From assembly GCA_965205975.1 (NCBI GenBank), contig OZ242195.1:2656001-2720000 (forward strand): a stretch of 64,000 bases of DNA, in the 5' to 3' direction. A program made the position numbers and the translations under genes. This DNA comes from Candidatus Latescibacterota bacterium (GTDB lineage Bacteria; Latescibacterota; UBA2968). Positions 1 to 64,000 of this stretch are shown one piece after another (within the stretch, counting starts at the first letter, position 1; each line of letters starts with the position of its first letter). The notes under the pieces are model-generated. The model was not told where the DNA came from. It made no database searches and saw only the letters and a list, made by a program, of their open reading frames with translations.

Positions 1-1079
1 GCTTTTAATACAACAACAATTCGCTCTGCGGTGTTGCCATCCCACAACTCGGGTAAGCGGCCAGATTTATAATGTCCGTTCAAAACAGATTCAGCCTCTG
101 CAACAATGCGTTCAGGACAAACACCCACAAGTGTGTTCGTCCCAATATCTATAGTCTCTGGGCGTTCTGTATTCTCTCTAAGCGTCAAACACGGCACACC
201 CAAAGACGTCGTCTCTTCTTGCAATCCTCCAGAATCTGTCATCACAAATTTTGCATTCTTCTGAAGTTTCAAAGAATCGAGATAGCCAACGGGATCCATA
301 AGTTTGACATTATCCATCATCTCAAGCCCTTGCAAAAAACCGAATTGAGATAGGCGATTGCGCGTTCTCGGATGCAAAGGCCACGCGATTGGACATTTGA
401 GAACTTGCAACGCGGATAAAATGCCAGCCAACGTATCTGGACAATCGACATTTGAGGCGCGATGGAGGGTTAGAAAAACGTACTCTTGAACTGATAAACC
501 GTGTATATCCAGAATGCTGGATTCATCAGCTTTGGGAGATAGCAACACAAGGGAATCGATCATCACATTGCCCACAAAATGAATGCGGTGATCTTCTATG
601 CCTTCGCGCCTCAGATTTTCACATGCCTGCTTCGAGGGTGCAAATAACAGATCGCTTATGGCATCCACAACGAGCCGATTGATCTCTTCGGGCATTGAAC
701 GGTCCCAACTTCGCAACCCTGCCTCTATGTGCCCAACGGGGATTTGCAATTTTGCGGCATCCATCGCACATGCCAAAGTGGAATTTACATCCCCAACCAC
801 AAGAACCCAATTCGGCCTTTCTTGAAGTAAAACCTCCTCAAATCCCATCATGATCTGCGCTGTCTGGTAAGCGTGACTGCCCGACCCCACATTTAATTCA
901 TAATGTGGCCTGGGAAGATTTAAGTCTCGAAAAAAAATCTCGGACATAAAATCGTCGTAGTGCTGTCCCGTATGCACCAGAATCGGATCAAACACATCGG
1001 GCGTCTTGACAAGTTGATACCACAGCGGAGCAACTTTCATAAAATTCGGCCGTGCACCTGCAACAAGAATAATTTTCAC
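1..1079 (-). CDS. wecB: UDP-N-acetylglucosamine 2-epimerase (non-hydrolysing); 3' end runs off the window
   Basis: Not in the ORF track; read manually from GTG at 1079 (RBS GAAGGAG upstream): VKIILVAGARPNFMK...HTGQHYD...VGDVNST...HIEAGLRS...PEEINR...TLHR...TDSGGLQEE...TLRENTERPET, all hallmark WecB motifs. Confidence 0.95.
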   Translation of the reverse strand, partial: MKIILVAGARPNFMKVAPLWYQLVKTPDVFDPILVHTGQHYDDFMSEIFFRDLNLPRPHYELNVGSGSHAYQTAQIMMGFEEVLLQERPNWVLVVGDVNSTLACAMDAAKLQIPVGHIEAGLRSWDRSMPEEINRLVVDAISDLLFAPSKQACENLRREGIEDHRIHFVGNVMIDSLVLLSPKADESSILDIHGLSVQEYVFLTLHRASNVDCPDTLAGILSALQVLKCPIAWPLHPRTRNRLSQFGFLQGLEMMDNVKLMDPVGYLDSLKLQKNAKFVMTDSGGLQEETTSLGVPCLTLRENTERPETIDIGTNTLVGVCPERIVAEAESVLNGHYKSGRLPELWDGNTAERIVVVLK

Positions 1080-1092
1080 CTGCCTACTCCTT

Positions 1093-1872
1093 CTATTTCG
1101 GAGTTTCCACCTGCCAAATCGGATACCGTATATCTGCCCGCTGCATCTCTCGTTGCAACCATTGATTAAACAGAAGCTTTCGGATCTCCTTTGCTATCCG
1201 CCCGTCCAGCATTGTCGGATAGAGTTCCTGTAATAAATACAGCGCAAAGCCTTTCGATACTTTTTCTGGACCAAAAATTTCACCTATCGAAGCGGCAAAC
1301 ACGCGCGCAGCAATCCCCTTTGGCAACTGCTTCCGCCGAACACGACCCAAAAAGCCACTACCTGATCGCGTGTGTGCATCTTGAGAAAACCGACGCGCCA
1401 TCGCGTGAAAATCTGCACCTTCTTCCCGTATCTGCAAATCAACCTCGTCGATCACATCCTTATCCATGTGAAAAATCCAGCAAATCTCCGCCTCATCAAA
1501 TTCCAGCGTGTGCTGTGCAAAATAGGATTCGACCTGCCCCTCGGCGATCTTCTCAGACAGCAAATACTCCAGTCGCCTCACCTCGGCATCTTCTGCCACA
1601 TCCTGAAGTGTAATACCCCGCTTTGCAAGATAGGCTTCTGTATCTTCTACCCGCTCCAAACGATGTTGATACCGCCAGTCATTCACCTTGCGCTGGATAT
1701 CCTCCGGCGCTGCACAAACACCCTCGCGTCGGGCGAGTTGGCGTATCAATTCTCTACGCGCAAATTCATTAAAAAAATGCAGATTATCAGCAACACCCAA
1801 TTGTCGCACGACATGGTGCAACGACACCTCGACATCATTGACCTGAACCAGTATAGCATCCTCTGACATCAC
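1093..1872 (-). CDS. PpiC/parvulin-type peptidyl-prolyl isomerase (SurA/PrsA-like) associated with a peptidase ABC exporter
   Basis: Rotamase motif ADFHAMARRFSQD...GSGFLGRV...IFGPEK...GF after a helical N-domain; no signal peptide; overlaps the HlyD stop (ATGA coupling). Confidence 0.8.
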   Translation of the reverse strand: MMSEDAILVQVNDVEVSLHHVVRQLGVADNLHFFNEFARRELIRQLARREGVCAAPEDIQRKVNDWRYQHRLERVEDTEAYLAKRGITLQDVAEDAEVRRLEYLLSEKIAEGQVESYFAQHTLEFDEAEICWIFHMDKDVIDEVDLQIREEGADFHAMARRFSQDAHTRSGSGFLGRVRRKQLPKGIAARVFAASIGEIFGPEKVSKGFALYLLQELYPTMLDGRIAKEIRKLLFNQWLQREMQRADIRYPIWQVETPK

Positions 1873-3254
1873 AACGCCCCCTCTTGCACATCGTATCTCG
1901 CCGACTCGTAAAGCTGTCGCAAAGGAGAAAGCAACATCAGCAAAACCGATTGCCGATCGGTCATAATCTCCGCCGTACCCTTCATGCCGAACATCAAAGG
2001 CTTGTCATATCCCTTCACACGCATCGTATTTTCTTCCAGTTCAACAACGCACTTAAATAGCGGTCCAATACGTTCATCAATCACCGCATCAGGTGAGATG
2101 TATATAAGCCACCCGCGTTTGATGCCAAAATCCTGAAAGGCATAAGCATCGTATTTCAGCTTGACCAACTGCCCGGGCTTGAGCAAACCCACATCTTTAT
2201 TCAACACCATCACCTCTGCAACCATCGGTGCCGAGGTCGGTGCCAGCGCAATTAGAGCCTGCCCCTTGTTGATCACCTGTCCCATCGCATTCACCATCAC
2301 CTGTGTGACAATGCCCGACTCAGGTGCTAAGATCAAATCCGACTCAGCTTCAAGGGTCCGATCAATGCGTTTGCGTGCCTGTTCCAATCGCAACTGTGCA
2401 GTCTCATAAGCGTGTCGCATCTGCGATGCCTCCCGCTCGTGTGCAATACGCGCCTCTGTGATTTGACGCTTGAGATCAGCCACAGCCATTTCATTCTTGT
2501 ATATCTCCGACATGCGCGATGGAAGCGCGGATAGAGCACTCAAATACTGCACACGCGCGCGATTCATAGCCGCCCGGCTGATCAACTCGCGCTCAAACAG
2601 CGTCTTTTGCTGCAAAAACTCCCCTTTCATAAGGTCAATCTCAGCCTGTCGAAATCCAATCTGCGCTTGCAATCCCGCATCAGATGTTTTGCTTTTCGAT
2701 CCGACACCATCCCCCACATCACTGTGATAATCTTCCAATGCATCCTGGTGCGCCTCCATAAACTGCTGCAAAACAGACAGGCGTTGCTCCAATACCCCTA
2801 TCGTCTCTCGATTTAACCTCGCCCTTTGTGGCAACACCGTCTTGAGATCGTACTCTGCCTTTTGAAAAGCCATCTTTGCCTGCTCCCATTCCCGCAACTC
2901 TCCCCAGGTCTCCCACGATTTGAGCTTAAACAATACCTCACCCTTCTCGACATGATCTCCCTCTTTCACGCCAATCAACTCAATCTCACCACCTCGCTGT
3001 GCCTGCATCGTCTTCACCTGTCCGAGGGGCACCAACCGAAAAGGGGCTGATGCCACCACATCCACCTCGCCCCACCACGCCCAGGTAATGGCAACAATCA
3101 CAAATAGCAGGACAATATAGAGCAATGCACGACCCCAAAAGGGCCGCAAGGATCCCATAAACGCATGCACCTCTTCTGCCGCGTCATCTTGTCCCTGAAT
3201 GATACCGGGAGACATTGTTTCTGCTGGTGTCTCCAAAAACCGTTCTGCCATCAT
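1869..3254 (-). CDS. HlyD-family type I secretion membrane fusion protein
   Basis: N-terminal TM helix, lipoyl-like motif GVKEGDHVEKGEVLF, long coiled coil, APESGIV and GMKGTAEI motifs. Confidence 0.93.
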   Translation of the reverse strand: MMAERFLETPAETMSPGIIQGQDDAAEEVHAFMGSLRPFWGRALLYIVLLFVIVAITWAWWGEVDVVASAPFRLVPLGQVKTMQAQRGGEIELIGVKEGDHVEKGEVLFKLKSWETWGELREWEQAKMAFQKAEYDLKTVLPQRARLNRETIGVLEQRLSVLQQFMEAHQDALEDYHSDVGDGVGSKSKTSDAGLQAQIGFRQAEIDLMKGEFLQQKTLFERELISRAAMNRARVQYLSALSALPSRMSEIYKNEMAVADLKRQITEARIAHEREASQMRHAYETAQLRLEQARKRIDRTLEAESDLILAPESGIVTQVMVNAMGQVINKGQALIALAPTSAPMVAEVMVLNKDVGLLKPGQLVKLKYDAYAFQDFGIKRGWLIYISPDAVIDERIGPLFKCVVELEENTMRVKGYDKPLMFGMKGTAEIMTDRQSVLLMLLSPLRQLYESARYDVQEGAL

Positions 3255-6200
3255 ACCACCTGCAACTGTTGACTACACATGTGATAGTACAAACCCTCTT
3301 GCACCATCAACTCATCGTGTGTGCCCATCTCCACAATATGACCCTTGTCCAGCACCACAATCGCATCCGCATCGCGCACCGTACTCAACCGATGGGCGAT
3401 AATCAATGCCGTGCGATCATCTAAAAACAGATCTAAATTCGCCTGAATCACCTGTTCCGAATCCGTATCTAAGGCATTGGTCGCCTCATCAAAAATCAAA
3501 ATTTTCGGATCGCAATACAGCGCCCGTGCAATCGCAATCCGCTGCCGTTGTCCACCAGACAGCCCCACACCCTGCTCACCCACCTTTGTCTCATAGCCCA
3601 AAGGCATATCGCTCACGAAATCGTGGACACACGATAGCTTTGCCACTTCCAAAATGCGGTCCATGTCCGCATCTGACTGACCAATAGCGATATTTTCTGC
3701 AATCGTGCCAGAGAACAAAAACGGCTCCTGCATCACCATACCCACCTGTCGCCGCAACCAATGAGGGTCCAGATCCCGCACATCCATACCATCTAAGGTC
3801 ACGCGCCCTTCTGACGGATCAAATAAACGAGGTACCAGCTTGACCAACGTGGTTTTACCCGCGCCACTACGTCCCACAACCGCAACTTTTTGACCCGGCT
3901 CAAGAATCAGATCAATGTTATTCAACACATACGGTTCATCAGAACCGACACCATATCTAAAAAATACCCCCTCAAAAACCACGCGCCCTTCCAAATGCTT
4001 TAAGATCAAACCCTGACCCTGTTGCCGCGCATCCTCCATCTGCGTGTCATACACATCATTCAGCCGATCCAGAGCAATACGCGCTTCTTGCACCTGCGGC
4101 CATATCCCAATCAAGCCCATAATCGGTCCCATCACATTGCCAATCAGCGCATTAAACGCCATCAACTGTCCAACCGACAGATTACCTGCAATCACCAGGG
4201 AAGCACCATACCACAAAATCACCGTACTGCTCAACAAATTGATCACGCTTCCGATCCCCCCAAACAGCATCTGCATTTTTAACCGTTGAAAGCCAATCTG
4301 CATTTCCTTTGTGAACTTACCTTCCCAATGCCACCGTGTCGCGCGCTCAACCGCCTCGGCTTTGACCACATCAATGCCGTGTAGCGAATCAATCAAAACC
4401 GATGATTGTTCGGCACGCGCCAGAAAAGCGCGCTGGCTGAAAGCCTTCAAAATGGGTGTGTAAATCAGCGTGAGACCTATAGAAAGCGGCACAAATATCA
4501 GCATCACCAGCGTCAGTTCGGCATTGTAATAAAACATCAGACCCAGATAGACAAAGAGCATGATAAAATCCAGAACCGCAGAAACCGTCGCACCCGTCAA
4601 CAAACGCTGAATCGTTGCATTCTCCCGAAACCGCGTGGTCAAATCTCCCGTGCGCCTGAGAGCAAAAAACCGCATGGACAGCGCCAATAAATGCCGATAA
4701 AAACGCGACAACATCGCAATGCTCAACCGCGCACTTACATATCCGATTAAATAGACGCGCAACGTTGATGTGCCCATCTGGAACAACGCAACCACGACCA
4801 TCCCTACCAGCATCAAATTCAACAAATCCTCGTCGTGATGCACTAAGACCTGATCGATAATCGTCTGCATAAAAATAGGCGATGCCAGACCGAACAAACT
4901 GAGCACTAAAGACGCTAATAGTACCTCAATCAAAATGCCCCTATAAGGCCGGATCAATGGAAAAAACCGCTTAAAAGAAGACTGGGACGGTTCGTTCTCT
5001 GCCACCTGATCCGTGTATTCCAACAACAGCGCCATGTTCGTCCACCCCTTCTCAAACTCTGCCCGCGACAGCTTGCGAATGCCCACACCTGGATCTGCTA
5101 TCTTCACCTCCCTTTTATTTATCTGATACAAGACCACAAAATGATTGCCTTCCCAGTGAAGAATGGCTGGCAATTCTGTCCGCATCAGAGCTTCATACCC
5201 CGTGCGCACACCGCGCGTGACAAAACCTATGGTTTCCGCAGCCTCGGCCAAAGCCGCCATCGACGTGCCAGAACGCGACACATTGGACATATCGCGCAGC
5301 CTGTTCAACCCAATAGGCATCTTGTAATACTTACAGATCATGCCCAAACACGCCGCGCCACAATCCGATTGATCGTGTTGCTTCAAGAATGGGAAGCGAA
5401 ACCAAGTGGATGGTTTTGCACCGTCTATTCTGATATTAACCACATTGGATGCTGTATTGGATACCGTGTCTTCTTGGATAACAGATTGCTCAACCGGTGT
5501 GGCCTCTTGATACCCCGATGGGGACAGGGCTTGCCGATCATCCCGTGCCTGTCTAAACCCTGCTCCATTCGTTCGCTGTTCTCCGCGCGATATGCGGCCT
5601 GCCTCCAACGCAGCCTCAAATCCCGGTATCATAGCTTTTAACTTATTAAAATCGCTTTTATCTATGTAAAAAAGCACACTATCACGCCGAGTGCGAATGA
5701 TCGTTTCGTCATCTCTACCATCGCCAAAATAATCCCCCGGGCGTAGAATCACCGTATTCCCATTTTCCAACACCGCCTCCAACTGACCGCTGCCAATCAA
5801 ATAAAATCGCTGTCCGAATTGCCCTTGATCAACAACGGTCACACCCTCCTCAACCGCCTCGCGCTTTAGCCGCGCGAACAACACCCGCATCGCCTCGCCC
5901 GGAACATCCCCTTTCAAAAACCGCGTAAAATCCCGATACGCAATACAGGCAACCTGCTCTTCAAGATATGCCCTTACATCAGAACTTTTTCTCACAGCCT
6001 TAAAAAATTCATCCTTCGGCACCTGCAACATCTCCGCATCCTCAACCGCTCGCACCGTTGCCCGATGCCCCTGCCTGCTCAACAGTGCCCCTTCGCCAAA
6101 ATGATCACCCGCATACAAATAGCCCACGGTCATCGAATTGCCATTCCCATCCTGCTTCATCACCCGCAACCGTCCAGACTGCACAATGTAAAACGCCTCA

Positions 6201-6295
6201 CCTTCTTGCCCCTGTTGAAAAACAACACCTCCAAAGGGAAAGTGAACAGATTGTGACCGCACCGAGTTTTTAATGAAAAAATGCGAAAGATTCAT
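3251..6295 (-). CDS. Peptidase-containing ABC transporter: two cNMP-binding domains + C39 peptidase + TMD + NBD
   Basis: cNMP motifs (FYIVQSGRL..GDHFGEGAL..RATVRA; FYLIGSGQL..GDYFG); C39 with intact Cys/His/Asp (QSDCGAACL, HWEGNHFVV, IADP); Walker A GRSGAGKT, LSGGQ, DEAT. Start set at ATG 6295 (GGAG RBS). Confidence 0.95.
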   Translation of the reverse strand: MNLSHFFIKNSVRSQSVHFPFGGVVFQQGQEGEAFYIVQSGRLRVMKQDGNGNSMTVGYLYAGDHFGEGALLSRQGHRATVRAVEDAEMLQVPKDEFFKAVRKSSDVRAYLEEQVACIAYRDFTRFLKGDVPGEAMRVLFARLKREAVEEGVTVVDQGQFGQRFYLIGSGQLEAVLENGNTVILRPGDYFGDGRDDETIIRTRRDSVLFYIDKSDFNKLKAMIPGFEAALEAGRISRGEQRTNGAGFRQARDDRQALSPSGYQEATPVEQSVIQEDTVSNTASNVVNIRIDGAKPSTWFRFPFLKQHDQSDCGAACLGMICKYYKMPIGLNRLRDMSNVSRSGTSMAALAEAAETIGFVTRGVRTGYEALMRTELPAILHWEGNHFVVLYQINKREVKIADPGVGIRKLSRAEFEKGWTNMALLLEYTDQVAENEPSQSSFKRFFPLIRPYRGILIEVLLASLVLSLFGLASPIFMQTIIDQVLVHHDEDLLNLMLVGMVVVALFQMGTSTLRVYLIGYVSARLSIAMLSRFYRHLLALSMRFFALRRTGDLTTRFRENATIQRLLTGATVSAVLDFIMLFVYLGLMFYYNAELTLVMLIFVPLSIGLTLIYTPILKAFSQRAFLARAEQSSVLIDSLHGIDVVKAEAVERATRWHWEGKFTKEMQIGFQRLKMQMLFGGIGSVINLLSSTVILWYGASLVIAGNLSVGQLMAFNALIGNVMGPIMGLIGIWPQVQEARIALDRLNDVYDTQMEDARQQGQGLILKHLEGRVVFEGVFFRYGVGSDEPYVLNNIDLILEPGQKVAVVGRSGAGKTTLVKLVPRLFDPSEGRVTLDGMDVRDLDPHWLRRQVGMVMQEPFLFSGTIAENIAIGQSDADMDRILEVAKLSCVHDFVSDMPLGYETKVGEQGVGLSGGQRQRIAIARALYCDPKILIFDEATNALDTDSEQVIQANLDLFLDDRTALIIAHRLSTVRDADAIVVLDKGHIVEMGTHDELMVQEGLYYHMCSQQLQVV

Positions 6296-6336
6296 TTTTC
6301 TAATTACTCCATTATGTGGATGAGCGCATATCCATC

Positions 6337-7200
6337 TCAATTATCGCATACCGGAGTTTCCTCAAGCTCAACCTCCGCCTCACGGTGATCTGTTTCTTCG
6401 CGCTTTGCCAACTGATAAAACCACCACAACCCAAGAACAGCCAATATTGGTCCGCACACATTCAACCACCACGGATTGTGAACCACAACATTAAAATCTT
6501 CTGAAACTGGAAAACCCGGTACATCGAAATGCAGAAATGTTGTAGCCAGAAAATTGTTCAGAGCGTGTCCCCAAATTGCAGGCCATAAAGACCCCGCTTG
6601 GATGACCCAATAGGCAAAGACAAGCCCTAATACAAAAGCCCCTGGAAATTGCCACGGATTCAAATGTATTAGACCAAATAAAATTGCCGACCACATAATC
6701 GCCCGATTTTGAGTACCATGTGCCAATAAACCTTTCAAGATAATGCCTCTAAAAACGACCTCTTCAATAAAAGGTGCTATCACAACTGCGCCCAATAAGG
6801 CTGACAGATAAGATGTTTTTTTGCCGAAAGATTGATGAAAGATGTCCTGAAATATATCTGGCATTGGCAAAACAGATATAACCGCATTGTACAATTCAGA
6901 AAGAACAACCCCCAGTCCAAAGATAGATAATCCAACGGAAAGCCACATGCGCCAGTCATAGTCTATATTTCTAATCGCAAGAGGCAACATATCTTTCCAG
7001 GTTCGACCCGTTCGATGCGAAATATAGCACAAAATCAGAATAAATTTTACCAACGACAAAAGCCAGAAAGAGTAATCATACTCAAACAAAGGTTTGTCAA
7101 TAATGGCACCTATAATGTCAATCAATATGGTCAAACCAAATGCGATGAGGATATATAATACCAGCAGCCAAACAGACTGTTTCAGATTTGGATACGTCAT
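6337..7200 (-). CDS. CPBP (CAAX/Abi) intramembrane glutamic endopeptidase, possible immunity or processing protein
   Basis: Multi-TM protein with EEVVFRG, FGLIH and GHALNN motifs. Confidence 0.92.
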   Translation of the reverse strand: MTYPNLKQSVWLLVLYILIAFGLTILIDIIGAIIDKPLFEYDYSFWLLSLVKFILILCYISHRTGRTWKDMLPLAIRNIDYDWRMWLSVGLSIFGLGVVLSELYNAVISVLPMPDIFQDIFHQSFGKKTSYLSALLGAVVIAPFIEEVVFRGIILKGLLAHGTQNRAIMWSAILFGLIHLNPWQFPGAFVLGLVFAYWVIQAGSLWPAIWGHALNNFLATTFLHFDVPGFPVSEDFNVVVHNPWWLNVCGPILAVLGLWWFYQLAKREETDHREAEVELEETPVCDN

Positions 7201-7300
7201 CTCTTTCCTTCTTGATAACTGATGTTACGCAGTGGTGAGTTGATTTTTTGTTCAAAGTATGGACAAAAAATCTAATAAGCTGTTTTAAAATTATTGAGAG

Positions 7301-7660
7301 TTAAAAAGTTTCGCGCTTCGCCACCTGAAAAAACCACCACAACCCAATCACAGCCAATAGTACCGCACACACATCTACCCACCACGGCAAAAAGATCAAA
7401 GCTTCTGAAATTTTCCCAAAGCCCGGTATTCCTGATCGTGCCAAGGTAACGGCCAAAAAACTGTTCAGTGCGTTTCCCAAAAGACAAGGCAACAAAGACC
7501 CCGTTTGAATAAACCACCATGCGAATACAAGTCCAAATGTGAAGGCCAGGGGAAATTGCCACGGATTCAGATAAGATAAAAAAAATAAAATTGTCGACAA
7601 AATAGCGGCCTGAGACTTTGAGCAACAGACCAATAAACCACCTAAAATAATGCCTCGGAT
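7301..7660 (-). pseudogene. C-terminal fragment of a second CPBP paralogue, truncated at the IS3 end
   Basis: RGIILGGLL...YLNPWQFP.AF..GLVFAWW.IQTGSL.P...GNALNS parallels the 6337-7200 protein; both catalytic His are replaced (H>Y, H>N); the N-terminal half is absent. Confidence 0.82.
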
Positions 7661-7701
7661 CTGTAACCCAAAATTTGAACCAGTTAGTAGGCTAATTTAC
7701 G

Positions 7702-8610
7702 CTAAGGGTCAGTCGTGATATTTCTCATAAGAATGGCCTGCACCACTTCTTGTGGCGTCTGGTAGCCCAAGGCAGAATGCCTTCGATCTTGATTGTAATA
7801 CGTCATTTGTTGCCCAATCACACAAATCAGTTCTGTCAAAGCGTCTGCGTGCATAATCAACGTTTTGTTTTCGGTCTTAAAACGTCCCCAAAAGGACTCT
7901 ATCCACGGATTATCTTTTGCCCCATTCATCGCAAAAGAAATCCCTGCACCTTCTCTTATCAATACACGGTGTAACCAGTCGTATGAGGTGTAAACCGAAT
8001 CGCGGTCGTGATGAATGAGGATGTCAGACAGTCTCCTGTCCAAACAGCTCAGGTTGTTTTGCAACTGGTCCAGACAGTATATCGCCAGGGCACGGTTGCG
8101 ATGTGCGCCTACGCCAAAGCCTGCGATCCACCTTGTCTGGATGTCCAAAAAGGCCATTAACCACGCTTTTTTCTGTCCTTGGCAATAGAACAATTCTGTA
8201 AAGTCGGTGCAAAAGACACGCAAGGGATCAATGGTGCGGTTCTGGACTAAATTAGCGTCTTGTCCGACTTGGCTTATCAGCTTCAATACCGGATTCTTGC
8301 CGCGTTTTGGCAGATGACGAGGTAAGTCTAACTCATAAGTTGACAATAGCTTACGCAACCGCTTATGATTGATCACGATGCCAGTACGGGCTTTTATATC
8401 TTCCTTGATGCGACGATACCCATAATCAGGATGATGCCTGATCGTCGTGATGATCTCATCCTTTATCTGGGCATCTTCACCCGAACAAGAGGCCCGACCG
8501 CGACGATAGGCAAGCGTCCCTTTCGACAAGCATAGGGCACGGCAGCACATATTTAGACCATACCTGTCTTTATGCCTCTCGACCAGTTCTACTTTGTCTG
8601 ACACGCTCAA
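7702..8610 (-). CDS. IS3 transposase OrfB (rve DDE domain)
   Basis: YGYRRI HTH_21 motif, CTDFTE, HHDRDSVY, DNPWIESFWGRFKTE, YYNQDRRHSALGY. Confidence 0.93.
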   Translation of the reverse strand: MSVSDKVELVERHKDRYGLNMCCRALCLSKGTLAYRRGRASCSGEDAQIKDEIITTIRHHPDYGYRRIKEDIKARTGIVINHKRLRKLLSTYELDLPRHLPKRGKNPVLKLISQVGQDANLVQNRTIDPLRVFCTDFTELFYCQGQKKAWLMAFLDIQTRWIAGFGVGAHRNRALAIYCLDQLQNNLSCLDRRLSDILIHHDRDSVYTSYDWLHRVLIREGAGISFAMNGAKDNPWIESFWGRFKTENKTLIMHADALTELICVIGQQMTYYNQDRRHSALGYQTPQEVVQAILMRNITTDP

Positions 8611-8891
8611 CGGTTGCCTAAAAAATTTTTGAGCAGAGCCAGTTCGACTTCTTTCTGACCTAACAGGCGCTCCAGATCAGACACACGCGCTTCATACGTC
8701 TTGACCGTATCGTTGCCAGAGAAAATCTCTGCACCACTGTCTATAAACTGACGCTTCCAATTTGATAGACTCACCGGGTGCACATCGTAAGCGCGAGCGA
8801 TTTCTGCATCCTCTTTGTCTGAGGTCAGTGCTTCTAACACGATCTGGAACTTGAGTTTAGCCGAGTAGGACTTCTTGGTTTTCTTACCCAT
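8607..8891 (-). CDS. IS3 transposase OrfA (HTH)
   Basis: YSAKLKFQIVLE..IARAYDVHP..LSNWKRQF followed by a leucine zipper; GGAG RBS. Confidence 0.92.
   Translation of the reverse strand: MGKKTKKSYSAKLKFQIVLEALTSDKEDAEIARAYDVHPVSLSNWKRQFIDSGAEIFSGNDTVKTYEARVSDLERLLGQKEVELALLKNFLGNR
8619..8625 (-). promoter_or_regulatory. Programmed -1 ribosomal frameshift heptamer T TTT TTA joining OrfA and OrfB
   Basis: OrfA ends AAT TTT TTA GGC AAC CGT TGA; a -1 shift gives TTT AGG CAA CCG TTG AGC GTG, in frame with OrfB. Confidence 0.7.
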
Positions 8892-9138
8892 GGTATCTCC
8901 TCCTGTTGGTGAGAAAATACCACGATGATACTCAATGTCAATTAGCCTTTATACCGGGTCAACTTTTGGGGCGCACCTCAAAACGTTACAATCAGGCATT
9001 TTTAGATTATCTATGATGGTGTTCTTCTGAGGATACAGCGATAGCTTCTGGTAGTATATAGGGAACCTGGTTTTGATGGATGATCTTGAATCCATTTGTC
9101 ATTTTTCACTGAAACTATAAAAATACTCACCTGTTCCT

Positions 9139-9696
9139 CTACTCCTCTTTTTTTTGAAATATTTGAGCTATACCAAAAGCTGTAGGATGTCCTATAACGA
9201 TACATTCTCTATTAAATTTTCTTAGTTTTATAAGATCTGAGATATCTTTAGCACTAATTGCGAGCGCAAAACTCAATATATTGGCGGACCAATAAGATAA
9301 AGAAAGGCAAAAAAGTACTATACAAATACTGCCAGTAGTGATGAGAGGGGTAATTAATGCTTTTCTTTGACAACCTACTGAAACAGGGACCTTACATGCA
9401 CAAAATAGCACTAACCAGTATATATAAAATCCGAAATAGATATTATCTCGATCAATTTTTCCCAATTTGTGGTAAGCGACAAAATGAGAGAGTTCATGTA
9501 TAACTAAGATAATAAGAGCTGCAAGAATCATTGTTAAATAATCATCTTCCCATTGGACCTGAATCTTTTGTTCCTCCAAAAAGGAAAGTATCGACAAAAG
9601 AAAAATTAGCATGCTTGAATAAATGAGAACAGATGTGCCCCAAAGAACAATCAGGTTTGTTTTTATTTCGCCAACTTTATGTAGTACTTTTTTCAT
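9139..9696 (-). CDS. Membrane HExxH metalloprotease-like protein (DUF3267/zincin-like)
   Basis: TM helices with VIHELSH, followed by ALITPL and a D-containing late helix (SAKDISD); AT-rich gene. Start at ATG 9696; the track starts at 9747. Confidence 0.65.
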   Translation of the reverse strand: MKKVLHKVGEIKTNLIVLWGTSVLIYSSMLIFLLSILSFLEEQKIQVQWEDDYLTMILAALIILVIHELSHFVAYHKLGKIDRDNIYFGFYIYWLVLFCACKVPVSVGCQRKALITPLITTGSICIVLFCLSLSYWSANILSFALAISAKDISDLIKLRKFNRECIVIGHPTAFGIAQIFQKKEE

Positions 9697-9884
9697 ATAT
9701 AACTCAAGTTGTGTGGTATAGCGTAGCCATACTATAGGCCAAGACAAAGAAGCCCTTGCTGGTAACTTCAGGTTGTGGACACAGCGTTTTCGGGTGTGAA
9801 TCTGCTGTCTCCAATTTACATTGGAGCCTCTACTATTTCAACTAAGATAGGGACAATACCCAGAATAAGATGAAAGTAGAGAGA

Positions 9885-9920
9885 GTCGATGTCAAACCAC
9901 ATATGTAATTTGACATCGAC
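9885..9920 (-). terminator. Stem-loop downstream of the precursor genes (terminator, attenuator or mRNA stabiliser)
   Basis: Perfect 12-bp IR GTCGATGTCAAA / TTTGACATCGAC, 15 nt after the stop at 9936; pyrimidine-rich tail on the minus strand. Confidence 0.65.
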
Positions 9921-9935
9921 AAACAGTACTACAGA

Positions 9936-10307
9936 TTAATCAATAAGATCACTAACAAAATCTACGGCCGCATCCACACCTGCTTTAATCTCTTCCTTCC
10001 AGGTACCAGCAGCTACAGCTACAGCTGCAATTGCAGTTATAATAGGTGCTGCCCCTCCTCCTCCTGGCCCTGCGTTGTTTATTGTTGTGGTTGTGCTGTT
10101 GATAGTAACCATAACAGGTGGAGGCAGGAATTCAGATAGGAGCTCAACCAAAGGATTTGGTCCCAGGGGGACAACCATACGACCACCACCTACAACGTCT
10201 TGCATTTTCGGCAAATCCAACAACTTGTGTTTTACCTGCAATTTCGTACAGGTAACAAATCCTTCATCCGGATTCGTGATAATTCGATCAGTCTGTGTTT
10301 GAGTCAT
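9936..10307 (-). CDS. Putative precursor peptide C (41-aa double-glycine leader + 82-aa core)
   Basis: GGGAGG RBS; leader ends L(-12)..M(-7)..V(-4)VGG; shares RII.xP...VTC..L with precursors A and B. Confidence 0.75.
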   Translation of the reverse strand: MTQTQTDRIITNPDEGFVTCTKLQVKHKLLDLPKMQDVVGGGRMVVPLGPNPLVELLSEFLPPPVMVTINSTTTTINNAGPGGGGAAPIITAIAAVAVAAGTWKEEIKAGVDAAVDFVSDLID

Positions 10308-10414
10308 GATATCCTCCCAAAATAAATGAAGCAGAATTTATAACAAACTTTTCCACCTAAACTGGCCAACATATTCACTTTGCCAAATACTTATCGGGTT
10401 CTGAACTGTATTGG

Positions 10415-10633
10415 TCAGGGAAAAGGGTTAAAGATATCTTCCAAAATATCGTCCAAAATATCGTCCAGCGTCGGGTCAAAATCCTCACTGGTATCATCAC
10501 CTGGGACCGGGAAACATCCATCGGTACCAGAGATCCGAGCAATTTCAAGCCTATTCAAATCACTCGTTTTAATCGGCAGATTGGTCACACCTGTGACCGA
10601 TTGCTCAGGAATTGATATAATTCGTCTCGCCAT
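10415..10633 (-). CDS. Putative precursor peptide B (37-aa leader ending GT + 35-aa acidic core)
   Basis: AAGGAGGTG RBS; leader L(-12) E(-8) I(-7) I(-4) G(-2) T(-1); core DGCFPVPGDD...LDDILDDILEDIFNPFP. Confidence 0.78.
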   Translation of the reverse strand: MARRIISIPEQSVTGVTNLPIKTSDLNRLEIARISGTDGCFPVPGDDTSEDFDPTLDDILDDILEDIFNPFP

Positions 10634-10721
10634 TCTTCCTCACCTCCTTTCTTTACTGCCTCAGCGCAAATCGCTGAAATGTCGAATTTTGCGAAACGTT
10701 CTGTGGATCGTGGCACGATTC

Positions 10722-10946
10722 CTACCAAGAATCCCACCATTCACTCACTGTATCTTCGACATAATCCACCGCATCTTCGATATAATCAATAATATCTTCA
10801 AAGAGCTCAAGTGGATCTTCTCCTGGCAAAATGCATCCTCCTGCTGCATTCGCCATCTCACCATGTGCCAGTTCTATTTCTTGACCGGGGAGTTGAACAC
10901 AGGTCACAGAAACTTGTGCTGGCATTGATGTAATGCGCTTCGTCAT
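10722..10946 (-). CDS. Putative precursor peptide A (37-aa double-glycine leader + 37-aa acidic core)
   Basis: AAGGAGGTG RBS; leader ends ELAHGEMANAAGG; core CILPGEDPLELFEDIIDYIEDAVDYVEDTVSEWWDSW. Confidence 0.82.
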   Translation of the reverse strand: MTKRITSMPAQVSVTCVQLPGQEIELAHGEMANAAGGCILPGEDPLELFEDIIDYIEDAVDYVEDTVSEWWDSW

Positions 10947-11000
10947 TTTCTCGCACCTCCTTTCTTTTCCACCTCAACATAAGCCATATCCCTTCGCCAA

Positions 11001-12404
11001 TCAGGGAGCCGTGAGCATATCGCTGAAGTGTCGGATTTTGCGAAGCGTTTTGTGGGCTGTCGCGCGCGTTTCACATAAACCCAACAGGACGGCTTCGACT
11101 TCGTTTGGGTGTAAATGTTGCATCAAGTGAAGGCCCAGGCCTTCAATAAGGGACATATCTTGTCCCAAAAACGAAATGCGCGGCAATGGGCCTTGCACGC
11201 TTCCCAAATAGTTAAATCCCTTAGACACACTTTGCGGCACACCAGATACATCACAACCCTGTGTAAAACTCACGGTTATTGGTATCGGGCAGGCGGGTGC
11301 ATCGCGTTTGATCCGCAAATTTTCAAACAGTGCCATGTGCTGCTGCGCCGTGTGATCCCAGGAAAATTCGAGCGCGCGTTTGCGAGCACCCTCTCCCAAT
11401 TTCTCCCGCTCCGTTTTGCTATTCAACAAATCGCGTACAACATCTGAAATCACCTCAGGAGCGATATAACCCGTCACATTCAATGGCTCATCTTCAAACC
11501 GCTCAATCTCTATCAACCGCCCACAACTACCCAACAACTCTGGCGCACCCGCAAAATTTGTCGCCACAACCGGAAGACCACACGCCATGCCCTCTATCAC
11601 AGTTGAAGGACACGACTCATACGAATACACCGACAACGCGCACAACACATCCAGCATATTGTAATACAGCGGCATATCCGTATAGGGTTGCGCGCCCAAA
11701 AATATCACATTGGGCGAATGTGTCACAGGTGCGAACTGCTTGCCAATCACCGCAAACAACACATTGGGATTCAGATCGGCCATTCGCAAAAACGGATACG
11801 CACCCTTGCCCGGCTCAAACCGCCCACAAAAACCCACCACAGGCATCTCCAAAAAGCGTTGATCACCCGTCTTATCCGCGACCTCTTTGCGCGCTTGCAA
11901 CTTATCCATCGGCACAAACACCTCGGCATCTACCCCATTGGTAATAGGGCGCAAATACGATCGGTCAAACACCAGCTTGCCCACTTCCTCAGCGACATAC
12001 GCCGACTTGGGGGACAAAGCATCATAAGGCCGCAACAGCGAATAACATTGAAGCACCTTATCCATAAAATCGCGATTGCGTCCAAAAGAACACGACAGCC
12101 GAATCACAATGGGCGCGGGACACACATGGCGGAAAAATGCCAGGTCATCTACCCTGGGTTCAAACATCAGCACACCATCAAAATCCTGCCGCACAAACCA
12201 CTGGCGCGACGTATCAATCGTCTCAAATGCGGGTTGAATACCGTGCATATTCGGACCATAATCCACCGCTTCAGACGCTGGCATATACACCTCGCAATAC
12301 TTCGATAACGCCTGCACATGGTTAAAACCCGAAAGGGACGCCCCGCTATTCGACGCCATCACTTTCTCGCAGTCGTGATACGGGTGTGACACATAAATTT
12401 TCAT
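11001..12404 (-). CDS. GT4 glycosyltransferase with a ~95-aa C-terminal extension
   Basis: ITNGVD, GFCGRFEPGKG, E-x7-E motif ESCPSTVIEGMACGLPVV, FSWD; extra domain after the GT-B fold. Confidence 0.9.
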   Translation of the reverse strand: MKIYVSHPYHDCEKVMASNSGASLSGFNHVQALSKYCEVYMPASEAVDYGPNMHGIQPAFETIDTSRQWFVRQDFDGVLMFEPRVDDLAFFRHVCPAPIVIRLSCSFGRNRDFMDKVLQCYSLLRPYDALSPKSAYVAEEVGKLVFDRSYLRPITNGVDAEVFVPMDKLQARKEVADKTGDQRFLEMPVVGFCGRFEPGKGAYPFLRMADLNPNVLFAVIGKQFAPVTHSPNVIFLGAQPYTDMPLYYNMLDVLCALSVYSYESCPSTVIEGMACGLPVVATNFAGAPELLGSCGRLIEIERFEDEPLNVTGYIAPEVISDVVRDLLNSKTEREKLGEGARKRALEFSWDHTAQQHMALFENLRIKRDAPACPIPITVSFTQGCDVSGVPQSVSKGFNYLGSVQGPLPRISFLGQDMSLIEGLGLHLMQHLHPNEVEAVLLGLCETRATAHKTLRKIRHFSDMLTAP

Positions 12405-12416
12405 CTTTCACCTCAT

Positions 12417-14969
12417 TTAGACTGATTCTATAAACTTTCGCGTTTGCTCGGCACCATCCATGGACAGATGGTGTTCGGACACAGAACTTTCGAGCATTTC
12501 GGCAATAGCTTTTGCCATCTTTCCCGTACCTATTTGATCGGGGTGTATCACCCCTGCAATACCCAACGCCATCAACTGCTGCGCGCGAAATTCCTGATCA
12601 TCCATTGCAATACTCGGCACCAGAATCGACGGGGCCTGTGTCTCGAGCACATTCATACACGTATTGTAGCCCGCCCGGCTAATCGATAAATCCGCGTGTT
12701 TCATCCACGCCAAAAAATTGGACGTAAAGCGCTCAAGGCGAAACGGACCATCACCGCATAACGCGCGCAAAGCCTCAAAATGCGTTTCATCGATAAACGC
12801 ACCGGCAAAAATCACCATCTCGCGTCCATCGTGCGCAACGTCCTGCTCCAATTGTTTCCACGCTTCAATACAAGGTGCAATAAGCGCAAGCCCCTCAGCC
12901 CCGCCACCAGCACTGACCAACACATACCGATCAGGCGCAGGATCAGGTCGAGATACGTCCTCGAGTTTCTCAGAGATAAACCCCGTATAAACCACGGGAA
13001 TATCGATATCACCAGTCCAGGGAAAGTGATCTTCCAGCCGGGACAATTTGGAATCGCCATGCACCAATACCGCATCGAAATACTGATTCAACACGGGCAC
13101 GACCTCCTCGTAATACTGCCGATTAAAAGCCAAATACTCGTGATGTATCCCGCCAAAAGGCACCGAATAAAACCGCATCGCATCTCCATCGCGTCTCTGG
13201 GTAAGCGGAAAAGTCAGTTGCAACGCATCGCTTTTTGCCCGCGTTGGAATATCGCGCAGTGAACACAGCACCTTCGCGTCGGGATTGACCTCATTGAGCC
13301 TGACAATGGTATTGAGGATCTCGTTCTTGAGCGACCATCGGGAAAAGGGAAAAAACTCAACACAAAACACATCGGGACGAATCTGCTCCATCACGTCGGC
13401 AAGCTGTGTCTGGCGCTCGCGCATAACAGCCTGCAAATCGCGCTCCTTATCAACAGACTCAATACCCTGCGCACCCGTGCGAAGCGGCGGCAGAGGAATA
13501 CGTACCACTCCTTCATCGAGATCAGCTTCGGGAATTGGTCGCCCGCCATCGATAAAAAACACATCGCATGTCTTCACCAGTTCATTGACAATCTGTCGAT
13601 TGCGAAAATGGTGCCCAACGCCAATGAGGTGCTGGCTGTAAAATGCAACGCGTGTGCGGGTTTTTGCTTGTTGATTAATACATTCCATACGGGCAGGACA
13701 AACGGCTATCGCGGCCTCATAGATCCCGCGATAGCGTTCCACAACCTGCCTCCATGTGTGCTCTGACCGCACCCATTCGTTGCCCCCTTGCCCCAATTGC
13801 ATCCGCAGCGAGGGATTCTCGATGAGTTCGGCACACGTCTGGGTGAGACTTTCGACATCATCTGCCACAAAAACGCGCCCGGTTTCGCCGTCTGTAACCA
13901 CCTCCTTGAGTGCGGCTACATCGCTAACGACAACGGCTTTTTCCATCGCCATTGCCTCATAAGGCTTCATCGGCGTGACCAGTTCGGTAACGCGGCTACG
14001 CGTACGCGGAATAACAAAAACATCTAACATCGCGTAATATGCAGCTATTTGGTCGTGCGGTATTTCACCCGTAAAAATCGCCACATCCGCCAGACCGCGT
14101 TCCTGTGCTTCGCGCTGCAATGCTGGCAGGTCTCGTCCACCCCCCACAATCAACACTTTGAGATTGGCATACTGCCCGCGAAGAACCTCACACGCCTGCA
14201 ACAACAACCGCAATCCCTCCAGTGACCGCACCAGACCGATATAGCCCACCACCACATCTTCCGGTTCAATCCCCAGATCATTGGCAAGTTCGCCTGACCG
14301 ATTTTTGGGTGCATATTGCTCAACCGCCACACCATTGGGCACTACGCCAATTTTCTCTTCGTCAACCCCCTCGCGTATGCATTCTGCTTTCAACACCTCG
14401 GACAGCGTCACCACAGCATCGGCTCGTTGCATCGCATTGACATGTTGCGCGTGTTGCTGGCGATACACCTCTGAATCGGGAGCCAGCATACCCTGCGCCA
14501 CACCGCTATCGTGCCACAAACCCCGCACCTCGTACACCACAGACAGACCACAGTGATGTCCTATATCAATCGCAACCTGTGCATTTCTACCCGGTGACGC
14601 CGCGTGCAACACATCGGGTTTTTCTGTCTCAACAGCCCGCGCAACGCGTTTGCGAAAGTGTTGCTCCTGCCCCACACGATAGATTCGTGGGGTATCTGGC
14701 AATTGAAATTTGCCCAGACGTTCGGACAGACGTGCTGTGTATGCTTCAGAAGTATTTCTCAAATAAGGCACATCATTGATATATTCAATATCATCAGCGA
14801 GTTGCTCAGACACACCCCAGCGCGTGAGCACCACAGGATCAAAGCCGAGCGCTTTCTGCGTATTGATGATATACTGGCTTCGCAAACTGTAGCCGCTTTG
14901 TCGGTGTGGCAGCGAAACATCCAGAATATGTAATATCTTCATCGGCATAGGATTTTCAAATTGTCTCAT
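12417..14969 (-). CDS. Fused two-module glycosyltransferase: N-terminal GT4 + C-terminal GT28/COG4671-like
   Basis: N-half KILHILD.SLP..SGY..R, YEVRGLW, VPNGV, PMKPYEAMA; C-half FYSQHLIGVGH, EFFPFSR, VSAGGGAEG, SISRAGYNT. Confidence 0.88.
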   Translation of the reverse strand: MRQFENPMPMKILHILDVSLPHRQSGYSLRSQYIINTQKALGFDPVVLTRWGVSEQLADDIEYINDVPYLRNTSEAYTARLSERLGKFQLPDTPRIYRVGQEQHFRKRVARAVETEKPDVLHAASPGRNAQVAIDIGHHCGLSVVYEVRGLWHDSGVAQGMLAPDSEVYRQQHAQHVNAMQRADAVVTLSEVLKAECIREGVDEEKIGVVPNGVAVEQYAPKNRSGELANDLGIEPEDVVVGYIGLVRSLEGLRLLLQACEVLRGQYANLKVLIVGGGRDLPALQREAQERGLADVAIFTGEIPHDQIAAYYAMLDVFVIPRTRSRVTELVTPMKPYEAMAMEKAVVVSDVAALKEVVTDGETGRVFVADDVESLTQTCAELIENPSLRMQLGQGGNEWVRSEHTWRQVVERYRGIYEAAIAVCPARMECINQQAKTRTRVAFYSQHLIGVGHHFRNRQIVNELVKTCDVFFIDGGRPIPEADLDEGVVRIPLPPLRTGAQGIESVDKERDLQAVMRERQTQLADVMEQIRPDVFCVEFFPFSRWSLKNEILNTIVRLNEVNPDAKVLCSLRDIPTRAKSDALQLTFPLTQRRDGDAMRFYSVPFGGIHHEYLAFNRQYYEEVVPVLNQYFDAVLVHGDSKLSRLEDHFPWTGDIDIPVVYTGFISEKLEDVSRPDPAPDRYVLVSAGGGAEGLALIAPCIEAWKQLEQDVAHDGREMVIFAGAFIDETHFEALRALCGDGPFRLERFTSNFLAWMKHADLSISRAGYNTCMNVLETQAPSILVPSIAMDDQEFRAQQLMALGIAGVIHPDQIGTGKMAKAIAEMLESSVSEHHLSMDGAEQTRKFIESV

Positions 14970-14999
14970 GTCTTTCCAGTACTTTTAAGACCTATTCTT

Positions 15000-15410
15000 T
15001 TATGAATTTTTTTGAATAAGGCTTTCGCATCTCACTTTTGCGCGGTAAGCGGTAAGAGACATGTCATTTACCTTCTTAAACACCTCACAAAAATACTTTG
15101 AGGACCGATACCCACACGCACTTGCAACCTCATAGGTCAGCAAGGATTGTTCACCTATCAAGTGCTGTGCATGAGCAATTCTGATCTCTCTCAACTTTTC
15201 TCGGAAAGGCTTGCCAACATGCTTTTTGAACAAGGCACTCAGATGCGTTCTGGAAAGTTTGAAATGATCTACGAGATCACTAAATTTGAGGTCCGGGTTG
15301 CTGTAATGCGCCTCCAAAAAGGCTTCAAACGCGATTTTCCAACTCGAATCTGATGGGATATGGGTTTTGACCTTCGCCAAAAACTTGCTCCTTTCAACTA
15401 CACTATTCAA
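15000..15410 (-). CDS. AraC-family regulator consisting of the HTH domain only
   Basis: LSRTHLSALFKKHVGK...RIAHAQHLI...EVASACGY....YFCEVFKK...S..AYR. Confidence 0.88.
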   Translation of the reverse strand: MNSVVERSKFLAKVKTHIPSDSSWKIAFEAFLEAHYSNPDLKFSDLVDHFKLSRTHLSALFKKHVGKPFREKLREIRIAHAQHLIGEQSLLTYEVASACGYRSSKYFCEVFKKVNDMSLTAYRAKVRCESLIQKNS

Positions 15411-15612
15411 ACAGATATTTCACAGCTTAAACAAATATGTGCAATATGTGTGCCAATGTGAATTTCTCAAGTAATAATGATCATAAAGTATTGTTTTTAT
15501 TTCGTATAAAAATTATTATCGAGCAAAAGACAGGTTGAATACCGAATTAAAAAGTGAAAACACCATTCACTTTTCTCTTTTCGATTGAACATTATTTGCA
15601 CTTTAATTCGCG

Positions 15613-15641
15613 TTGACAATCGCGTTCCGGATTGTTATTTT
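15613..15641 (+). promoter_or_regulatory. Sigma70-like promoter
   Basis: TTGACA (15613-15618), 17-bp spacer, TG-N-TATTTT (15636-15641), in an AT-rich intergenic region. Confidence 0.6.
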
Positions 15642-15645
15642 TTAC

Positions 15646-15722
15646 ATCCTTCTCAAGTTCTCAGCTTGAGATATTTACCTGCCGCTGACAGTTGACTTGC
15701 CCGGTCTTGTCGGCGGCTTTTT
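15646..15722 (+). ncRNA. Candidate small RNA or attenuator leader
   Basis: Follows the promoter; hairpin TCTCAAG/CTTGAGA, then GC stem GCCGCTGACA/TGTCGGCGGC + TTTTT. Confidence 0.4.
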
Positions 15723-15856
15723 CATACAACAATAATGATAATACCAACTCTTCTGTCGCTGCAACAAAAAAAGATTCCACTTATGTCTTATCTGACCTCT
15801 TTATGTCTTATTTTTGGTATTTTTTTTCGAAATGTTGTTTTTTATTTAACTCCTGA

Positions 15857-16840
15857 ATGGAAAGACAAATGAATCAACTCGTCAATCAAAACGATCAAAT
15901 TATTCCGCTCACTTCACTAACAGAGTGGGAAGAAAAGCGCGCGAAAATACTCGAAGCCGCGCAGGAAATCATGGGTCTTTTGCCCGGAGACGAAAAGCGA
16001 TGCTCACTCGCCATAGATCTGGCAGAAGAAGTGGATTGCGGCACTTATATAAGGCAAATGATCACTTACGCCGCAGAACCCGGCGACCGCGCACGGGCGT
16101 ATCTGCTAATCCCAAAACAGGCGCTGGATGGTCATGAATGTCCAGCCGTCTTGTGCCCGCACCCGACGCATGCGACATTGGGATACAAAACCGTCGTAGG
16201 ACTGGGCGACCGCCCCAATCGGGCTTATGCCAGCGAATTGGCCGAACGCGGCTTTGTCACCATCGCACCGTCCTACCCCATGCTCGCGGAATATTGGCCC
16301 GATGTATTCGGTCTGGGCTATGAAAGCGGAACCATGAAGGCGATATGGGACAATATCCGGGCGATCGATCTGCTGGAAACACTGCCGTATGTAAAGCGGG
16401 GACCCGTCGGGGCAATCGGACATTCTCTGGGCGGACACAACTCGGTCTATACCGCTGTTTTTGAGCCGCGCATCGGCGTTGTGGTATCCAGTTGCGGACT
16501 GGATTCCTACATAGACTACAAAGATGGAAATCTCGCTGGGTGGACGCAGGATCGGTACATGCCCAAATTGAAAAATTACGCCCATCGGCTGTGGGATATA
16601 CCCTTTGATTTTCACGACTTAATCGCGGCATTGGCACCCCGACCCTGTTTTATTGCCGCGCCTTTGCGCGACAGCAATTTCAAATGGCAAAGCGTAGATG
16701 CCGTTGTCAACGCAGCCGCCCGCGTGTACGCCCTTTACGATGCAACAGAAAATCTGATTGTCGAACACCCCGATTGCGAACATGATTTTCCCAACGCCAT
16801 GCGCGAACAGGCGTATCAATTATTCGAAAAACACCTTTGA
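15857..16840 (+). CDS. Alpha/beta hydrolase (dienelactone hydrolase / acetyl-xylan esterase-like)
   Basis: Nucleophile elbow GHSLGG, ALAPRP, C-terminal HDF. Confidence 0.85.
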   Translation: MERQMNQLVNQNDQIIPLTSLTEWEEKRAKILEAAQEIMGLLPGDEKRCSLAIDLAEEVDCGTYIRQMITYAAEPGDRARAYLLIPKQALDGHECPAVLCPHPTHATLGYKTVVGLGDRPNRAYASELAERGFVTIAPSYPMLAEYWPDVFGLGYESGTMKAIWDNIRAIDLLETLPYVKRGPVGAIGHSLGGHNSVYTAVFEPRIGVVVSSCGLDSYIDYKDGNLAGWTQDRYMPKLKNYAHRLWDIPFDFHDLIAALAPRPCFIAAPLRDSNFKWQSVDAVVNAAARVYALYDATENLIVEHPDCEHDFPNAMREQAYQLFEKHL

Positions 16841-16855
16841 TGACTCGAGATCCCC

Positions 16856-18127
16856 ATGCAAAGCAAAGTCGCACTTCTCCGCACATCGCCGCGTACGATC
16901 TTTGAAGACTACCACCGCCTGCTCAATCTGGCGGATTACCAGAATATAATTGCCAAAGAAGTGGAAACCGCGCTCAAGATCAACATCTCATGGCACTTTT
17001 TTTTCCCCGGATGTTCCACAACACCATGGCAACTCGACGGTGTTATCCGCGCCATGAAACAAGATGGCTACGACCCCGACCTCATTCACGGCTGCCACAA
17101 CCGAACCGTGGTCATTGACGCGCGTTTGGGCGAAAAAGAAAACAAACACCTCCCCGTCATCAAAGCGCACGGCCTGAAAAATATACATCTCTACGAAGGC
17201 GAAGAATGGATCAACGTACGCGACGCAGTCGGCGACCTCACCGCAAAATTTCTCTGTCTGAACGAAGTCTATCCCAAAGGCTTTCACATTCCCAAACGCT
17301 TTATCGATGAAAACATCATCCATTTCCCCACGGTCAAAACCCACGTCTTTACCACCACCACAGGCGCCATGAAAAATGCCTTTGGCGGCCTGCTCAACGA
17401 GCGTCGCCACTGGACCCACCCGGTCATTCACGAAACCCTCGTCGATCTGCTCATGATACAAAAGAAAATCCACCGCGGTGTCTTCGCAGTCATGGACGGC
17501 ACCTTTGCAGGCGATGGCCCCGGCCCGCGCTGTATGATTCCCCACACCAAAAACGTCATCCTCGCCAGTGCTGACCAGGTCGCCATTGACGCAGTCGCCG
17601 CCAAAATGATGGGCTTTGATCCACTTTCAATCAAATACATCCGCATAGCACACGACCTGGGCCTCGGATGCGGAGATCCCTCCCAAATCGAAATTGCGGG
17701 TGATCTATGCGCTGCAGAAGAAAATTGGGACTTTGTCGGTCCGTACAAAAAAATGACATTTGCCTCTAAAATGCAGCACAAGATCTACTGGGGGAGCCTC
17801 AAAAAACCCATCGAATGGTCGCTCAAAACCATCCTCGCGCCCTGGGCTTATATGGCTTCGGTACTCTACCACGACAGTTTCTGGTATCCTTTTCATGCCA
17901 AAAATAAAATGCAAGATGTACTAAACAGCGACTGGGGCCGCCTCTTCCGCAACTGGGAACACCTCACCCCAAACGCCCAGGGCTTCCCCGATGTGGGCGA
18001 CACCTCTGCCAAACTGAAAAAAACAAATCTGCAAGTCCTGAGAGATTCACTCGGCATCTTGCGCGATTGCATTGTCGAAGCCCCCGAGTTCATCCAATCG
18101 CGTAAAAAAACAGCGCACCGAGGATAA
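16856..18127 (+). CDS. DUF362-family (Fe-S cluster-binding) protein
   Basis: LKINISW, PTVKTH..TTTTGAMKNAFG, DG...GDGPGP, ILASADQVAIDAV. Confidence 0.82.
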   Translation: MQSKVALLRTSPRTIFEDYHRLLNLADYQNIIAKEVETALKINISWHFFFPGCSTTPWQLDGVIRAMKQDGYDPDLIHGCHNRTVVIDARLGEKENKHLPVIKAHGLKNIHLYEGEEWINVRDAVGDLTAKFLCLNEVYPKGFHIPKRFIDENIIHFPTVKTHVFTTTTGAMKNAFGGLLNERRHWTHPVIHETLVDLLMIQKKIHRGVFAVMDGTFAGDGPGPRCMIPHTKNVILASADQVAIDAVAAKMMGFDPLSIKYIRIAHDLGLGCGDPSQIEIAGDLCAAEENWDFVGPYKKMTFASKMQHKIYWGSLKKPIEWSLKTILAPWAYMASVLYHDSFWYPFHAKNKMQDVLNSDWGRLFRNWEHLTPNAQGFPDVGDTSAKLKKTNLQVLRDSLGILRDCIVEAPEFIQSRKKTAHRG

Positions 18128-18216
18128 AAGAGGGCGCATACAAAGACGCGGGCGGGGTACAACTGGTCGTAGCTCAGACCAGTTCACACACGGAGGGGCC
18201 CGTATCGAAAAAAATA

Positions 18217-18251
18217 AATAGGCGGATAATCGCAAAGATCATCCGCCTATT
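18217..18251. terminator. Bidirectional intrinsic terminator between convergent genes
   Basis: IR AATAGGCGGAT / ATCCGCCTATT preceded by an A-tract. Confidence 0.7.
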
Positions 18252-18274
18252 CTACTTCAGCATTGAAAAAGCTG

Positions 18275-18694
18275 TTAATCGGAAAATTCAACCTCTAAAA
18301 ATCGTTTTGGAGAGCCTATCAAAATATCTTTATACTTTTCGATATCGAGAAGATCATCGTCTCCAGAAATAATCCACTGAACCTTTCCTGCAATAGCACA
18401 GGCTATCACATGATCATCATCTGGATCTCGTTCTACAATACCACTCACACTTGCGGGTTCATAAAGTTCAACCTGTTTCAATACTTCCCGCATCAACTCT
18501 GGCACACTGCTTTCTCGTGCAACTAGAATTGACGCAAATTTATCACGCCCTAAAACCTCTCGCAGTTCTTTGACAAGAACAGGCGAGATAACGGCTTTTA
18601 TTTTTCCATTCTCAATCAGTTTCAAAATTTGATTCGGTAAGCCTGTCCAGAGCAATGCCGAAACCCAGACACTGGTATCAAGCACCACGCGCAC
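18275..18694 (-). CDS. PIN-domain toxin (PIN_3/TIGR00305-type)
   Basis: VVLDTSVWVSALL, RDPDDDHVIACA, IISGDDDLL. Confidence 0.9.
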   Translation of the reverse strand: MRVVLDTSVWVSALLWTGLPNQILKLIENGKIKAVISPVLVKELREVLGRDKFASILVARESSVPELMREVLKQVELYEPASVSGIVERDPDDDHVIACAIAGKVQWIISGDDDLLDIEKYKDILIGSPKRFLEVEFSD

Positions 18695-18935
18695 CGCATT
18701 TTTCCTTTCGATAAGCGTGGACCTCGTCGGCTATCTCACTTAATGGAGGCTCTATAAGGCTTGGCCCCCTGTTGGCGATTTGAGAAAGCAATGTTGTCCT
18801 TTTGGGTTTTAGGATCAGCGTATCACCCTCTATAAAAGCTGCTAGGCTTTCGCCGTTTTCAACATTTTCAATCCAGCTTTTCATTGCCTCTGGCAAAATC
18901 AGTTTATCATCGATGACTTTAACAGCATATTCCAT
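18678..18935 (-). CDS. AbrB/MazE-like antitoxin
   Basis: KLILPEAM...GESLAAFIEGDTLILKP; overlaps the PIN gene; start at ATG 18935 with GAGG RBS. Confidence 0.7.
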   Translation of the reverse strand: MEYAVKVIDDKLILPEAMKSWIENVENGESLAAFIEGDTLILKPKRTTLLSQIANRGPSLIEPPLSEIADEVHAYRKEKCGARGA

Positions 18936-19041
18936 AGCACTTGTCCTCTTAAAAATACGGGACACAATATTCTTTTTCAAAATAGACAACTACATCTCGA
19001 ATGTCAATCTGTGATTCCCAATTGATTTTTCCGATACGCGA

Positions 19042-19245
19042 CTATATATCTTCTTCAAGATGTTTATCTGTAATCTCTTTCCAACTACCGGCAGCAGCTC
19101 GGAAACATCGTATTTTTTTTTCTTCTGAAAAATCAGAGCACGACTCTATAATCACCGTGACGTTTTCACCTTCAGACAAAACAAGAGGTTCTTCTGGCTC
19201 CAACACACCGTTCCGATACATTGCTTTGATTTTTATCGCTTCCAT
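19042..19245 (-). CDS. DUF104/AF2212-like antitoxin-family protein
   Basis: IKAMYRNGVLEPEEPLVLSEGENVTVII and AAGSW. Confidence 0.78.
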   Translation of the reverse strand: MEAIKIKAMYRNGVLEPEEPLVLSEGENVTVIIESCSDFSEEKKIRCFRAAAGSWKEITDKHLEEDI

Positions 19246-19373
19246 AGTGATTGTCCTTTGAAAAAGTACAGAGCATAATATCTTTTTCCAAAATATACAA
19301 CTCTACCTTAAATGTCAAATCTGTGATCTCCGATTGTTTTTTCCTTATATTACTACTTGTCCCCCTAACTCCC

Positions 19374-20363
19374 ATGATCGAAACTATTCACCGCTTATTC
19401 CGCGACCAACTGCCAGAACAGCGCATTGCAAAAATCGAACCGCTCTCCGAAACCCGGGCGCACACAGTCTGGAAAGTCACAACTGACCGCTCGGTATTTG
19501 CAGTTAAACACCACCTCTTTGCGCCGCTCACATGCGGCAAACCATACCACTTGCTCGCCGTTGAACAAAAAGTCACCAACCATCTCCTCGCCAGCGGCGT
19601 CTCTGTCCCCCGCATCATCACAACCGATCACGACATGGTCATCTACGAATGGTGCGGCAATCACACCCTCGACGACATCTGCCAGACCGTTGATCCCAGC
19701 CCATTCATGCACAGCGTCATCAACACCCTCTGCGCGCTCGAAAAAGCGTTTTACAATCACAGCGCCAAATTCATCCCGCACATCGCGCCCGGGTGTAGCG
19801 CAGATGACTTGCGAGAACAGTGGCACAACACCACCCAATCACTCGCAGAAACGCTTCCCCATCTCGTAACGCGCGACTCCAATGCCCCAAATCTTCTATC
19901 GGCCTGGGAAACCATCGTAAACGAACTCATCCACGCACCGCCAGCACTCGGCCCCACCGACTACAACGCCCGCAACATCGCGTGTCCAAATCCAGAAACG
20001 GCAACCGTTCTCGAACTCGCCAAAATCGGCTATGACTGGCCCGAACGCCGCCTGATACAATACACCACATCGCTCGGCGCCCACAAGCCCCACGGCCGCA
20101 TCATTGGCCTTCTCACACCAGTACTTGCGCAATACTACGCACATCTTGCATCACAATTGTACTCTACTCCAGCCGAAACCATCCTCTTTCGTCTCGATGC
20201 ACACCACCTCATCTATCACCTGTTCGCAGCCCATATATGCCTCACAACGCCACACTGGCAAAATATCAAAACCCGCATCGCACAACACAAAAGTCAGATA
20301 TCCCAGCCCTTATCCGACCATCCCCTGATAAACAAATTCCGCGCATATTTTCGCAAAAAATAA
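19374..20363 (+). CDS. APH/choline-kinase-like phosphotransferase with non-canonical motifs
   Basis: VWKV....FAVK, GVSVPRII, catalytic-loop-like PTDYNARN; start at ATG 19374. Confidence 0.6.
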   Translation: MIETIHRLFRDQLPEQRIAKIEPLSETRAHTVWKVTTDRSVFAVKHHLFAPLTCGKPYHLLAVEQKVTNHLLASGVSVPRIITTDHDMVIYEWCGNHTLDDICQTVDPSPFMHSVINTLCALEKAFYNHSAKFIPHIAPGCSADDLREQWHNTTQSLAETLPHLVTRDSNAPNLLSAWETIVNELIHAPPALGPTDYNARNIACPNPETATVLELAKIGYDWPERRLIQYTTSLGAHKPHGRIIGLLTPVLAQYYAHLASQLYSTPAETILFRLDAHHLIYHLFAAHICLTTPHWQNIKTRIAQHKSQISQPLSDHPLINKFRAYFRKK

Positions 20364-20395
20364 AGGCGATCCCATTTCCAAGATCGCCTTTTTAT
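20362..20395 (+). terminator. Intrinsic terminator
   Basis: AAAGGCGATC / GATCGCCTTT followed by a T-rich tail. Confidence 0.75.
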
Positions 20396-20494
20396 TTATT
20401 TTCACTGTTATAGAGTCGAGGCAGGGATGCCTCTCTTACGGGTCTATGAACTGGCCTGAGAGTCGGCCAGTTGTACATCGCTCCGTCTATTCGT

Positions 20495-23400
20495 CTATTC
20501 GTCTATTCGCGCTTCTACCACCCGCTCAAAAATCGCCCTTGTCTGTGCCATATCGTTCTTCAAAACATCTTCAAACACCTCAGCCGTATCAAACCCCATC
20601 GCCCGGGCCACTGCTGTCAACGCGCGGTCTTCGGTCGGCAAATGGGTACGTGCCTGTTCATCCTGGCGTCTGATCACTTTTTCTACAGTACGCAAAAACA
20701 CATACGCTTGCTGAAGCCGTTGTGCATCTTCTGCCCCCAAAAACCCGCCTTCTACCAATCTTCTCAGTGCCTCAAGCGTATTGGCACTGCGCAACTCCGG
20801 ATGATCTTTGGCGAACTTCAACTGCAAAATTTGTGCAATAAATTCAATATCCACAATCCCTCCCGCATCTGTTTTAATACTCAACACCTTACGGGATCTT
20901 TGTCCATCTTTGCGCTCCATCTTCTTGCGAATATCCAGCATTGTAGCTACCTCTGCATCTGAAAACCCGGTACCCACGACAAAAGGCTCAAACAAATTTA
21001 GCAGCTTTTCTCCCAAAACCGCATCGCCAGCGACGATCCGGCTGCGAGACAATGCCATGCGCTCCCATGTTGACGCGCGCGTATCCAAATAGCGACCATA
21101 AGATTCCAAAGACAGCGCCAAAAGCCCGCTCGCCCCCTCGGGACGCAATCGCGGATCCACCGGATAGAGCTTCCCCTGTGGCGTATTCTGCTCCAGCATC
21201 GCGATCATCTGCTGCGCCAGATCGATAAAAAATTGCAAATTCCCCTGTGGCTTTGCACCATCCGTTTCGCCATCTTCCCCATATACAAATACGATATCCA
21301 GATCCGAACCAAAACTCAATTCGTCCCCACCCATCTTGCCCAGACCCAGCACCACAAACCCGACCTCCTCACCGCTGCGATTGCGCGGCACCCCGCGCTT
21401 TTTAACCAAGCGCGCATAAACCACCTCATAAACCGCCTGCACAACCACATCGGTCAACATCGTCAGCGCCTCAAATGTTTCAAACGTATCGGTCAAGCCC
21501 ACGAGATCGCGCGTCCCAAAGCGCAGCAACTCCCGATTTTTTACAGCATTTATCCCCCCCGCCAATTCGGGCGTATCGCCATACCGCTCAACCTGTGCGC
21601 GAAACTGTTCTCGCAAAGCATCCACACCCGGACTCAGGTGCAAAACCTCTGCTTCCGGATCCAGATACAAAACCTCTGGACGAACCAGCCAATCGAGCAA
21701 TCCGGGATTGCGCCTTATCACCTGCACCAGAAATTGGCTACCCACACACAGCGATAACATCAGTTGGCGAAACCCCTGATTAGATGCCAAAATGCGAAAA
21801 AACATATCGCCTGCCCCATAAGCAGACACCAGACTCTCCAGATTACTCAACCCCTGATCGGGATCGGCTGACTCCTGAAGTGCCTGCATCAATGCCGGTG
21901 CCAGTTCTGTAAAGCTCTGACGCGCCCGTGTGCCCCGAATCCGCGGCACATGTCCAAAAGCCAGATAAATGAGATTGCGATGTGCCTCGCCCGGTCGAGA
22001 AAACCCAATCTCTTCCAATAACCCGCTGGCCTCTGCATCGCCTATTTCCATATTTACCAGCGCGCCTATAGAACGGCCCTCGCTTTCTCGCGCTTCCGTA
22101 AAGACCTGGGCATACACCTCCTGCACAGCCTTCAAATGGACATCCAGTATTTTGCGATACACCTCAGCAGATCCCATATCCATCGTGCGCGCCAGTATTC
22201 TCTGTTCATCCTCCCCTTCGGGCAGCGAATAATCACTGCGGTTGTGCATCATCTGCAAACGGTGTTCCAAACGCCTGAAAAATACGTAAGCGTCCCTTAG
22301 CTGATCGGCTTCCTTCCCCGACAGCGCAGATACCCGTTGCAACTGCCGAATAGCCTCGAGCGTATTGTCCGACCGCGCATTCTCGTGTATGCGCCCCACC
22401 AGCAATTGCAAACACTGCACAATAAACTCGATATCCCGAATGCCTCCAGAGCGCAACTTCAAATGCGTTTCGCGCTGCCCCTTGCTGCCAATCTGATCTT
22501 CTATACGCGCCTTAACGCGGTTGATCTCCGTTGCCGGGCTGGTATCAAAATAGCGCGGAAAAACAAAGGGCTGTACCATCTTCAAAAATCGCTGTCCCAG
22601 ATGTTCAGACCCGGCACAACAACGGGACTTGATCAACATCTGCCGCTCCCACAATTCGCCCCGCCGCATATAGTAGCCCTCATATCCGGCAAGAGGCATC
22701 ACGAGCGCGCCAGCCGCGCCATCGGGACGCAGGCGCATATCCATACGATACAAAAACCCCTCTGGCGTCACCTCTGTCGCCGCACGCACAATTTGCTCAC
22801 ACAATCGGGAGAAAAACTCCTGATTGGTCACAGAACGTTCACCATCCGTATTGCCCTCGGCACTATAGACAAACATCAAATCGATATCCGAACTAAAATT
22901 AAGCTCCATACCGCCCAACTTGCCCAACCCAAAAATAGCAAACTCCACGGACTGTCCATCGCCATTTCGCGGCATGCCATAACGCGCTTGCAGGTCGGGC
23001 AACAAAATATCAATCAGCTTTTGCAAACACACATCTGCCAAAATCGACAAATCAGCCGCAACATACTGAATGGCGCGACCACCAGCCAGATCGCCCACGC
23101 CAATACGCAACAATTCGCGTCGCGCACTTCGCCGAACAGTATTGAGTTTGTCGTCGCGCGTATCCACAGCCTCGACAGCCCGATCAAAAGCCACCATCAA
23201 TTGTTCTTTCTCACACGATTGTGCAATGCGATCCGGAGCATCGATCAACCAATCCAAAATATCGGGGTCGCGCACCAGCATATCAGCCATAAAAGGACTA
23301 CCGCCCAAAACGCACAACAACATGCGACACAACTCGGGATACTCATTGAGCGTGTGCAAAAACGACGCGCGACCAGCCTGCACAATGCGCAAAAAATTAT

Positions 23401-23581
23401 TCAGCGCCATATCGGGATCGGGCGCATCGATCAACGCCTGAAAAAAATCGTCGGGAAGTTGACCATCAGCCTCTGAGCCAGCCAACTCTTCGAGATTGTG
23501 CAACGCGCGTTCAACATCTCGAAATCCCGCCTGTGCAAGCGCGTCTTTTGCGTCGGGTGTATTAAAATCAAAAATATCCAT
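20495..23581 (-). CDS. glnE: Bifunctional glutamine synthetase adenylyltransferase/adenylyl-removing enzyme
   Basis: Two nucleotidyltransferase domains GKLGG.ELN.SSDIDL and GKMGG.ELSFGSDLD, D.RLRP.G, WER, GGI.DIEF. Confidence 0.96.
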   Translation of the reverse strand: MDIFDFNTPDAKDALAQAGFRDVERALHNLEELAGSEADGQLPDDFFQALIDAPDPDMALNNFLRIVQAGRASFLHTLNEYPELCRMLLCVLGGSPFMADMLVRDPDILDWLIDAPDRIAQSCEKEQLMVAFDRAVEAVDTRDDKLNTVRRSARRELLRIGVGDLAGGRAIQYVAADLSILADVCLQKLIDILLPDLQARYGMPRNGDGQSVEFAIFGLGKLGGMELNFSSDIDLMFVYSAEGNTDGERSVTNQEFFSRLCEQIVRAATEVTPEGFLYRMDMRLRPDGAAGALVMPLAGYEGYYMRRGELWERQMLIKSRCCAGSEHLGQRFLKMVQPFVFPRYFDTSPATEINRVKARIEDQIGSKGQRETHLKLRSGGIRDIEFIVQCLQLLVGRIHENARSDNTLEAIRQLQRVSALSGKEADQLRDAYVFFRRLEHRLQMMHNRSDYSLPEGEDEQRILARTMDMGSAEVYRKILDVHLKAVQEVYAQVFTEARESEGRSIGALVNMEIGDAEASGLLEEIGFSRPGEAHRNLIYLAFGHVPRIRGTRARQSFTELAPALMQALQESADPDQGLSNLESLVSAYGAGDMFFRILASNQGFRQLMLSLCVGSQFLVQVIRRNPGLLDWLVRPEVLYLDPEAEVLHLSPGVDALREQFRAQVERYGDTPELAGGINAVKNRELLRFGTRDLVGLTDTFETFEALTMLTDVVVQAVYEVVYARLVKKRGVPRNRSGEEVGFVVLGLGKMGGDELSFGSDLDIVFVYGEDGETDGAKPQGNLQFFIDLAQQMIAMLEQNTPQGKLYPVDPRLRPEGASGLLALSLESYGRYLDTRASTWERMALSRSRIVAGDAVLGEKLLNLFEPFVVGTGFSDAEVATMLDIRKKMERKDGQRSRKVLSIKTDAGGIVDIEFIAQILQLKFAKDHPELRSANTLEALRRLVEGGFLGAEDAQRLQQAYVFLRTVEKVIRRQDEQARTHLPTEDRALTAVARAMGFDTAEVFEDVLKNDMAQTRAIFERVVEARIDE

Positions 23582-23596
23582 GAATGAACCTCAAAT

Positions 23597-23956
<360 letters not shown>

Positions 23957-24101
23957 TTACATGGATTACGCCGATGGCGCAGATGCAATACAATATATTC
24001 CGACAATCACATCTGTTCAAATGCGTTGTTGACACCACAAAAAAAAATCTATATTCTGTGCCCATTCAAAACCATCACCAATACGCACAAAAGGAACCGC
24101 T

Positions 24102-24455
24102 ATGCCCGTTACCAGACTATCGGAAACCACAGCCGAAGAATTTCCCTGGGGCACCCTCAACTGGCTCATGGGCCAGGCCATTGATCCCGATGCCAAACAG
24201 ACCTTTGGCATGGCCATCATTCAACCCGGCCAGCAAAATCCACCGCATTACCACCCCAATTGCGAAGAAATCCTCTATGTCGTCTCCGGAACATGCGAAC
24301 ACACGTACGGCGACGACAGCTATCAACTCGAACCGGGCGATAGCATTCGGGTTCCCGCTGGCGTGATCCACCACGCGATTAACAACGGCGATGAACCGCT
24401 GCGTGCAATCATCTCCTTTTCATCGGGCGACCGTCAAACCGTATTTCTCGAATAG
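24102..24455 (+). CDS. Cupin-domain protein
   Basis: PHYHPNCEEILYVVSG and PAGVIH. Confidence 0.88.
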   Translation: MPVTRLSETTAEEFPWGTLNWLMGQAIDPDAKQTFGMAIIQPGQQNPPHYHPNCEEILYVVSGTCEHTYGDDSYQLEPGDSIRVPAGVIHHAINNGDEPLRAIISFSSGDRQTVFLE

Positions 24456-24462
24456 GCGAACT

Positions 24463-25032
24463 ATGACTATTCGGGCCATCATCTTCGACATGGACGGTAC
24501 ACTCACAGAATCGTACATCAACTGGCCAGATCTGCGTTCAAAAATCAATTGCCCGCCCGAAAAAACCATCATCGAGCACATCGACAACTTACCCGCAAAA
24601 CAACGCAAACAGGCCACTGATATCCTTCTCCAAAAAGAATGGGAGGCAGCACAACACGCCGCCATTCGCACTGGTGCAACAGAACTCATAGACGCACTGC
24701 GAGCGCGCAAGTACAAACTCGGCCTGGTCACCAACAACCACGGCGCCGCCATGCACTGCGTAATCAACCGACTCAATCGCGCCTTTGACATCGCCCTCAG
24801 CCGAGACGACGGTCCCATAAAACCCAGCCCCTACCTCATCCACAAAACGCTCCAGGCCCTCGACACTTCTCCAAACGAAGCCATAAGCATCGGCGATAGC
24901 CGTTACGATCTCATGGCCTCTGCCGCCGCCCGCGTGCGCTGTATTCACTTCACCGATGGCGCATCCGACCTCACGCACGATCTCCAGGTCGCGTCACTAC
25001 CTGCGATCATACCGCTCCTGGATCGGCTTTAG
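24463..25032 (+). CDS. HAD-superfamily hydrolase
   Basis: IIFDMDGTL, LVTNN, KPSP, IGDS.YD; start at ATG 24463. Confidence 0.9.
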   Translation: MTIRAIIFDMDGTLTESYINWPDLRSKINCPPEKTIIEHIDNLPAKQRKQATDILLQKEWEAAQHAAIRTGATELIDALRARKYKLGLVTNNHGAAMHCVINRLNRAFDIALSRDDGPIKPSPYLIHKTLQALDTSPNEAISIGDSRYDLMASAAARVRCIHFTDGASDLTHDLQVASLPAIIPLLDRL

Positions 25033-26203
25033 CACACGCCAACCTTTCCGCACACACTCGGATACGCGCCAACGCCTTTTCGATATTTTCCACAGAATTC
25101 GCGTAAGAAAACCGCAAATATCCCTCGCCGTATTCCCCAAAGTCCGACCCGGCCAGACACGCTACGTGTCCCTCATTCAAAATCACATCTGCGACTTCCG
25201 CAGACGACTTGCCCAATCTCATAATATTTGGAAACGCGTAAAAAGCCCCCTCGGGCATCGGGCATGTAATCCCCTCAATCGCATTCAAACCCTCTACAAT
25301 AATCGCACACCGTTTGCGAAACGCATCCACCATATCCTCAACAGCATCCTGCGGACCCTTCAACGCAGCTAAAGCCGCCATTTGCGTAAACGCAGCCGTA
25401 CACGAATTGCTATTGACCATCAGCCGGTCAAAATGCGGCACGAGATCCATCGGCATCACCCCATAGCCAATGCGCCAGCCCGTCATCGCATACGTCTTGG
25501 AAAACCCATCGAGAATAATCAACAAATCGGCCATACCCTCACACGCCGAAATGCTGTGAAACGCATCGCCATAGACCATCCGGGAATAAATCTCATCGGA
25601 CAACACGGGAATCTGATGCTCGACCGCCACCTCGGCAATCGTCTGCAAATCGCCTTCTGGAATTATGCCACCTGTGGGATTTTGCGGTGAATTTAGAATA
25701 ATCAGCTTTGTGCGTTCCGTCACCAGATCGCGCAATTGATCCGCATTCAGGCTAAACCCGCGATCCTCCGTCAGAGGCACGGGCACGGGTTGCGCACCCG
25801 CAAAGCGAATCACCGACTCGTAAATCGGAAAACCCGGATTCGGATAAATCACCTCATCGCCACGCTCAGCCAATGCCAGAATAGAATAAAACATAATCGG
25901 CTTGGCACCGGGCGTCACCACCACCTGATCGGGATGCACGTCAATCTGTCGCGTTGTCGAAATCTCTTCCGCTATTGCCTCGCGCAACTCGGGCAATCCC
26001 ACGGGCGGACCGTAATGCGTAAACCCATATGACAGTGCTCTCTGTCCCGCCTCGACAATATGTGCTGGCGTGTCAAAATCCGGCTCGCCAATTTCCAGAT
26101 GCACCACATCGTGTCCCATCTCCTCCAGCGCACGCGCCTTTACCAGTACCTCAAAAGCAGACTCCGTACCCAACAGCGACATGCGATTTGCAATATTCAT
26201 CAT
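25007..26203 (-). CDS. PLP-dependent class I/II (aspartate-type) aminotransferase
   Basis: GEPDF, NSPQNPTG, SDEIY, GFSKTYAMTGWRIG. Confidence 0.93.
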   Translation of the reverse strand: MMNIANRMSLLGTESAFEVLVKARALEEMGHDVVHLEIGEPDFDTPAHIVEAGQRALSYGFTHYGPPVGLPELREAIAEEISTTRQIDVHPDQVVVTPGAKPIMFYSILALAERGDEVIYPNPGFPIYESVIRFAGAQPVPVPLTEDRGFSLNADQLRDLVTERTKLIILNSPQNPTGGIIPEGDLQTIAEVAVEHQIPVLSDEIYSRMVYGDAFHSISACEGMADLLIILDGFSKTYAMTGWRIGYGVMPMDLVPHFDRLMVNSNSCTAAFTQMAALAALKGPQDAVEDMVDAFRKRCAIIVEGLNAIEGITCPMPEGAFYAFPNIMRLGKSSAEVADVILNEGHVACLAGSDFGEYGEGYLRFSYANSVENIEKALARIRVCAERLACAKADPGAV

Positions 26204-26276
26204 AAAATCCTTAAATGCAGTAAAAGGTGAAACGTAAAAAGTAAGAACGTAGAGGCGGTGCCCATTATCTCGTTTT

Positions 26277-26582
26277 CTAATGTTGTGATCGTTCCGCTAC
26301 TTCGTAAGCTGTGTCGTGAGGTCCCACAGCTATTGCCCAAGCTGTGTCGTTATCCAGAATTGAAAAAACAAAGCGAAAATTGCGATTCAAACGCACCGAG
26401 TACAGATTATTGCCAATCCGCAGTCGCTCCAAATTCCGTCCGGGAGCCAACTCGCCAGCACATAGTTCGTCAATCACGCGCTCCAATTCTCTTTGCATCC
26501 GAGGGGGAAGACGCCTGACCATTTTGGCGAACTTGTTATTCGGTCTTATGAACGCGGTAATTTGTAACGGACGACTGGTCAT
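26277..26582 (-). CDS. RelE/ParE-superfamily toxin
   Basis: Basic 101-aa protein: F.KMVRRLP, LERL, YSVRLNRNFRFVF, VGPHD..Y. Confidence 0.78.
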   Translation of the reverse strand: MTSRPLQITAFIRPNNKFAKMVRRLPPRMQRELERVIDELCAGELAPGRNLERLRIGNNLYSVRLNRNFRFVFSILDNDTAWAIAVGPHDTAYEVAERSQH

Positions 26583-26585
26583 GGA

Positions 26586-27146
26586 CTATAGATCTTCCAA
26601 AGATGCCATAAATTCTGCTCCGTTCGTGTATGTTTCTCCTGAGTTCGAAGGAAGCGACCCGTCGTTGATCAGAATGAGCCAGCGAAGCTCTTGATACCAT
26701 GCAACGAGAGATTTGAACAGATCGTCCAGGCGTTCCAATTCTTCAAAGACCTCGGCGCCGTGTGCGTTTGCCCCACCACTCTGCTGTAAGACGTCTCGAA
26801 TATCGCGCAATGCTTTTCTTTCATTAATGAAGTATGCCTCTCCCTTTTCCAGCGCAGGCACCCCAACATCATCAGGGTCCATTTCCTGACCCGGCGGAAA
26901 ATCTTTAGCGGCTTTCAAGAGCCGATCATGAAAGGTGTCAAGGATAGCGGCCTGGGCATTGTACCGTTCCCGAAAGCTATTGGTTAATACCTGTATCACC
27001 TTTTTATTCTGGCTTTTGTGCAGATTTGACAGCGCATTTTCGCGGAGTACCTCTGGGTGTTCCAGGGGTTGTGCTCCCCAGACTAATGCACCGGCGACAT
27101 CGCGCACCGCTTCACCGCTAAATTCAGCGACTTGTTGCGTAATCAT
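26586..27146 (-). CDS. Hypothetical protein, probable cognate antitoxin
   Basis: GGGAGG RBS; acidic; stop 3 nt before the toxin start; C-terminus GETYTNGAEFMASLEDL resembles antitoxin tails. Confidence 0.55.
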   Translation of the reverse strand: MITQQVAEFSGEAVRDVAGALVWGAQPLEHPEVLRENALSNLHKSQNKKVIQVLTNSFRERYNAQAAILDTFHDRLLKAAKDFPPGQEMDPDDVGVPALEKGEAYFINERKALRDIRDVLQQSGGANAHGAEVFEELERLDDLFKSLVAWYQELRWLILINDGSLPSNSGETYTNGAEFMASLEDL

Positions 27147-27220
27147 GCTCAACCTCCCTTTCAGGTGATTGAAGGGTATGCTTATACTATACGTAGAACG
27201 GATGTGCAGAAGCTAACCGC

Positions 27221-27784
27221 TTATTTAATAACAATTGCGTGTGCAACTTCGGGACCGTGAACCCCCAGCGTCAGTCGCATCTCAATATCTGCGGTTCGGC
27301 TCGGTCCAGAAATAAAAGTTGCCGTTGCATTTTCGGGATGATCCAGATAAAACTGGCGCAACGGCTCAGCGGCATCCTTCAAATTCTCCAGCAGCGTACT
27401 CGCCTTAAAAATGCCGATATGTACGCGGGGCAACGTCGAAACAAGACGCACGGCATCGTCCAGAGCAAACTCGACGAGACTCCCCGACTCAGCCACTGCA
27501 AAAACCGCCCAGGACACTCCCGCCTCGACAGCATCAATCGCGTGGGGCAATTCGGAACTGTCAAAAGGCGGCACGCGCACATCAATCCCCGCATCCACAC
27601 ACGCGCGTTCAACAGCATCGTCCAACCCATCGGGCAACTCGGCGCACACAACCCGCTTACAACCGATCTCCCTGAGCACACTGACCACAATGGGCGCAAC
27701 CGCATCAACACCCTCAGCCACATGCGCGACACCGGACAAAGACGCGTACTTTTTCACAAAAGCATCAATCAATTCATCACTCAT
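27221..27784 (-). CDS. lutC: LUD-domain lactate utilisation protein C
   Basis: AVAESGSL, R.VSTLP.VHI, FISGPSRTADIE..L.LGVHGP. Confidence 0.85.
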   Translation of the reverse strand: MSDELIDAFVKKYASLSGVAHVAEGVDAVAPIVVSVLREIGCKRVVCAELPDGLDDAVERACVDAGIDVRVPPFDSSELPHAIDAVEAGVSWAVFAVAESGSLVEFALDDAVRLVSTLPRVHIGIFKASTLLENLKDAAEPLRQFYLDHPENATATFISGPSRTADIEMRLTLGVHGPEVAHAIVIK

Positions 27785-28033
27785 AATCCACCTATCAATT
27801 GAGAAAAATTGCCCCCACCCTCAATTCGCGTTTTAATTTTCATTCAGGGGACATTTATTGCAACGCTTTAATTCGCCATCAAAGTATCAAAGAACATTCA
27901 AATTAATGTGAAATACCTTTCCACGCAAGTACACATACGGAGTACACCACTACTTTACCCTTTACCCTTTGAACTCTCCACTTTATCTTTACTCCATTCC
28001 GCACGCACTATCCATTGTTCACTGGTAACTAAC

Positions 28034-29029
28034 ATGCACTCTCCAATACGCATCGCACAAATCGGCCTTGGGCCACTCGGCCAGATGCTCACCCCCTATC
28101 TGGCAAAACGATCGGGCATTGAAATCGTCAGTGCCGTTGACATTGACCCATCCAAAACAAATCGCGATCTGGGCGAAGTGAGCCAATGCGACCCCCTCGG
28201 CATAGCCATCACCGACGATCTCGACAGGGGATTGGCCGACGCAGACCTCGCCGTAGTGACAACCGTATCAGAACTCCAACGCATCGCCCCCACATTAAAA
28301 GAAATTATCGACCGGGGCGTCAACATCGTCTCGACCTGCGAAGAACTGTCTTATCCCTGGACAACACAACCCGAATTATCCGCAACCATCGACACCTGGG
28401 CAAAAGAACGCGACGTCTCAGTCCTCGGAACCGGCATCAACCCCGGCTTTCTCATGGACTTCTTGCCCACAGCGGCCACCGGCGTGTGTCACACCGTGCA
28501 ATCCATACGCATAGAACGCACCCAGGACGCCTCTGCGCGCCGTCTCCCCTTTCAGCAAAAAATAGGCGCGGGACTCACAGTTGAAGAATTCCAGAACCTC
28601 GTCGCCCAACAAAAAATCCGCCACGTCGGCCTCACCGAATCCATGCACATGATCGCCGCGCGACTGGGATGGCAACTCGACCACACCGAAGACATCGTAG
28701 AACCCGTCCTCGCAAAACCGGGGCATTGTGCAGGCGTATTGCAAACGGGACGGGGATACCACAACGGGCGGGAAGTCCTCACCCTCATCTTCAAAGCCGC
28801 CGTCGGACAACTAATACACAATGGCGACTCAATCGAATCTCAGGAGCGCATCCAGATCAATGGCACACCCGCTTACGACCTCATCATACCCGGCGGCATC
28901 AACGGCGACATCGCCACCTGTGCAGTCATCGCCAATGCCATCCCAATAGTCGCATCTGCCGCACCCGGACTGCGCACCATGATCGACATCCCCCCACTCT
29001 CCTGCGCTCAAGAAATCCCCGAGGGATAA
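28034..29029 (+). CDS. DapB-like NAD(P)-dependent amine dehydrogenase (2,4-diaminopentanoate dehydrogenase family)
   Basis: Rossmann GLGPLG, NIVSTCEEL.YP, GTGINPGF.MD, KIGAG, HVGL.ES, GGINGDIAT. Confidence 0.82.
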   Translation: MHSPIRIAQIGLGPLGQMLTPYLAKRSGIEIVSAVDIDPSKTNRDLGEVSQCDPLGIAITDDLDRGLADADLAVVTTVSELQRIAPTLKEIIDRGVNIVSTCEELSYPWTTQPELSATIDTWAKERDVSVLGTGINPGFLMDFLPTAATGVCHTVQSIRIERTQDASARRLPFQQKIGAGLTVEEFQNLVAQQKIRHVGLTESMHMIAARLGWQLDHTEDIVEPVLAKPGHCAGVLQTGRGYHNGREVLTLIFKAAVGQLIHNGDSIESQERIQINGTPAYDLIIPGGINGDIATCAVIANAIPIVASAAPGLRTMIDIPPLSCAQEIPEG

Positions 29030-30910
29030 ATGCCTCCTATTCTAAGCGATTTTGACCTGCACCTGCACGGCGAAGGCAATCACCATAACATCTACGACTG
29101 CCTCGGCGCACACCCCACAGAAAAAGGCGTACATTTTGCCGTGTGGGCACCCAATGCTCAGCGCGTAAGCGTGGTTGGCGACTTCAACGCCTGGAATGGA
29201 TGCCAGCACCCCATGCAAAACAGAGGTAGCACAGGTGTATGGGAACTCTTCATCCCCGACCTGATGCCCGGCACCCTCTACAAATACGAAATCAAAACCC
29301 AAAACGGCGATATCTTTACCAAAAGCGACCCCTACGCCTTCTGTATGGAACACCGCCCGCACACAGCCTCTGTCGTGTACCAGCCCGACGATGCCCTGTG
29401 GTCCGATGCCGATTGGCTGCAAACCCGCCAGAAAAGAGACCCATACACAGAACCAATCGCCATATACGAAGTACACCCCGGCTCATGGCGGCGCAACCCA
29501 CACGAAAACAACCGGCCGCTCACCTATCGCGAACTCGCGCATGAACTCGTCGAATACATCCTCGAAATGGGCTACACCCACATCGAACTCCTCCCCATCA
29601 TGGAACATCCCTTAGACGAATCATGGGGATATCAGGTCACGGGCTACTACGCGCCAACCAGCCGTTTTGGTACGCCAGACGATTTCAAATACCTCGTCAA
29701 CCACTGCCACATCCACGGCATTGGCGTCATTCTCGACTGGGTACCCGCACACTTCCCAACAGACGCGCATGGACTCGCGCAATTCGACGGTTCTGCCCTG
29801 TACGAACACGCCGATTCGCGGCAAGGAACACACCCCGATTGGGGCACCTTAATTTTCAACTACGGACGCAATGAAGTACGCAATTTTCTCATTGCCAATG
29901 CTCTCTTCTGGATCGAAAAATATCACATCGACGGCTTGCGCGTCGATGCGGTTGCATCCATGCTCTACCTCGACTATTCGCGCAAAGAAGGCGAATGGAT
30001 CCCCAACCAATATGGCGGCAGAGAAAATTTAGACGCCATCGCCTTTATGCACCAACTCAACACCCTCATCCACGAAAAGTTCCCGGGCGTCTTGATGATT
30101 GCCGAAGAATCGACCTCCTGGCCCGGCGTCTCCCGCCCCGTTTATCTGGGTGGCCTCGGCTTTGGATTCAAATGGAACATGGGCTGGATGAACGACACCC
30201 TGTCCTATATCTCCAAAGAACCGATCCACCGCAAATACCACCACGACAACCTCACCTTTGGCCTCGTCTATGCCTTTCACGAAAACTTCATCCTCGTACT
30301 CTCCCACGACGAAGTCGTCCACGGCAAACGCGCCCTCATCGACAAAATGCCCGGCGACCGCTGGCAAAAATTCGCCAATCTGCGCGCCTTTTACGCCTTT
30401 CAATACGCCCATCCCGGCAAAAAGTTGCTCTTTATGGGCGGCGAACTCGGTCAATGGCAAGAGTGGAATTCACAGGAAAGCGTACACTGGCACCTGCTCG
30501 CAGAACCCGACCACGCGGGCCTGAAACGCTTTGTAAGAGACCTCAACACCCTCTATCGGGGCGAACCGGCACTCTACGAACGGGATTTTGAACCCGAAGG
30601 CTTTGAATGGATCTCGCTCCACGACGCCTCAAACAGCGTCCTATCCTTCCTGCGCCGCGCGCGATCACACGATGCCCCTTTAATTTTTGCCTGCAACTTT
30701 ACCCCCGTCCCAAGAGAAAACTACCGCATAGGCGTACCCACCCCAGGCACCTACCGCGAACTCATCAACAGCGACGCCGAACGCTATGGCGGCAGCAACA
30801 TGGGCAATCTCGGCACCGTCCAAACCGAACCCATCCCAAGTCACGGACATCCGCAATCCCTGCAAATCACCCTTCCCCCACTCGCCGCTGTCATGTTCAA
30901 ACCCGGGTAA
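29030..30910 (+). CDS. glgB: 1,4-alpha-glucan branching enzyme
   Basis: [45 protein letters not shown]. Confidence 0.97.
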
Positions 30911-31081
30911 ACGACATACATGTTCTCCTTGCACATCAAGCATAACGTTAGTAAAATATCAACATAGAAAACTATATTGGGCTGATCTCTATACTGCTTC
31001 AACCAATCTCTCCCCACAGTATCTCTTTCGTCATATAAAATTTATTTTTTCTGTTTCCATACTCACAATTTGGGGGATTCA

Positions 31082-32134
31082 ATGTCCAGGAGTGAGGGTT
31101 TTCAGATCGCTGATGTGACTATCTTTAACCAGGATGTTTTGGAATTATATGACCGCTGGAAAACACCAGATGTAATTGTTTCTGATGGAGGTTATGGTGT
31201 ATCCGGCTTTAAGAAAGATGCGAAAGAGCCTTCGACGCTAACAGCCTGGTATCAACCACACATTCAAGCATGGTCCCAACATTCCAGACCTGGTACGACA
31301 CTCTGGTTTTGGAATACAGAAATCGGATGGGCGACTGTACATCCTCTGTTAGATCGCTCTGGATGGGACTATGTGTGCTGCAATATTTGGAATAAGGGCA
31401 TACAGCATATAGCTGGAAACTGCAATCTTCCAGCTCTAAAAGGTTTTCCAATTGTCACAGAAGTCTGCGTCCAATACGTTAGACGTCCAGAATTTCAAGT
31501 TGAAGACCAGATATTGACCTTGAAGAGATGGTTGCGATTTGAATGGGAGAGAACCCAACTCCCTTTATACAAAACCAATCAAGCATGTGGTGTGGCCAAT
31601 GCTGCAACACGGAAGTATTTTACAAAAGATCATCTGTGGTACGCACCTCCTCCCGAACTTTTTGCAAAACTGGTATCCTATGCAAATCAACACGGCGAGG
31701 AAAGTGGTAAGCCTTATTTTTCCGTGAATGGAAAGGAACCCCTTACACAAAAAACATACGAACATTTCTTTGCAAAATTTAAGGGCAAATACGGTATAAC
31801 CAATGTTTGGGATCACCCTCCGCTTCACAATCGTGAAAGAGTCAGATTGCCGGGATCATCAAAATATGCCCATCTAAATCAGAAGCCGCTACAACTGGTG
31901 AAAATGCTGCTGGAAGTATCGTCTGATCCCGGTGGCGTTATTTGGGAGCCATTTGGAGGTCTATGTACTGCTGGAATGGCTTCATATCTTACCGAAAGAC
32001 ACGCTTACTGCGCCGAAATTGACAGTGAAATTTACCAGATAGCAGTTGATCGAATAAAATCACATTCCGTTCCACTGCTTGACGTATCTGAAAAAAATAA
32101 GGCAAACAAAGGAGCCGTAGATATCTATGCCTGA
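31082..32134 (+). CDS. N4C/N6A DNA methyltransferase (beta-class motif order) with variant motifs
   Basis: Motif IV-like VSDGGYG near the N-terminus; H.NQKP; motif I-like IWEPFGGLCT; AEID. Confidence 0.82.
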   Translation: MSRSEGFQIADVTIFNQDVLELYDRWKTPDVIVSDGGYGVSGFKKDAKEPSTLTAWYQPHIQAWSQHSRPGTTLWFWNTEIGWATVHPLLDRSGWDYVCCNIWNKGIQHIAGNCNLPALKGFPIVTEVCVQYVRRPEFQVEDQILTLKRWLRFEWERTQLPLYKTNQACGVANAATRKYFTKDHLWYAPPPELFAKLVSYANQHGEESGKPYFSVNGKEPLTQKTYEHFFAKFKGKYGITNVWDHPPLHNRERVRLPGSSKYAHLNQKPLQLVKMLLEVSSDPGGVIWEPFGGLCTAGMASYLTERHAYCAEIDSEIYQIAVDRIKSHSVPLLDVSEKNKANKGAVDIYA

Positions 32135-33062
32135 TGTTCCGATAAAGTTTGAACCAGACCCCGAATGGCCCCACTTTAAGGTGTGGGAGCGAATAGATGA
32201 TGTTATCTACTCAATTCCCGCTCACTTCGAAACAGAATTGCTCATAAAAGGAATCAATGTCACTGAAATATTTTCAGTTGGAGGCGCATTTGCTTCAGTC
32301 GTCGAAAACCAGGTTGTAAATATACTCAACAGTTTGCGAAATATATGGGATCCAGATAGCGAATATGCTGATTATGCGTTTGTCAGACAATCTCAGACTT
32401 TTCCCGATGTTTTGCTGAGAAGTCTTAGAGATGAAAATGAGATCCTATTCGGTATTGAACTCAAATCCTGGTATGTACTCAGTAAAGAAGGTGAACCGAG
32501 TTTCAGATATCAGGTGACACCTGACGCCTGTGCCCCTGCTGATTTTATTGTCATTATTCCCTGGCTATTGTCAGAAGTCATTTCAGGTACACCCAAACTT
32601 CTGATTCCTTACAAAGAATCGGCCAGATTTGCTGCTGAGTACCGAAATTACTATTGGCAAAATTCACGCCAAGAGAGGGATGAAAATCCCGACATCCAAG
32701 CACCACCTGAAGAGTATAGACATCCTTATCCGAGCAGCAAGCAAGAATCATCTGATAAAGCCGCAGCAGATAAGGGTGGCAATTTTGGCAGGATTGCCAG
32801 AGCGGGAATTCTCGATACATTCGTAAACAAGATCAAATCCCTTGATTATTTGGGAATAAAAATTATCCATTGGATTATGTTTTTCAAGGCGATTTCAGAA
32901 ACCAGTACAGATGAACAAATCGGCAGAAGACTACAAACATTAAAATCTCAAATTCAGGCTGATATGAGTGAATCTGAAAAAGATAAAAAGAGCTTTGAGT
33001 ATAAAGAGTCGTTCTCTGATTTAATACAACAACTCGAAGACCTATGGCAAAAATCTTCGTGA
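32127..33062 (+). CDS. Putative type II restriction endonuclease (PD-(D/E)xK)
   Basis: FPDVLL...GIELKSW; overlaps the methyltransferase by 8 bp. Confidence 0.7.
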   Translation: MPDVPIKFEPDPEWPHFKVWERIDDVIYSIPAHFETELLIKGINVTEIFSVGGAFASVVENQVVNILNSLRNIWDPDSEYADYAFVRQSQTFPDVLLRSLRDENEILFGIELKSWYVLSKEGEPSFRYQVTPDACAPADFIVIIPWLLSEVISGTPKLLIPYKESARFAAEYRNYYWQNSRQERDENPDIQAPPEEYRHPYPSSKQESSDKAAADKGGNFGRIARAGILDTFVNKIKSLDYLGIKIIHWIMFFKAISETSTDEQIGRRLQTLKSQIQADMSESEKDKKSFEYKESFSDLIQQLEDLWQKSS

Positions 33063-33167
33063 AACAGCCGCAGATTCATCTGATATTCTGGTAGCTTGAC
33101 CACATGTTCAACCCTCTACCCTGTATAACAAAATGAAAAACTGAATATCAAGCGTCCCTGATTACCG

Positions 33168-33197
33168 TCCGTATATGGATTATAGTCCATATACGGA
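33168..33197. repeat. Near-perfect 30-bp palindrome
   Basis: TCCGTATATGGA-TTATAG-TCCATATACGGA. Confidence 0.75.
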
Positions 33198-33439
33198 TGT
33201 TTAGATATAACTATTTATTAATCAATAACATAAGAGCCAGTCTGAATTTCTTTTGTACCGTATACGGGATACAAGGGGGACTGTAGCTACCGAGACGAAA
33301 ACACAGGCGAGATCCGCGTTACCGGTGAGAACACAGAAACGCAGGTATGGCGACATCGGGGTGGAGCCGGGTCGAAAGCGCGCATCATCGTGGAAACAGC
33401 GAGGTGACCGCAGGCAAAATTGATGAAAGGAGGGACAAG

Positions 33440-34255
33440 ATATATCGTCACAGTATTTGTGCAGGTGTATTAATTCTTCTGAGCCTTCCTCTATGGTCCC
33501 AACAGAACACCGGGAATAGTGCGCCTTCACCTGGAGAAACTTTCCAAGATTGCGACGAATGTCCAAAGATGGTTGTCGTGCCATCGGGAGTGTTCACGCT
33601 GGGGTCACCCAAGCGTGAGGGGGGTGATGATGATGAAAGACCGATGCGCAGGGTGCGTATAGATTACCGGTTTGCGGTGGGCGTATATGAGGTGACATTT
33701 GCCGAATGGTATGCCTGTATAGATGCAGGAGGTTGTGGAAGCTATGTGCCGGATGATGAGGGCTGGGGACGTGGAAATCGTCCCGTAGTCCATGTGAGTT
33801 GGAAAGATGCGCAGTCTTATGTTAGTTGGTTGTCATCCTGGACGGGTAAAACGTATCGTTTATTGAGTGAATCGGAGTGGGAGTATGTGGCGCGCGCAGG
33901 CACAGAGACAGCGTATAGCTGGGGGGACAGCATAGGTGTCAACCGCGCCAATTGTGACGGTTGTGGCAGCCAGTGGGATGATGAGAAGACAGCGCCAGTG
34001 GGATCATTCGTAGCCAATGCCTGGGGCGTGTACGATATGCACGGCAATGTGTGGGAGTGGGTTCAAGACTGCTATAATGACAGCTATGAAGGCGCACCTA
34101 CAGACGGATCTGCGTGGGAGTCTGAGGACAGCTCTTATCGCGTATTGCGTGGAGGTTCGTGGCGCAGCATTACGAGGAATTTGCGTTCGGCGAATCGCGA
34201 CAAGGGCATTATCCGGTCCTCCGTCCGCGGTTTTCGAGTTGCCCGGGATCTTTGA
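33440..34255 (+). CDS. FGE-sulfatase/SUMF1 (CLec-fold) domain protein, paralogue 1; start codon reads ATA
   Basis: CPKMVVVP.G, YEVT, RPVV.VSW.DA, RLLSESEWEY.ARAG, DMHGNVWEW, RGGSW, GFRVARDL; signal peptide as in paralogue 3. Confidence 0.88.
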   Translation: MYRHSICAGVLILLSLPLWSQQNTGNSAPSPGETFQDCDECPKMVVVPSGVFTLGSPKREGGDDDERPMRRVRIDYRFAVGVYEVTFAEWYACIDAGGCGSYVPDDEGWGRGNRPVVHVSWKDAQSYVSWLSSWTGKTYRLLSESEWEYVARAGTETAYSWGDSIGVNRANCDGCGSQWDDEKTAPVGSFVANAWGVYDMHGNVWEWVQDCYNDSYEGAPTDGSAWESEDSSYRVLRGGSWRSITRNLRSANRDKGIIRSSVRGFRVARDL

Positions 34256-34474
34256 CCCTTTTGTAGGAAGAGAGGAATGGGTTTTTTGGGGGCGGTTTGG
34301 GGAGTACGATTTTTGAGGAAAGTGTTATGGGATTAGCAAGAGATGTTTTCCCTAAATACTAAACGCAGAGGAATTTCAAAATGTCAAAAAATTCAGGCAC
34401 ACCTGATCACAAGCGAAGCCTTTTGGTCGTTTTCTCGGCCCTGCCGTTTCCTGCTATCCATGGGAGGATGAACG

Positions 34475-36055
34475 ATGAGTAATGATTCCGAGAACGGCAA
34501 CAAATTCTGGAAGAAAGTCGTCCCTCTATTGCATTACGTCCTTTATTTTGTCGCCCTGATCGCGATACTTGTGTCGGTTCTGATCCCACTTCTAATTCCA
34601 TTTCTAATTCTAAGCGTTGAGTTATGGAAACCGGAGCTATTTGAACCCTACAAAGAATTCACAAAATATAAACAATGCGTAATTGGGATTATTATCCTGC
34701 TCGTCGGCGTGGGGCTGTTGTCTTTTCTGCTTCAAAAATATATGAAGACTGATCCTGAAAAGGCTGACAAAACCCAAGATGTCTCCCCCTCCTGGGTGCA
34801 TCTCACTCTTCGTCTCGCCACTTGGTTTCTGTCAATCGTGATACTTACGGCTGTCCTAATTCCTTTTTTCACTCTAACCCTAAGTGTCGAGTCCTGGACC
34901 CCGGAGCTATGGGAATTTCTCAGAAAATCCATTGAAAGTGAAAAGAATTCAGAGCTATTAGGACGCCTCGATAACCTCAAGGAATTTATTGAAAATAAAC
35001 AACGGATAATTGCGATTATTACCCTCGTCTCCGGCGTGGGTCTGTTGTCTTTTCTGCTTGGAAAAAATATAGAAAGCATCCAGAATTCTCTATCAAATAT
35101 TAAAAAGGAGAATATCGAGATCTTCAAAATTTTAGGCACCACCAGACTGCCAAAAACAAAAAAAAAGGAAAGCCTGCCGGAGACCTATCGCAGTGTCGCA
35201 AAGGTCTGGCCATTTATGAGAAAGACATTCACCGAGTCTGGAAAGCTGATCTTAAACGTATTGATCTTGTGCATTATCTTTTTAAGTGGCTACGTTTCGG
35301 CAAAAACAGTCTTCTTGGAAAAGCTGGACGGTATCAAGAAAGATATAGAGGGCCTTTCGTATAATCTATCCAATGAGATAGAATCTCAGCGTCGCTATCG
35401 TATAGAACAACGCACATTCAACTATATATCGAGAGTTAAAATCGACACTCTGCAGGTTAAAATTACAGCTATCTCTGACACTACAGAGGTTGCGGGGCTC
35501 CAAATATCCGTGGATAGCCTTCAAATATCTGTAGATAGCCTCCATGCATCCGTGGATAGCCTTCAAATATCTGTAGATAGCCTCCATGCATCCGTGGATA
35601 GCTTTCAAATATCTGTAGATAGCCTTCATACATCCGTGGATAGCCTTCAAATATCTGTAGATAACCTTCATACATCTGTAGATAACCTTCACACGTCCGC
35701 AGATTCCCTTAAAGCAGACGCAGTTTATGTCTATTTCGGCATCGAAGATACTTTAAAAAAGAAGGAATATCTCAAAACTTCGGGATTCTTTATTTTTAAA
35801 AACTACAAAATTATAAATTTTCCCGATATCGACAGCAAAGGCGTCAAAAAAGTTGTGATAGGGGACACTATTCGTGTACAGGATAATCTCGCAGCTCTAT
35901 GCGATTATAAAGGCAGACTCCGCAAAGGCATAGAATACGCACTTATTAAGCCAGATAAATCGTCAGATAAACCCCAAACCCTTATCGTCTTTTCTCGTTC
36001 CTTGATCGCAGGACAACGCATCCTCGCTGTGATAAAAAATAAAGACAGTTCCTAA
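34475..36055 (+). CDS. Membrane protein with a duplicated TM hairpin, heptad coiled-coil stalk and C-terminal domain
   Basis: Internal duplication (..VLIP....LSVE.W.PEL..GVGLLSFLL.K) x2; 10 heptads of the LQISVDS/LHASVDS type. Confidence 0.75.
   Translation: MSNDSENGNKFWKKVVPLLHYVLYFVALIAILVSVLIPLLIPFLILSVELWKPELFEPYKEFTKYKQCVIGIIILLVGVGLLSFLLQKYMKTDPEKADKTQDVSPSWVHLTLRLATWFLSIVILTAVLIPFFTLTLSVESWTPELWEFLRKSIESEKNSELLGRLDNLKEFIENKQRIIAIITLVSGVGLLSFLLGKNIESIQNSLSNIKKENIEIFKILGTTRLPKTKKKESLPETYRSVAKVWPFMRKTFTESGKLILNVLILCIIFLSGYVSAKTVFLEKLDGIKKDIEGLSYNLSNEIESQRRYRIEQRTFNYISRVKIDTLQVKITAISDTTEVAGLQISVDSLQISVDSLHASVDSLQISVDSLHASVDSFQISVDSLHTSVDSLQISVDNLHTSVDNLHTSADSLKADAVYVYFGIEDTLKKKEYLKTSGFFIFKNYKIINFPDIDSKGVKKVVIGDTIRVQDNLAALCDYKGRLRKGIEYALIKPDKSSDKPQTLIVFSRSLIAGQRILAVIKNKDSS
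35498..35707 (+). repeat. Coding 21-bp tandem repeat, 10 units
   Basis: Units such as CTTCAAATATCTGTAGATAGC and CTCCATGCATCCGTGGATAGC. Confidence 0.92.
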
Positions 36056-36472
36056 ACTTCGGACAGCATGGTCATTGCCGACACTGATGCCAAAATTCAG
36101 CATTGCTTCAATAAACTCAGGCATAACGACTGAGTTATGGGTGAATATTCAACGGAATCACGACTTGGTGAGGAGTTGACCCAAAAAGATACCAAAGCTG
36201 TGAGCGGTGGGATAAAATTGGATCAGCTTTACGAGAATACTAAATACAACAATCGCTAAAGAGAGCCGCGAATGGTATAACACAATTGTGTCGAAATTGC
36301 TGACTGTTGGAACGGCATAGTAGCCGTCCCTTATAATGATATTGTGGTTTGTAGGGGTAGGGTGTCCCCTGTGGTCACCCGCTGCACGCGCAGCACAACG
36401 CGAGTACCGCTAATAATCATGATTTCAACCCCTTAATTGGCATATATAGGTGATAATGAAAGGAGATACACC

Positions 36473-37090
36473 ATGAGGAAAGTACTCAGTAGCTTTTTCA
36501 TTGTTGTCTTACTGGGATTTTTCACGGCTGCATCCACCCAACTGTCGCCAGAGATCTTGGTGGAGCCTGAGATTACTCCTGAGAAAACGTGTACCGGCAA
36601 ACCTGTAGGGTCCAGTTGTTGGATGGTGTTGGCCAACCAGCCTAAATGCCATGTCTGGAACCCTAACCTTCAAAAGAACGAGACCATGACTTGGTCTGGC
36701 GAGTGTTCCGGTGGCTTTGCCCAGGGCAAGGGAACACTCATTAGGAAGTATAGTAGTGGTAATTACGAGAAAATAGAAGAATCAACAGGACACTTCCAGA
36801 AAGGTAAGAAGCACGGACATTGGGTCATTCGCTACGCAGACGGGAAAGTAGAAGAAGGGCCCTTTATGGACGACAAGAAGCACGGACATTGGGTCATTCG
36901 CTATGCAGACGGAGATGTAGAGGAAGGGCCTTTTGTGGACAATAAGAAACACGGCCACTGGATCTTGCGGAGAGACGGAAATATAGAGGAAGGACGCTTT
37001 GTGGATGACAAGAAACACGGTACTTGGATAATTCGCTATGTGAACGGGAGTTTCAAAAAGGAGACCTATGTGAATGGCGAGGGACAGTGA
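36473..37090 (+). CDS. Secreted MORN/YwqK-like repeat protein
   Basis: Signal peptide; Cys-containing N-domain with WSGECSGG.AQGKG; four ~23-aa repeats KKHGHWVIRYADG.VEEGPF.D. Confidence 0.82.
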   Translation: MRKVLSSFFIVVLLGFFTAASTQLSPEILVEPEITPEKTCTGKPVGSSCWMVLANQPKCHVWNPNLQKNETMTWSGECSGGFAQGKGTLIRKYSSGNYEKIEESTGHFQKGKKHGHWVIRYADGKVEEGPFMDDKKHGHWVIRYADGDVEEGPFVDNKKHGHWILRRDGNIEEGRFVDDKKHGTWIIRYVNGSFKKETYVNGEGQ

Positions 37091-37214
37091 CGGCCTTTGC
37101 AGAACTGGCTGAACTGTTTTTTTGGTATTTTTCAATCGTCTTTTAGACGGGCAAGAATGCCTAGATTTCAACTCTTAATGGGGATATACAGGTGATAATA
37201 ATAGGAGAGACATC

Positions 37215-38273
37215 ATGCAGAGAGAGATCAGCAGTATTTTCGTTCTATTTTTACTGGGATTCTTTACGGTTACATCCGCCCAATTGCCACCAGAGGTCAT
37301 GGTAGATAAACATCTGATTGCGGCAGAACAGCTTATTGGTGCCGAGGACTATGTGAATGCATTCAATGTGATGAAAAAGATCATCGCATTGCAAAAAGAG
37401 CACGATCTCACCTTGCCGGACGAGTTCCTTTTCAAGTATGCACAGGTTGCTTTGAAAGCAGGCGAACCTGGGGCTACGCTTGATGCGGTGAGTCAGTATT
37501 TAGCCACAGCAGGGAAGAAGGGGCAGTTCTACAAGGAGGCACTGGCGTTGTTGAGTGAGGCGGAACAGATGATACCGCTGGATCCGGAGATGGTAGTGAT
37601 ACCAGCGGGCAGTTTTTGGATGGGCTGCGTGTCGGGTAAGCACTGCTCCAACAATGAGCTACCTGTGCATGAAGTGAGGATTGCATCGTTCGAAATGTCG
37701 AAGTACGAGGTGACGTTTGAGGAGTACGATCGTTTCACGGATGCGACGGGACGCGAGCGGGCAGACGATGCAGGTTGGGGTCGTGGTCGGCGTCCCGTAG
37801 TCAGAGTTTCGTGGCTTGATGCAGTGGCCTATACGCATTGGCTATCGTCTCAGACGGATAAGACCTATCGTTTGCCGAGCGAGGCGGAGTGGGAGTATGC
37901 TGCTCGAGCAGGAACTCAGACGATGTATAGCTGGGGGGATAATCCTAGTTACAACCGCGCCAATTGCGATGTATGTGGCAGTCAGTGGGATGATAAGATG
38001 ACAGCCCCAGTGGGATCGTTTGAAGCCAATGGTTGGGGTCTTCACGACATGCACGGCAATGTGAGAGAATGGGTGCGAGATTGTCGGAATAACAATTACG
38101 AGGGGGCACCGACAGATGGTTCTGCCTGGATGTTTGGAGACTGCTCTGAGCACATATTGCGTGGTGGTGCGTGGCACGACGGACCGAAGGACTTACGCTC
38201 TGCGTATCGCTTCAGTCGCTCTACTGATGTCCAATATAGGTTCCACGGTTTTCGAGTCGTACGGGATCTTTAA
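37215..38273 (+). CDS. FGE-sulfatase/SUMF1 (CLec-fold) protein, paralogue 2, with N-terminal TPR-like helices
   Basis: Signal peptide, helical domain, then PEMVVIPAG..RLPSEAEWEYAARAG..GFRVVRDL. Confidence 0.9.
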   Translation: MQREISSIFVLFLLGFFTVTSAQLPPEVMVDKHLIAAEQLIGAEDYVNAFNVMKKIIALQKEHDLTLPDEFLFKYAQVALKAGEPGATLDAVSQYLATAGKKGQFYKEALALLSEAEQMIPLDPEMVVIPAGSFWMGCVSGKHCSNNELPVHEVRIASFEMSKYEVTFEEYDRFTDATGRERADDAGWGRGRRPVVRVSWLDAVAYTHWLSSQTDKTYRLPSEAEWEYAARAGTQTMYSWGDNPSYNRANCDVCGSQWDDKMTAPVGSFEANGWGLHDMHGNVREWVRDCRNNNYEGAPTDGSAWMFGDCSEHILRGGAWHDGPKDLRSAYRFSRSTDVQYRFHGFRVVRDL

Positions 38274-38490
38274 CTCTTGGTTCTTTACATCTTTTTTGGG
38301 GAAGAGGTTTGAGGCAAAGGGTTTTACGATTTTTTTTGAGGAGTGTTTTATCAAGAGTTTACCTTTTGCCTGATCTATCAAGCACCAGCGCACATGAGAC
38401 TGGACCGGCATTGGAAGCGCATTGCCAGTTTATCCTGTGGCTGGTGACCTCGCTGGATCGTTTTCCGCGCTGTTGAAAACAGGAGGGATC

Positions 38491-39405
38491 ATGACCCGAT
38501 TACCGAGTGAAATAGGCTGTATCCATGGTATGAAGAATGATGGGGCTATGGTTCCACATTTGCAGGGTATTGCACATGTAGGGGAATACACCGTGTTATC
38601 GTCGTCTATTAAAGGTGCCGCATTGATCGTTGCCCATGGTACCCATTCGAACAAAAAGATAGTGTATAGGGAAAAAGCCCTTCCCAATGGGTATAAGCAT
38701 CCGGGTGGTATTGGTGTCTTGCCGCCTCAAAGTGGTCAGAATAGTGAATGGATGATTTTTGTGCCCGTGTTTGGCGAGGATGGGGGTGCAATTATTCCTT
38801 ATCGCCTCAACTATCCAAAAAACGGAAAAAAAGTGTCGTTAAAATGTGAGGATAGCTTTATCACACGTCTTTCGAGAAACGCGATGGCTTATGCGGTGGG
38901 GATCGCTCGAATGGAAAAGCATGTGATTATGGCCGTGGTGATCGACAATAATGGAAACCAGGTCCTATTTTTGGAGTGCAATAATCCGACTGGTCTGGGT
39001 ACGTATCAACCATTAGGTAATGTCTGGGACGTGGTCGAGGCGGACAAAGGCCAATGGCAACCAGATAAGAAGTGGGGTGGCTATCCGGATAGCATTTCGC
39101 TGATCTATCATGACGGATGGCTCTATTTTGTAGGAATGCACGGTAAAGTTTTACTTGGTAATTGGATAGATATTTACGATGTGAATCTGGACAATTACGT
39201 TTCCGAAAGGTTGATCAAAAAATGTAACGCCCGTGCTATATGCCAGAAAGGGGCTTCTTTTCGTTGGGGGGGAAGTGCGCGAATAATACCGGGAAACAAT
39301 AAGATTGAAATTCTGGCTGTGGAGAGCGATTTCAAAAAGAATGGCGTGGTCAGGTATAACACGTTTAACTGGTGTAGCTGGCAGTCGCTATCAACCGTGT
39401 CGTAA
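38491..39405 (+). CDS. Hypothetical protein, possibly beta-propeller
   Basis: AGGAGG RBS before ATG 38491; beta-rich with HLQGIA and HPGGIG motifs. Confidence 0.6.
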   Translation: MTRLPSEIGCIHGMKNDGAMVPHLQGIAHVGEYTVLSSSIKGAALIVAHGTHSNKKIVYREKALPNGYKHPGGIGVLPPQSGQNSEWMIFVPVFGEDGGAIIPYRLNYPKNGKKVSLKCEDSFITRLSRNAMAYAVGIARMEKHVIMAVVIDNNGNQVLFLECNNPTGLGTYQPLGNVWDVVEADKGQWQPDKKWGGYPDSISLIYHDGWLYFVGMHGKVLLGNWIDIYDVNLDNYVSERLIKKCNARAICQKGASFRWGGSARIIPGNNKIEILAVESDFKKNGVVRYNTFNWCSWQSLSTVS

Positions 39406-39538
39406 TCTGTATCACCGCAGCAAGAAGCCGTTCACTGAATAACTGATTCATGCAGCTTTAAGTATTAGTAATTCATTGAATATAAATGCATATTTGCGTA
39501 ATAATCAGTTGGTAAGTTCATAAAAGGAGACAAACACA

Positions 39539-40426
39539 ATGTGGATTTGGAAAACGTGCCTGGTATTACTGCTTTCAGGAGTACCCTTAATGTCCGCAAC
39601 GGCTCAGCTTTCGTTACCATCGAACTGGCAAGATATGGAAATCGAATCGAAGTGGGAACTCACCGAACGCAATTTCTACACTCTAATGGAGGCATTTCCG
39701 GATGAATCTAAACGGCTCGATTACAACGTAAGATTAAGGTGGAGTGGAATCGCTCGGCGTTTTCACGATGTCTATTACGACACATCAGATGATATTCTTA
39801 AGAATGATCTTCATTCTATCCGTCACCGTTCTCGGTCTGTTTCTGTACCACTCGCAGAAAACAACGAACTGGCAACACTTAAAGCTGCCCATTGGAAAGA
39901 ACAATGGGAACGGGTTCAGTACAAGAGCACTCCTTGCCGAATCGAGTCTGCTTGGCTACGTATGGAGTCAGGTGATTGCAAGCTGTCGGATGAGGATGGA
40001 GAAGACCTCTGTTCCTCTGTCCCTATCTCAGCAGATAAAGTACTATCCGGTGAGTTTCCCGCACATAAGTCTATCACTGCACTGAAGCAGGATCATCCCA
40101 AACTTGATCTGGCGAGGCTGGAACCAGTTCTCAAGGTCATTGACTACCGCTACCGGATTGAATTGCTCAATTCGACGGGGATGGTGGTCTACGAAATCTC
40201 ACTTGATCGTGTATTAAGCACAAATCTTCGAACTGGTGAGACTAAGCAGTCGCTTGAAGCTGAATTAGAAATCGTCACCGATATAGTCACTGAGAATATC
40301 ATACACGAATTTCTCAAATTCTCGGAAAAGTTTGAGAAAAAGTTCAACTTGGTACATCATCGATCCAAAACTAGTAAGGGAGGTGTAGGAGTTCCAGATT
40401 GCGGTGCGACGGGAGCAACCAAATGA
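39539..40426 (+). CDS. CYTH-like (triphosphate tunnel) protein with signal peptide
   Basis: EIESKW (ExExK), DVYYDT....L....SIRHR, EISLDRV, LEAELE. Confidence 0.72.
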   Translation: MWIWKTCLVLLLSGVPLMSATAQLSLPSNWQDMEIESKWELTERNFYTLMEAFPDESKRLDYNVRLRWSGIARRFHDVYYDTSDDILKNDLHSIRHRSRSVSVPLAENNELATLKAAHWKEQWERVQYKSTPCRIESAWLRMESGDCKLSDEDGEDLCSSVPISADKVLSGEFPAHKSITALKQDHPKLDLARLEPVLKVIDYRYRIELLNSTGMVVYEISLDRVLSTNLRTGETKQSLEAELEIVTDIVTENIIHEFLKFSEKFEKKFNLVHHRSKTSKGGVGVPDCGATGATK

Positions 40427-40733
40427 ATCGAACAAGCTAAATGTGGATTTCCCAGTTTTGGTGAGTATTTAAGGCTTGGGTTTCAAGCCTGCCTGTCTGC
40501 CGTGCCTGCACAGACAGATGATCAATGCTGCTTGTCGTATAGAATCATTACGGCACATGCTTCGTAGGCCATTGGCGCGTGTAGGCGATTGAAGCATGCC
40601 TGTGATGCGGATTATACCACCTTTCAATGTGTTCGAAGATGGGCAACCGAGCGTTCTTGTGCGTTCGGGAACCACAAATCCGTGTTCATCGGTGTTTACC
40701 TGTGATTGCTTTTAATAAAAGGAAGGTACAGCA

Positions 40734-40922
40734 ATGAACAAGATATGATACATCTTAATTTTCTCAACACTGCTATTTTCAAGCTCGGATGCGGAACAGG
40801 GCGAGGTAGGATATGTAATCAAGCCCCAATTTGATGATGTTGGGTCTTTTTCAGAAGGCCTGGCTCCTGTAAAAATTGGTTACAAGTATGGGTATATCAG
40901 TAAGGCGTCTTTTGAGAAATGA
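40734..40922 (+). pseudogene. WG-repeat protein remnant
   Basis: Manual translation MNKI*YILIFSTLLFSSSDAEQGEVGYVIKPQFDDVGSFSEGLAPVKIGYKYGYISK: stop at codon 5 and a single WG repeat. Confidence 0.72.
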
Positions 40923-41026
40923 TGGCGTGCTCCCCTTTTGGTTTTGGATCCTGGACATCATCCGTAAACACAGTCCTGACGCCTACGCTAAGATCATGGA
41001 AAAGAGTAAAGAAAGGAGGTCTAAAG

Positions 41027-41857
41027 ATGTATCGACACTGTATTTGTATAGGCGTATTAATTCTTCTGAGCCTTCCTCTCTGGTCACAACAGAACACCGG
41101 GGATAGCGTGCCTTCACCTGGAGAAACTTTTCAAGATTGTGATGAATGTCCAAAGATGGTGGTGGTGCCGTCAGGGTCGTTCACGATGGGGTCACGCGCG
41201 CGTGAGAGGGGTCCTGCTAATGAAAGGCCGCGGCATAGGGTGCGTATAGATTATCAGTTTGCTGTGGGTGTCTATGAGGTGACATTTGACGAATGGTATG
41301 CCTGTGTGGATGGGGGAGGTTGTGGAAGCTATGTTCCGGATATTCCAAATGATAGCTGGGACCGCGAGAATCGTCCTGTGATCAATGTGAACTGGGAAGA
41401 TGCACAGTCTTATGTGCGCTGGTTGTCAGCCCGGACGGGTAAAAGGTATCGTTTATTGAGTGAATCGGAATGGGAGTATGTGGCGCGCGCAGGCACAGAG
41501 ACGAAGTATAGCTGGGGGGACAGCGTAGGTGTCAACCGTGCCAATTGCGATGGTTGCGGCAGTCAGTGGGACGATAAACAGACAGCACCTGTGGGATCAT
41601 TCGCAGCCAATGCTTGGGGTGTTTACGATATGCACGGCAATGTGTGGGAGTGGGTTCAAGATTGTTGGAACAAGAGTTATGAAGGCGCACCTTCAGACGG
41701 TTCTTCGTGGGAGTCTGGGGACTGTGATAGGCGCGTATTGCGTGGTGGTACGTGGGCCATCTATCCGAGGCGCTTGCATTCGGCGGCTCGCGGTAGCCGC
41801 TCCACCGAGGACGACCGGTACCACTACGACGGCTTTCGCGTTGCCCGGGATCTTTAA
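41027..41857 (+). CDS. FGE-sulfatase/SUMF1 (CLec-fold) protein, paralogue 3
   Basis: AAGGAGG RBS, ATG 41027; near-identical to paralogue 1 except mainly in the C-terminal ~35 aa. Confidence 0.92.
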   Translation: MYRHCICIGVLILLSLPLWSQQNTGDSVPSPGETFQDCDECPKMVVVPSGSFTMGSRARERGPANERPRHRVRIDYQFAVGVYEVTFDEWYACVDGGGCGSYVPDIPNDSWDRENRPVINVNWEDAQSYVRWLSARTGKRYRLLSESEWEYVARAGTETKYSWGDSVGVNRANCDGCGSQWDDKQTAPVGSFAANAWGVYDMHGNVWEWVQDCWNKSYEGAPSDGSSWESGDCDRRVLRGGTWAIYPRRLHSAARGSRSTEDDRYHYDGFRVARDL

Positions 41858-41963
41858 CTCCTCTCATCTAACAGGTGCCCAAATGCTTCAAGACTGGACA
41901 CCTGTATCGCCGCGCGGTACAACTACTTGAGGCGTGAAATAGGGCATGTCAGACATCAAAAGT

Positions 41964-42087
41964 TATAGACATAATCCTACAGTTGTCTATATCAATAATT
42001 CCGCAATTGTCAGTTTCAATAGAGACAATTTCCTACAATTGTCATTCTCAATAGCGACAACTTTCCACAATTGTCTATCTCGATAGG
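41964..42087. repeat. Degenerate non-coding ~32-bp tandem repeat with internal GACAA..TTGTC dyads
   Basis: CAATAGAGACAATTTCCTACAATTGTCATTCT / CAATAGCGACAACTTTCCACAATTGTCTATCT plus two partial units. Confidence 0.72.
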
Positions 42088-42124
42088 TGTTTTGTCAAGA
42101 ACACTTCCAACACCGCTCTTTTAT

Positions 42125-42421
42125 TTAACGAGGTATCAGACGAATATCCAGACGACAGCCAACAGCTTCTGCATATTTTTTAAGGGTGGCAAGAGAAGGA
42201 GAATGCTTTTTGTGGCGTCCCGATGCTTCAAGACGTGCAATTGCAGGCGTTTTGGTGCCCATCTTTTTAGCCACATCAGCCTGGGTTAGACCTGCATTTT
42301 TTCTGGCTCTGAGCATTTCGTCAAAAAGCGCAAATTCATCCGCAAGCGCGTCGTATTCAGCGACAAATTCTGGATCTTTCTTCCATTCGCCAATCATTTC
42401 ACGATGTGTTTTCATGTGCAA
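42125..42421 (-). CDS. XRE/HigA-like HTH protein (orphan antitoxin)
   Basis: DPEF.AEYDAL..EF, ARKNAGLTQADVAKKMGT...AIARLE, PSLATL.KYA.A.G. Confidence 0.88.
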   Translation of the reverse strand: MHMKTHREMIGEWKKDPEFVAEYDALADEFALFDEMLRARKNAGLTQADVAKKMGTKTPAIARLEASGRHKKHSPSLATLKKYAEAVGCRLDIRLIPR

Positions 42422-42559
42422 TCTTCTTATCCTTCAAATGGCTGAACAGGTGCCAAGACCGACGCTGCAAGCAGATGTTTTCGGACCAAAGACAAAGACC
42501 TGTGTACCTTTCAAATGTGGCAAATACCTGATAGGAAAAAGAAGGTAGAGTTCACCCGT

Positions 42560-42778
42560 TTTAATGGAAATCAATTCTGGTGTTTGTTCCACTGTCCGAT
42601 GTTCAAGCCATGAAACACGATCTAAAAAGTTAAGGCCAGAGGCTTTTTGGCCTCCGGCCAGAATTTCATCTATTACAGCGGATGGTGCGATAACACGAGA
42701 ATACAATCTGGACAATAGGTTGAGTCGGTTCACGCCCGCCAATGCAATGAGAGGGCTGGAATCTGCGATCAGAAACAC
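42560..42778 (-). pseudogene. Truncated DUF3368 (PIN-like) toxin
   Basis: GTG 42778: LIADSSPLIALA....L.LL..LY..VIAP.AV..E; similarity is lost after ~70 aa, before the expected LD.GE motif. Confidence 0.7.
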
Positions 42779-42779
42779 G

Positions 42780-43031
42780 TCATTTATACCCAAATTCTGT
42801 GTCGAGTTGATCATCATCCAGATCAACAACAGGGATGTTCAGTGCACTGACCTTTGCGAGAAACTCGGGCTTGCTTAAACCGGATAGCTCCGGTGCTTTT
42901 CCAGCAGAAATCCGGCGAAGTTCAAAGAATTTCAAAGCCAATAAAAAACGCGCTTCTCGTTCAAATACTTCGGGTTCTTGCCCGGTGATCAAGAGCAGGT
43001 CTTCAGAATATGGGATATTCAATGTTTTCAT
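42780..43031 (-). CDS. UPF0175-family antitoxin
   Basis: EARFLLALKFFE..RIS.GKA.EL.GLS..EF, directly upstream of the DUF3368 fragment. Confidence 0.85.
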   Translation of the reverse strand: MKTLNIPYSEDLLLITGQEPEVFEREARFLLALKFFELRRISAGKAPELSGLSKPEFLAKVSALNIPVVDLDDDQLDTEFGYK

Positions 43032-43200
43032 ATTTTACCCTGTCAGATCGGACATAAGACTAAAAAACATTTAGTTACTCGAAACTACAACATCCCAATT
43101 ATATCAAAAAGGCCCTGTATTATCAAGGGCTTCTTGATAATGGTCAGAAATTGGGATGAAAGGCAAAACCTTCTGGATCGCGGCTAAATTCAAACGTGCG

Positions 43201-43446
43201 TTATTGGGCGCGTTGACGCCACCCTCTTATTTTACGCCTCTGTTGCCTGACAAGTGTGACGACTTCCTGCGTAGAGATGTCTGCCTCGATTGAAGGAACA
43301 TCCAGCGGTGATGCGGTGGGACGTTCTGGCACCAGGGCATAAGTCCTGCCATCTTTTCTGCGTATAAGAACCTTACCTGTTGACTCCGCTTTGTCCAGCA
43401 CGCTGGAGAGTTTTTGTCTGGCTTCCGAGTACGTATATACGTCCAT
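43201..43446 (-). CDS. Phd/YefM-family antitoxin
   Basis: YTYSEARQKLSSVLDKA....VLIRRKDG. Confidence 0.88.
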   Translation of the reverse strand: MDVYTYSEARQKLSSVLDKAESTGKVLIRRKDGRTYALVPERPTASPLDVPSIEADISTQEVVTLVRQQRRKIRGWRQRAQ

Positions 43447-43447
43447 C

Positions 43448-43846
43448 TTACCCCTCCAAATTAACGAAGTTGATACCGAGTGCGTCTGCAGCCCGTCTAA
43501 GTGTTCGGTCCAGCGTTAATAAAGGAGCCGCATGCCGCAAAGCGCAGTCCAATAAGTACGCGTCGTATGCGTATGCGTTCACCTGAGCCGCAATAGATAG
43601 AACATTTGCCATGTCAACGTTCACGTATTGCAGCGGAATGCGATCGAGAATCTCCAGACCCTGCTGTGCATCCGCGACACCAATACGACGTTGCTTGATC
43701 ATCGCTGAGAAAGCATTTCCAATTTCCCAGGGAATAGAACCGGGACCAATGAGTGTGTGACCCGATGTAGCTGCGATAATCGCGTCTCTTTCAGGCTCGG
43801 CTACGATCACCGCAATAATCGCTGACGTATCAATTACAATGTTCAT
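43448..43846 (-). CDS. vapC: VapC-family PIN toxin
   Basis: IVIDTSAIIA, WEIGNA, YAYDAYLL, LLTLDRTL. Confidence 0.9.
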   Translation of the reverse strand: MNIVIDTSAIIAVIVAEPERDAIIAATSGHTLIGPGSIPWEIGNAFSAMIKQRRIGVADAQQGLEILDRIPLQYVNVDMANVLSIAAQVNAYAYDAYLLDCALRHAAPLLTLDRTLRRAADALGINFVNLEG

Positions 43847-43868
43847 TATGATCTCCTCAAGACATTAT

Positions 43869-43898
43869 CAATTGTACAATTGTCTGCGTAAATGTCAA
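43869..43898 (-). promoter_or_regulatory. Promoter of vapC-phd with an overlapping palindromic operator
   Basis: Minus strand TTGACA-16 bp-TACAAT; palindrome CAATTGTACAATTG (43869-43882) covers the -10 box. Confidence 0.72.
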
Positions 43899-44298
43899 GA
43901 GATATATACGCCAGGTGTGATTTTCCCAACGCCGCAGAGCGCGAGTCGTGATGGATGAGCGGTATAGTGAAAGAATTGCCCCTTGAGTCAGGGAGAAAAG
44001 TGCCAGGGCGCGATTGAGATGACAGGCAAAACCTGTGAGATAATATCAGAAAATATTTACAGACGCTATATTGCTCCGTGTATTCAATTTCCTTATATTG
44101 ATTTGACTCAGGCACGTTATTACCCAATTCCGCTGACTGGACGAAGGATAAAACGGCTATTGAGGAAAATCTGTGAACACCACGATTCATACGATAGAAG
44201 ATCTCATTCGCATTTGAGGCGATAATTCTGAGTGGCCTGATATGTACCGCGTACTATGAGCTCGCACTCAAGAAGGTAAATTAGAGAAAGGTTGTGAC

Positions 44299-44526
44299 GT
44301 GAAAAATCAAGAAATTACAATTTGCGTAACGCCAGAGGCTGCTCGTGTTTATCAGTCTGCATCAGTACAAGATCGGCAAAAATTAAATGTTTTGTTAAGC
44401 CTGCAATTGAGTGGTTTGAGAAAACCGGCACGTCCAATTGAAGATATTATGCGCGAAGCCAGTGAAGAAGCGCGAAAAAATGGTTTGACGCCTGAAATAT
44501 TGAAAGAACTGCTTAATGCAAAATAA
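44299..44526 (+). CDS. Putative antitoxin of the adjacent PIN toxin
   Basis: 75 aa, ends A..NGLTPEIL.ELL; overlaps the PIN gene. Confidence 0.7.
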   Translation: MKNQEITICVTPEAARVYQSASVQDRQKLNVLLSLQLSGLRKPARPIEDIMREASEEARKNGLTPEILKELLNAK

Positions 44527-44938
44527 ATCGCGCTATGTATTCGATACGAATGTCATTGTTAGTGCTCTTCTTTTTTCTCAATCAACATCTGGTCGTTCAT
44601 TAAAAATTGCGCTGAATCAAGGTGCGTTACTTCTTTCAGAGGCAGTCGCCGAAGAATTGGAAGAGGTGCTTCGAAGGGATCGTTTTGATCGCTATGTGAA
44701 AAGAGAAACACGCGAAGAATTTCTTCAATCACTCATTCAAAGCGCAACATTTATTGAAATAATAGCGCACATAGAGATTTGTCGAGACCCCAAAGACGAC
44801 CAGTATTTGGAACTGGCAGTCAATGGTAAAGCGGACTGCATTATCAGCGGGGATGCAGATCTCATTGTTCTAAGTCCTTTTCGAGGAATTGACATACTAC
44901 CACCTCATGAATTTCTAATGACGCTCGGTCCCAAGTAG
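44516..44938 (+). CDS. PIN-domain toxin (PIN_3/TIGR00305-type)
   Basis: VFDTNVIVSALL, CRDPKDDQYLELA, IISGDADL. Confidence 0.92.
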   Translation: MQNKSRYVFDTNVIVSALLFSQSTSGRSLKIALNQGALLLSEAVAEELEEVLRRDRFDRYVKRETREEFLQSLIQSATFIEIIAHIEICRDPKDDQYLELAVNGKADCIISGDADLIVLSPFRGIDILPPHEFLMTLGPK

Positions 44939-45053
44939 AGCACCTACCTCACATCTCCTGATATTGTGGGCAGGACTGCTGTCGTGATTCGTTTTTTTTA
45001 TCTCTGGTCATTCTGGGCCAATCATCCGTTTTCGCAAAACTGATCTCATAAGA

Positions 45054-45090
45054 ACGCCCCGGCATTTTTGATGCTGGGGCGTGTTCTTTG
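45054..45090 (+). terminator. Probable intrinsic terminator
   Basis: ACGCCCCGGCAT / ATGCTGGGGCGT stem followed by GTTCTTTG. Confidence 0.55.
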
Positions 45091-45268
45091 TGTTGGGCAT
45101 AAGTGTCGCGCACTATCAGTGAGTGACACTGCATCAAGACCGCCAAAACGGATAACAAATCCAACTTTTTCTACCGCAAAGTCCTTGTGTACTCAACGGC
45201 TGTGTTTTATAATGTGTCTCAACCTGACGAAACCCCAAACTAACCGCACAAAAACAAAAGAGGCCGCG

Positions 45269-46513
45269 ATGAACAACACCGCCACAATACACACCCGTGC
45301 CTGGGCGGGTGACGAAGCCCTCACCCTCACCTTTCCCGAAGGCTGGACCGTCGAAACCTTTGGCCCAGAGGAATGCCCTCAAGTCACCGCAGACCAGATC
45401 CAAACCGCCTTTGACAACCCCATCGGCACACCGCGGATAGCGGAACTCGCCAGAGGGAAAAACAGCGCCGCAATCATCGTAGATGACCTGAGCCGTCCCA
45501 CACCCGCTGCCGAACTCATCCCCTATGTCCTCAAAGAACTCGACACCGCTGGCATACCCAAAAATCAAATCCGCTTTGTCGTCGGTGGAGGCTCTCACCG
45601 TCCAATCGACGCAGAGGAAATCGACAAAAAAGTGGGAGCGGATATCGCCCGCGCATATCAAGTCACAAACCACTATTTCATGAGCGGCGACCTGCGCGCC
45701 CTGGGCAGCCTGGACAGCGGCCTGCCCATTTACATCGACAGAGTTGTCGCAGATGCCGACCTCAAGCTCTGCGTAGGCGGCATCTATCCCCACGGCAACG
45801 TGGGATTTGGCGGCGGCGCCAAGCTCATCTTACCGGGCGTCTCGGGCTTTGCCACCATGTTCTACTTTCATACCTTTTACGCAAGCCGGGGACACGCCAA
45901 TATCGAACGACAGGGCGACGAACCAGACCATCGAGACGCCGCCGAAGCAGTCGCCAAAGTCCTGGGCCTCGATGCCGTCGTCAACGTGACACTCAACCGC
46001 AAACGCCAGATCACCGGTGTATTTGTGGGCGACTTTATCCAGGCGCAGCGCACCGGCGCCCGATTCGCACTAAAAACCTACGCAACCCGGGCACCAGAAA
46101 CAGAGCCTGACCTCGTCATTGCCAACTGCTATCCACTCGACTACGACCCCATCCAAACCGGCAAAGCACTCTGGCCGCTTCGACTGTTCAAAAACGCCTA
46201 CAAAGTCGCCATCAATCCCGCCACCGATGGCATATGTCACCACGGACTATACGACGAAATAGACTACGCGCGGTTTTGCAAACAGAAATCCGAACAGCCC
46301 CAGCAAGAACTCCCCGAACCCAAAATCGAAGGCCCGCACCAGACCCTGATGTGGTCTGAAAACTTTCCGGTTGACGAATTTTACAAACGCAACCCCGACG
46401 GTGTCCTCTTCCGAGATTGGGACATACTCCGCAACCAACTCATTGTAAAATTGCCCGATAATGCCCGCGTCGCCGTTTTTCCCAATGCGGCCATTCAAAT
46501 TTCTGCAAAATAA
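45269..46513 (+). CDS. LarA/DUF2088 (nickel-pincer racemase/epimerase superfamily) protein
   Basis: NPIGTP, IIVDDLSRPTP, GSHR, PH..VGFGGGAKLILPGV; start at ATG 45269. Confidence 0.85.
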   Translation: MNNTATIHTRAWAGDEALTLTFPEGWTVETFGPEECPQVTADQIQTAFDNPIGTPRIAELARGKNSAAIIVDDLSRPTPAAELIPYVLKELDTAGIPKNQIRFVVGGGSHRPIDAEEIDKKVGADIARAYQVTNHYFMSGDLRALGSLDSGLPIYIDRVVADADLKLCVGGIYPHGNVGFGGGAKLILPGVSGFATMFYFHTFYASRGHANIERQGDEPDHRDAAEAVAKVLGLDAVVNVTLNRKRQITGVFVGDFIQAQRTGARFALKTYATRAPETEPDLVIANCYPLDYDPIQTGKALWPLRLFKNAYKVAINPATDGICHHGLYDEIDYARFCKQKSEQPQQELPEPKIEGPHQTLMWSENFPVDEFYKRNPDGVLFRDWDILRNQLIVKLPDNARVAVFPNAAIQISAK

Positions 46514-46677
46514 TGGCCTGAAAAAGCGGAATTTTACTTTCACTCACGCGCCTACCATGCTATATTGGGCCGATGCAATGAATAAAAAAATCACGCAAGA
46601 GAACGGGGAGACGTAGGGACTGGGGGAGATCCTTGCCAATCCCTTGTTCTCTTGCGTTATTATATTTGGAGGCCACC

Positions 46678-47478
46678 ATGCTGACACAAGAACAAATCGA
46701 CTTCTACCACGAAAATGGATATCTCAAATGCGAAGCACTCTTTACCCCTGAAGAAACCGCTGAACTCGGCTCGGAAATGGTGCGCATCATCGAAAACTGG
46801 GGCAATGAGACCATTGGCTGGCGGGGACCCTGGCGAGATCGATACCTGCCCGAAGACGAACGCCTCAACACCAAAGCCGTCTTTATGCACAATCCCCAAT
46901 TCTACTCCGCAACCTGGGGGCGTGCCATCTTCAACGAACGACTCGTCGGCTGTGTAGAAGACCTGATCCGCGACACCGTTCAATGGCACCACACCGTACT
47001 CCATGCCAAACCGCCAGAACTCGGCACGCCTTTTCCCATGCACCAGGACTATCCCTTTTATCCGCACGACGGTCCCGACTTTGTCGATTGCTTGCTTCAC
47101 CTGGACGACACCCCAATAGAAAGCGGGTGCTTGCGCGTGGTACCCGGCAGCCACAAAAAGGGTCCGCTCGTTCACGTCCTGGGCCCAGACACCTCTCCTC
47201 ATCTGCCGCCAGACGATTACCACCCCGACAAAATCGACTCCATCCTGATCCCGGCAAAAGCAGGAGACGTCATCTTCTTTAGCTATCAGATCATTCACTG
47301 GTCCGACTGCAACCGCACCGACGAATGGCGAAAATCCGTGCGCTTCGGCTACCACAGCACCCAGATGCAACCCGTGGGCCGCGCAGAAGACGACCCCTAC
47401 CGCATCGATCCCAACAACATTTTGGAACGCAAAGACAGCACCATTGTATCCGGCTTTAGAATGAATGAAGTGAATTAA
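46678..47478 (+). CDS. Phytanoyl-CoA dioxygenase (PhyH) family Fe(II)/2OG enzyme
   Basis: MLTQEQIDFYHENGY, KPP, HQD, GCL.VVPGSH, H.S..N....R. Confidence 0.92.
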   Translation: MLTQEQIDFYHENGYLKCEALFTPEETAELGSEMVRIIENWGNETIGWRGPWRDRYLPEDERLNTKAVFMHNPQFYSATWGRAIFNERLVGCVEDLIRDTVQWHHTVLHAKPPELGTPFPMHQDYPFYPHDGPDFVDCLLHLDDTPIESGCLRVVPGSHKKGPLVHVLGPDTSPHLPPDDYHPDKIDSILIPAKAGDVIFFSYQIIHWSDCNRTDEWRKSVRFGYHSTQMQPVGRAEDDPYRIDPNNILERKDSTIVSGFRMNEVN

Positions 47479-47482
47479 ACGT

Positions 47483-48727
47483 ATGAATAAACCCAACATC
47501 ATCATCGTACTGGCCGACGACATGGGCTATGGCGATTCCAGTGCGTACGGGGGCTGGATCGACACGCCCGCAATGGAACAAATGGCCCGCGAAGGGCTTA
47601 AATTCACCGACTTCCACGCCAGCGGTGCGGTTTGCAGCCCCACGCGCGCCGGACTCCTCACCGGACGCTATCAACAGCGCGCAGGCGTACCCAAAGTAAT
47701 CGGCGCCAATCCCAACAGCGCCGACCACTATGTGGGACTGTACCCCTCTGAAATCACCTTTCCCAAACTGCTCAAAAAAGCGGGCTACACCTCTGCCATC
47801 TTTGGCAAATGGCACCTCGGATACGACAAAAAATTCAATCCCCTGCACCACGACTTTGATCGCTTTCGCGGATATGTAAGCGGCAACATCGACTACATCT
47901 CGCACTACGACCGCATGGAAGTGTACGACTGGTGGGAGGGCCTCGAACACATCGAAGAAGAAGGCTATACCACACACCTCATCACCCAGCATTCCGTACA
48001 ATTCATCAAAGACCACAAAGACACGCCCTTTTGCCTCTACGTTGCACACGAAGCCGTACACACCCCATTGCAGGGACCTGACGACCCCGCCATTCGCGGT
48101 CCGGAAAAAGCCGACTTTCATCCCGACGACCCCCGAGAAACCTATTGCCAGATGATGAAAGCCATGGACGACAGCCTGGCCGAAATCATGGGCACAGTGC
48201 GGGAACTCGGCATTGAGGAAAACACCCTCGTCTTCTTTTTTTCCGACAACGGCGGCACCCGTCAAAATCCCGAATCCAATGCACCGTTGCGCGGGAACAA
48301 AGGCACAGTATGGGAAGGCGGCCACCGCGTCCCCGCCATTGCATGGTGGCCCGGAACAATAGCCCCCAACAGCGTCACCGACCAACTCGCCATCAGCATC
48401 GACCTCTTTCCCACCATGTGCGACCTCGCAGGGGCACCTGCACCCGACAATCACTTTGACGGCATCAGCCTCAAATCCTCCCTCCTCGGAGAAAATGAAC
48501 CCGGTGCCCGACAATTGTTCTGGAATGGCCTTGCCATGCGCGACGACAATTACAAACTCGTAATCGACAAAGGCACGCCACATCTATTCGACCTATCCCG
48601 TGACATATCGGAAAGCAATGACCTCGCATCGCAACAACCCGACCGCGTTCGGCAAATGTGCGATGCAATCGATGCCTGGAAACGCGACGTAGCCGACGGT
48701 GCAACACCGCAAAAAGATACGTCCTGA
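47483..48727 (+). CDS. Sulfatase (Cys-type arylsulfatase)
   Basis: PNIIIVLADDMGYGD, CSPTRAGLLTGR, GKWHLG, SDNGG. Confidence 0.95.
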   Translation: MNKPNIIIVLADDMGYGDSSAYGGWIDTPAMEQMAREGLKFTDFHASGAVCSPTRAGLLTGRYQQRAGVPKVIGANPNSADHYVGLYPSEITFPKLLKKAGYTSAIFGKWHLGYDKKFNPLHHDFDRFRGYVSGNIDYISHYDRMEVYDWWEGLEHIEEEGYTTHLITQHSVQFIKDHKDTPFCLYVAHEAVHTPLQGPDDPAIRGPEKADFHPDDPRETYCQMMKAMDDSLAEIMGTVRELGIEENTLVFFFSDNGGTRQNPESNAPLRGNKGTVWEGGHRVPAIAWWPGTIAPNSVTDQLAISIDLFPTMCDLAGAPAPDNHFDGISLKSSLLGENEPGARQLFWNGLAMRDDNYKLVIDKGTPHLFDLSRDISESNDLASQQPDRVRQMCDAIDAWKRDVADGATPQKDTS

Positions 48728-48739
48728 GAGAGGAAATAT

Positions 48740-50281
48740 ATGCTTGGACTACACCTGCTGGACTTTGCCACGCTCGCCATCTATTTAATCGGCATCATGA
48801 TTGCTGGCTTATGGGTCGCCCGCAAAATCAAAAATACGGGCGACTATTTTATGGGCGGGCGCAGCTTTGGCAAAGCATTTATGATCATGCACGCCTTTGG
48901 TACCGGCACCCACACCGATCAGGCAGTCACCGTAGCAGGCGCCTCCTACAAATTGGGCATGGCGGGAATCTGGTATCAATGGCTCTATCTATTTGCCACC
49001 CCCTTCTACTGGCTCATCGCGCCAATATGGCGAAGGCTGCGCTACCTCACCATAGCGGACTTCTTTGAAGACCGATTCAGCAACTCGCTCGGTTATTTCT
49101 ACGCCCTCTATGGCCTGCTCTACTTTGCCATACAAATAGGCATCATGCTCCTCGGTACCGGCAAAACAGCCAGTGCCATGACCGGCGGCGCGATTTCTCC
49201 TGAAATCGCCATCGGTGTGATGACCGTCCTCTTCCTCTCCTACGGCCTCTTAGGCGGCCTGCCCGCAGCCATCATCACCGACTTTATCCAGGGCATCTTC
49301 ATCATCGTCCTCTCGTTTCTCCTCGTCCCCTTTGTCATCGACGGCGTCGGCGGTTTCACCGGGCTTCACCAACAAGTACCCATTGAAAAGTTTAGCCTCG
49401 AAGCACCCGGTGATCCCCCGCCTGGATACGACCGCATCACGCCCTTCTTCATCGTCATGGTCGTCATCAACGCCCTCGTCGGCATCATTGCCCAACCCCA
49501 CCACATGGAAATTGGCGGTGCGGGCAAAACCGAACGCGAAGCCCGCGTGGGATTCACCTACGGCAACATGATCAAACGTCTCTGCACCGTAGCCTGGGCA
49601 TTTACCGGCGTAGCCTGCATTGCCCTTTATCCCAACATCGACGATCCCGAACACGCTTTTGGGCTCGCCTCGCGCGACCTCTTGCCCATCGGTCTCGTCG
49701 GCATCATGCTCGCCTCAATGATCGCCGCAGTCATGTCCACCTGCGATTCATTCATGGTCGATGGCGCTGCCCTCTTTGTCGAAAACTTTTACAAACCCCT
49801 CTTCAAACCCGAAGCCGACGACAAACACTACCTCACCACGGGCCGCATCGTCGCCCTCATACTGGTCATATTCGGTATTATCATCGCGCTCTACTTCACC
49901 TCTGTCGTCGCCATTATTCGCCTCTCCTGGTCGCTCGTGGCATTCTTTGGGATTGCCTTTTGGGGAGGAATTCTCTGGCGCAGATGCAATGCACCCGGCG
50001 CCTGGGCGGGCCTGATCGTCTCGGCATTATTATTCGCCATATCTGGCCAAACAATCATCAATTTGGAAAGTCTGGGCATCTACATTGGCGGCCTCGACTG
50101 GGAATTGCCCTATCGCTACGTACTCTACATCGCCGGTGGTTTTGCCGCACTCATCATCGTAAGCAAACTCACCAAACCGCAAGACAAAGAGCGACTCGAC
50201 CGCTTTTACACCTTGCTCCACACACCCGTTGGACAAGAGCACAAATTGCGCGAAGCCGGCATAAAAGTCGTTATGGAGTAA
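48740..50281 (+). CDS. Sodium:solute symporter (SSS) family transporter
   Basis: DYFMGGRSFG, many TM helices, A.MSTCD. Confidence 0.93.
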   Translation: MLGLHLLDFATLAIYLIGIMIAGLWVARKIKNTGDYFMGGRSFGKAFMIMHAFGTGTHTDQAVTVAGASYKLGMAGIWYQWLYLFATPFYWLIAPIWRRLRYLTIADFFEDRFSNSLGYFYALYGLLYFAIQIGIMLLGTGKTASAMTGGAISPEIAIGVMTVLFLSYGLLGGLPAAIITDFIQGIFIIVLSFLLVPFVIDGVGGFTGLHQQVPIEKFSLEAPGDPPPGYDRITPFFIVMVVINALVGIIAQPHHMEIGGAGKTEREARVGFTYGNMIKRLCTVAWAFTGVACIALYPNIDDPEHAFGLASRDLLPIGLVGIMLASMIAAVMSTCDSFMVDGAALFVENFYKPLFKPEADDKHYLTTGRIVALILVIFGIIIALYFTSVVAIIRLSWSLVAFFGIAFWGGILWRRCNAPGAWAGLIVSALLFAISGQTIINLESLGIYIGGLDWELPYRYVLYIAGGFAALIIVSKLTKPQDKERLDRFYTLLHTPVGQEHKLREAGIKVVME

Positions 50282-50290
50282 GGAGTCGCC

Positions 50291-51829
50291 ATGCGTCTCA
50301 GAACCATATTGCTTATCGCAGTACTCTACACGAGTTTGGGAGCTACAGACGACCCTGCACTGCATATAGAAATTGACCGCAGCGAAACGCAAACCCTCCC
50401 CAAAAGCCTCCATGGCTTCAACACGAACATGATGAGCGGTGACTACGGATATCTCGACTCCAGCTTCGTCGCGCTCACAAAAGCCCTGCAACCCCAAACA
50501 CTGCGTTTCCCCGGAGGCACAATCGGCAATTTTTACCACTGGAAAATAGCTGGATTCATCCAGAGCGAAATGAGTTCAACCGGAAGCGAGCAACTCAACA
50601 GACGAAACAGAGGCAATTTTGTCAGACTGAGAAAAAGGAGAAATGGGAGACTTGCATTTGACGACTTCATGCAGATGTGCAACGCACTAAAAATAACGCC
50701 CACCGTAGTCGTCAACCTGTGGACGGGGAGCCCAGAGGAAAGTGCCGAATGGGTCCAATACGCAAAAAACAAGGGATATGAGATCGCGTATTGGGAACTC
50801 GGCAATGAGCATTATCTGCCGTGGTACGCGGAAAAATACCCCTCTGCCGAAACCTATATCGCACAGGCCAAAAAACACGCACAGGCGATGAAAGCCGTTG
50901 ACCCAACCATAAAGGTCTCGGTCTGTGCAAGCCCGGTAGCCTTCCACAAAAACGGCTTTGAAAAAAACGTGGATCAACGCAAATGGGACAGTGCATTGGC
51001 GGCTGCGGATCAATTTTACGACGCCTATACCGTTCACGTCTATGCTTATCGAACCGCTCGAAAAAAAGAAATTGAGGAATATCGGGGCTATCTCTTTGGT
51101 TGGATCCACTGCGATATCGATGACGCCATGGACTACTATGAAAAATTATTCCCCAACTTGGAAATGTGGATAACAGAATGGAATATCGCCAACCCCGCAA
51201 ACCGGGTCGCCAATACACAATTGCACGCCATGTACACGGGCGACTTCTTCTTAAAAATGCTCACATACCCGCGCATCACCCATGCAAATTTTCACGTCAT
51301 TGCTGGCCCCGGCAAAGGATTCCCCGCATTCTCCCCAATCGCACCCCCATCGCCGAGAACCAATTGGAAATACGGGGGCGAACCAGAAGCGGACTTTGGA
51401 AATACAATTCGGCGCGCCACCTACTATCCCCTTCAGTTAATCGGAGAAGCATTCGCGCAATCGGACACAAAATACTCCCTCGCCATCCAAAATCCACCCA
51501 TCCTCAATGGACAACTCGAATACGAAGGAAAACAAATACCGGGTATCCAGGCACAGGCAGTCGGAAGCGCCGCGCACCTTTTTGTACTCATCAGCAACCG
51601 CACAGCAGACGACCTATCGCCGGACCTCACCATCGACGGCAACAAATATGAAGGCGCGCTCACATATCGCTACGTAGCCCATGAAAGACTCAACGCATCA
51701 AACGGCGGAAATGCGGAAATGGAAGGCGCGGGCAAAATAGAAGTCGCGATCCACGAATGGTCTGGCGCCTTAACTAATCTCTTGATTCCCAAAAATAGTT
51801 TTGGCATCTTAGAATTATCGCCCAACTAA
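50291..51829 (+). CDS. Secreted clan GH-A glycoside hydrolase (GH51/GH79-like)
   Basis: Signal peptide, LRFPGG, WELGNE (acid/base), WITEWN (nucleophile). Confidence 0.8.
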   Translation: MRLRTILLIAVLYTSLGATDDPALHIEIDRSETQTLPKSLHGFNTNMMSGDYGYLDSSFVALTKALQPQTLRFPGGTIGNFYHWKIAGFIQSEMSSTGSEQLNRRNRGNFVRLRKRRNGRLAFDDFMQMCNALKITPTVVVNLWTGSPEESAEWVQYAKNKGYEIAYWELGNEHYLPWYAEKYPSAETYIAQAKKHAQAMKAVDPTIKVSVCASPVAFHKNGFEKNVDQRKWDSALAAADQFYDAYTVHVYAYRTARKKEIEEYRGYLFGWIHCDIDDAMDYYEKLFPNLEMWITEWNIANPANRVANTQLHAMYTGDFFLKMLTYPRITHANFHVIAGPGKGFPAFSPIAPPSPRTNWKYGGEPEADFGNTIRRATYYPLQLIGEAFAQSDTKYSLAIQNPPILNGQLEYEGKQIPGIQAQAVGSAAHLFVLISNRTADDLSPDLTIDGNKYEGALTYRYVAHERLNASNGGNAEMEGAGKIEVAIHEWSGALTNLLIPKNSFGILELSPN

Positions 51830-51842
51830 TTAGGAGGCTATT

Positions 51843-51962
51843 ATGTTTGGCCTTGAAATTCGCAAACCATCCAAAGAAACAGTCATAGGCTTCATCGTCA
51901 CCTGGATCTGTGTGATCGGCATTATATTTCTCACACTGGCCCTCGTCCGCATCGGTGCGTAA
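51843..51962 (+). CDS. 39-aa single-TM membrane peptide (not in the ORF track)
   Basis: AGGAGG RBS; MFGLEIRKPSKETVIGFIVTWICVIGIIFLTLALVRIGA; fills the gap between two operon genes. Confidence 0.72.
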   Translation: MFGLEIRKPSKETVIGFIVTWICVIGIIFLTLALVRIGA

Positions 51963-51974
51963 AGGACTTATCCC

Positions 51975-52454
51975 ATGATCCGAAAATACCGCCCAGAAGA
52001 CCTCGAAGCCCTCAAAGCAATCACCGTTATCTGCTTTGATGGGGTATCGATTGACCAGAACATCGAAAAAAACTTCGGTCAATTTGCCGACACAGATTGG
52101 AAAGCACGCAAAGCCAAACACATAGACGCGGACGTCGCAGCCAATGCCGACGGCATCTTCGTTTGGGAAGACAACGGCAAAGTCGCGGCCTACATCACCA
52201 CGCGCATTGACCATGAAAGCAAAATAGGCGGCATACCCAACCTCGCCGTCTTGCCCGAATACCAGGGCAAAGGAATCGGCAAAGCATTGATGACAGCCGC
52301 CTTTGACTATTTTGAAGAACAGGGCATGGCCGTGGCAAAAATCGAAACCCTCGACCAGAATCCCGTTGGGCAGAACTTTTATCCGCGCTCGGGCTTTACC
52401 GCAGTCGCCCGACAAATCCACTACGCAATGCCCATGAAAGATCGGAAAGTGTAA
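51975..52454 (+). CDS. GNAT-family N-acetyltransferase
   Basis: LAVLPEYQGKGIGKALM, N......FY...GF. Confidence 0.92.
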   Translation: MIRKYRPEDLEALKAITVICFDGVSIDQNIEKNFGQFADTDWKARKAKHIDADVAANADGIFVWEDNGKVAAYITTRIDHESKIGGIPNLAVLPEYQGKGIGKALMTAAFDYFEEQGMAVAKIETLDQNPVGQNFYPRSGFTAVARQIHYAMPMKDRKV

Positions 52455-52516
52455 AAGCGTAAGACGTAAAACGTGAGACGTGAGAGGGGTAGGGCGGTCC
52501 TCTTACCTTTTACGTC

Positions 52517-53314
52517 TCACCTCTCACCCGCCTTTTGCCACACCGTTGGAAAGTGTTCCCCCCGCAAAATCTCGCCATCTTCCACGGTTACAAATTCCTT
52601 CATCACATGATCGCCACTCGCATCGTAATACGTATCCTGCGTCATATAGTGAATCGCAATCGCGCGTCGGGGTCGCTTGCTGCGATTGTCGTGCGAACCG
52701 TGCCAGGTCAGAGCGTGGTGATAATGCACCTCACCCTTTTTCACCGGCCGGCGCACCACCGATATGGACTGGCCTTCAAACTCCGACGGCATCGCGTCAA
52801 AATCCTTTACCTCCCGCACAAACGCAATCTGATTGCCCCACTTATGCGAACCGGGCACCATACTCATACACCCATTCTCCACATCCACATCGTCCAATGC
52901 CACCCACGCGCTCACCTCTGTCATCGGTCGAATAATCGGCCACAGCGGCGCGTCCTGATGCCATCCGGTCGTTCCCCCAATTTCAGCGGGCTTGTACTGA
53001 ATCTGATCGTGCCAGATACGCAACTCCGTCGCCCCGGTCAACTGCGCCATTTCCTCCACAATCTTCTCTGAATACATCAAATTCTTAAAAGGCTCGCTCG
53101 CTTCCCAAATATTCACAATCTGCCAGACCGGCGCCGAATCATTACCGCCCAAATTGCGCAACAAAACCGGCTGCGACACATCATCGCGATCTTTATTCTC
53201 AATCACCCGGTACAACTCCTCGCGCAACACCTCGACCTGCGCGTCGCCCAGCACCGGGCCCCCATTCAAAAACCCATTCGCGTGAAACTCCGCCACTTGC
53301 TCTTCTGTCAGCAT
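52517..53314 (-). CDS. Phytanoyl-CoA dioxygenase (PhyH) family
   Basis: WHQD, ALDD....NGCM..VPGSH, H.LTWHGS..N....RR. Confidence 0.92.
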   Translation of the reverse strand: MLTEEQVAEFHANGFLNGGPVLGDAQVEVLREELYRVIENKDRDDVSQPVLLRNLGGNDSAPVWQIVNIWEASEPFKNLMYSEKIVEEMAQLTGATELRIWHDQIQYKPAEIGGTTGWHQDAPLWPIIRPMTEVSAWVALDDVDVENGCMSMVPGSHKWGNQIAFVREVKDFDAMPSEFEGQSISVVRRPVKKGEVHYHHALTWHGSHDNRSKRPRRAIAIHYMTQDTYYDASGDHVMKEFVTVEDGEILRGEHFPTVWQKAGER

Positions 53315-53327
53315 GACTCATCTCCTG

Positions 53328-54560
53328 TCAAACCAAATTCCCCTCTGCCCGGCTATTCCTTCCCACAACAGTAATAGCCTTGTCCATCCCCACACACAAA
53401 TTACCGCTAATCATATTATAGTCACTCTCGCCACTCTCCTCAATACCCTTCAACTGCGTCGGCTTCTCCTGATCGTCTGCACACCGATTGCCCTGCATAA
53501 TCGAATGGGTCAAATCCTGCACACGGATACCGGGATATTTTCCCTTCTCCGCCCGAGAATTGCTCAGCAGCAAATTCCCCGTAATCACCTGCTCATCCCC
53601 TCTATTGGCATCTATCCCACACATCCCATTGTACGAACACACATTATTACTCACAATATTGTGGTGATCCCCCCCATTTGCCACACCGCCAATCCCGTGT
53701 TGCCCATTTTCGGAAAACACGCTATCGCTACACACCGAATGATGCACCCGCGCGCAAAAATAATACCCATCGCCCCCATTCCCCTTCCCGATATTGTGCG
53801 ACCACACACTGCGGGCCAACCCCGTTCCGGGATGAAATCCATGCCCGCGACAACCGTGAGCCTGGCAATGCGCCACCTGGGCATCGCAACCGCGCTGAAT
53901 CCCAAACCCATCGCTGGGCCATCCAAACACCGAACAATTCAGAACCCGCACGCGCTCACACCCCACAATATGCACCGCCGAATACGTAAAATCCCACCAA
54001 TCACCTTCGTAATCCTCAGGCCCCTTAATCGTCAAATCCCGTATCTCAACATCCGTCTCACCCTCTGACCATATACAGGGAAACAGATTCACCACCCGGG
54101 CATTGTCACGCGCCAACAACCGCCGATTAAACGGCACACTCATCCACACGCGATTGCCCACAACCCGCTCAACCTCCCCGTGCGTCCCCCACCACCCCCT
54201 GTGCTTATCGTCGCAAACCCCTATCCCCTCACCCACGCGAAAAGGCGGCTCGGTCTTACAGGTCAACACCCGACCACCCTTGCGAATATCCTTTGACAGA
54301 TACGCCACCTGCAAAGGCCGAATCCGCAACACCGTCGCTGGCCCATCGCCGACCAGACTCACCCGACTGGGTATGTACAGCGTCTTGCGCAAAAGATACG
54401 TACCCGCTGGAATACGCACCCTACCCCCGCTCTCTGGCAAAGATGCAACCGCATCCTCCAAGCCACATGTCATCGACTCCCGATCAAAAAAATCCCCTGC
54501 ATTCACCTCATCTCGCGGCGCATCGGGCAATGGAATCTCTCTCGCTGGCATAGCAGGCAT
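53328..54560 (-). CDS. Right-handed parallel beta-helix protein (pectate-lyase superfamily)
   Basis: GGRVRIPAGTY..L.GDG and repeated N/G/H-rich coils (NG.HGI, NN.CSYNG). Confidence 0.85.
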   Translation of the reverse strand: MPAMPAREIPLPDAPRDEVNAGDFFDRESMTCGLEDAVASLPESGGRVRIPAGTYLLRKTLYIPSRVSLVGDGPATVLRIRPLQVAYLSKDIRKGGRVLTCKTEPPFRVGEGIGVCDDKHRGWWGTHGEVERVVGNRVWMSVPFNRRLLARDNARVVNLFPCIWSEGETDVEIRDLTIKGPEDYEGDWWDFTYSAVHIVGCERVRVLNCSVFGWPSDGFGIQRGCDAQVAHCQAHGCRGHGFHPGTGLARSVWSHNIGKGNGGDGYYFCARVHHSVCSDSVFSENGQHGIGGVANGGDHHNIVSNNVCSYNGMCGIDANRGDEQVITGNLLLSNSRAEKGKYPGIRVQDLTHSIMQGNRCADDQEKPTQLKGIEESGESDYNMISGNLCVGMDKAITVVGRNSRAEGNLV

Positions 54561-54658
54561 AATATCCTCCTCCTGATTGTTTTAAGCACTCTCCAAAAAC
54601 ACCGTCGTATCCGCCTTTCATCTGTGTCTATCTGCGTTCATCTGCGGATGACATGTCT

Positions 54659-55378
54659 TTAAGCACTCTCCAAAAACACCGTCACCCCCATATCGGCGTA
54701 TTTCTCGCGCGTATCCGGCGTGCGGTTGCGATGACAGACCGCTACGCCAGTCCCTTCCAAAGACCTGCACAAATACGCGATCGTATCATCCACAGACTTC
54801 AACCAGTGTTGCGGATGTGCCTTAATGCTCATAGACAAATCCGTCGGACCCATCGACAGACAATCCACACCCGCCTTCGCGAGCAAATGCCCGCGCGTTG
54901 CGGCCTCTACCGACTCAATTTGCAACCACAAAACCCCAAAGCTATTCCACCAATCGGCGTACTCCTCCGGAGTTTTATCTTCCGCGCCTCGCCGATGTCC
55001 CCCGCCAAAACTGCGCCCACCAGCCGGCGGATAATAAAAATAGTGCAACGCATCATCAACCGTCTCTTCCAACTCAGTCTGCGGAATCTCGATCCCGCAT
55101 GGACCCAAATCGAGATAATTGCCAATCAAATAGGCATTGCGCGTGTGTTTGATCCGAAACTGCACGAACACATCGCGCTCGGCAGCCATATCGCAAAACG
55201 CAGCAATGCGCTCCTCGCTCAACGGCGTATGCTGGCTGTCAATAGACACGAAATCGTAATCATCTTTATCCATAATCTGATCGAATCGATCCGGCGGTGT
55301 ATTCGGTGCCATAGACACGCCAATAATGCGTTCACCATTGCGGTATTTCTGTTTCAGTCCAATTGCGTTTTCAAACAT
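54659..55378 (-). CDS. HpcH/HpaI aldolase family protein
   Basis: IDSQH, LDLG..GI..P, YYPP.GGRS.G, QIES, GVD....GP.DLS. Confidence 0.85.
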   Translation of the reverse strand: MFENAIGLKQKYRNGERIIGVSMAPNTPPDRFDQIMDKDDYDFVSIDSQHTPLSEERIAAFCDMAAERDVFVQFRIKHTRNAYLIGNYLDLGPCGIEIPQTELEETVDDALHYFYYPPAGGRSFGGGHRRGAEDKTPEEYADWWNSFGVLWLQIESVEAATRGHLLAKAGVDCLSMGPTDLSMSIKAHPQHWLKSVDDTIAYLCRSLEGTGVAVCHRNRTPDTREKYADMGVTVFLESA

Positions 55379-55380
55379 AA

Positions 55381-56625
55381 TTATCTCCTCTCCCATTCTC
55401 GAAGCTTATCTGCATTCTCGCGCACCTTGACAAATGCGCGCGACATATCCCGCATCCGCGTTTCAGAAGCCAGCAAAGCCCTCTGGCTTATCGACAGCCG
55501 CTCCTTGCAATACTGCTCGACCTTTGGCAGGTGCAACGAGCGATAATCCTGCGCCGCATCTGTCCACGCAAAAGGCGTGTAATCGCGGGCTTTCCAATCC
55601 TCTTGAAAAACCGGATGTTTGTACACCGGCGTCTCGTATCCCGTACTCACCGGCACCCCTTCAGCGCGTATCGCCCTGACAAATGCATCGCGAGAAACGC
55701 CATCAAACGCCTCGGATAAATACCGCGCACCATACACATGCCAGTTGACCCGGGTTGCATCTTCCAACCTGTGAATCGGCTCAATACCCTCAACCTCCGA
55801 CAACGTGCGCGTCAACATCGCCCCATTTTGTTCGCGGATCTCCGTATGCTCGGGAATGCGCTTCAACTGGCACAATAAAACCGCAGCGACAAATTCCGTC
55901 ATCCGGTGGTTCCCGCCCCATTGTCGGGATTCCTCCGTACGACCATACCGCGACCGCCCCACATTGACCGCACAGCCAATCGCATCGGCAGTTGCCTCGT
56001 CATTGGTCAGGGCAATGCCCCCATCTCCTCCCGTCATATTTTTGCTCTGCTGAAAAGAAAACCCCGAAGCCAGTCCCCAACTGCCCAGCCCACGATCTCT
56101 ATAAGTCGATCCCCACCCGTGCGCCGCATCTTCTAAAATCGCGAGATTGTGTCGCTCGGCAATATCCAGCAACCGCTGGAGATCACACGCCAACCCACCA
56201 AAATGCACCGGCATAATCCCCTTCGTGCGATCTGTAATAAGGCTCTCGACCTCCGCCACATCGAGATTATTGGTATCCGGATCTATATCGCAAAAAACAA
56301 CCGTAGCACCTGCTTTTAGAATCCCCGAACACGTACCGATAAATGTATAGGCACTCGTAATCACCTCATCGCCTACACCAATACCCGCCCCGCGACAAAT
56401 CATCTCCAGAGCCACCGTGCCGCCCGTACACGCGATCCCGTATTTCGCATCTTGAAATGCCGCAAATGTCTCTTCAAACTCCTGGCACTTCGAGGAATTG
56501 TACCACGCCCGACTCTCCAGCACTTCAACAAGCGCATCTCTTTCGGCCACATCGTACATCGGCCACAAAATATCATCCTTCTCTTTAACCTCACGCTCGC
56601 CACCCAGCAGTGCTAACTCTGCCAT
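55381..56625 (-). CDS. DegT/DnrJ/EryC1/StrS PLP aminotransferase
   Basis: GDEVI, PVHFGG, EDAAH, FSFQQSKN..GDGG, N.RMTE. Confidence 0.93.
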   Translation of the reverse strand: MAELALLGGEREVKEKDDILWPMYDVAERDALVEVLESRAWYNSSKCQEFEETFAAFQDAKYGIACTGGTVALEMICRGAGIGVGDEVITSAYTFIGTCSGILKAGATVVFCDIDPDTNNLDVAEVESLITDRTKGIMPVHFGGLACDLQRLLDIAERHNLAILEDAAHGWGSTYRDRGLGSWGLASGFSFQQSKNMTGGDGGIALTNDEATADAIGCAVNVGRSRYGRTEESRQWGGNHRMTEFVAAVLLCQLKRIPEHTEIREQNGAMLTRTLSEVEGIEPIHRLEDATRVNWHVYGARYLSEAFDGVSRDAFVRAIRAEGVPVSTGYETPVYKHPVFQEDWKARDYTPFAWTDAAQDYRSLHLPKVEQYCKERLSISQRALLASETRMRDMSRAFVKVRENADKLREWERR

Positions 56626-56639
56626 ATTTCCCTCCTTGA

Positions 56640-57128
56640 TCAATCCCGCTGCAAACATTCGACCAGCAGGTCCAATGCTTCGCGGGCAAACACCTCCATA
56701 TTTTCACCCCGGTTCTCGCTACCCGTTGCGATCGCAATCGCTTGCTCGGTATCTGGTCCCACAACGCCGATACACGTATGACCGGGCGGATCGCCATACC
56801 GATTTCCCGTCGGACCAGCCGCGCCCGTCTCGCCGATACCCCAGTCTGCCCCCAAACGTTCGCGCGCAGCGCGTGCCAGATGCAGTGCATGCGTTTTTGT
56901 CGCAGCCCTCGCCTCGCCCATTGCCGCATCGGAAACAGCCATCAATATCTGCTTTGAGTCACCCGTATAACACACCCCACCACCCCTGAAATAAGCCGAA
57001 GCCCCCGGCACAGCCAAAAGAGTTGCTGAAATGATTCCCCCAGCCGATGACTCCGCCACCGCCACAGTCTGCCCCTTTTCTTTTAACAACGCACCCACAT
57101 CTACGGCCATTGTCTTAAAATCCGCCAT
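56640..57128 (-). CDS. CinA C-terminal / PncC (NMN deamidase) family protein
   Basis: VAVAESSAGG.IS, PGASAYF.GG, ETGAAGPTG. Confidence 0.85.
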   Translation of the reverse strand: MADFKTMAVDVGALLKEKGQTVAVAESSAGGIISATLLAVPGASAYFRGGGVCYTGDSKQILMAVSDAAMGEARAATKTHALHLARAARERLGADWGIGETGAAGPTGNRYGDPPGHTCIGVVGPDTEQAIAIATGSENRGENMEVFAREALDLLVECLQRD

Positions 57129-57153
57129 ATTAAACCTCTGCATGTTTGGGTAA

Positions 57154-58929
57154 TTATTCGCCTTCCTCTTTTGACCTTCTATCTCCCACCGGAGCCTCAA
57201 CGCGAACCGTTACAATATCCGCATCGTGATATTGCTGGTGGCGCACAGACGACGTGAAATGCTGAAGCAATCGCAGCGAGATTTCATGTTCGACCGGCAT
57301 CTCGTCTGTATGTTCTCTGAGATAGGCCATACGGTCCTCGATATTTTCCTCACCAGTCGAAGCGATAAACTCGAGTTCCGCGCCATTACCGCCATCGCTG
57401 CGCACAATTAGAAGCAGGCGTTTTCCCGCTGGTTCGCCCTCCCCTTGCTGAATGAGAATCAGAAGGGTTTCTTCGGCAGACAGACAGAGACGATTCGTCA
57501 TCTCGGCATCCCACCCCCTGCGCGAGGCGAACTTTTCGAGAAATGCCACAATCTCTGGCAAAACCTCGACAGTGAGCGCCGTCTCAATGCGCTGCCGGCG
57601 CGGTGCTGTCAACTCCATAAACAGCGTCAGGAAAATCGCTGTGAGACCGCCAGCCGTCATCCCATTGCCGAGCAGCGCTCCCCACCACTCTCCGAGATAT
57701 TCCGCAAAAATGGCCTGATCCTGAAACCCCACGCCAATCCAGAATGCGACGCCCGCGATCATCGCCTTGCGATAATCTACCCCATCCTGGACGATAATCC
57801 GCATACCCACAACAAAGAGAAGTGCCAGCAGCACCGTCACATAGGCTCCGACCACGGGATTGGGGATTGCCAGCAGAAGTGCCGACACCTTGGGAATAAA
57901 GGACGCCACCACAAATACGATGCCAATACACACACCGACGCCGCGTGCGGCAACGCCGGTGAGTTCCGTGATTGAAACACTTGACGAGTAGGTCGTATTT
58001 GGAACTGTCCCCGCAATACCAGAAAGCAAGTTGCCCACGCCATCTGCGGTAACTGCGCCCTGCACCGCTCGAAAATCGGGCGCGCGAGGCGTACGCCACG
58101 AAACCTTCTGGATCGCGATAGCATCCCCTATTGTTTCGATAGCACCGACCAGAGTCACAAATATAAAGGCGGGAAGAAGCGACCAGAAAACAGGACCAAA
58201 GCTGAGGTCAAAACCCGGCCAACCGCCCGCTTCGGGAAAACCTATCCATGGAGCATCAATAACGCGCTGGATGTCGTACAGCCCAAAAAATGAGGAGACA
58301 ACACATCCCACAACGATTCCGATAATCGGCACCCAAAGACGCCACATACCCGAAACCCGCAGCGCGAGCACGACCACGACGAACAGCGTTGCAATAGTAC
58401 ATGTGGGCGCGGCAGCCGAGGGCGTTCCTTCGGGCACATCCGCCAACATATCAAAGACAATCGGCATAACGGTCACCGCGATCAACATGATCACCGTTCC
58501 CGCCACGGTTGGCGTAATGATTCGCCGCAACAACGAGAGCCGCGTCGAGAGCGCAAATTGGAACAACGACGAAATGATGACCAGGGTTGCGAGCATTGCC
58601 GGACCGCCCTGGGCAAGTGCCGTCACGCAAACCGCGATAAAAGCACCAGAAGTGCCCATAAGAAGGATGTAGCCAGCACCAATACGTCCAACGCGCACAG
58701 CCTGCATCACTGTGGTCAACCCGCTGACCAAAAGCGCGGCAAAAACCGCCCACGACAAATAAGGCTCGCCCCCACCCGCGGCCCTCACCACGATGACAGG
58801 CGTGATCACAATGCCCGCAATACAGAGCATGGCAGCCTGAAAACCGAGTGCGAAAGTAATGGTATTTGGAGGCCGCTCATTGGGTTCGTAAAGCACACTC
58901 TGATCGCGGCGGTCAGTCTCAGATTGCAT
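57154..58929 (-). CDS. NCS2 (xanthine/uracil) permease fused to a C-terminal RsbW/HATPase-like domain
   Basis: LGFQ, TVMQ, ETIGD, PNTTYS....LTGVAAR NCS2 motifs, then a ~140-aa soluble domain. Confidence 0.85.
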   Translation of the reverse strand: MQSETDRRDQSVLYEPNERPPNTITFALGFQAAMLCIAGIVITPVIVVRAAGGGEPYLSWAVFAALLVSGLTTVMQAVRVGRIGAGYILLMGTSGAFIAVCVTALAQGGPAMLATLVIISSLFQFALSTRLSLLRRIITPTVAGTVIMLIAVTVMPIVFDMLADVPEGTPSAAAPTCTIATLFVVVVLALRVSGMWRLWVPIIGIVVGCVVSSFFGLYDIQRVIDAPWIGFPEAGGWPGFDLSFGPVFWSLLPAFIFVTLVGAIETIGDAIAIQKVSWRTPRAPDFRAVQGAVTADGVGNLLSGIAGTVPNTTYSSSVSITELTGVAARGVGVCIGIVFVVASFIPKVSALLLAIPNPVVGAYVTVLLALLFVVGMRIIVQDGVDYRKAMIAGVAFWIGVGFQDQAIFAEYLGEWWGALLGNGMTAGGLTAIFLTLFMELTAPRRQRIETALTVEVLPEIVAFLEKFASRRGWDAEMTNRLCLSAEETLLILIQQGEGEPAGKRLLLIVRSDGGNGAELEFIASTGEENIEDRMAYLREHTDEMPVEHEISLRLLQHFTSSVRHQQYHDADIVTVRVEAPVGDRRSKEEGE

Positions 58930-59025
58930 CGTTCAAATCCTTTCATAGTTGTAAGACGAATCAACGATAGCAGTTGGGTGGTTGGGCGGGGTTCGTCTAT
59001 TCGTCTATTCGTCTATTCGCGCTTT

Positions 59026-60024
59026 TTATTTTAGCAACTCATCGCCATAAGCAAATAGCGCAGGTGTCCCACCCGTATGCACAAACACAACCGTCTGATC
59101 CCTGCGATACCATCCCTCGCGGATATGCTCAATCATTGCACCATACGTTTTGCCCGCATAAACGGGATCGAGCAACAACCCTTCAGTTTGCGCGGCCAAC
59201 AACACGGCCTCTCGCGCTCCAGGCGTCAGGACCCCATAAGCCGGTCCCGCGTATTTGCCATAACTCTCAAAATCATCTGCAGTAAAATTCAGATCCAAAT
59301 TCAGAATTTTGCACACCTCATTCGCAACCTCGGCGAGTTGCACATTCTTTTTTTCATCGTCTTGTGGACTTGGACTTATGCCAATAATCCGCACATCAAC
59401 ACCCAGTGCTCTTGCCCCAACGACAAGCCCAGTATGCGTATGCACGCCTGCACACACATATATCGCATCGGGTATCACATCCATCGCCTGCATCTGTTCC
59501 CACAATTCCAAAAAACCATCCACATAAGACACGCTGCGATAATAATACCCATCCGAACTCGTATTATAGACCCTGTGTCCATCGGCCTTTAACTTCTCGA
59601 CAACAGCTACCTTCTCCTGCTCGCTCTCTATCAAATGCACCTCTGCGCCAAACAGATGCGTAAGCAACAAATTGCCATTCACGGGATCTGCATGGTCATC
59701 CTTGCGCCCCACCATCACCGCCTTCAGACCCAACCTCGCCGCAACCGCTGCAGTCAACCGCGATTGATTCGACTGCGACGCCGCGCCGTGGAGCAACACA
59801 TCATACCCTTCATCCACAGCGGGTGCTACGGAATATTCAAACTCGCGCACCTTATTCCCCCCAAATGCCAACCCCGTCTGATCCTCGCGCTTAACCAAAA
59901 TACGCGGTCCACCCAACTTCTCTGCCAACCTCGGGCAATCCATCAACGGCGTGGGCAAATCGGCAAGCGACAATCGGCTGCACATTCCCAACGCCTCTCG
60001 AATCTCTCGAATCGAATAGCTCAA
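59026..60024 (-). CDS. D-cysteine desulfhydrase / ACC deaminase family PLP enzyme
   Basis: PTPL, KREDQTG...GGNKVR, QSN, LDPVY.GK, F.HTGG. Confidence 0.9.
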   Translation of the reverse strand: MSYSIREIREALGMCSRLSLADLPTPLMDCPRLAEKLGGPRILVKREDQTGLAFGGNKVREFEYSVAPAVDEGYDVLLHGAASQSNQSRLTAAVAARLGLKAVMVGRKDDHADPVNGNLLLTHLFGAEVHLIESEQEKVAVVEKLKADGHRVYNTSSDGYYYRSVSYVDGFLELWEQMQAMDVIPDAIYVCAGVHTHTGLVVGARALGVDVRIIGISPSPQDDEKKNVQLAEVANEVCKILNLDLNFTADDFESYGKYAGPAYGVLTPGAREAVLLAAQTEGLLLDPVYAGKTYGAMIEHIREGWYRRDQTVVFVHTGGTPALFAYGDELLK

Positions 60025-60041
60025 GGGTATCGCTCCTCTTT

Positions 60042-61088
60042 TTAATTTTCTATCTCCACCGCCTGAAGCAGCGCTTTAATAAAGCCAAATTGAAAGGCAA
60101 ATGCCTGTTCGAAATGCCCTTGCGCAGTGTGGCCGGGCGCGTGATCGGGAACGATCATGTGCGGATAGCCCACTTCCTTGAGCGCTTTCATCAGCACAAA
60201 CATATTCATATCGCCCTCGTCCGGATAAACCTCCTGAAACTTGTTGCGCCCACCCGTGATATTGCGAAAATGGATGAGGTGAATTTTTTTTCGCCTCCCA
60301 AAATAGCGAATAATATCGGCCACCTCATTGCGCGGATCCACAACGCTCTCCGCCATACAACCGAGGCACAGATTGAGACCATGGTAAGGACTTGGACAAA
60401 TATCGATAAAACTCTTGAACCCATCGTATCCACCCAACACGCGATCAACACTCTTGTAACCGGGCGGCAACCAGGGGTCGCACGGGTGACAGGCCATACG
60501 CACTTTGCATTCGGTAGCAACGGGAATAACGCGCTCCAAAAAGAAAGTAATATTTTCCCAATTCTGTTCCGCGGTAACCGGTTCATCATACCGCGGCGTA
60601 TCCACATCGGCCTTAGACAAATCCCATGTGGAATAGCGCACACCCCCTCGCCCGAGCGGAACGCTTTCCGTGCGTTGATTTTCCATTTCGCAAAGAAAAT
60701 ACTTCAGCGCGGGAATACCCGCATCTGCGGCAGCGCGCACCATATCGCAGGCAATCTCGATTTCTTTTTCGCCATCCTTCATATTCCCGCGCATAAACTC
60801 GGGCACAAAACTACCATCGACATTGAGATGTTGCACCGGCAATGCCACCATTTCCACGGTAATACCGTGTTTTGCTGCTTTCTCTTTCTTTTCCACGATC
60901 TCTTCCACTGTCCAGCCGCGACTGGGATCTGGCGTAACTTCCCTGGCATCGTTAATCGCCATATTTGTAACGCCACACCGCGCGAGAAATTCGAGATGCT
61001 CATCCGATGTGGAAAAACGCTGTGTACCAATATGCATGCGCGGGTTTTCCGGATCCCATTCTGCGCCTGCATACATTCCGGCTGCCAT
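60042..61088 (-). CDS. uxuA: Mannonate dehydratase (UxuA) family
   Basis: FL..VIPVA....V.MACHP.DP, IH..HFRN, DEGD.NM, PDH.P; start at ATG 61088. Confidence 0.78.
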   Translation of the reverse strand: MAAGMYAGAEWDPENPRMHIGTQRFSTSDEHLEFLARCGVTNMAINDAREVTPDPSRGWTVEEIVEKKEKAAKHGITVEMVALPVQHLNVDGSFVPEFMRGNMKDGEKEIEIACDMVRAAADAGIPALKYFLCEMENQRTESVPLGRGGVRYSTWDLSKADVDTPRYDEPVTAEQNWENITFFLERVIPVATECKVRMACHPCDPWLPPGYKSVDRVLGGYDGFKSFIDICPSPYHGLNLCLGCMAESVVDPRNEVADIIRYFGRRKKIHLIHFRNITGGRNKFQEVYPDEGDMNMFVLMKALKEVGYPHMIVPDHAPGHTAQGHFEQAFAFQFGFIKALLQAVEIEN

Positions 61089-61258
61089 GGTAATTCTCCT
61101 GTAATTTTTAAATTTAAATGAACTGCGACCCGTTGTACACAATTTGTCATGATAATGCAAGAAATTCTGGATAGCAACATGATTGGGGATTGTGAGAGGT
61201 GTAAAATTGTGGTATCTTCTCACTTCCTCAAGCCCACCCCTATAAACAGGAGCTTGTT

Positions 61259-62503
61259 ATGCAAGTCGAAATCAACAAACACGCCTTAGACCGCGTGCCG
61301 ATATCGATAATTTTTGACGACTCAACCGTACTGATAAATTTGAATTATTTTTTTATGCGAGACCGCCAGGCCGTAGATGGAACGGATTACCGCTGGGAAG
61401 ATGTACCTGTAGTACATCCGGAATCGTTCACGCGCGAATTTGCCGAATTCTGTCTGGAAAACGATGTAAAAGGCAAATTCAGCGTGGTACCGTGTCCCGC
61501 AGCGCTTGGGCGAATAGACCATGGACTCCCCCTGTTCTCCAAAGCGCAGCAGGAAAGCTGGTTGGCAATGTGTCGGGAACTAATTATGCCCAATTACGAC
61601 ATCACGCCGGAAATGATCACACACACCTTCGTAGTAGATCTGGAAACATTGCAACCTGTTGATCCAAACGTGTGGGAACAATGGGGATGGAACAATTTGC
61701 CAACCGACGAAGAAGAGCGGGTGACAAATTATATCGCACTGGCATGTGAGATTTTACACAATGTGGGATTAACCCCTGCAGGAGTGACAAGCCCAGGGGG
61801 ATTTGGCAATCCAATAGACTTTTATGCCAGATGTGCGGAAAACGCCGTGCGCAGGACAACGGGCAATCCAACACCGTATCTATTCAAGCGCGTATCGTCC
61901 AGCGGTGCGGTAGATTGTCCAGTGTGGTATCCCAAACCCGAGCGCGGCGAGGCAATGGGTGAAGTGATCGCCGCGACGGGCGATCGCACGGGATCGTGGA
62001 CCGGATATGGCGAGGTAGATGTAGATTATTACATCACATCGGACCTCCAGGGTGGGCGTTTGCCCGAAGTCATCGACGCGGGCGACCCTGCCGTGATGAT
62101 CAGCCACTGGCAGGGATTTTACGGGATTCACAATGAAGATCGGCGCGGATTTCGGGCATTTCAGACCATTGTGCGAAGGTTAAAAGAACGCGATCCCAAT
62201 GGCGAGAAATCTCAGTGGCGCAAATGCAGTGAAATTACCAACTATGCAATCGCGCGCGAAATGGCCGATATCGAGGTGGCAGAACAAATAATAACACTCA
62301 ATTTACCCGTACAGGTGCCCGAATTCACATTGCGATTGCGTGAAATAACAGTTGCAGGCGTAAAAATAAACGACAAACCCCTGACACCCGCGCTGACGAG
62401 AGCGGCCTTTCGAGATGGCACATATTATCGAGATGGCGATATAACACTGGTAGCTTTTACGCCCGAAGACCGAAATGTCAGAGTTGAAATAGAAAGCCAC
62501 TAA
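61259..62503 (+). CDS. Conserved hypothetical protein (possible polysaccharide-deacetylase-like barrel)
   Basis: Long ORF with GGAG RBS; DD, VKGKFSVVP.P, PEM.TH, G.T.PGGFG and SHW motifs. Confidence 0.6.
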   Translation: MQVEINKHALDRVPISIIFDDSTVLINLNYFFMRDRQAVDGTDYRWEDVPVVHPESFTREFAEFCLENDVKGKFSVVPCPAALGRIDHGLPLFSKAQQESWLAMCRELIMPNYDITPEMITHTFVVDLETLQPVDPNVWEQWGWNNLPTDEEERVTNYIALACEILHNVGLTPAGVTSPGGFGNPIDFYARCAENAVRRTTGNPTPYLFKRVSSSGAVDCPVWYPKPERGEAMGEVIAATGDRTGSWTGYGEVDVDYYITSDLQGGRLPEVIDAGDPAVMISHWQGFYGIHNEDRRGFRAFQTIVRRLKERDPNGEKSQWRKCSEITNYAIAREMADIEVAEQIITLNLPVQVPEFTLRLREITVAGVKINDKPLTPALTRAAFRDGTYYRDGDITLVAFTPEDRNVRVEIESH

Positions 62504-62514
62504 AAGGAAAATAA

Positions 62515-64000
62515 GTGACTCCAAAAACAGCAAAACTCAAACGAGAAATCGGCTTACTCGGTGTTTATGCAATCTCAACGGGTGCTACTCTGAGTGCTGG
62601 ATTCTTTTTATTACCAGGTCTGGCTGCTGAACAGGCCGGTGCGGCCATTGTGCTGGCCTATATTATCGCCGCTGTTCCACTGGTACCAGCGATGTTCAGC
62701 ATTATTGAACTGGCAACCGCCATGCCTCGCGCAGGTGGCGTGTATTATTTTTTAGACCGGTCCCTCGGACCGTGGATGGGCACGCTTGGAGGCATTGGCA
62801 CCTGGCTGGCACTCGTATTAAAAGTATCGTTCGCACTCGTGGGCCTGGGAGCTTATATCGCGCTCTATGTACCCGAGTTGCCAATAACTCCCGTAGCTGT
62901 CGCAATTGCGATTGGACTGGGCATACTGAATCTATTGGGCGCAGAGAAAAGCGGTGGATTTCAAATTGCACTGGTGCTGGGTTTGTTGATAATTCTGGGG
63001 ATATTTATCGGGGGGGGCGTACCCACTATTGAACGCACGCGATTAACCGCGATATTCGAGGTAGATACCCACACAATTTTATCCACAGCAGGGCTGGTCT
63101 ATATCAGTTATATCGGCGTGACAAAAGTCGCGAGTTTATCTGAAGAAATAAAACATCCCGAGCGCAATTTGCCTCTGGGCGTCATCTTATCATTTATCAC
63201 AGCGGTTCTGGTGTATGCTCTCGGCACCGGCGTCATGGTCGGTGTATTGCCGCTCGAGCAACTCGTGGGAGATTTAACGCCCGCTGCCTCAGCAGCCAAA
63301 GCCGTATTTGGTGATTGGGGCGCGATAATCATCTCTGTGGCCGCCCTCCTCGCCTTTACATCGGTCGCCAATGCCGGAATGCTATCGTCTTCTCGCTACC
63401 CTCTGGCAATGAGCCGCGACCACATGATGCCGGGATTTTTTCAGCATTTGAATGCAAAAGGCGCACCTGTCCAGGGGGTATTGGTGACAATGGGCGTAAT
63501 TGTTTTAATCCTCATCTTTCTCGATCCAACCAGAATTGCCAAATTGGCCAGTGCGTTTCAATTATTGATGTTCGCGCTGTTGTGCCTGGCTGTAATTGTC
63601 ATGCGCGAAAGCGGGTTGGACTCCTACGACTCGGGATATCATTCACCGCTGTACCCGTGGATGCAGTTATTCGGCATAGTATCTTCGTGTGTGTTAATTG
63701 TCGAAATGGGCTGGCTCCCATCCTTGTTTTCTGCTGCACTGATCCTGCTGGGAACGATCTGGTACTTTAAATTTGCCCGGGACAAAGTCACCCGCGATGG
63801 TGCGATTTATCACATGTTTGAACGCTGGGGGCAAAATCGATACACCGGTCTGGATGCCGAACTGAGGGGCATCCTGAAAGAAAAGGGATTGCGCGACGAA
63901 GATCCCTTCGAAGAGATCGCAGCGCGAAGTCTGGTCATCGATCTGGATCGCCCGGCTGAATTTGAGGAGGTCGTGCGGCAGGTAGCGGACTGGCTCGCGG
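62515..64000 (+). CDS. APC-family amino-acid permease with a C-terminal soluble domain; runs off the window
   Basis: Not in the ORF track; manual read from GTG 62515: LKREIGLLGVYAISTGATLSAGFFLLPG..ELATAMPRAGGVY..SEEIKHPERNLP..SSRYPLAMSRD. Confidence 0.9.
   Translation, partial: MTPKTAKLKREIGLLGVYAISTGATLSAGFFLLPGLAAEQAGAAIVLAYIIAAVPLVPAMFSIIELATAMPRAGGVYYFLDRSLGPWMGTLGGIGTWLALVLKVSFALVGLGAYIALYVPELPITPVAVAIAIGLGILNLLGAEKSGGFQIALVLGLLIILGIFIGGGVPTIERTRLTAIFEVDTHTILSTAGLVYISYIGVTKVASLSEEIKHPERNLPLGVILSFITAVLVYALGTGVMVGVLPLEQLVGDLTPAASAAKAVFGDWGAIIISVAALLAFTSVANAGMLSSSRYPLAMSRDHMMPGFFQHLNAKGAPVQGVLVTMGVIVLILIFLDPTRIAKLASAFQLLMFALLCLAVIVMRESGLDSYDSGYHSPLYPWMQLFGIVSSCVLIVEMGWLPSLFSAALILLGTIWYFKFARDKVTRDGAIYHMFERWGQNRYTGLDAELRGILKEKGLRDEDPFEEIAARSLVIDLDRPAEFEEVVRQVADWLA

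Follow-up and report, generated by a model that had tools for sequence, protein, structure and literature searches.

A cassette that combines genes for glycosyltransferases, precursor peptides and an exporter is real and is repeated in the genome of an uncultured marine bacterium of the Candidatus Latescibacterota, from which a window of 64,000 nucleotides was analysed. Sequence comparisons make it quite probable that GT-B glycosyltransferases form an optional module on a double-glycine, bacteriocin-like cassette and O-glycosylate a serine within a short motif of the peptide cores. The transferases probably represent an undescribed sugar-transferring enzyme family that decorates one serine of exported peptides, which would be a new glycopeptide route, and the glycopeptides so made probably resemble bacteriocins or serve as signals. 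No description of the cassette was found in searches of freely available full texts.

Gene content and organization of the cassette

All genes listed in a sequence-only reading of this region, namely an AraC regulator, glycosyltransferases, small ORFs, proteases, an exporter, HlyD, a rotamase and wecB, were recovered on the minus strand across positions 1-15410. The set starts with a short AraC-family DNA-binding protein (15000-15410; Pfam HTH_18, 5e-16) that, according to synteny, lies upstream in a subset of loci only. It is followed by GTb (12417-14969), an 850-aa fusion of GT4 and GT28-like modules assigned by Pfam, NCBIfam, synteny and co-distribution with wecB, and by GTa (11001-12404), a 467-aa GT4 protein assigned by its AlphaFold2 model, GT4 fold matches, motifs and a tree. 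The three precursor genes P1 (10722-10946, 74 aa), P2 (10415-10633, 72 aa) and P3 (9936-10307, 123 aa) were all identified by leader homology. A trace of tandem duplication at 10601-11066 comprises the GTa 3' end, a ribosome-binding site and a precursor start; here, 10601-10663 matches 10914-10976 at 75% and 10666-10717 matches 11015-11066 at 81%. The two types of membrane protease proposed earlier were verified by Pfam: a DUF3267 HExxH zincin (9139-9747; PF11667, 1e-9), a putative immunity or trimming protease with homologs in loci both with and without glycosyltransferases, and a CAAX/Rce1 (CPBP) intramembrane protease (6337-7200; PF02517, 1e-21) with a putative immunity function. A second CAAX/Rce1 protease gene (7301-7656) is 5'-truncated. 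An IS3-family element at 7667-8970 (orfA 8607-8891, orfB 7702-8610), absent from the earlier account and outside the system, also lies on the minus strand. It has 45-nt imperfect terminal inverted repeats and replaces about 520 nt that are kept in a relative, among them the second CAAX gene's 5' half.

The long-type peptidase-containing ABC exporter (3251-6340) consists of two cNMP-binding domains, a C39 peptidase, and ABC membrane and ATPase domains, and the Cys, His and Asp motifs of the C39 catalytic triad are intact, as had been read. Its paralogs start at the position equivalent to 6295, so the exporter probably starts there as well and is then uncoupled from the CAAX gene. The suggested translational coupling thus holds for the exporter/HlyD and HlyD/rotamase overlaps, but not for the exporter/CAAX pair if 6295 is the start. 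HlyD, a membrane fusion protein (1869-3254), scored above the TIGR01843 cut-off and is followed by a PpiC-type rotamase (1093-1872), a SurA-like partner of long-type exporters (PMC4558948). The 376-aa WecB (1-1079), a non-hydrolysing UDP-GlcNAc 2-epimerase, scored above the TIGR00236 cut-off. The cluster had been expected to run on leftward; instead, wecB stops 51 nt outside the window as the last cluster gene, and beyond it lie a lipoprotein-like ORF of 150 aa and then a convergent peptide ABC transporter. An adjacent polysaccharide locus as the source of the glycosyltransferases and wecB was rejected on the basis of the left flank and synteny, no flippase, polymerase or initiating transferase being evident in the cassette or among ORFs inspected by eye in 26 kb to the left. 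Structured RNAs were not detected (zero Rfam matches in 20 kb around the cluster), and promoter and terminator counts were close to shuffle expectation. Contigs of one metatranscriptome run covered 27 of 30 bins, mostly at 85-95% identity; they come from a relative and may reflect carried-over DNA, so they were not taken as evidence of expression.

Precursor peptides, distribution and the serine motif

The three small ORFs with homologous leaders and strong, GGAGG-type ribosome-binding sites were confirmed as predicted. In the whole genome, a leader HMM matched eight ORFs at E≤1e-13, all inside three glycosyltransferase/exporter clusters, with the next match at E=0.008. The genome holds three paralogous cassette copies with eight precursors that have a common leader, and 3/3 of its cNMP-C39-ABC exporters lie in GTa clusters. 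The leader family gave zero Pfam or NCBIfam matches. Its approximately 37 residues comprise an extension, R-x-T-x-P...F-x-x-C-x-x-LP, followed by conserved L(-12)/M(-7)/G(-2); L(-12), a hydrophobic residue at -7 and G(-2) next to a C39 exporter with Cys/His/Asp correspond to a double-glycine system, with Gly at -1 in only 44 of 72 precursors (L in 18, A in 4, Q in 4, E in 1 and T in 1 after the near-invariant Gly). Accordingly, the earlier double-glycine description suits P1 and P3, whose leaders end in GG, but not P2, whose leader ends in GT (GA in a paralog). The leader-bearing precursors are 65-155 aa in length; of 120 listed precursor homologs, all but 12 were parsed, and 26 further matches lay beyond the list. 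The combination of conserved leader and variable core bears out the precursor-type nature of the peptides.

P1 has a 37-aa leader and an acidic core with a terminal Trp (net charge -13; candidate acceptor Ser68), and the core of P2 is likewise acidic (-12; Ser49). The hydrophobic, Ala/Gly-rich core of P3 contains a Thr-rich stretch (-5 over 82 aa; candidate acceptors Ser58 and Ser119). The peptides had been described as anionic, which applies to P1 and P2 and, as net negative charge, to 65 of 72 cores; P3 is mostly hydrophobic and the remaining cores are not negative. Some cores are Gly/Ala-rich, with a small membrane protein downstream.

Among 37 loci selected by GTa, precursors occurred in 36, the exporter in 34 and a GT28-like transferase upstream of GTa in 33; the single locus without precursors is rearranged, its other half being located about 35 kb away. 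This recurring synteny places the glycosyltransferases in the cassette, which was present in 21 of 21 searched genomes of the host genus with up to four copies per genome. The third paralogous cluster has a radical SAM gene upstream, which was rejected as a regular part of the cassette (1/37 loci). In the sister genus g7, homologous exporter and precursors are kept but GT-B enzymes were found in 0 of 15 genomes, indicating that the glycosyltransferases are an optional module that the peptides do not need. A general lack of the glycosyltransferases from homologous exporter/precursor loci had been named as evidence against a glycopeptide system, and this objection is partly borne out by g7 as a whole genus. 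In the exporter tree, genus g7 groups as a single clade; this was a fast tree from which topology alone was used since support labels moved on re-rooting.

The core motif [DE]-x-hydrophobic-S-[ED] occurred in 58/72 cores and 32/36 loci with GTa, compared to 0/51 cores and 0/16 loci without these glycosyltransferases. The latter set was out-of-sample, with a chance expectation of 0.5 in the 51 g7 cores, two of which still included some leader residues as parsed. As g7 is a single clade, the contrast amounts to one phylogenetic event across several paralogous cores. The motif was found in 13 of 19 core families versus 0.65 in shuffles, having been picked by eye on those cores. It is specific for Ser, as the Thr version occurred in 0/18; it was present in 5.7% of acidic proteome windows, and Ser, not Thr or Ala, was enriched at its position. 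Homologous g7 cores have Ala opposite the motif Ser in at least two families. The motif was missing from 14 of 72 cores and from 4 of 36 loci with GTa, wholly new core families possessed it in only two of four cases, and Thr/Gly-rich cores devoid of it lie beside intact GTa. This pattern, in which the motif tracks glycosyltransferase presence, supports the proposed link between enzymes and peptides; the motif could also be a recognition or folding element and not the acceptor.

Alternatively, the peptides may remain unmodified, as bacteriocins of class II type or as signals, with the co-transcribed GT-B enzymes acting elsewhere, e.g., on a cell-surface glycan or receptor for self-protection. 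Such a role would agree with the homologous cassettes free of glycosyltransferases in 15/15 g7 genomes, with GT28-like and GT4 paralogs in other sugar loci of the host genome, and with loci in which GTb-like genes and wecB/wecC occur without precursors of the cassette's family. However, GTa was not seen outside the cassette except in the one rearranged locus, its relatives with RREs adjoin other precursors, and Ser/Ala swaps in the cores that track the glycosyltransferases would be left unexplained. We consider unmodified peptides unlikely.

The glycosyltransferases GTa and GTb

The AlphaFold2 model of GTa (pLDDT 91) displays a GT-B fold at aa 1-368 with E263-x7-E271 intact, and the full model a family-specific C-terminal domain (aa 377-465) of three strands followed by three helices. 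GT4 donor-binding motifs are kept in 12/12 members of the family. For the C-terminal domain, we obtained no convincing Pfam match, no PDB sequence match and no Atlas match, and the hhalign probability against RREs was 7.9%. A single-sequence model of this domain lost the strands, and searching with its fold returned nothing but generic helical matches (best Z 6.4), which is uninformative. Prediction of a GTa-leader complex scored 0.55, with 0.00 for the best control, and lends weak support to binding, as scores ≤0.60 comprise only 18 of 157 solved complexes together with both mismatches that passed. Contact agreement between the runs was at least 27% and the partner pLDDT at least 41.

GTa of the window has no N-terminal RRE, as the GT-B fold begins at residue 1 and the HMM of the N-extension gives no match. 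Its nearest outside relatives have an additional N-terminal domain that matched, in HMM comparisons with the host genome, the RREs of three radical-SAM/SPASM enzymes (E 2e-9 to 2e-7), and also the N-termini of NF040492 and TIGR03974 at E about 1e-5 to 1e-6. An N-terminal RRE is thus present in the wider GTa family, with sub-threshold PqqD matches in 5/34. The RRE-bearing relatives flank another multi-copy precursor family with an A24 peptidase, and the cores of these distant RRE-GT4 systems are Cys-rich, the serine motif not being seen there. Since distant relatives with an RRE lie beside different precursors, the GTa family looks peptide-directed, which ties it to precursors in a second, unrelated context, and we propose that GTa is a priming peptide glycosyltransferase. 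The GT tree, a quick version with 7 outgroup rows, accommodates RRE loss in GTa and gain in the relatives alike. Of 64 metagenome loci, 14 were annotated; the others were short fragments, duplicates or matches to generic GT4s that were weak.

A peptide-directed GTa might use another acceptor or another chemistry, by S-glycosylating a Cys near the core start, modifying Trp or the new N-terminus, or adding a non-sugar group, the serine motif then serving for docking. Cys is found within the first four residues of 31/72 cores and Trp in 61/72, and both the Cys-rich cores of the distant systems and the motif-free cores next to intact GTa would be in accordance with this. On the other hand, 17/72 cores are devoid of Cys while 72/72 have Ser or Thr, the enrichment at the motif position is restricted to Ser, and GTa has ordinary GT4 donor-binding motifs, making another acceptor unlikely.

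In GTb, aa ~1-420 form the GT4 module that co-occurs with wecB, and aa ~430-850 a GT28/GT1-like module that, judged by synteny, is part of the core cassette and matched PDB sequences only weakly (E 0.013 or worse). WecB and this GT4 module had been counted among the tailoring enzymes; they are accessory, as they also occur without the cassette. Among the 21 genomes of the genus, both were present in 12, neither in 7 and only one in 2, and in two loci wecB and wecC accompany a GTb-like gene but no GTa, exporter or leader.

Proposed pathway and relation to known systems

In the proposed O-glycosylation of the motif serine, GTa, a retaining GT4, would bind the precursor, possibly via its C-terminal three-strand/three-helix domain as the complex models weakly suggest, and would put the first sugar on the serine of the acidic core stretch, to which co-variation points. 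The GT28-like module would lengthen the sugar. Where GTb has its N-terminal GT4 and WecB is encoded as well, as in the window, a ManNAc-type sugar would be added, or ManNAcA instead if WecC is present, going by co-occurrence and known WecB/WecC chemistry. The leader signature, to judge by its conservation, would be read by the C39 peptidase domain, which would cut off the leader, and the ABC/HlyD machine would export the product with the assistance of the rotamase. The CAAX, zincin and small membrane proteins may function in immunity or trimming, and peptide diversity may result from duplication and core swapping. More tentatively, GTa may belong to an undescribed family of leader-guided GT4 enzymes. 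In Latescibacterota, these would assemble an oligosaccharide at a serine sequon in acidic, hypervariable cores that C39 machines export; in Poribacteria and other uncultured bacteria, an RRE-bearing active/inactive pair would act on Cys-rich peptides that an A24 peptidase of the prepilin type processes. Glycosylation by GT-B enzymes would then define a new class of RiPP, the sequon being gained or lost with the enzyme.

Glycocins, such as sublancin, thurandacin and glycocin F, are ribosomal peptides with a double-glycine-type leader and a C39 exporter; their cores have several Cys in disulfides and their clusters encode oxidoreductases. As in the cassette, a glycosyltransferase is the only type of tailoring enzyme. 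In contrast, the cassette, which is not a glycocin system, has GT-B enzymes of the GT4 and GT28-like types, with up to three transferase modules, instead of GT2, its window cores contain 1, 1 and 0 Cys, and an oxidoreductase is absent from the annotated genes, in line with the earlier claim that the system is unlike known glycocins. The transferases of glycocins are GT2 enzymes that target Cys and sometimes Ser/Thr (PMC11912497). The export set of cNMP-C39-ABC, HlyD and rotamase is shared with cyanobacterial long-type bacteriocin clusters of groups I, II and VI, for which PMC4558948 gives cNMP(CAP_ED)-C39-ABC, HlyD and SurA/rotamase; the cassette differs in phylum, in its unmatched leader family and in its dedicated GT-B module. 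Class IIb microcins similarly have a glycosyltransferase in a peptide export cluster, and for MccE492 PMC6071977 describes glycosylation of enterochelin by MceC and attachment of the product to a C-terminal Ser by MceIJ. That the glycosyltransferases here modify a small molecule that is later joined to the peptide is very improbable: that precedent cluster has an ABC exporter and a Gly/Ala-rich core, as do some cassette peptides, but no acyltransferase or MceIJ-type ligase gene was seen in the cassette, and the C-terminal residues of the window cores are Trp, Pro and Asp instead of Ser.

GtfA and SdgB were among the fold matches of GTa (Z 21.2 and 21.9), well under small-molecule GT4s. GtfA/GtfB and SdgB are GT4 enzymes that attach sugar to protein serines; their substrates are giant repeat proteins exported through accessory Sec, whereas the cassette encodes short leader-bearing precursors. 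The active and inactive pairs of distant GTa relatives resemble GtfA/GtfB, while the window's clade is without an inactive partner. TIGR04157 covers a glycosyltransferase predicted in GG-peptide clusters of Bacteroidales; GTa falls outside it (27.4 bits, cut-off 400). RRE-GT fusions are mentioned in passing and without characterisation in the available parts of PMC7470986, which does not give the GT family in its text, and PMC12710340 (GT2, PF00535). As supplement file 7 of PMC7470986 carries only the label 'Glycosyltransferase', that fusion may overlap with the wider GTa family.

Glycosylation is rare among RiPPs, and the sole class defined by it uses GT2 (PMC11912497). A GT4 guided by a leader plus a serine motif of five residues in widely differing cores would, if true, extend RiPP chemistry and could be carried over to other settings as a tool for glycosylating peptides at specific sites. 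The prediction is directly testable with the named serines and enzymes, with the GT-less genus g7 providing ready negative controls. All searched genomes of the host genus carry the cassette, with up to four copies each, which makes an important role in these uncultured bacteria probable.

Composition, borders and recurrence of the cassette

The cluster at 1-15410 (minus strand) comprises an AraC regulator, GTb (an 850-aa fusion of a GT4 module with a GT28-like module), GTa (a 467-aa GT4), the precursor peptides P1-P3, a DUF3267 zincin, an IS3 element, two CAAX protease genes (one truncated, one intact), the cNMP-C39-ABC exporter, HlyD, a rotamase, and wecB. The sequence-only reading had listed the regulator, glycosyltransferases (GTs), small ORFs, proteases, exporter, HlyD, rotamase, and wecB on this strand, and all were present. 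In the source genome (5.56 Mb, single contig), wecB extends 51 nt past the left border of the window; next come a lipoprotein-like ORF and a peptide ABC transporter in convergent orientation, and the cluster does not continue leftward beyond wecB as had been supposed. Polysaccharide genes, to which the GTs and wecB might have belonged instead, were not evident left of the window beyond wecB. At the site of the IS3 element (7667-8970), a relative has approximately 520 nt instead, among them the 5' half of one CAAX gene. P2 appears, from its sequence, to be the product of a duplication that took in the end of GTa and the start of P1. An element of approximately 90 nt between P3 and the zincin (9771-9861) has at least four near-identical copies (92-93%) elsewhere in the genome, and an 18-bp perfect-loop palindrome lies at 9885-9920. 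The AraC protein shares about 50% identity with the DNA-binding halves of three response regulators (G000:C1:1825543-1825920, 4635516-4635812, and 4696714-4697076), two of which adjoin HlyD/ABC/CAAX genes, and may be a regulator that has lost its receiver domain.

Two further copies of the cassette lie in the source genome, one near 250 kb and the other near 2.80 Mb; their GTa proteins are 91-93% identical to that of the window. GTa was detected in 25 of 61 related genomes, including all 20 others of the genus, and of 31 named records carrying close relatives of GTa, 30 were Ca. Latescibacterota. Conserved synteny of leaders and GTs had been proposed as a check and was borne out: among 37 loci fetched around GTa matches, the GT28-like module lay upstream of GTa in 33 and the exporter downstream in 34, and a leader HMM identified 72 precursors across 36. 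Where a module was missing, the locus ran into a contig edge, was a broken copy, or, in one case, was rearranged with its other half nearby. An RRE-bearing radical SAM/SPASM gene and a methyltransferase-like gene are located directly upstream of the third paralogous cluster (G000:C1:2811994-2814781, L184). The same genus harbors more distant cNMP-C39-ABC/HlyD/rotamase loci (L206-L216, about 55% identity), none of which matched the cassette leader or GTa; the same radical SAM/SPASM and methyltransferase-like pair lies near the exporter in L212, and the radical SAM gene alone in L209. Orphan precursors of the leader family were found at L202:9429-9791 and L203:9637-9999, with no cassette gene in the 20 kb fetched.

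Precursor peptides and a candidate serine sequon

In the source genome, the leader HMM identified exactly 8 precursors, every one inside the three cassette clusters, in agreement with the homologous leaders noted earlier. The leaders share R-x-T-x-P...F-x-x-C-x-x-LP, followed by L(-12), M(-7), and G(-2), while the cores fall into 19 families that are acidic and Trp-ending, Gly/Ala-rich, Ser/Thr/Gly-rich, or Cys-tailed. A motif picked after seeing these cores, [DE]-x-[VIAFLT]-S-[ED], occurred in 13 of 19 family representatives compared to 0.65 in shuffles; with the Ser swapped for other residues, counts (of 18) were 0 for Thr, 1 for Ala, and 4 each for Glu and Gly. This candidate sequon is contained in 5.7% of acidic proteome windows. 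It marks Ser68 of P1, Ser49 of P2, and Ser58 and Ser119 of P3. Among the database homologs listed, 72 of 108 parsed cores carried it, but only two of four wholly new core families.

A reverse search started from exporter and precursors rather than from GTa. In the sister genus g7, a homologous exporter was present in 15/15 genomes and leader matches in 14/15, while GTa, the GT28-like module, the N-terminal GT4 module of GTb, and wecB were each found in 0/15. In the 16 g7 loci fetched (L185-L200), the proteases, immunity-like genes, and precursor families were those of the cassette, and the GT-B genes were missing. The motif occurred in 0 of 51 g7 cores compared to 58 of 72 cores from GTa loci, a contrast that represents one evolutionary event visible in several paralogous cores, and the median net core charge was -2 versus -8. 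In aligned homologous cores, Ala in g7 stood opposite Ser of GT-bearing loci (e.g., IAELFG versus ISEEFG and IVAELT versus ILSEIT). Judged by these alignments, the serine tracks the presence of the GTs, as would be expected of an acceptor site. A single loss of the GTs in g7 is suggested, because its exporters group as a single clade within those of GT-bearing loci in the exporter tree. The GT module is optional, since the peptides can exist without it. PCAT and precursor loci lacking GTs, which if general had been named beforehand as evidence against a glycosylated product, hence do occur in g7. The g7 peptides and exporters are a point in favor of a non-peptide target of the GT-B enzymes; with the GTs encoded in the cassette and the serine co-varying with them, we regard such a target as improbable. 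A TMEM260-like membrane transferase gene, broken in some copies, adjoins 11 of the 16 g7 loci on the opposite strand and may have a role there; a GtrA-like gene accompanies it in some loci (L185-L200).

The GTa family and accessory sugar genes

The GTa model (pLDDT 91) displayed a GT-B fold at residues 1-368, with GT4s as fold matches, followed at 377-465 by a domain built from three strands and three helices; the donor motifs E-x7-E and R/K are intact. A profile search at E<=1e-30 yielded 76 representatives; many are 540-580 aa long, sharing the C-terminal domain and carrying an N-terminal extension of about 100 residues. An HMM of this extension matched the N-terminal RREs of three radical-SAM/SPASM enzymes of the source genome, and extensions of single members matched the same region of rSAM maturase models. 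GTa itself has no N-terminal RRE, and comparison of its C-terminal domain with RREs gave no demonstrable relation. Named N-extended relatives belong to Ca. Poribacteria. At metagenome loci they occur in tandem pairs, with catalytic motifs in 19/19 of one partner and 1/16 of the other, often adjoined by an A24 peptidase; 5 of 14 annotated loci (two overlapping on one contig) encode precursors whose variable, Cys-rich cores follow a conserved leader unlike that of the cassette. The catalytic domains of GTa and these relatives cluster apart from 7 generic GT4s (SH-aLRT 99, quick tree). On sequence grounds, GTa belongs to a peptide-associated family. RRE-GT fusions are mentioned without characterisation in the available parts of PMC7470986 and PMC12710340. 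The sister system (L090:10001-13736, L095:42-10367, L097/L101, L099:119-1615) combines tandem RRE-GT4 and RRE-pseudo-GT4 with an A24 prepilin-type peptidase and an ABM-like protein; up to four precursors per contig have a conserved leader, a hydrophobic stretch, and a variable core rich in Cys. A beta-propeller gene follows each precursor gene, and the precursors tested had no match in Pfam or NCBIfam. Complex prediction of GTa with the leader (score 0.55 versus 0.00 for the best control, contact agreement at least 27%, partner pLDDT at least 41) lends weak support to leader binding, as most passes at such scores are false unless the interaction was already likely.

Across the 21 genomes of the genus, which are kin and not independent, wecB and the GTb N-terminal module were both present in 12, both absent in 7, and present singly in 2; of 15 wecB copies, 13 lay within 20 kb of a gene of that module type. 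Two wecB-linked loci had no GTa, exporter, or leader. In one paralogous cluster, genes for a WecC-like dehydrogenase and an epimerase are added. WecB, presumed part of the system and indeed the last gene of the cluster, is accessory. Therefore, GTa and the GT28-like enzyme make up the core module, with ManNAc or ManNAcA as a likely optional sugar. The two wecB-linked loci devoid of GTa (L174:5601-14474, L175:4945-17199) contain a GT4+GT28-like fusion (41-47% to GTb), another GT4, wecB, and wecC without GTa or the cassette leader, and a below-cut-off homolog of a daptide-type HExxH membrane protease; they are possibly another peptide system. At G000:C1:2157082-2163306, a GT28-like paralog (42%) shares an operon with genes read by eye from the sequence as GT2-like, GT4, and subtilisin-like protease.

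Known systems and a proposed pathway

Cyanobacterial long-type bacteriocin clusters have the same export trio of exporter, HlyD, and rotamase (PMC4558948, available part). Glycocins, as described in the accessible part of PMC11912497, combine a GT2 transferase with a Cys-rich core; the cassette in the window has neither, in line with the suggestion that its products are unlike known glycocins. The cassette is not described in the available portions of three sponge-symbiont mining studies (PMC12993501, PMC11832590, PMC9426513) or of a Bacteroidales study (PMC10352776). Another acceptor or another chemistry on the peptide appears marginally less probable than a non-peptide target. Microcin E492-like ligation is very unlikely, and the cassette differs from class IIb microcins as delimited in the accessible part of PMC6071977. 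That the peptides may be glycosylated draws on GTs in the cassette, a peptide-associated GTa family, and the co-varying serine, tempered by the optional GTs of g7. From genes, synteny, folds, family relations, and motif co-variation we infer binding, catalysis, sugars, and function in a single reading that we consider probable: GTa would prime the motif serine, the GT28-like module would extend the sugar, the WecB-linked GT4 would cap the chain, and the C39 exporter would cleave the leader and secrete the product.

Follow-up and report, generated by a model that had tools for sequence, protein, structure and literature searches.

The genes pepA, pepB and pepC of a Candidatus Latescibacterota bacterium (UBA2968; assembly GCA_965205975.1, contig OZ242195.1, positions 2,656,001-2,720,000; this stretch of 64,000 nt is referred to below as the window) share a short leader composed of a C39-type recognition helix and a conserved upstream box, and homologous leader genes in related genomes are linked to a GT4-type glycosyltransferase and to a C39 exporter. 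We read the three genes as paralogues that encode precursors of double-glycine peptides, in a family restricted to one lineage. The surrounding operon would make these peptides, probably glycosylate them, and cut and export them, the leader carrying two signals. For this model as a whole, the prospects of its being right or wrong appear to us evenly balanced.

Three precursor genes in one operon

The precursor genes belong to a minus-strand operon, annotated with Pfam and NCBIfam, that also encodes two glycosyltransferases, a PCAT, an HlyD-type protein, a PPIase-like protein, CPBP and DUF3267 proteins and an epimerase (Table 1). They are flanked by the two glycosyltransferase genes and by the exporter, of the cNMP-cNMP-C39-ABC type, with its HlyD partner. 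The three open reading frames, their coordinates and strand, and the quoted leader sequences are exactly those of the original prediction, and the G-T cut site that it noted in pepB, where pepA and pepC have G-G, is indeed present in the sequence. Relatives of pepB end in G-A or G-G, and Thr at -1 was seen in this pepB copy only. The pepA core is very acidic, starts with Cys at +1 and ends in a tail of the V-S-E-W-W type; the pepC core has a hydrophobic, Gly/Ala-rich middle followed by an acidic C-terminal helix with D-F-V-S-D, and its orthologue cluster (P0089) is represented by a protein of 121 aa. The entire cluster is present in three copies in this genome, with 83-93% protein identity between copies, and a profile built from all three peptides finds eight leader ORFs in the genome, i.e. 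pepA, pepB and pepC and five further copies. That one genome has three full clusters and eight precursors suggests an important function for secreted peptides in the Latescibacterota, a phylum which is not known to have cultured members.

Table 1 Features of the peptide cluster and of the DNA upstream of pepA and pepB, in window positions
Feature	Position	Strand	Description	Basis
UDP-GlcNAc 2-epimerase	3..1079	-	cluster end, runs off the window	Pfam PF02350, 1.4e-107
PPIase-type protein	1093..1872	-	parvulin/SurA-like	Pfam Rotamase, 1.1e-11
HlyD-type protein	1869..3254	-	membrane-fusion protein of the exporter	TIGR01843, 217.5 bits, above its cutoff
PCAT exporter	3251..6340	-	1029 aa	PF03412 3.2e-40, PF00027, PF00664, PF00005
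CPBP protein	6337..7200	-	CPBP/Rce1-like intramembrane protease	Pfam PF02517, 1.4e-21
DUF3267 protein	9139..9747	-	membrane zincin-like peptidase, HExxH motif	Pfam PF11667, 1.1e-9
pepC	9936..10307	-	123 aa; 41-aa leader (10185-10307) ending G-G(-G)
pepB	10415..10633	-	72 aa; 37-aa leader (10523-10633) ending G-T, acidic Pro-rich core
Upstream element before pepB	10634..10700	-	same element as before pepA; repeats D1/D2; remnant of the GT467 3' end, stem shortened by deletion
pepA	10722..10946	-	74 aa; 37-aa leader (10836-10946) ending G-G, 37-aa core
Conserved region 5' of pepA	10947..11036	-	last GT467 codons, possible RNA stem (TCAGCG ... TGTTGA), Shine-Dalgarno site
GT467	11001..12404	-	GT4-type (GT-B fold) glycosyltransferase with extra C-terminal domain (residues ~377-465, 11004-11312)	Pfam PF00534, E=1.5e-18
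GT850	12417..14969	-	GT4 domain fused to a MurG/GT28-like second glycosyltransferase half	Pfam, NCBIfam, tblastn

The lack of any Pfam or NCBIfam match for the three precursors, and an ORF of 182 aa on the opposite strand (10380-10928), might suggest that the frames are open by chance or are what is left of decayed genes. We attach almost no probability to this reading, which is already contradicted by the conservation seen on sequence comparison. All three genes have strong Shine-Dalgarno sites and keep their position beside GT467 and the exporter. A search with pepA matched 66 database clusters at 52-100% identity, one being the window's own protein, and in the 65 others the whole length, core included, is 52-84% identical. 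Pooled over 16 pepA-type genes, which are kin sequences and not independent, dN/dS amounts to 0.31 in the upstream box, to 0.41 in the helix and to 0.25 over the first seven residues of the core, with an overall range of 0.25-0.56. RNA-library contigs of relatives from two studies also span the region, which is not proof of transcription.

Regarding the other genes of the operon, the N-terminal half of GT850 resembles glycosyltransferases of exopolysaccharide systems (TIGR04063, E=1.8e-99, below its cutoff), and according to tblastn its second half stands alone in most related loci. In the PCAT, two cNMP-type domains (PF00027, two stretches, E=2e-32) precede the C39 domain (PF03412), which is followed by PF00664 and PF00005. 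The PPIase-type protein has no obvious signal peptide and is thus probably cytoplasmic; its gene follows that of the HlyD protein in 10 of 13 loci, and two of the remaining three contigs end before that point. The DUF3267 protein gives a weak NCBIfam match to YydH/LiaK (E=0.0098). Related loci contain several copies of CPBP paralogues, and proteins of this type often act in bacteriocin immunity. The epimerase gene is found at two of the three own loci and at one related locus (L029). No gene for a thiol-disulfide oxidoreductase was identified in the cluster with Pfam, and Rfam gave no match in positions 1-16000 of the window at E<=1.

The leader family, its predicted cleavage signal and its cores

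That the three precursors share a leader, as originally proposed, is borne out above chance by BLASTP (pepA-pepB E=1e-7, 19/53 identical; pepA-pepC 2e-4, 18/56; pepB-pepC 0.014) and by profile matches in the same genome and in the phylum. A profile of the leader alone found 61 matches among 1.84 billion (1.84e9) representatives, mostly proteins of 54-147 aa that begin with the leader and continue into one of several unrelated core types. Across the family, the leader has 37-45 residues. Within the phylum it is present in 40 of 168 genomes, with 22/30 in one family and 17/22 in another, and it was absent from all 115 genomes of twelve other Latescibacterota families; by this survey, the leader family was found to be restricted, within the phylum, to two families of one order. 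No NCBIfam family (E<=1) and no Pfam family matched pepA, pepB or pepC, and the curated NHLP/Nif11 leader models remained unmatched as well. A non-exhaustive search of the literature surfaced no description of the leader family, and none of a recognition element fused to a glycosyltransferase of the GT4 type; fusions of this kind are reported for PF00535 glycosyltransferases (PMC12710340).

The C39-type recognition helix that had been predicted stands: L-12 and G-2 are invariant in 36 leaders, and the operon contains a C39 exporter. The residue at -1 in these leaders is G (22), L (10), A (3) or T (1). At positions -12, -8 and -7, pepA has L, E and M, pepB has L, E and I, and pepC has L, K and M, and the pepA pattern L(-12)-x3-E(-8)-M(-7) agrees with the consensus L(-12)-x3-E(-8)-L(-7) quoted for ComA (PMC6363468). 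All three precursors show the features of double-glycine leaders, i.e. a G-G or G-T end, a recognition helix and a C39 ABC exporter nearby; C39 cleavage after the G-G motif, and export, are predicted. The same arrangement of C39 exporter and leader genes occurs in 12 of 13 related loci, and 35 of 41 relatives have the N-terminus of the exporter (two cNMP domains and C39), in most cases at a distance of a few kb from leader genes. Homologous leaders are therefore found near PCATs elsewhere, where their absence had been named in advance as evidence against the proposal. An extra conserved element upstream of the helix exists as well; that C39 cleavage would not need it is an argument by analogy with LahT150, described as cleaving substrates that retain only the last 13-14 leader residues (PMC6363468).

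The cores had been called divergent, which holds across the whole family with its several unrelated core types, but not for pepA, pepB and pepC themselves, which are paralogous in part. Their similarity runs about 15 residues beyond the cut site, the invariant columns of the three-way alignment past that site are P41, G42, E47, I56, D61 and D65, and pepA and pepC have a common acidic helix segment (second BLASTP segment, E=0.032). In relatives, the pepA core is 50-84% conserved. Core composition (D+E 20%, K+R 2.5%) is strongly acidic, unlike that of typical cationic bacteriocins. The combination of a conserved leader with a variable core had been taken as a RiPP signature, a view that we do not share, since unmodified double-glycine bacteriocins follow the same rule and the pattern is not in itself such a signature.

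Two features of the cores go together with GT467. Of the 40 distinct cores that go with GT467, 28 contain the motif D-x-[VIAL]-S-[ED] (mean in shuffles 1.0, maximum 5), as compared to 0 of 31 without the enzyme, and a Cys stands among the first four core residues in 24/40 and 0/31, respectively; the Ser motif was picked after viewing the sequences, the counted cores are related, and the cores of the sister genus without GT467 (g6) are shorter (mean 30 versus 56 residues). Candidate sites for a sugar are the Cys in position +1 and the Ser within D-x-V-S-[ED]. Cores of the pepB type have no Ser motif; a single Cys is found in the core of pepA and in that of pepB, and none in that of pepC.

GT467, the upstream box and possible fates of the peptides

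The GT467 family is narrow: its roughly 46 clusters have 466-467 aa and reach down to 46% identity, after which there is a sharp drop to generic GT4 enzymes. In 34 of 35 matches in 41 genomes, GT467 is followed by a leader ORF on the same strand (30 recognised by profile, 4 by eye), and this includes GT467 paralogues of only 53% and 69% identity, with peptides that retain the box and have Ser/Thr/Gly-rich cores. The full-length AF2 model (pLDDT 91.6) consists of a GT4 fold and an additional C-terminal domain, and its top structural matches in Foldseek are MshA (first, E=1.4e-19), GlgM and BshA. According to DSSP, the extra domain has strands at 377-384, 390-397 and 415-417 and helices at 419-428, 433-443 and 447-465 (block pLDDT 67-94), which is the element order, strand-strand-strand-helix-helix-helix, of the PqqD-like RiPP recognition element. 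It is by this order of secondary structure that the domain may resemble a recognition element, since the domain folded alone is of low confidence (pLDDT 64.4, below 50 for residues 1-18 and 27-49, the strands) and structural and sequence searches gave no usable match: Foldseek with the isolated model found nothing at E<=0.001, the best VIA match (Z 7.4) was a ribosomal protein that aligned by helices only, Pfam and PDB sequences gave nothing beyond one chance-level hit, and ESM Atlas, searched by features, returned no usable match. In the 41 genomes the domain occurs only at the ends of GT467-type proteins or as decayed remnants before peptide genes.

A complex prediction for GT467 with pepA gave a score of 0.41 (runs 0.44, 0.41 and 0.01) as compared to 0.00 for the best control, with no interface reported. 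The runs share at least 26% of their contacts, and the pLDDT of the partner is at least 38. Of 157 solved complexes 116 passed the mark, as did 2 of 215 mismatched pairs; scores up to 0.60 comprise only 18 of the 157 solved complexes and both passing mismatches, and 0.41 lies in the weak band. The prediction supports, weakly, that GT467 may bind pepA.

The upstream box consists of two halves, R-[IV]-x-[ST]-x-P and [VF]-[TA]-C-x-x-L-P, with near-invariant R, L and P positions in the 36 leaders. A comparison with genus g6 is instructive, as GT467 and its C-terminal domain were found in none of 13 genomes, whereas the exporter N-terminus is present in 13/13 and the box, by its second half, is kept in 14/15. 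Since the box persists there, at least part of it has another role, and the whole box cannot, on this sequence evidence, be a site for the glycosyltransferase only. Mean pairwise identities of pepA-like leaders at positions 2-11, 12-21 and 22-37 are 0.70, 0.78 and 0.66 with GT467 and 0.43, 0.60 and 0.59 without it (19 distinct leaders each), for position ranges that were set after viewing the sequences and leaders that are related. The original suggestion that the box docks a modifying enzyme thus gains indirect support for its first half, which is less conserved where the enzyme is missing, together with the gene linkage, the C-terminal domain and the complex score. It does not extend to the second half, which is kept without GT467 and therefore probably has its role with the exporter or with the SurA-like PPIase-type chaperone.

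These data can be combined into a route in which the peptide would go first to the sugar-adding enzyme and then to the cutting exporter. GT467 would grip the precursor with its extra domain, using the first box half as a handle, and together with the second glycosyltransferase would put sugar on the core, where Cys+1 and the motif Ser are the candidate sites. The second box half would be read by the exporter or by the SurA-like chaperone, the C-terminal amphipathic helix of the leader (L-12, E-8, M/I-7, G-2) would mark the precursor for recognition and cleavage by the C39 domain, and the exporter would have the HlyD protein as its partner. Immunity or further trimming may come from the two membrane proteases, CPBP and DUF3267. 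In its most specific form, the proposal is a new class of ribosomal glycopeptides, with a GT4 enzyme that has its own leader-binding domain and reads the first box half, sugar on Cys+1 and/or a conserved Ser of cores that are otherwise unrelated, and a cNMP-domain PCAT that, with a SurA-like chaperone, reads the second half and the G-G helix; this we put forward tentatively, its chances being somewhat short of even. If it is true, glycosylation of RiPP peptides extends past SunS-type enzymes into the very large GT4 family, a new leader-binding module is fused to a glycosyltransferase, and one short leader is split between two machines; such a leader, compact at 37-45 residues, might in principle allow unrelated cores to be glycosylated and exported. 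The persistence of the box in g6, the pepB-type cores without the Ser motif, the one complex run of 0.01 and the fact that GT4 enzymes, judged by database and structure matches, are mostly known from glycolipid and polysaccharide pathways all count against the model.

The same observations can be explained by assuming that the products are secreted, unmodified double-glycine peptides, either akin to class II microcins or bacteriocins or with a part in signalling or in a matrix, that the whole box is an export or chaperone signal, and that the glycosyltransferases act on lipid, polysaccharide or something else. We consider this reading, in which the exporter's two cNMP-type domains or the SurA-like PPIase-type protein would be the reader of the box, rather unlikely. 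It accounts for the retention of the box, above all its second half, in g6 together with the exporter and without GT467, and for loci with and without glycosyltransferases in which exporter, HlyD and PPIase-like genes lie beside the peptides. It is also consistent with the several CPBP copies, a type associated with bacteriocin immunity, with the small-molecule and glycolipid GT4 enzymes that match GT467 in structure, and with the likeness of the N-terminal half of GT850 to exopolysaccharide enzymes. Yet it leaves unexplained why a leader gene follows GT467 in all but one case, down to paralogues of 53% identity, why the extra domain of GT467 is private and found nowhere else in these genomes, and why the Ser motif and N-terminal Cys were not found, and the first box half is less conserved, where the enzyme is missing; the complex prediction argues in the same direction, weakly. 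Should the peptides be unmodified, what is left is a new double-glycine leader family specific to this lineage, useful for annotation and otherwise ordinary. It is also conceivable, and in our opinion quite improbable, that the box is a propeptide part, an intramolecular chaperone or inhibitor that keeps the core soluble or inactive until cleavage. The extreme composition of the cores (very acidic, or Gly/Ala-rich and hydrophobic) and the retention of the leader with every core type would fit such a function, but one box serves acidic, hydrophobic and Ser/Gly-rich cores; with cores that are chemically opposite, recognition by a common protein fits better than pairing with the core, and positions as nearly invariant as those of R, L and P look like a specific motif for binding.

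Known systems and the upstream DNA

Under the glycosylation model, the closest parallels are the glycocins (sublancin with SunA/SunS/SunT, pallidocin, glycocin F, enterocin F4-9), which are also ribosomal peptides with a leader of the double-glycine type, a cleaving ABC exporter of the SunT type and a dedicated peptide glycosyltransferase, a role that is putative for the enzymes described here. SunS has a GT2/GT-A fold, whereas both glycosyltransferases of the present cluster are of the GT-B type (PF00534, PF13692, PF04101) and not SunS-like. Known glycocin producers are, as far as we are aware, Gram-positive Firmicutes; the hosts here are Latescibacterota, with an HlyD partner. Glycocins characterised up to 2019 are described as having five Cys and two disulfides (PMC6405829), whereas pepA has one Cys and its cluster no identified thiol-disulfide oxidoreductase gene. 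A residue other than Gly at -1 has precedents in G-S|G and, in Hyp1, G-K-G (PMC6405829), and the modified residues reported are Cys, Ser or Thr (PMC12457901). PalS is described as modifying leaderless cores (PMC6405829), in contrast to the handle function proposed for the box.

The class II microcins and bacteriocins of the colicin V type have in common with the present system small double-glycine precursors, a C39 ABC exporter with a membrane-fusion protein, several precursor genes per locus and membrane proteins as immunity candidates; they differ from it in the extra upstream box, the two glycosyltransferases, the PPIase-like gene and the strongly acidic cores found here. In the Nif11 and NHLP leader families (NCBIfam TIGR03796, TIGR03794), many cores share one leader by the prochlorosin-type logic, the N-terminal part serving the modifying enzyme and the end the protease. 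The likeness lies in a conserved G-G leader on many unrelated cores, several gene copies and a PCAT with an HlyD-type partner. The present leader has no sequence relation to them and is much shorter, and the associated enzyme is a glycosyltransferase instead of a lanthionine synthetase or cyclodehydratase.

The exporter resembles HetC of Nostoc PCC 7120 in having a cNMP-type domain, here two, before C39 and ABC domains. As described in PMC10986499, the HetC domain binds ppGpp in vitro and is required in vivo, the substrate is unknown and no leader gene lies near hetC, whereas here putative substrates adjoin the exporter; the family would thus supply predicted natural substrates for the cNMP-domain PCAT type that has been studied in cyanobacteria as HetC (PMC10986499). 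For the PPIase-type protein the comparison is with MirC (TIGR04500) of the rosaritide cluster, a SurA-like, PpiC-type protein reported as required partner or chaperone of the modifying enzyme, in a cluster that also has a PCAT (PMC13097080). By its match to TIGR04500 (76.5 bits, E=2.1e-21, cutoff 180), the protein is a distant relative, not a member, of these 'peptide maturation' proteins, and since the match is limited to profile positions 87-336 of 340, it is without the N-domain of MirC. It differs further in its recognisable parvulin domain, and its partner enzyme would be a glycosyltransferase, not an ATP-grasp ligase.

Inspection by eye of the conserved element upstream of the peptide genes for a sigma-54 promoter revealed no TGGCAC-N5-TTGC on the coding strand. 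A scan of positions 9800-11200 for sigma-70 promoters and terminators gave 2 promoter-like sites (2.7 expected) and no terminators. RNA-library contigs of relatives (88-99% identity) extend over GT467, over parts of GT850 and, in one run (X1), over the pepA region; such contigs are a hint of transcription and not proof, and parts that they do not cover carry no meaning. Relatives of this phylum turn up in RNA libraries of both corals and sponges.

The leader family and its gene row

The three small precursor genes pepA, pepB and pepC (peptides A, B and C) lie in a row of minus-strand genes, listed in its order in the table, and the sequences quoted for them in the original prediction are identical to the ORFs read from the DNA. 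A strong Shine-Dalgarno site (GGAGG) stands 10-14 nt 5' of each ATG, and none of the three peptides matched a Pfam or NCBIfam model. A 182-aa ORF on the plus strand (10380-10928), antisense to pepA and pepB, is taken as spurious, since the conserved frames are those of the minus strand.

Features of the gene row (window positions)
Feature	Position	Strand	Description
AraC-type regulator	15000-15410	-	
GT850	12417-14969	-	GT4 domain plus MurG-like second GT half
GT467	11001-12404	-	GT4 enzyme
pepA	10722-10946	-	ORF, 74 aa
pepB	10415-10633	-	ORF, 72 aa
pepC	9936-10307	-	ORF, 123 aa
DUF3267	9139-9747	-	zincin-like membrane peptidase
IS transposase	7702-8610	-	inserted
CPBP	6337-7200	-	protease
Exporter	3251-6340	-	1029 aa; two cyclic-nucleotide-binding domains, C39 peptidase domain, ABC domains
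HlyD	1869-3254	-	
PPIase-type protein	1093-1872	-	parvulin/SurA-like
Epimerase	3-1079	-	UDP-GlcNAc 2-epimerase

The peptides had been proposed to share a leader made up of an upstream element and a C39 recognition helix, and this likeness is above chance by several measures. The element is here called the upstream box, with R-[IV]-x-[ST]-x-P as its first half and [VF]-[TA]-C-x-x-L-P as its second. Pairwise BLASTP gave E=1e-7 for A-B, 2e-4 for A-C and 0.014 for B-C, and a profile built from the three peptides found eight copies in the same genome, at three places where the whole cluster is repeated with 83-93% protein identity. A database search with pepA matched 66 clusters, one being the window's own protein and the other 65 mostly full-length and 52-84% identical. 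When 36 leaders were aligned (leader only, counting back from the cut site), L-19, L-12 and G-2 never varied, and R-34 and P-18 hardly did. Pooled dN/dS over 16 pepA-type genes was 0.31 for the upstream box, 0.41 for the helix, 0.25 for the first seven core residues and 0.56 for the tail, values that describe rather than test, because the 16 sequences are related.

A leader-only profile gave 61 matches among 1.84 billion representative proteins; 55 of them, three long multi-stretch matches not included, were inspected, and 53 have a length of 54-147 aa and carry the leader at their N-terminus or close to it. The matches P0072 and P0124 are repeat proteins and are taken for false matches. All 13 loci found in the species collection are titled Latescibacterota or Latescibacteria MAGs. 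Of 168 genomes of the phylum, 40 have the leader; they belong to two families (22/30 and 17/22) of a single order, and it was not found in 115 searched genomes of twelve other families.

The accompanying claim of divergent cores applies across the family, where several mutually unrelated types are present: some cores are very acidic, some have a hydrophobic stretch with an acidic helix after it, some are Gly/Ala-rich and end in C-x-C-x-C, and some are Ser/Thr/Gly-rich. For pepA, pepB and pepC themselves it was overstated: their alignment extends about 15 residues into the core and takes in a P-G-[ED]-[DN] region, an acidic helix segment is common to A and C, and the pepA core itself is kept among relatives. 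Two more full clusters in the same genome, outside the window at ~250-259 kb and 2799-2812 kb, comprise GT, GT467, peptides, exporter, HlyD and PPIase-like protein, and have extra precursor types, one with a Gly/Ala-rich core ending in C-T-C-S-C-N and the other with an acidic helix and a Cys-containing C-terminal part.

Glycosyltransferase linkage and the two halves of the box

The upstream element had also been suggested as a docking site for a modifying enzyme, and several indirect observations on GT467, the 467-aa GT4 glycosyltransferase, point in that direction. In 41 related genomes, a same-strand leader gene comes next after GT467 in 34 of 35 matches (30 by profile, 4 by eye in the locus sequences), the remaining match being an isolated copy beside unrelated genes. 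GT467 paralogues at only 69% and 53% identity still have box-bearing peptides behind them, with cores rich in Ser, Thr and Gly. The family is narrow (about 46 clusters, 466-467 aa, down to 46% identity), and beyond it only generic GT4 matches are found. The AF2 model (pLDDT 91.6) has a GT4/GT-B fold (MshA, E=1.4e-19) with an extra domain at its C-terminus, made up of three strands and then three helices, the order that defines RiPP recognition elements in PMC12710340. In the 41 genomes this domain was seen in two settings only, at the C-terminus of GT467-type proteins and in decayed form before peptide genes. Complex prediction weakly supports binding of pepA by GT467, with a score of 0.41 against 0.00 for the best control (single runs 0.44, 0.41 and 0.01; at least 26% of contacts shared, partner pLDDT at least 38); the prediction gives scores and no interface. 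Of 157 solved complexes, 116 pass the mark applied, as do 2 of 215 mismatched pairs; a score of 0.60 or under was obtained for just 18 of these solved complexes, and for both mismatches that passed.

The sister genus g6 bears on the same question. Neither GT467 (E<=1e-30) nor its C-terminal domain (E<=1e-3) was found in 13 g6 genomes; the leader is present in 14 of 15, a few kb from the exporter gene, which occurs in 13 of 13. Homologous leaders near PCATs (C39-peptidase ABC exporters) do exist elsewhere; their absence had been named as grounds for refutation. Mean pairwise identities of distinct A-like leaders over positions 2-11, 12-21 and 22-37 are 0.70, 0.78 and 0.66 at GT-linked loci (19 leaders) versus 0.43, 0.60 and 0.59 in g6 (19 leaders), and the shift among B-like leaders has the same direction but is smaller. 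Thus, relative to the helix, the first box half is relaxed without the GT, whereas the second half is not. Judged from these comparisons of sequence, the box has a role beyond the GT, and the docking proposal is not supported for the box as a whole.

The cores differ as well, D-x-[VIAL]-S-[ED] being present in 28 of 40 distinct cores at GT-linked loci (shuffles: mean 1.0, maximum 5) versus 0 of 31 in g6, and Cys among the first four core residues in 24/40 versus 0/31, contrasts that were defined after the sequences were seen and whose counts take in related sequences. The Ser motif and the N-terminal Cys point to candidate modification sites without proving them. At the g6 loci L031 (5801-8322) and L032 (5434-7955), a 731-aa TMEM260-like gene (GT-C, protein O-mannosyltransferase-like) and a GtrA gene lie, divergent, upstream of the peptide genes; this is one observation, because both loci are syntenic.

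Processing, export and a possible mechanism

With L(-12)-x3-E(-8)-M(-7) and a terminal G-G, pepA matches the ComA consensus quoted in PMC6363468. Since, in the same paper, LahT150 cleaved substrates with only the last 13-14 leader residues left, it is reasonable by analogy that the upstream box is dispensable for C39 cleavage, as originally stated. The Thr at -1 of pepB is a one-base change from the Ala of its paralogue, and other pepB relatives have G-A or G-G at -2/-1. Glycocin precursors with G-S|G, and with G-K-G in Hyp1, are on record (PMC6405829), and processing may therefore tolerate a residue other than Gly at -1. In ten of the 36 aligned leaders the final pair is G-L, a putative cut site.

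The PPIase-type protein is a TIGR04500 relative, below threshold, with no obvious signal peptide in its sequence. MirC, a TIGR04500 protein, is indispensable as a SurA-like partner in one RiPP cluster, in which a PCAT is also encoded (PMC13097080), and proteins of this family are noted close to graspetide loci (PMC8939145). An exporter type with a cNMP-type domain before C39 is represented by HetC, without known substrate according to PMC10986499.

In our main reading, for which we see about an even chance, GT467 would hold the precursor via the first box half and glycosylate the core, perhaps at Cys+1 and the conserved Ser, and the second GT would extend the sugar or modify another site. The SurA-like protein would maintain the precursor in an export-competent state, and the exporter's C39 domain would read the helix, probably also the second box half, and cleave after G-2/-1, the core being exported with HlyD; everything from binding onward is what we infer. 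The main rival, in which the peptides carry no modification and the box acts purely in export or chaperone signalling, seems less likely to us: the second half kept in g6 would suit such a signal, and the GT467 linkage, the C-terminal domain, the complex score and the relaxation of the first half argue against it. The system would work like glycocins and prochlorosin-type double-glycine RiPP systems, but it does not belong to those families. Glycocins have a SunS-like GT, whereas GT467 is a GT4 enzyme, and a five-Cys core pattern that the present cores lack; the leader matches none of the curated leader models. In a literature search, no description of this peptide system was found.

The DUF3267 protease, which has a weak YydH/LiaK match, is a plausible immunity or trimming factor, as is the CPBP protease of the gene row.

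Insertions, remnants and upstream elements

In the region 7272-8610, the IS transposase (rve family) is one of four in the genome, the other three having a protein identity of about 91-92%. A CPBP-like fragment adjoins it (orf117, 7272-7625; CPBP similarity ~7307-7867), and the IS probably disrupted a second CPBP gene. Between pepC and the DUF3267 gene, a dispersed repeat of ~90 nt (9771-9861) is found at 7 places in the genome with 91-100% identity; it matched no Rfam family, and it recurs in RNA-library contigs that run on into unrelated sequence.

Remnants of the GT467 3' end stand before peptide genes now without a GT (window 10666-10717 versus 11015-11066; L031 ~9530-9590; L040 2055-2298; G009:C2:2171576-2171883), L040 having remnants of both ends, which points to repeated duplication of a GT-plus-peptide unit and then loss of the GT copy. 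RNA-library contigs from two studies (coral, sponge) contain, with 88-99% identity, relatives of GT467 and GT850, and those of run X1 also of the pepA region; some span the GT467 3' end into the start of a peptide gene, although such cover is no proof of transcription.

A conserved element precedes the peptide genes (window 10947-11036 and 10634-10700, minus strand; upstream regions of L004, L005, L009-L016, L019, L028, L029, L031 and L032). The 5' arm (TCAGCG) falls within the final GT467 codons, and the 3' arm, CGCTGA (or TGTTGA, with G.U pairs), ~30 nt before the Shine-Dalgarno site. The element may form a stem that acts in RNA processing or stability. All six closing pairs are preserved in 20 upstream regions, where the only changes are one-sided, from GC to GU, and before pepB the loop is deleted and the stem retained.

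Follow-up and report, generated by a model that had tools for sequence, protein, structure and literature searches.

The locus described here lies in a 64,000-nucleotide stretch of the genome of a Candidatus Latescibacterota bacterium, hereafter the window, where minus-strand genes encode, in this order, an AraC-type DNA-binding protein, a fusion of a GT4 and a GT28-like glycosyltransferase, a second GT4 enzyme with an additional C-terminal domain (the tailed GT4), three small precursors termed A, B and C, a DUF3267 peptidase, an IS3-type element, a CAAX fragment, a CAAX protease, an ABC transporter, an HlyD-type adaptor and a PpiC-like protein (Table 1). An AGGAGG ribosome-binding site precedes the starts of both A and B, and the C39 domain of the transporter has intact Cys, His and Asp motifs. 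A plus-strand ORF of 182 aa that runs across A and B was discounted as a shadow frame, and positions 9700-11100 hold no excess of promoters or terminators. No receiver domain was found in any frame upstream of the AraC gene; its relatives at loci L006 and L024 are receiver-AraC response regulators. The IS3-type element (7702-8891) sits between the DUF3267 gene and the N-terminally incomplete CAAX gene (7301-7633), and the accessory part of the cluster may be disrupted in this genome.

Table 1. Features of the precursor cluster, with positions in the window
Feature	Position	Strand	Remarks
AraC-type DNA-binding protein	15000..15410	-	136 aa
GT4 plus GT28-like fusion	12417..14969	-	From domain scan
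GT4 (GT-B) glycosyltransferase (tailed GT4)	11001..12404	-	E-x7-E (263-271), R-x4-K (195-200); lineage-specific C-terminal domain of ~100 aa
Precursor A	10722..10946	-	ORF of 74 aa: 37-aa leader (ends AGG) and 37-aa acidic core
Core A	10725..10835	-	Starts after AAGG; Cys +1 at 10833-10835; ends with two Trp and a Trp
21-bp tandem repeat	10751-10799		Within core A helix; 2.3 copies, 75%
Motif DTVSEWW in A	10734..10754	-	Candidate acceptor Ser 10743-10745
Degenerate copy of GT4 3' end	10666..10717	-	A-B spacer; 42/52 nt identical to 11015-11066
Precursor B	10415..10633	-	72 aa: 37-aa leader (ends SGT) and 35-aa acidic Pro-rich core
Core B	10418-10522	-	Starts after ISGT; cut chosen to fit family leader register; Cys at 10514-10516
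Motif DDTSEDF in B	10478..10498	-	Candidate acceptor Ser 10487-10489, sole Ser of core B
12-bp tandem repeat	10434-10467	.	2.8 copies, 95%; codes LDDI-LDDI-LEDI in B; copy number differs among relatives
Precursor C	9936..10307	-	123 aa; A/B leader family; Cys-free core with hydrophobic Gly/Ala segment
Ser motif in C, two copies	10125-10145, 9942-9962	-	DFVSDLI seen by eye
DUF3267 putative zincin membrane peptidase	9139..9747	-	Weak LiaK-like match, E 0.0098
CPBP/CAAX protease (6337-7200) and CAAX fragment (7301-7633)	6337..7633	-	Candidate immunity or processing genes
Peptidase-containing ABC transporter	3251..6340	-	Two cNMP-binding domains, C39, membrane and ATPase domains
HlyD-type adaptor	1869..3254	-	TIGR01843 above cut-off
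PpiC/rotamase-like protein	1093..1872	-	Pfam Rotamase; TIGR04500 below cut-off

Core A carries 13 D/E in 37 residues and core B 12 in 35, neither has a Lys or Arg, and the net charges are -13 and -12, so that the original prediction of K/R-free cores with about one-third acidic residues is confirmed. Set against ten long ORFs of the window (13.1% D/E, 10.7% K/R), the binomial probability of such acidity is 5e-4 for A and 1e-3 for B, and that of having no K/R 0.015 and 0.019. The 12-bp unit expected at 10431-10466 beneath LDDI-LDDI-LEDI was found as well, slightly displaced. Both cores had been read as amphipathic helices built from micro-repeats, which holds for A, where a 29-residue segment has a hydrophobic moment of 0.555 at 100 degrees, equalled by 0 of 10000 shuffles, and 14 acid pairs stand at i,i+3/4, but only in part for B, whose core has five Pro, a helical part of 14 residues with its peak at 90 degrees (131 of 10000 shuffles match it at 100 degrees) and a repeat of slippage-variable length. 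Likewise, of the common beginning C-x2-3-PG(E/D)D, Cys +1 is right for core A, but the one Cys of core B is residue +3, after D-G. The leader of A contains a second Cys at residue 16 (window 10899-10901), three residues before an invariant Leu, and on inspection by eye most leaders other than those of B have a Cys at this place.

None of A, B and C matches a Pfam or NCBIfam family at E 0.1, and when 44 aligned precursors were compared with NCBIfam, each family hit was matched by a single precursor (best E 0.016). Among solved structures, no relative was found with the precursor profile (best E 0.7). In the Atlas, the first match for A is a 'Bacteriocin' cluster without a family name (0.83), which we treat as a lead only.

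The tailed GT4 gave 46 protein matches, and the comparison below is based on 26 full-length loci among the 78 fetched, leaving out L027-L078 (52 of 78), which align at 24-34% identity over the GT domain only. Of these 26, 25 are labelled Latescibacterota or Latescibacteria and one simply 'bacterium'; the window and its Latescibacterota relatives are 83-93% identical. One to six precursors lie directly downstream of the GT in 25 of the 26 loci, down to 52% GT identity, a GT28-like gene lies upstream in 24, the GT28-like half being the part retained in all 24 loci having the fusion gene, and an ABC/PCAT gene is reached in the fetched DNA at 20 of the 25 precursor loci. Locus L002 carries a 93% identical tailed GT4 (L002:10001-11404), but neither a precursor nor a second GT nor a transporter lies within 10 kb of it. 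No plasmid copies of the GT were found at E 1e-20. At three divergent loci an M16 peptidase pair, an S41 peptidase and a TPR protein sit between precursor and transporter (L020:12452-15243, L021:16192-17268, L024:12018-13286).

Among these loci the leaders are conserved and the cores hypervariable: 141 cores (2 of 143 were shorter than 20 aa and omitted) fall into 21 types. All 143 precursors fit a register of L(-19), L(-12) and G(-2), which was imposed, and residues that were not imposed are conserved too in the 112 distinct leader tails, namely E(-8) in 88, M/I(-7) in 99 and G/A(-1) in 94. B has Thr at position -1 and some relatives have Leu there, so the exact cut sites are putative. Leaders and cores have been swapped between types in P0090, P0105, P0137 and at L012. 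The degenerate copy of the GT4 3' end that lies between A and B scores 64, where the best of 1000 shuffles scores 30, and has similar counterparts at L010 and L026, which we interpret as a trace of cassette duplication in which GT and precursor evolve as one unit. A further arrangement is seen at L014:11329-16636, where three tandem cassettes each consist of two precursors and a CAAX gene, the first precursor being near-identical and the second variable. Double-glycine precursor cores, as proposed for A and B, are borne out, and by their sequences A and B are real, strongly acidic double-glycine precursors of an undescribed Latescibacterota cluster.

Protein searches returned 66 matches for A (itself included) and 26 for B. 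Removing six members of other core types left 60 A-type cores, through a filter that let Cys or Ser at +1 pass; 56 of them are K/R-free, D/E makes up 27-36%, and amphipathicity is kept in 60/60 over lengths of 25-44 aa. Among the B matches, 25 of 26 are K/R-free and 24 have an early Cys, and an LDDI-like unit occurs 0, 1, 2 and 3 times in 3, 11, 6 and 6 of them. Across 50 locus cores, 44 are net negative, 20 K/R-free and 12 Cys-free under an earlier cut rule that is off by at least one residue, so the acidity foreseen for homologues holds within each of the two types and the helical periodicity within the A type, but neither does so family-wide. Cores at L014:14408-14797, L014:16271-16636 and L021:11890-12156 carry at their ends five to seven Cys and then DD, possibly a metal-binding or thiol-rich type.

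What these otherwise unrelated cores share is a short serine motif, [DE]x-hydrophobic-S[ED]x-hydrophobic, which 119 of the 141 cores carry and which is represented at 21 of the 25 loci. It was first spotted by eye in A, B and C and then tested, on core types that are not independent, and counted by core type it occurs in 13.0 of 21 against 0.26 in shuffles, the Thr version giving 0.0 and the Cys version 0.3. SE is also the top of 400 dipeptides (z 5.2; the shuffled maximum has a 99th percentile of 4.82 and a highest value of 5.44). The Ser stands two residues before WW in 71/71 A-type cores having WW, and three residues before [FY]DP in 27/27 B-type cores, in 23 of which it is the sole Ser; a Ser of some kind is found in all 50 locus cores, 12 of which lack Cys. 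Codons of the motif Ser are AGY in 24 cases and TCN in 19, split by core type, and the use of both codon families argues for selection on Ser or repeated origin. That said, 12.7 of 21 types (2.97 in shuffles) also have this frame with a residue other than Ser, and much of the excess of the full motif can thus be put down to helical acid periodicity. Its position differs, within the helix in A and between prolines in B. The motif is absent from 4 of 25 loci, and one core type, at L017:7248-7700 and L022:11543-11884, is the only one without even S[ED], and its member at L017 is cationic (+10) with Gly/Lys/Thr micro-repeats. We regard the shared Ser, not the Cys, as the likely site of sugar attachment.

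The candidate enzymes for this step are the GTs of the cluster, whose three domains are all GT4 or GT28-like. The model of the tailed GT4 (pLDDT 92) matches retaining GT-B enzymes such as MshA, the best structural matches of its GT-B domain being the small-molecule and lipid enzymes MshA, GlgM, BshA and PimB, and we take its E-x7-E and R-x4-K to be donor motifs. The GT28-like half of the fusion gave only weak GT1/MurG matches. In the model the tail consists of strands followed by three helices. Modelled in isolation (pLDDT 65) it had no Foldseek match at E <0.001 and nothing in Atlas or Pfam, and its best fold match, found among helical bundles, was a ribosomal protein (Z 7.4, rmsd 2.4, 49 residues aligned). 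A profile of the tail found 6 proteins among 1.84 billion representatives, four of them family members or fragments, and by these profile searches the tail is confined to the Latescibacterota peptide-cluster family. The other two tail-profile matches, P0141 (19 short stretches, no Pfam) and P0143 (PKD repeats), were discounted as spurious matches due to repeats.

A distant relative, P0046 (566 aa, 31% identity), combines an RRE-like N-terminus with a GT4 domain and a similar tail. Its N-terminal stretch resembles that of a radical-SAM peptide maturase (NF040492, E 5.8e-6; PqqD, E 0.17), its C-terminus aligns with the tail of the window GT at 39% over 44 columns (E 6e-4, probability 29%), and together the N-terminal stretch and the shared tail helices tie the GT family to peptide substrates. 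P0046 looks like the RRE-glycosyltransferase fusions noted without characterisation by RRE-Finder (10.1101/2020.03.14.992123), whereas the window GT lacks such an N-terminal recognition element; the P0046 type looks like a sister family of peptide glycosyltransferases. A complex model of the tailed GT4 with precursor A scored 0.37 against 0.00 for the best of 3 controls (contact agreement at least 0% and partner pLDDT at least 35 in the runs), which supports the pairing weakly. The mark for such models is one that 116 of 157 solved complexes and 2 of 215 mismatches attained, but only 18 of the 157, and both mismatches, did so at scores of 0.60 or less. We name the tailed GT4 a candidate peptide glycosyltransferase. 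GtfA, an enzyme of family GT4, provides a precedent. It is a retaining enzyme that builds alpha-linked glycans on serine-rich proteins (PMC6291802), and a GT4 is also present in the cacaoidin cluster (PMC8068269), the one precedent found for such an enzyme in a RiPP cluster, where Cao24 is proposed to add a sugar of the Tyr-linked disaccharide on a lanthipeptide. Our system resembles both in retaining GT-B chemistry on or near a peptide; however, the substrates of GtfA are large SecA2 proteins (PMC6291802), and neither Cao24 nor GtfA is accompanied by the A/B leader, the transporter or the tail domain.

Directly readable in the DNA are the genes, the shared leader, the intact C39 transporter, the adaptor and the fixed linkage to two GT-B enzymes. 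Beyond these, we give close to an even chance to the reading that A and B are interchangeable cassettes encoding GT-tailored, double-glycine exported peptides that are predicted to be O-glycosylated on Ser. The tailed GT4 would bind the precursor in the cytoplasm and put a sugar, with configuration retained, on the Ser of the shared motif, the GT28-like/GT4 enzyme would lengthen the glycan, and the C39 domain would cut after Gly-Gly in A or Gly-Thr in B and export the core. Outside the cell, the acidic face of A would fold only with cations or a membrane, its hydrophobic face might lead to self-association or surface binding, and the Cys would be a type-specific feature (homodimer or metal ligand) and not a modification site of the family. 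A and B may then act as surface, recognition or helper peptides beside hydrophobic killers such as C. The broader version of this proposal is plausible, and we put it forward tentatively: a new class of glycosylated ribosomal peptides, in which a retaining tailed GT4 recognises a short acidic sequon containing Ser in more than 20 unrelated cores, the glycan is lengthened by a second GT-B enzyme, and duplicated cassettes with swapped leaders and cores give rise to an exported glycopeptide library, A-type members being cation-folded acidic glyco-helices. We infer that the whole works like a class II microcin or a cyanobacterial double-glycine export system with glycocin-like tailoring.

The division of roles between A, B and C is the weakest step of this explanation. 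A CAAX gene follows the array in 4/4 loci with a hydrophobic core against 3/18 without (Fisher p 0.005, for 22 of 25 loci of related genomes and a hydrophobicity threshold of our own choice), and in 0/7 A-type loci reaching the transporter; in the window itself, A and B lie upstream of CAAX genes. CAAX proteins are often, not always, immunity factors (PMC9298176). As CAAX genes track hydrophobic cores and no complete A-type array, we favour A and B as non-lytic companions, and members of the C type as microcin-like killers served by the CAAX proteins.

We consider it unlikely, if well worth weighing, that the peptides are exported unmodified, resembling anionic class II microcins or acting as signals, with the GTs making a small glycoside, a glycolipid or a surface glycan and the SE motif serving as a receptor, transporter or secondary-protease site. 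Classical class II microcin leaders are about half of 37 aa long, and class IIb microcins carry a glycosylated siderophore. Our cluster is like class II microcins (PMC10233263) in its double-glycine leader, C39 transporter with adaptor, product size below 10 kDa and anionic character, and unlike them in the 37-aa leader, the amphipathic acidic rather than hydrophobic cores, the GT-B tailoring genes and the apparent lack, very small ORFs aside, of a cognate immunity gene next to A-type arrays. The premise that acidic cores are untypical of double-glycine bacteriocins finds no support, most microcins being neutral or anionic (PMC10233263), so acidity does not argue against a bacteriocin role, and unmodified export is favoured further by the small-molecule and lipid enzymes among the GT-B matches, by the DUF3267, CAAX, M16 and S41 peptidases that come and go beside the arrays, by the precursor-free GT of L002 and, as a lead, by the Atlas match of A. 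What speaks for modification is the adjacency of GT and precursor, which holds at 25 of the 26 loci and for GTs as little as 52% identical, their joint evolution recorded in the spacer copy, the recognition-element-like N-terminus of P0046 and a motif that is strictly Ser, not Thr or Ala.

A different function with overlapping chemistry would be that of structural matrix or cell-surface peptides, glycosylated or not, with divalent cations screening the acidic face to give fibres or a coat, as with cyanobacterial EbfG; this is a serious rival, though we hold it to be quite unlikely. The trio of a long C39 transporter with N-terminal cNMP-binding domain, HlyD and rotamase/SurA-like protein beside small double-glycine arrays does occur in groups I, II and VI of the cyanobacterial bacteriocin clusters (PMC3140520; EbfG/PteB, PMC4997328), the double-glycine peptides EbfG1-4 require a C39 transporter for biofilm (PMC4997328), EbfG1-3 form amyloid (PMC9981879) and a microcin forms biofilm fibres (PMC13188072). 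The 14 acid pairs of A, its amphipathicity kept across core lengths of 25-44 aa and the absence of CAAX genes from 7/7 complete A-type loci would suit such a coat. However, the diversity of the family, with 21 unrelated core types, swapped leaders and cores and as many as six cassettes at one locus, suits competition or recognition better than a conserved matrix protein. B, moreover, has no long helix, and no sequence match to the library families was found. Our cluster also differs from the cyanobacterial groups in its Latescibacterota host, a leader outside the library families, fixed GT-B genes and a Ser motif in otherwise unrelated cores; the word 'glycosyltransferase' is absent from the available text of PMC3140520, and A, B and C, having no Pfam or NCBIfam match at E 0.1, include no precursor of the NHLP, Nif11 or HetP type. 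As to cations, neither A nor B has a canonical EF-hand, DxDxDG, RTX motif or GGxGxD repeat, and the single loose 12-residue Ca2+-loop match in B lacks the loop Gly and contains a Pro, so the suggested Ca2+ binding is not backed by any canonical motif; cation-assisted folding or self-assembly of the cores may still occur.

The earlier suggestion, S-glycosylation of the N-proximal Cys in the manner of glycocins or its use in a disulfide linking A and B into a two-component pair, is improbable. Within types the Cys is indeed conserved, in 71/72 A-type and 27/27 B-type cores, and an N-proximal Cys is enriched over core types (5.5 of 21 against 2.4; 4 of 2000 shuffles). Yet Leu +3 and Pro +4 are as well conserved in the A type (70/72), and one of the 60 A-type cores (P0095) has Ser instead of Cys +1. 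Family-wide conservation fails, as an N-proximal Cys of any kind is encoded at no more than 13 of the 25 loci, while 6 lack Cys in every core, including L009, whose GT is 90% identical to that of the window, and with GT-B enzymes in place of the glycocin GT2 this disfavours Cys as a general sugar acceptor. The C-x2-3-PG(E/D)D start, kept in 43 of 60 A-type cores, has its PG(E/D)D in only 1 of 26 B matches, the window's own copy, and is a coincidence there. Of the 11 loci with either type, 7 have A-type precursors but no B, 2 have B but no A, and only 2 have both, in either order, which leaves no obligate adjacent gene pair and makes an A-B disulfide hard to sustain; pairing in trans could still occur. 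Two-peptide (class IIb) bacteriocins have GxxxG helix-pairing motifs. Cores A (one Gly) and B (two Gly, six apart) have no GxxxG.

Glycocins (sublancin, glycocin F, thermoglycocin) similarly unite a precursor, a glycosyltransferase that modifies Cys and Ser and a C39 transporter (PMC12457901, PMC11912497), but they use GT2 enzymes, nested disulfides and thiol-disulfide isomerases, whereas here the enzymes are GT4/GT28-like and the acidic, hypervariable cores A and B have one Cys each. No GT2-family glycosyltransferase was found in the cluster, cores A and B, with one Cys each, do not provide for two or more nested disulfides, a second Cys occurring in only 21 of 60 A-type cores, and no thiol-disulfide oxidoreductase gene occurs among the 16 ORFs scanned around the array; lacking all three, the cluster is not a glycocin cluster. 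Finally, it is hardly credible that acidity and repeats are slippage artefacts of decaying or non-coding DNA, as the variable copy number of the 12-bp and 21-bp units and the IS3 and CAAX fragment at the locus might suggest, in view of the strong ribosome-binding sites, 66 and 26 protein matches with conserved ends, and amphipathicity in 60/60 A-type cores.

The predicted feature is real; the ideas attached to its Cys, to PG(E/D)D and to pairing are poorly supported, and the finding of note is the precursor family with its Ser motif. No description of the cluster was found in the literature searched, with supplements and subscription journals outside its scope, and the available text of the sponge papers PMC12993501, PMC9426513, PMC11832590 and PMC12426817 gives only generic RiPP-like or RRE counts, or nothing. 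The lineage is uncultured, and Latescibacterota are known from sponge and marine habitats as sponge symbionts, according to papers on the phylum (PMC12993501, PMC9426513) and not from the window sequence, and have been flagged as biosynthetically rich, although few products have been assigned to them (PMC9426513). Glycosylation is uncommon among ribosomal peptides, and the enzymes characterised for it are mostly the GT2 transferases of glycocins (PMC11912497). If our reading is true, a GT-B peptide glycosyltransferase that takes very different cores via a seven-residue sequon would add a new route of peptide tailoring and be of use in making alpha-linked glycopeptides, and Latescibacterota would gain a concrete product family missed by Pfam and NCBIfam; the cluster is small, complete and expressible.

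Elsewhere in the window, three mutually similar, secreted-looking proteins are encoded at 33347-34255, 37215-38273 and 40919-41857, which presumably resemble members of the formylglycine-generating-enzyme family. Between the first two, a membrane protein (34475-36055) has a seven-residue repeat, in some ten copies, close to its C-terminal third, and an overlapping gene pair at 31070-33062 resembles, we assume, a DNA methyltransferase with a restriction-type partner.
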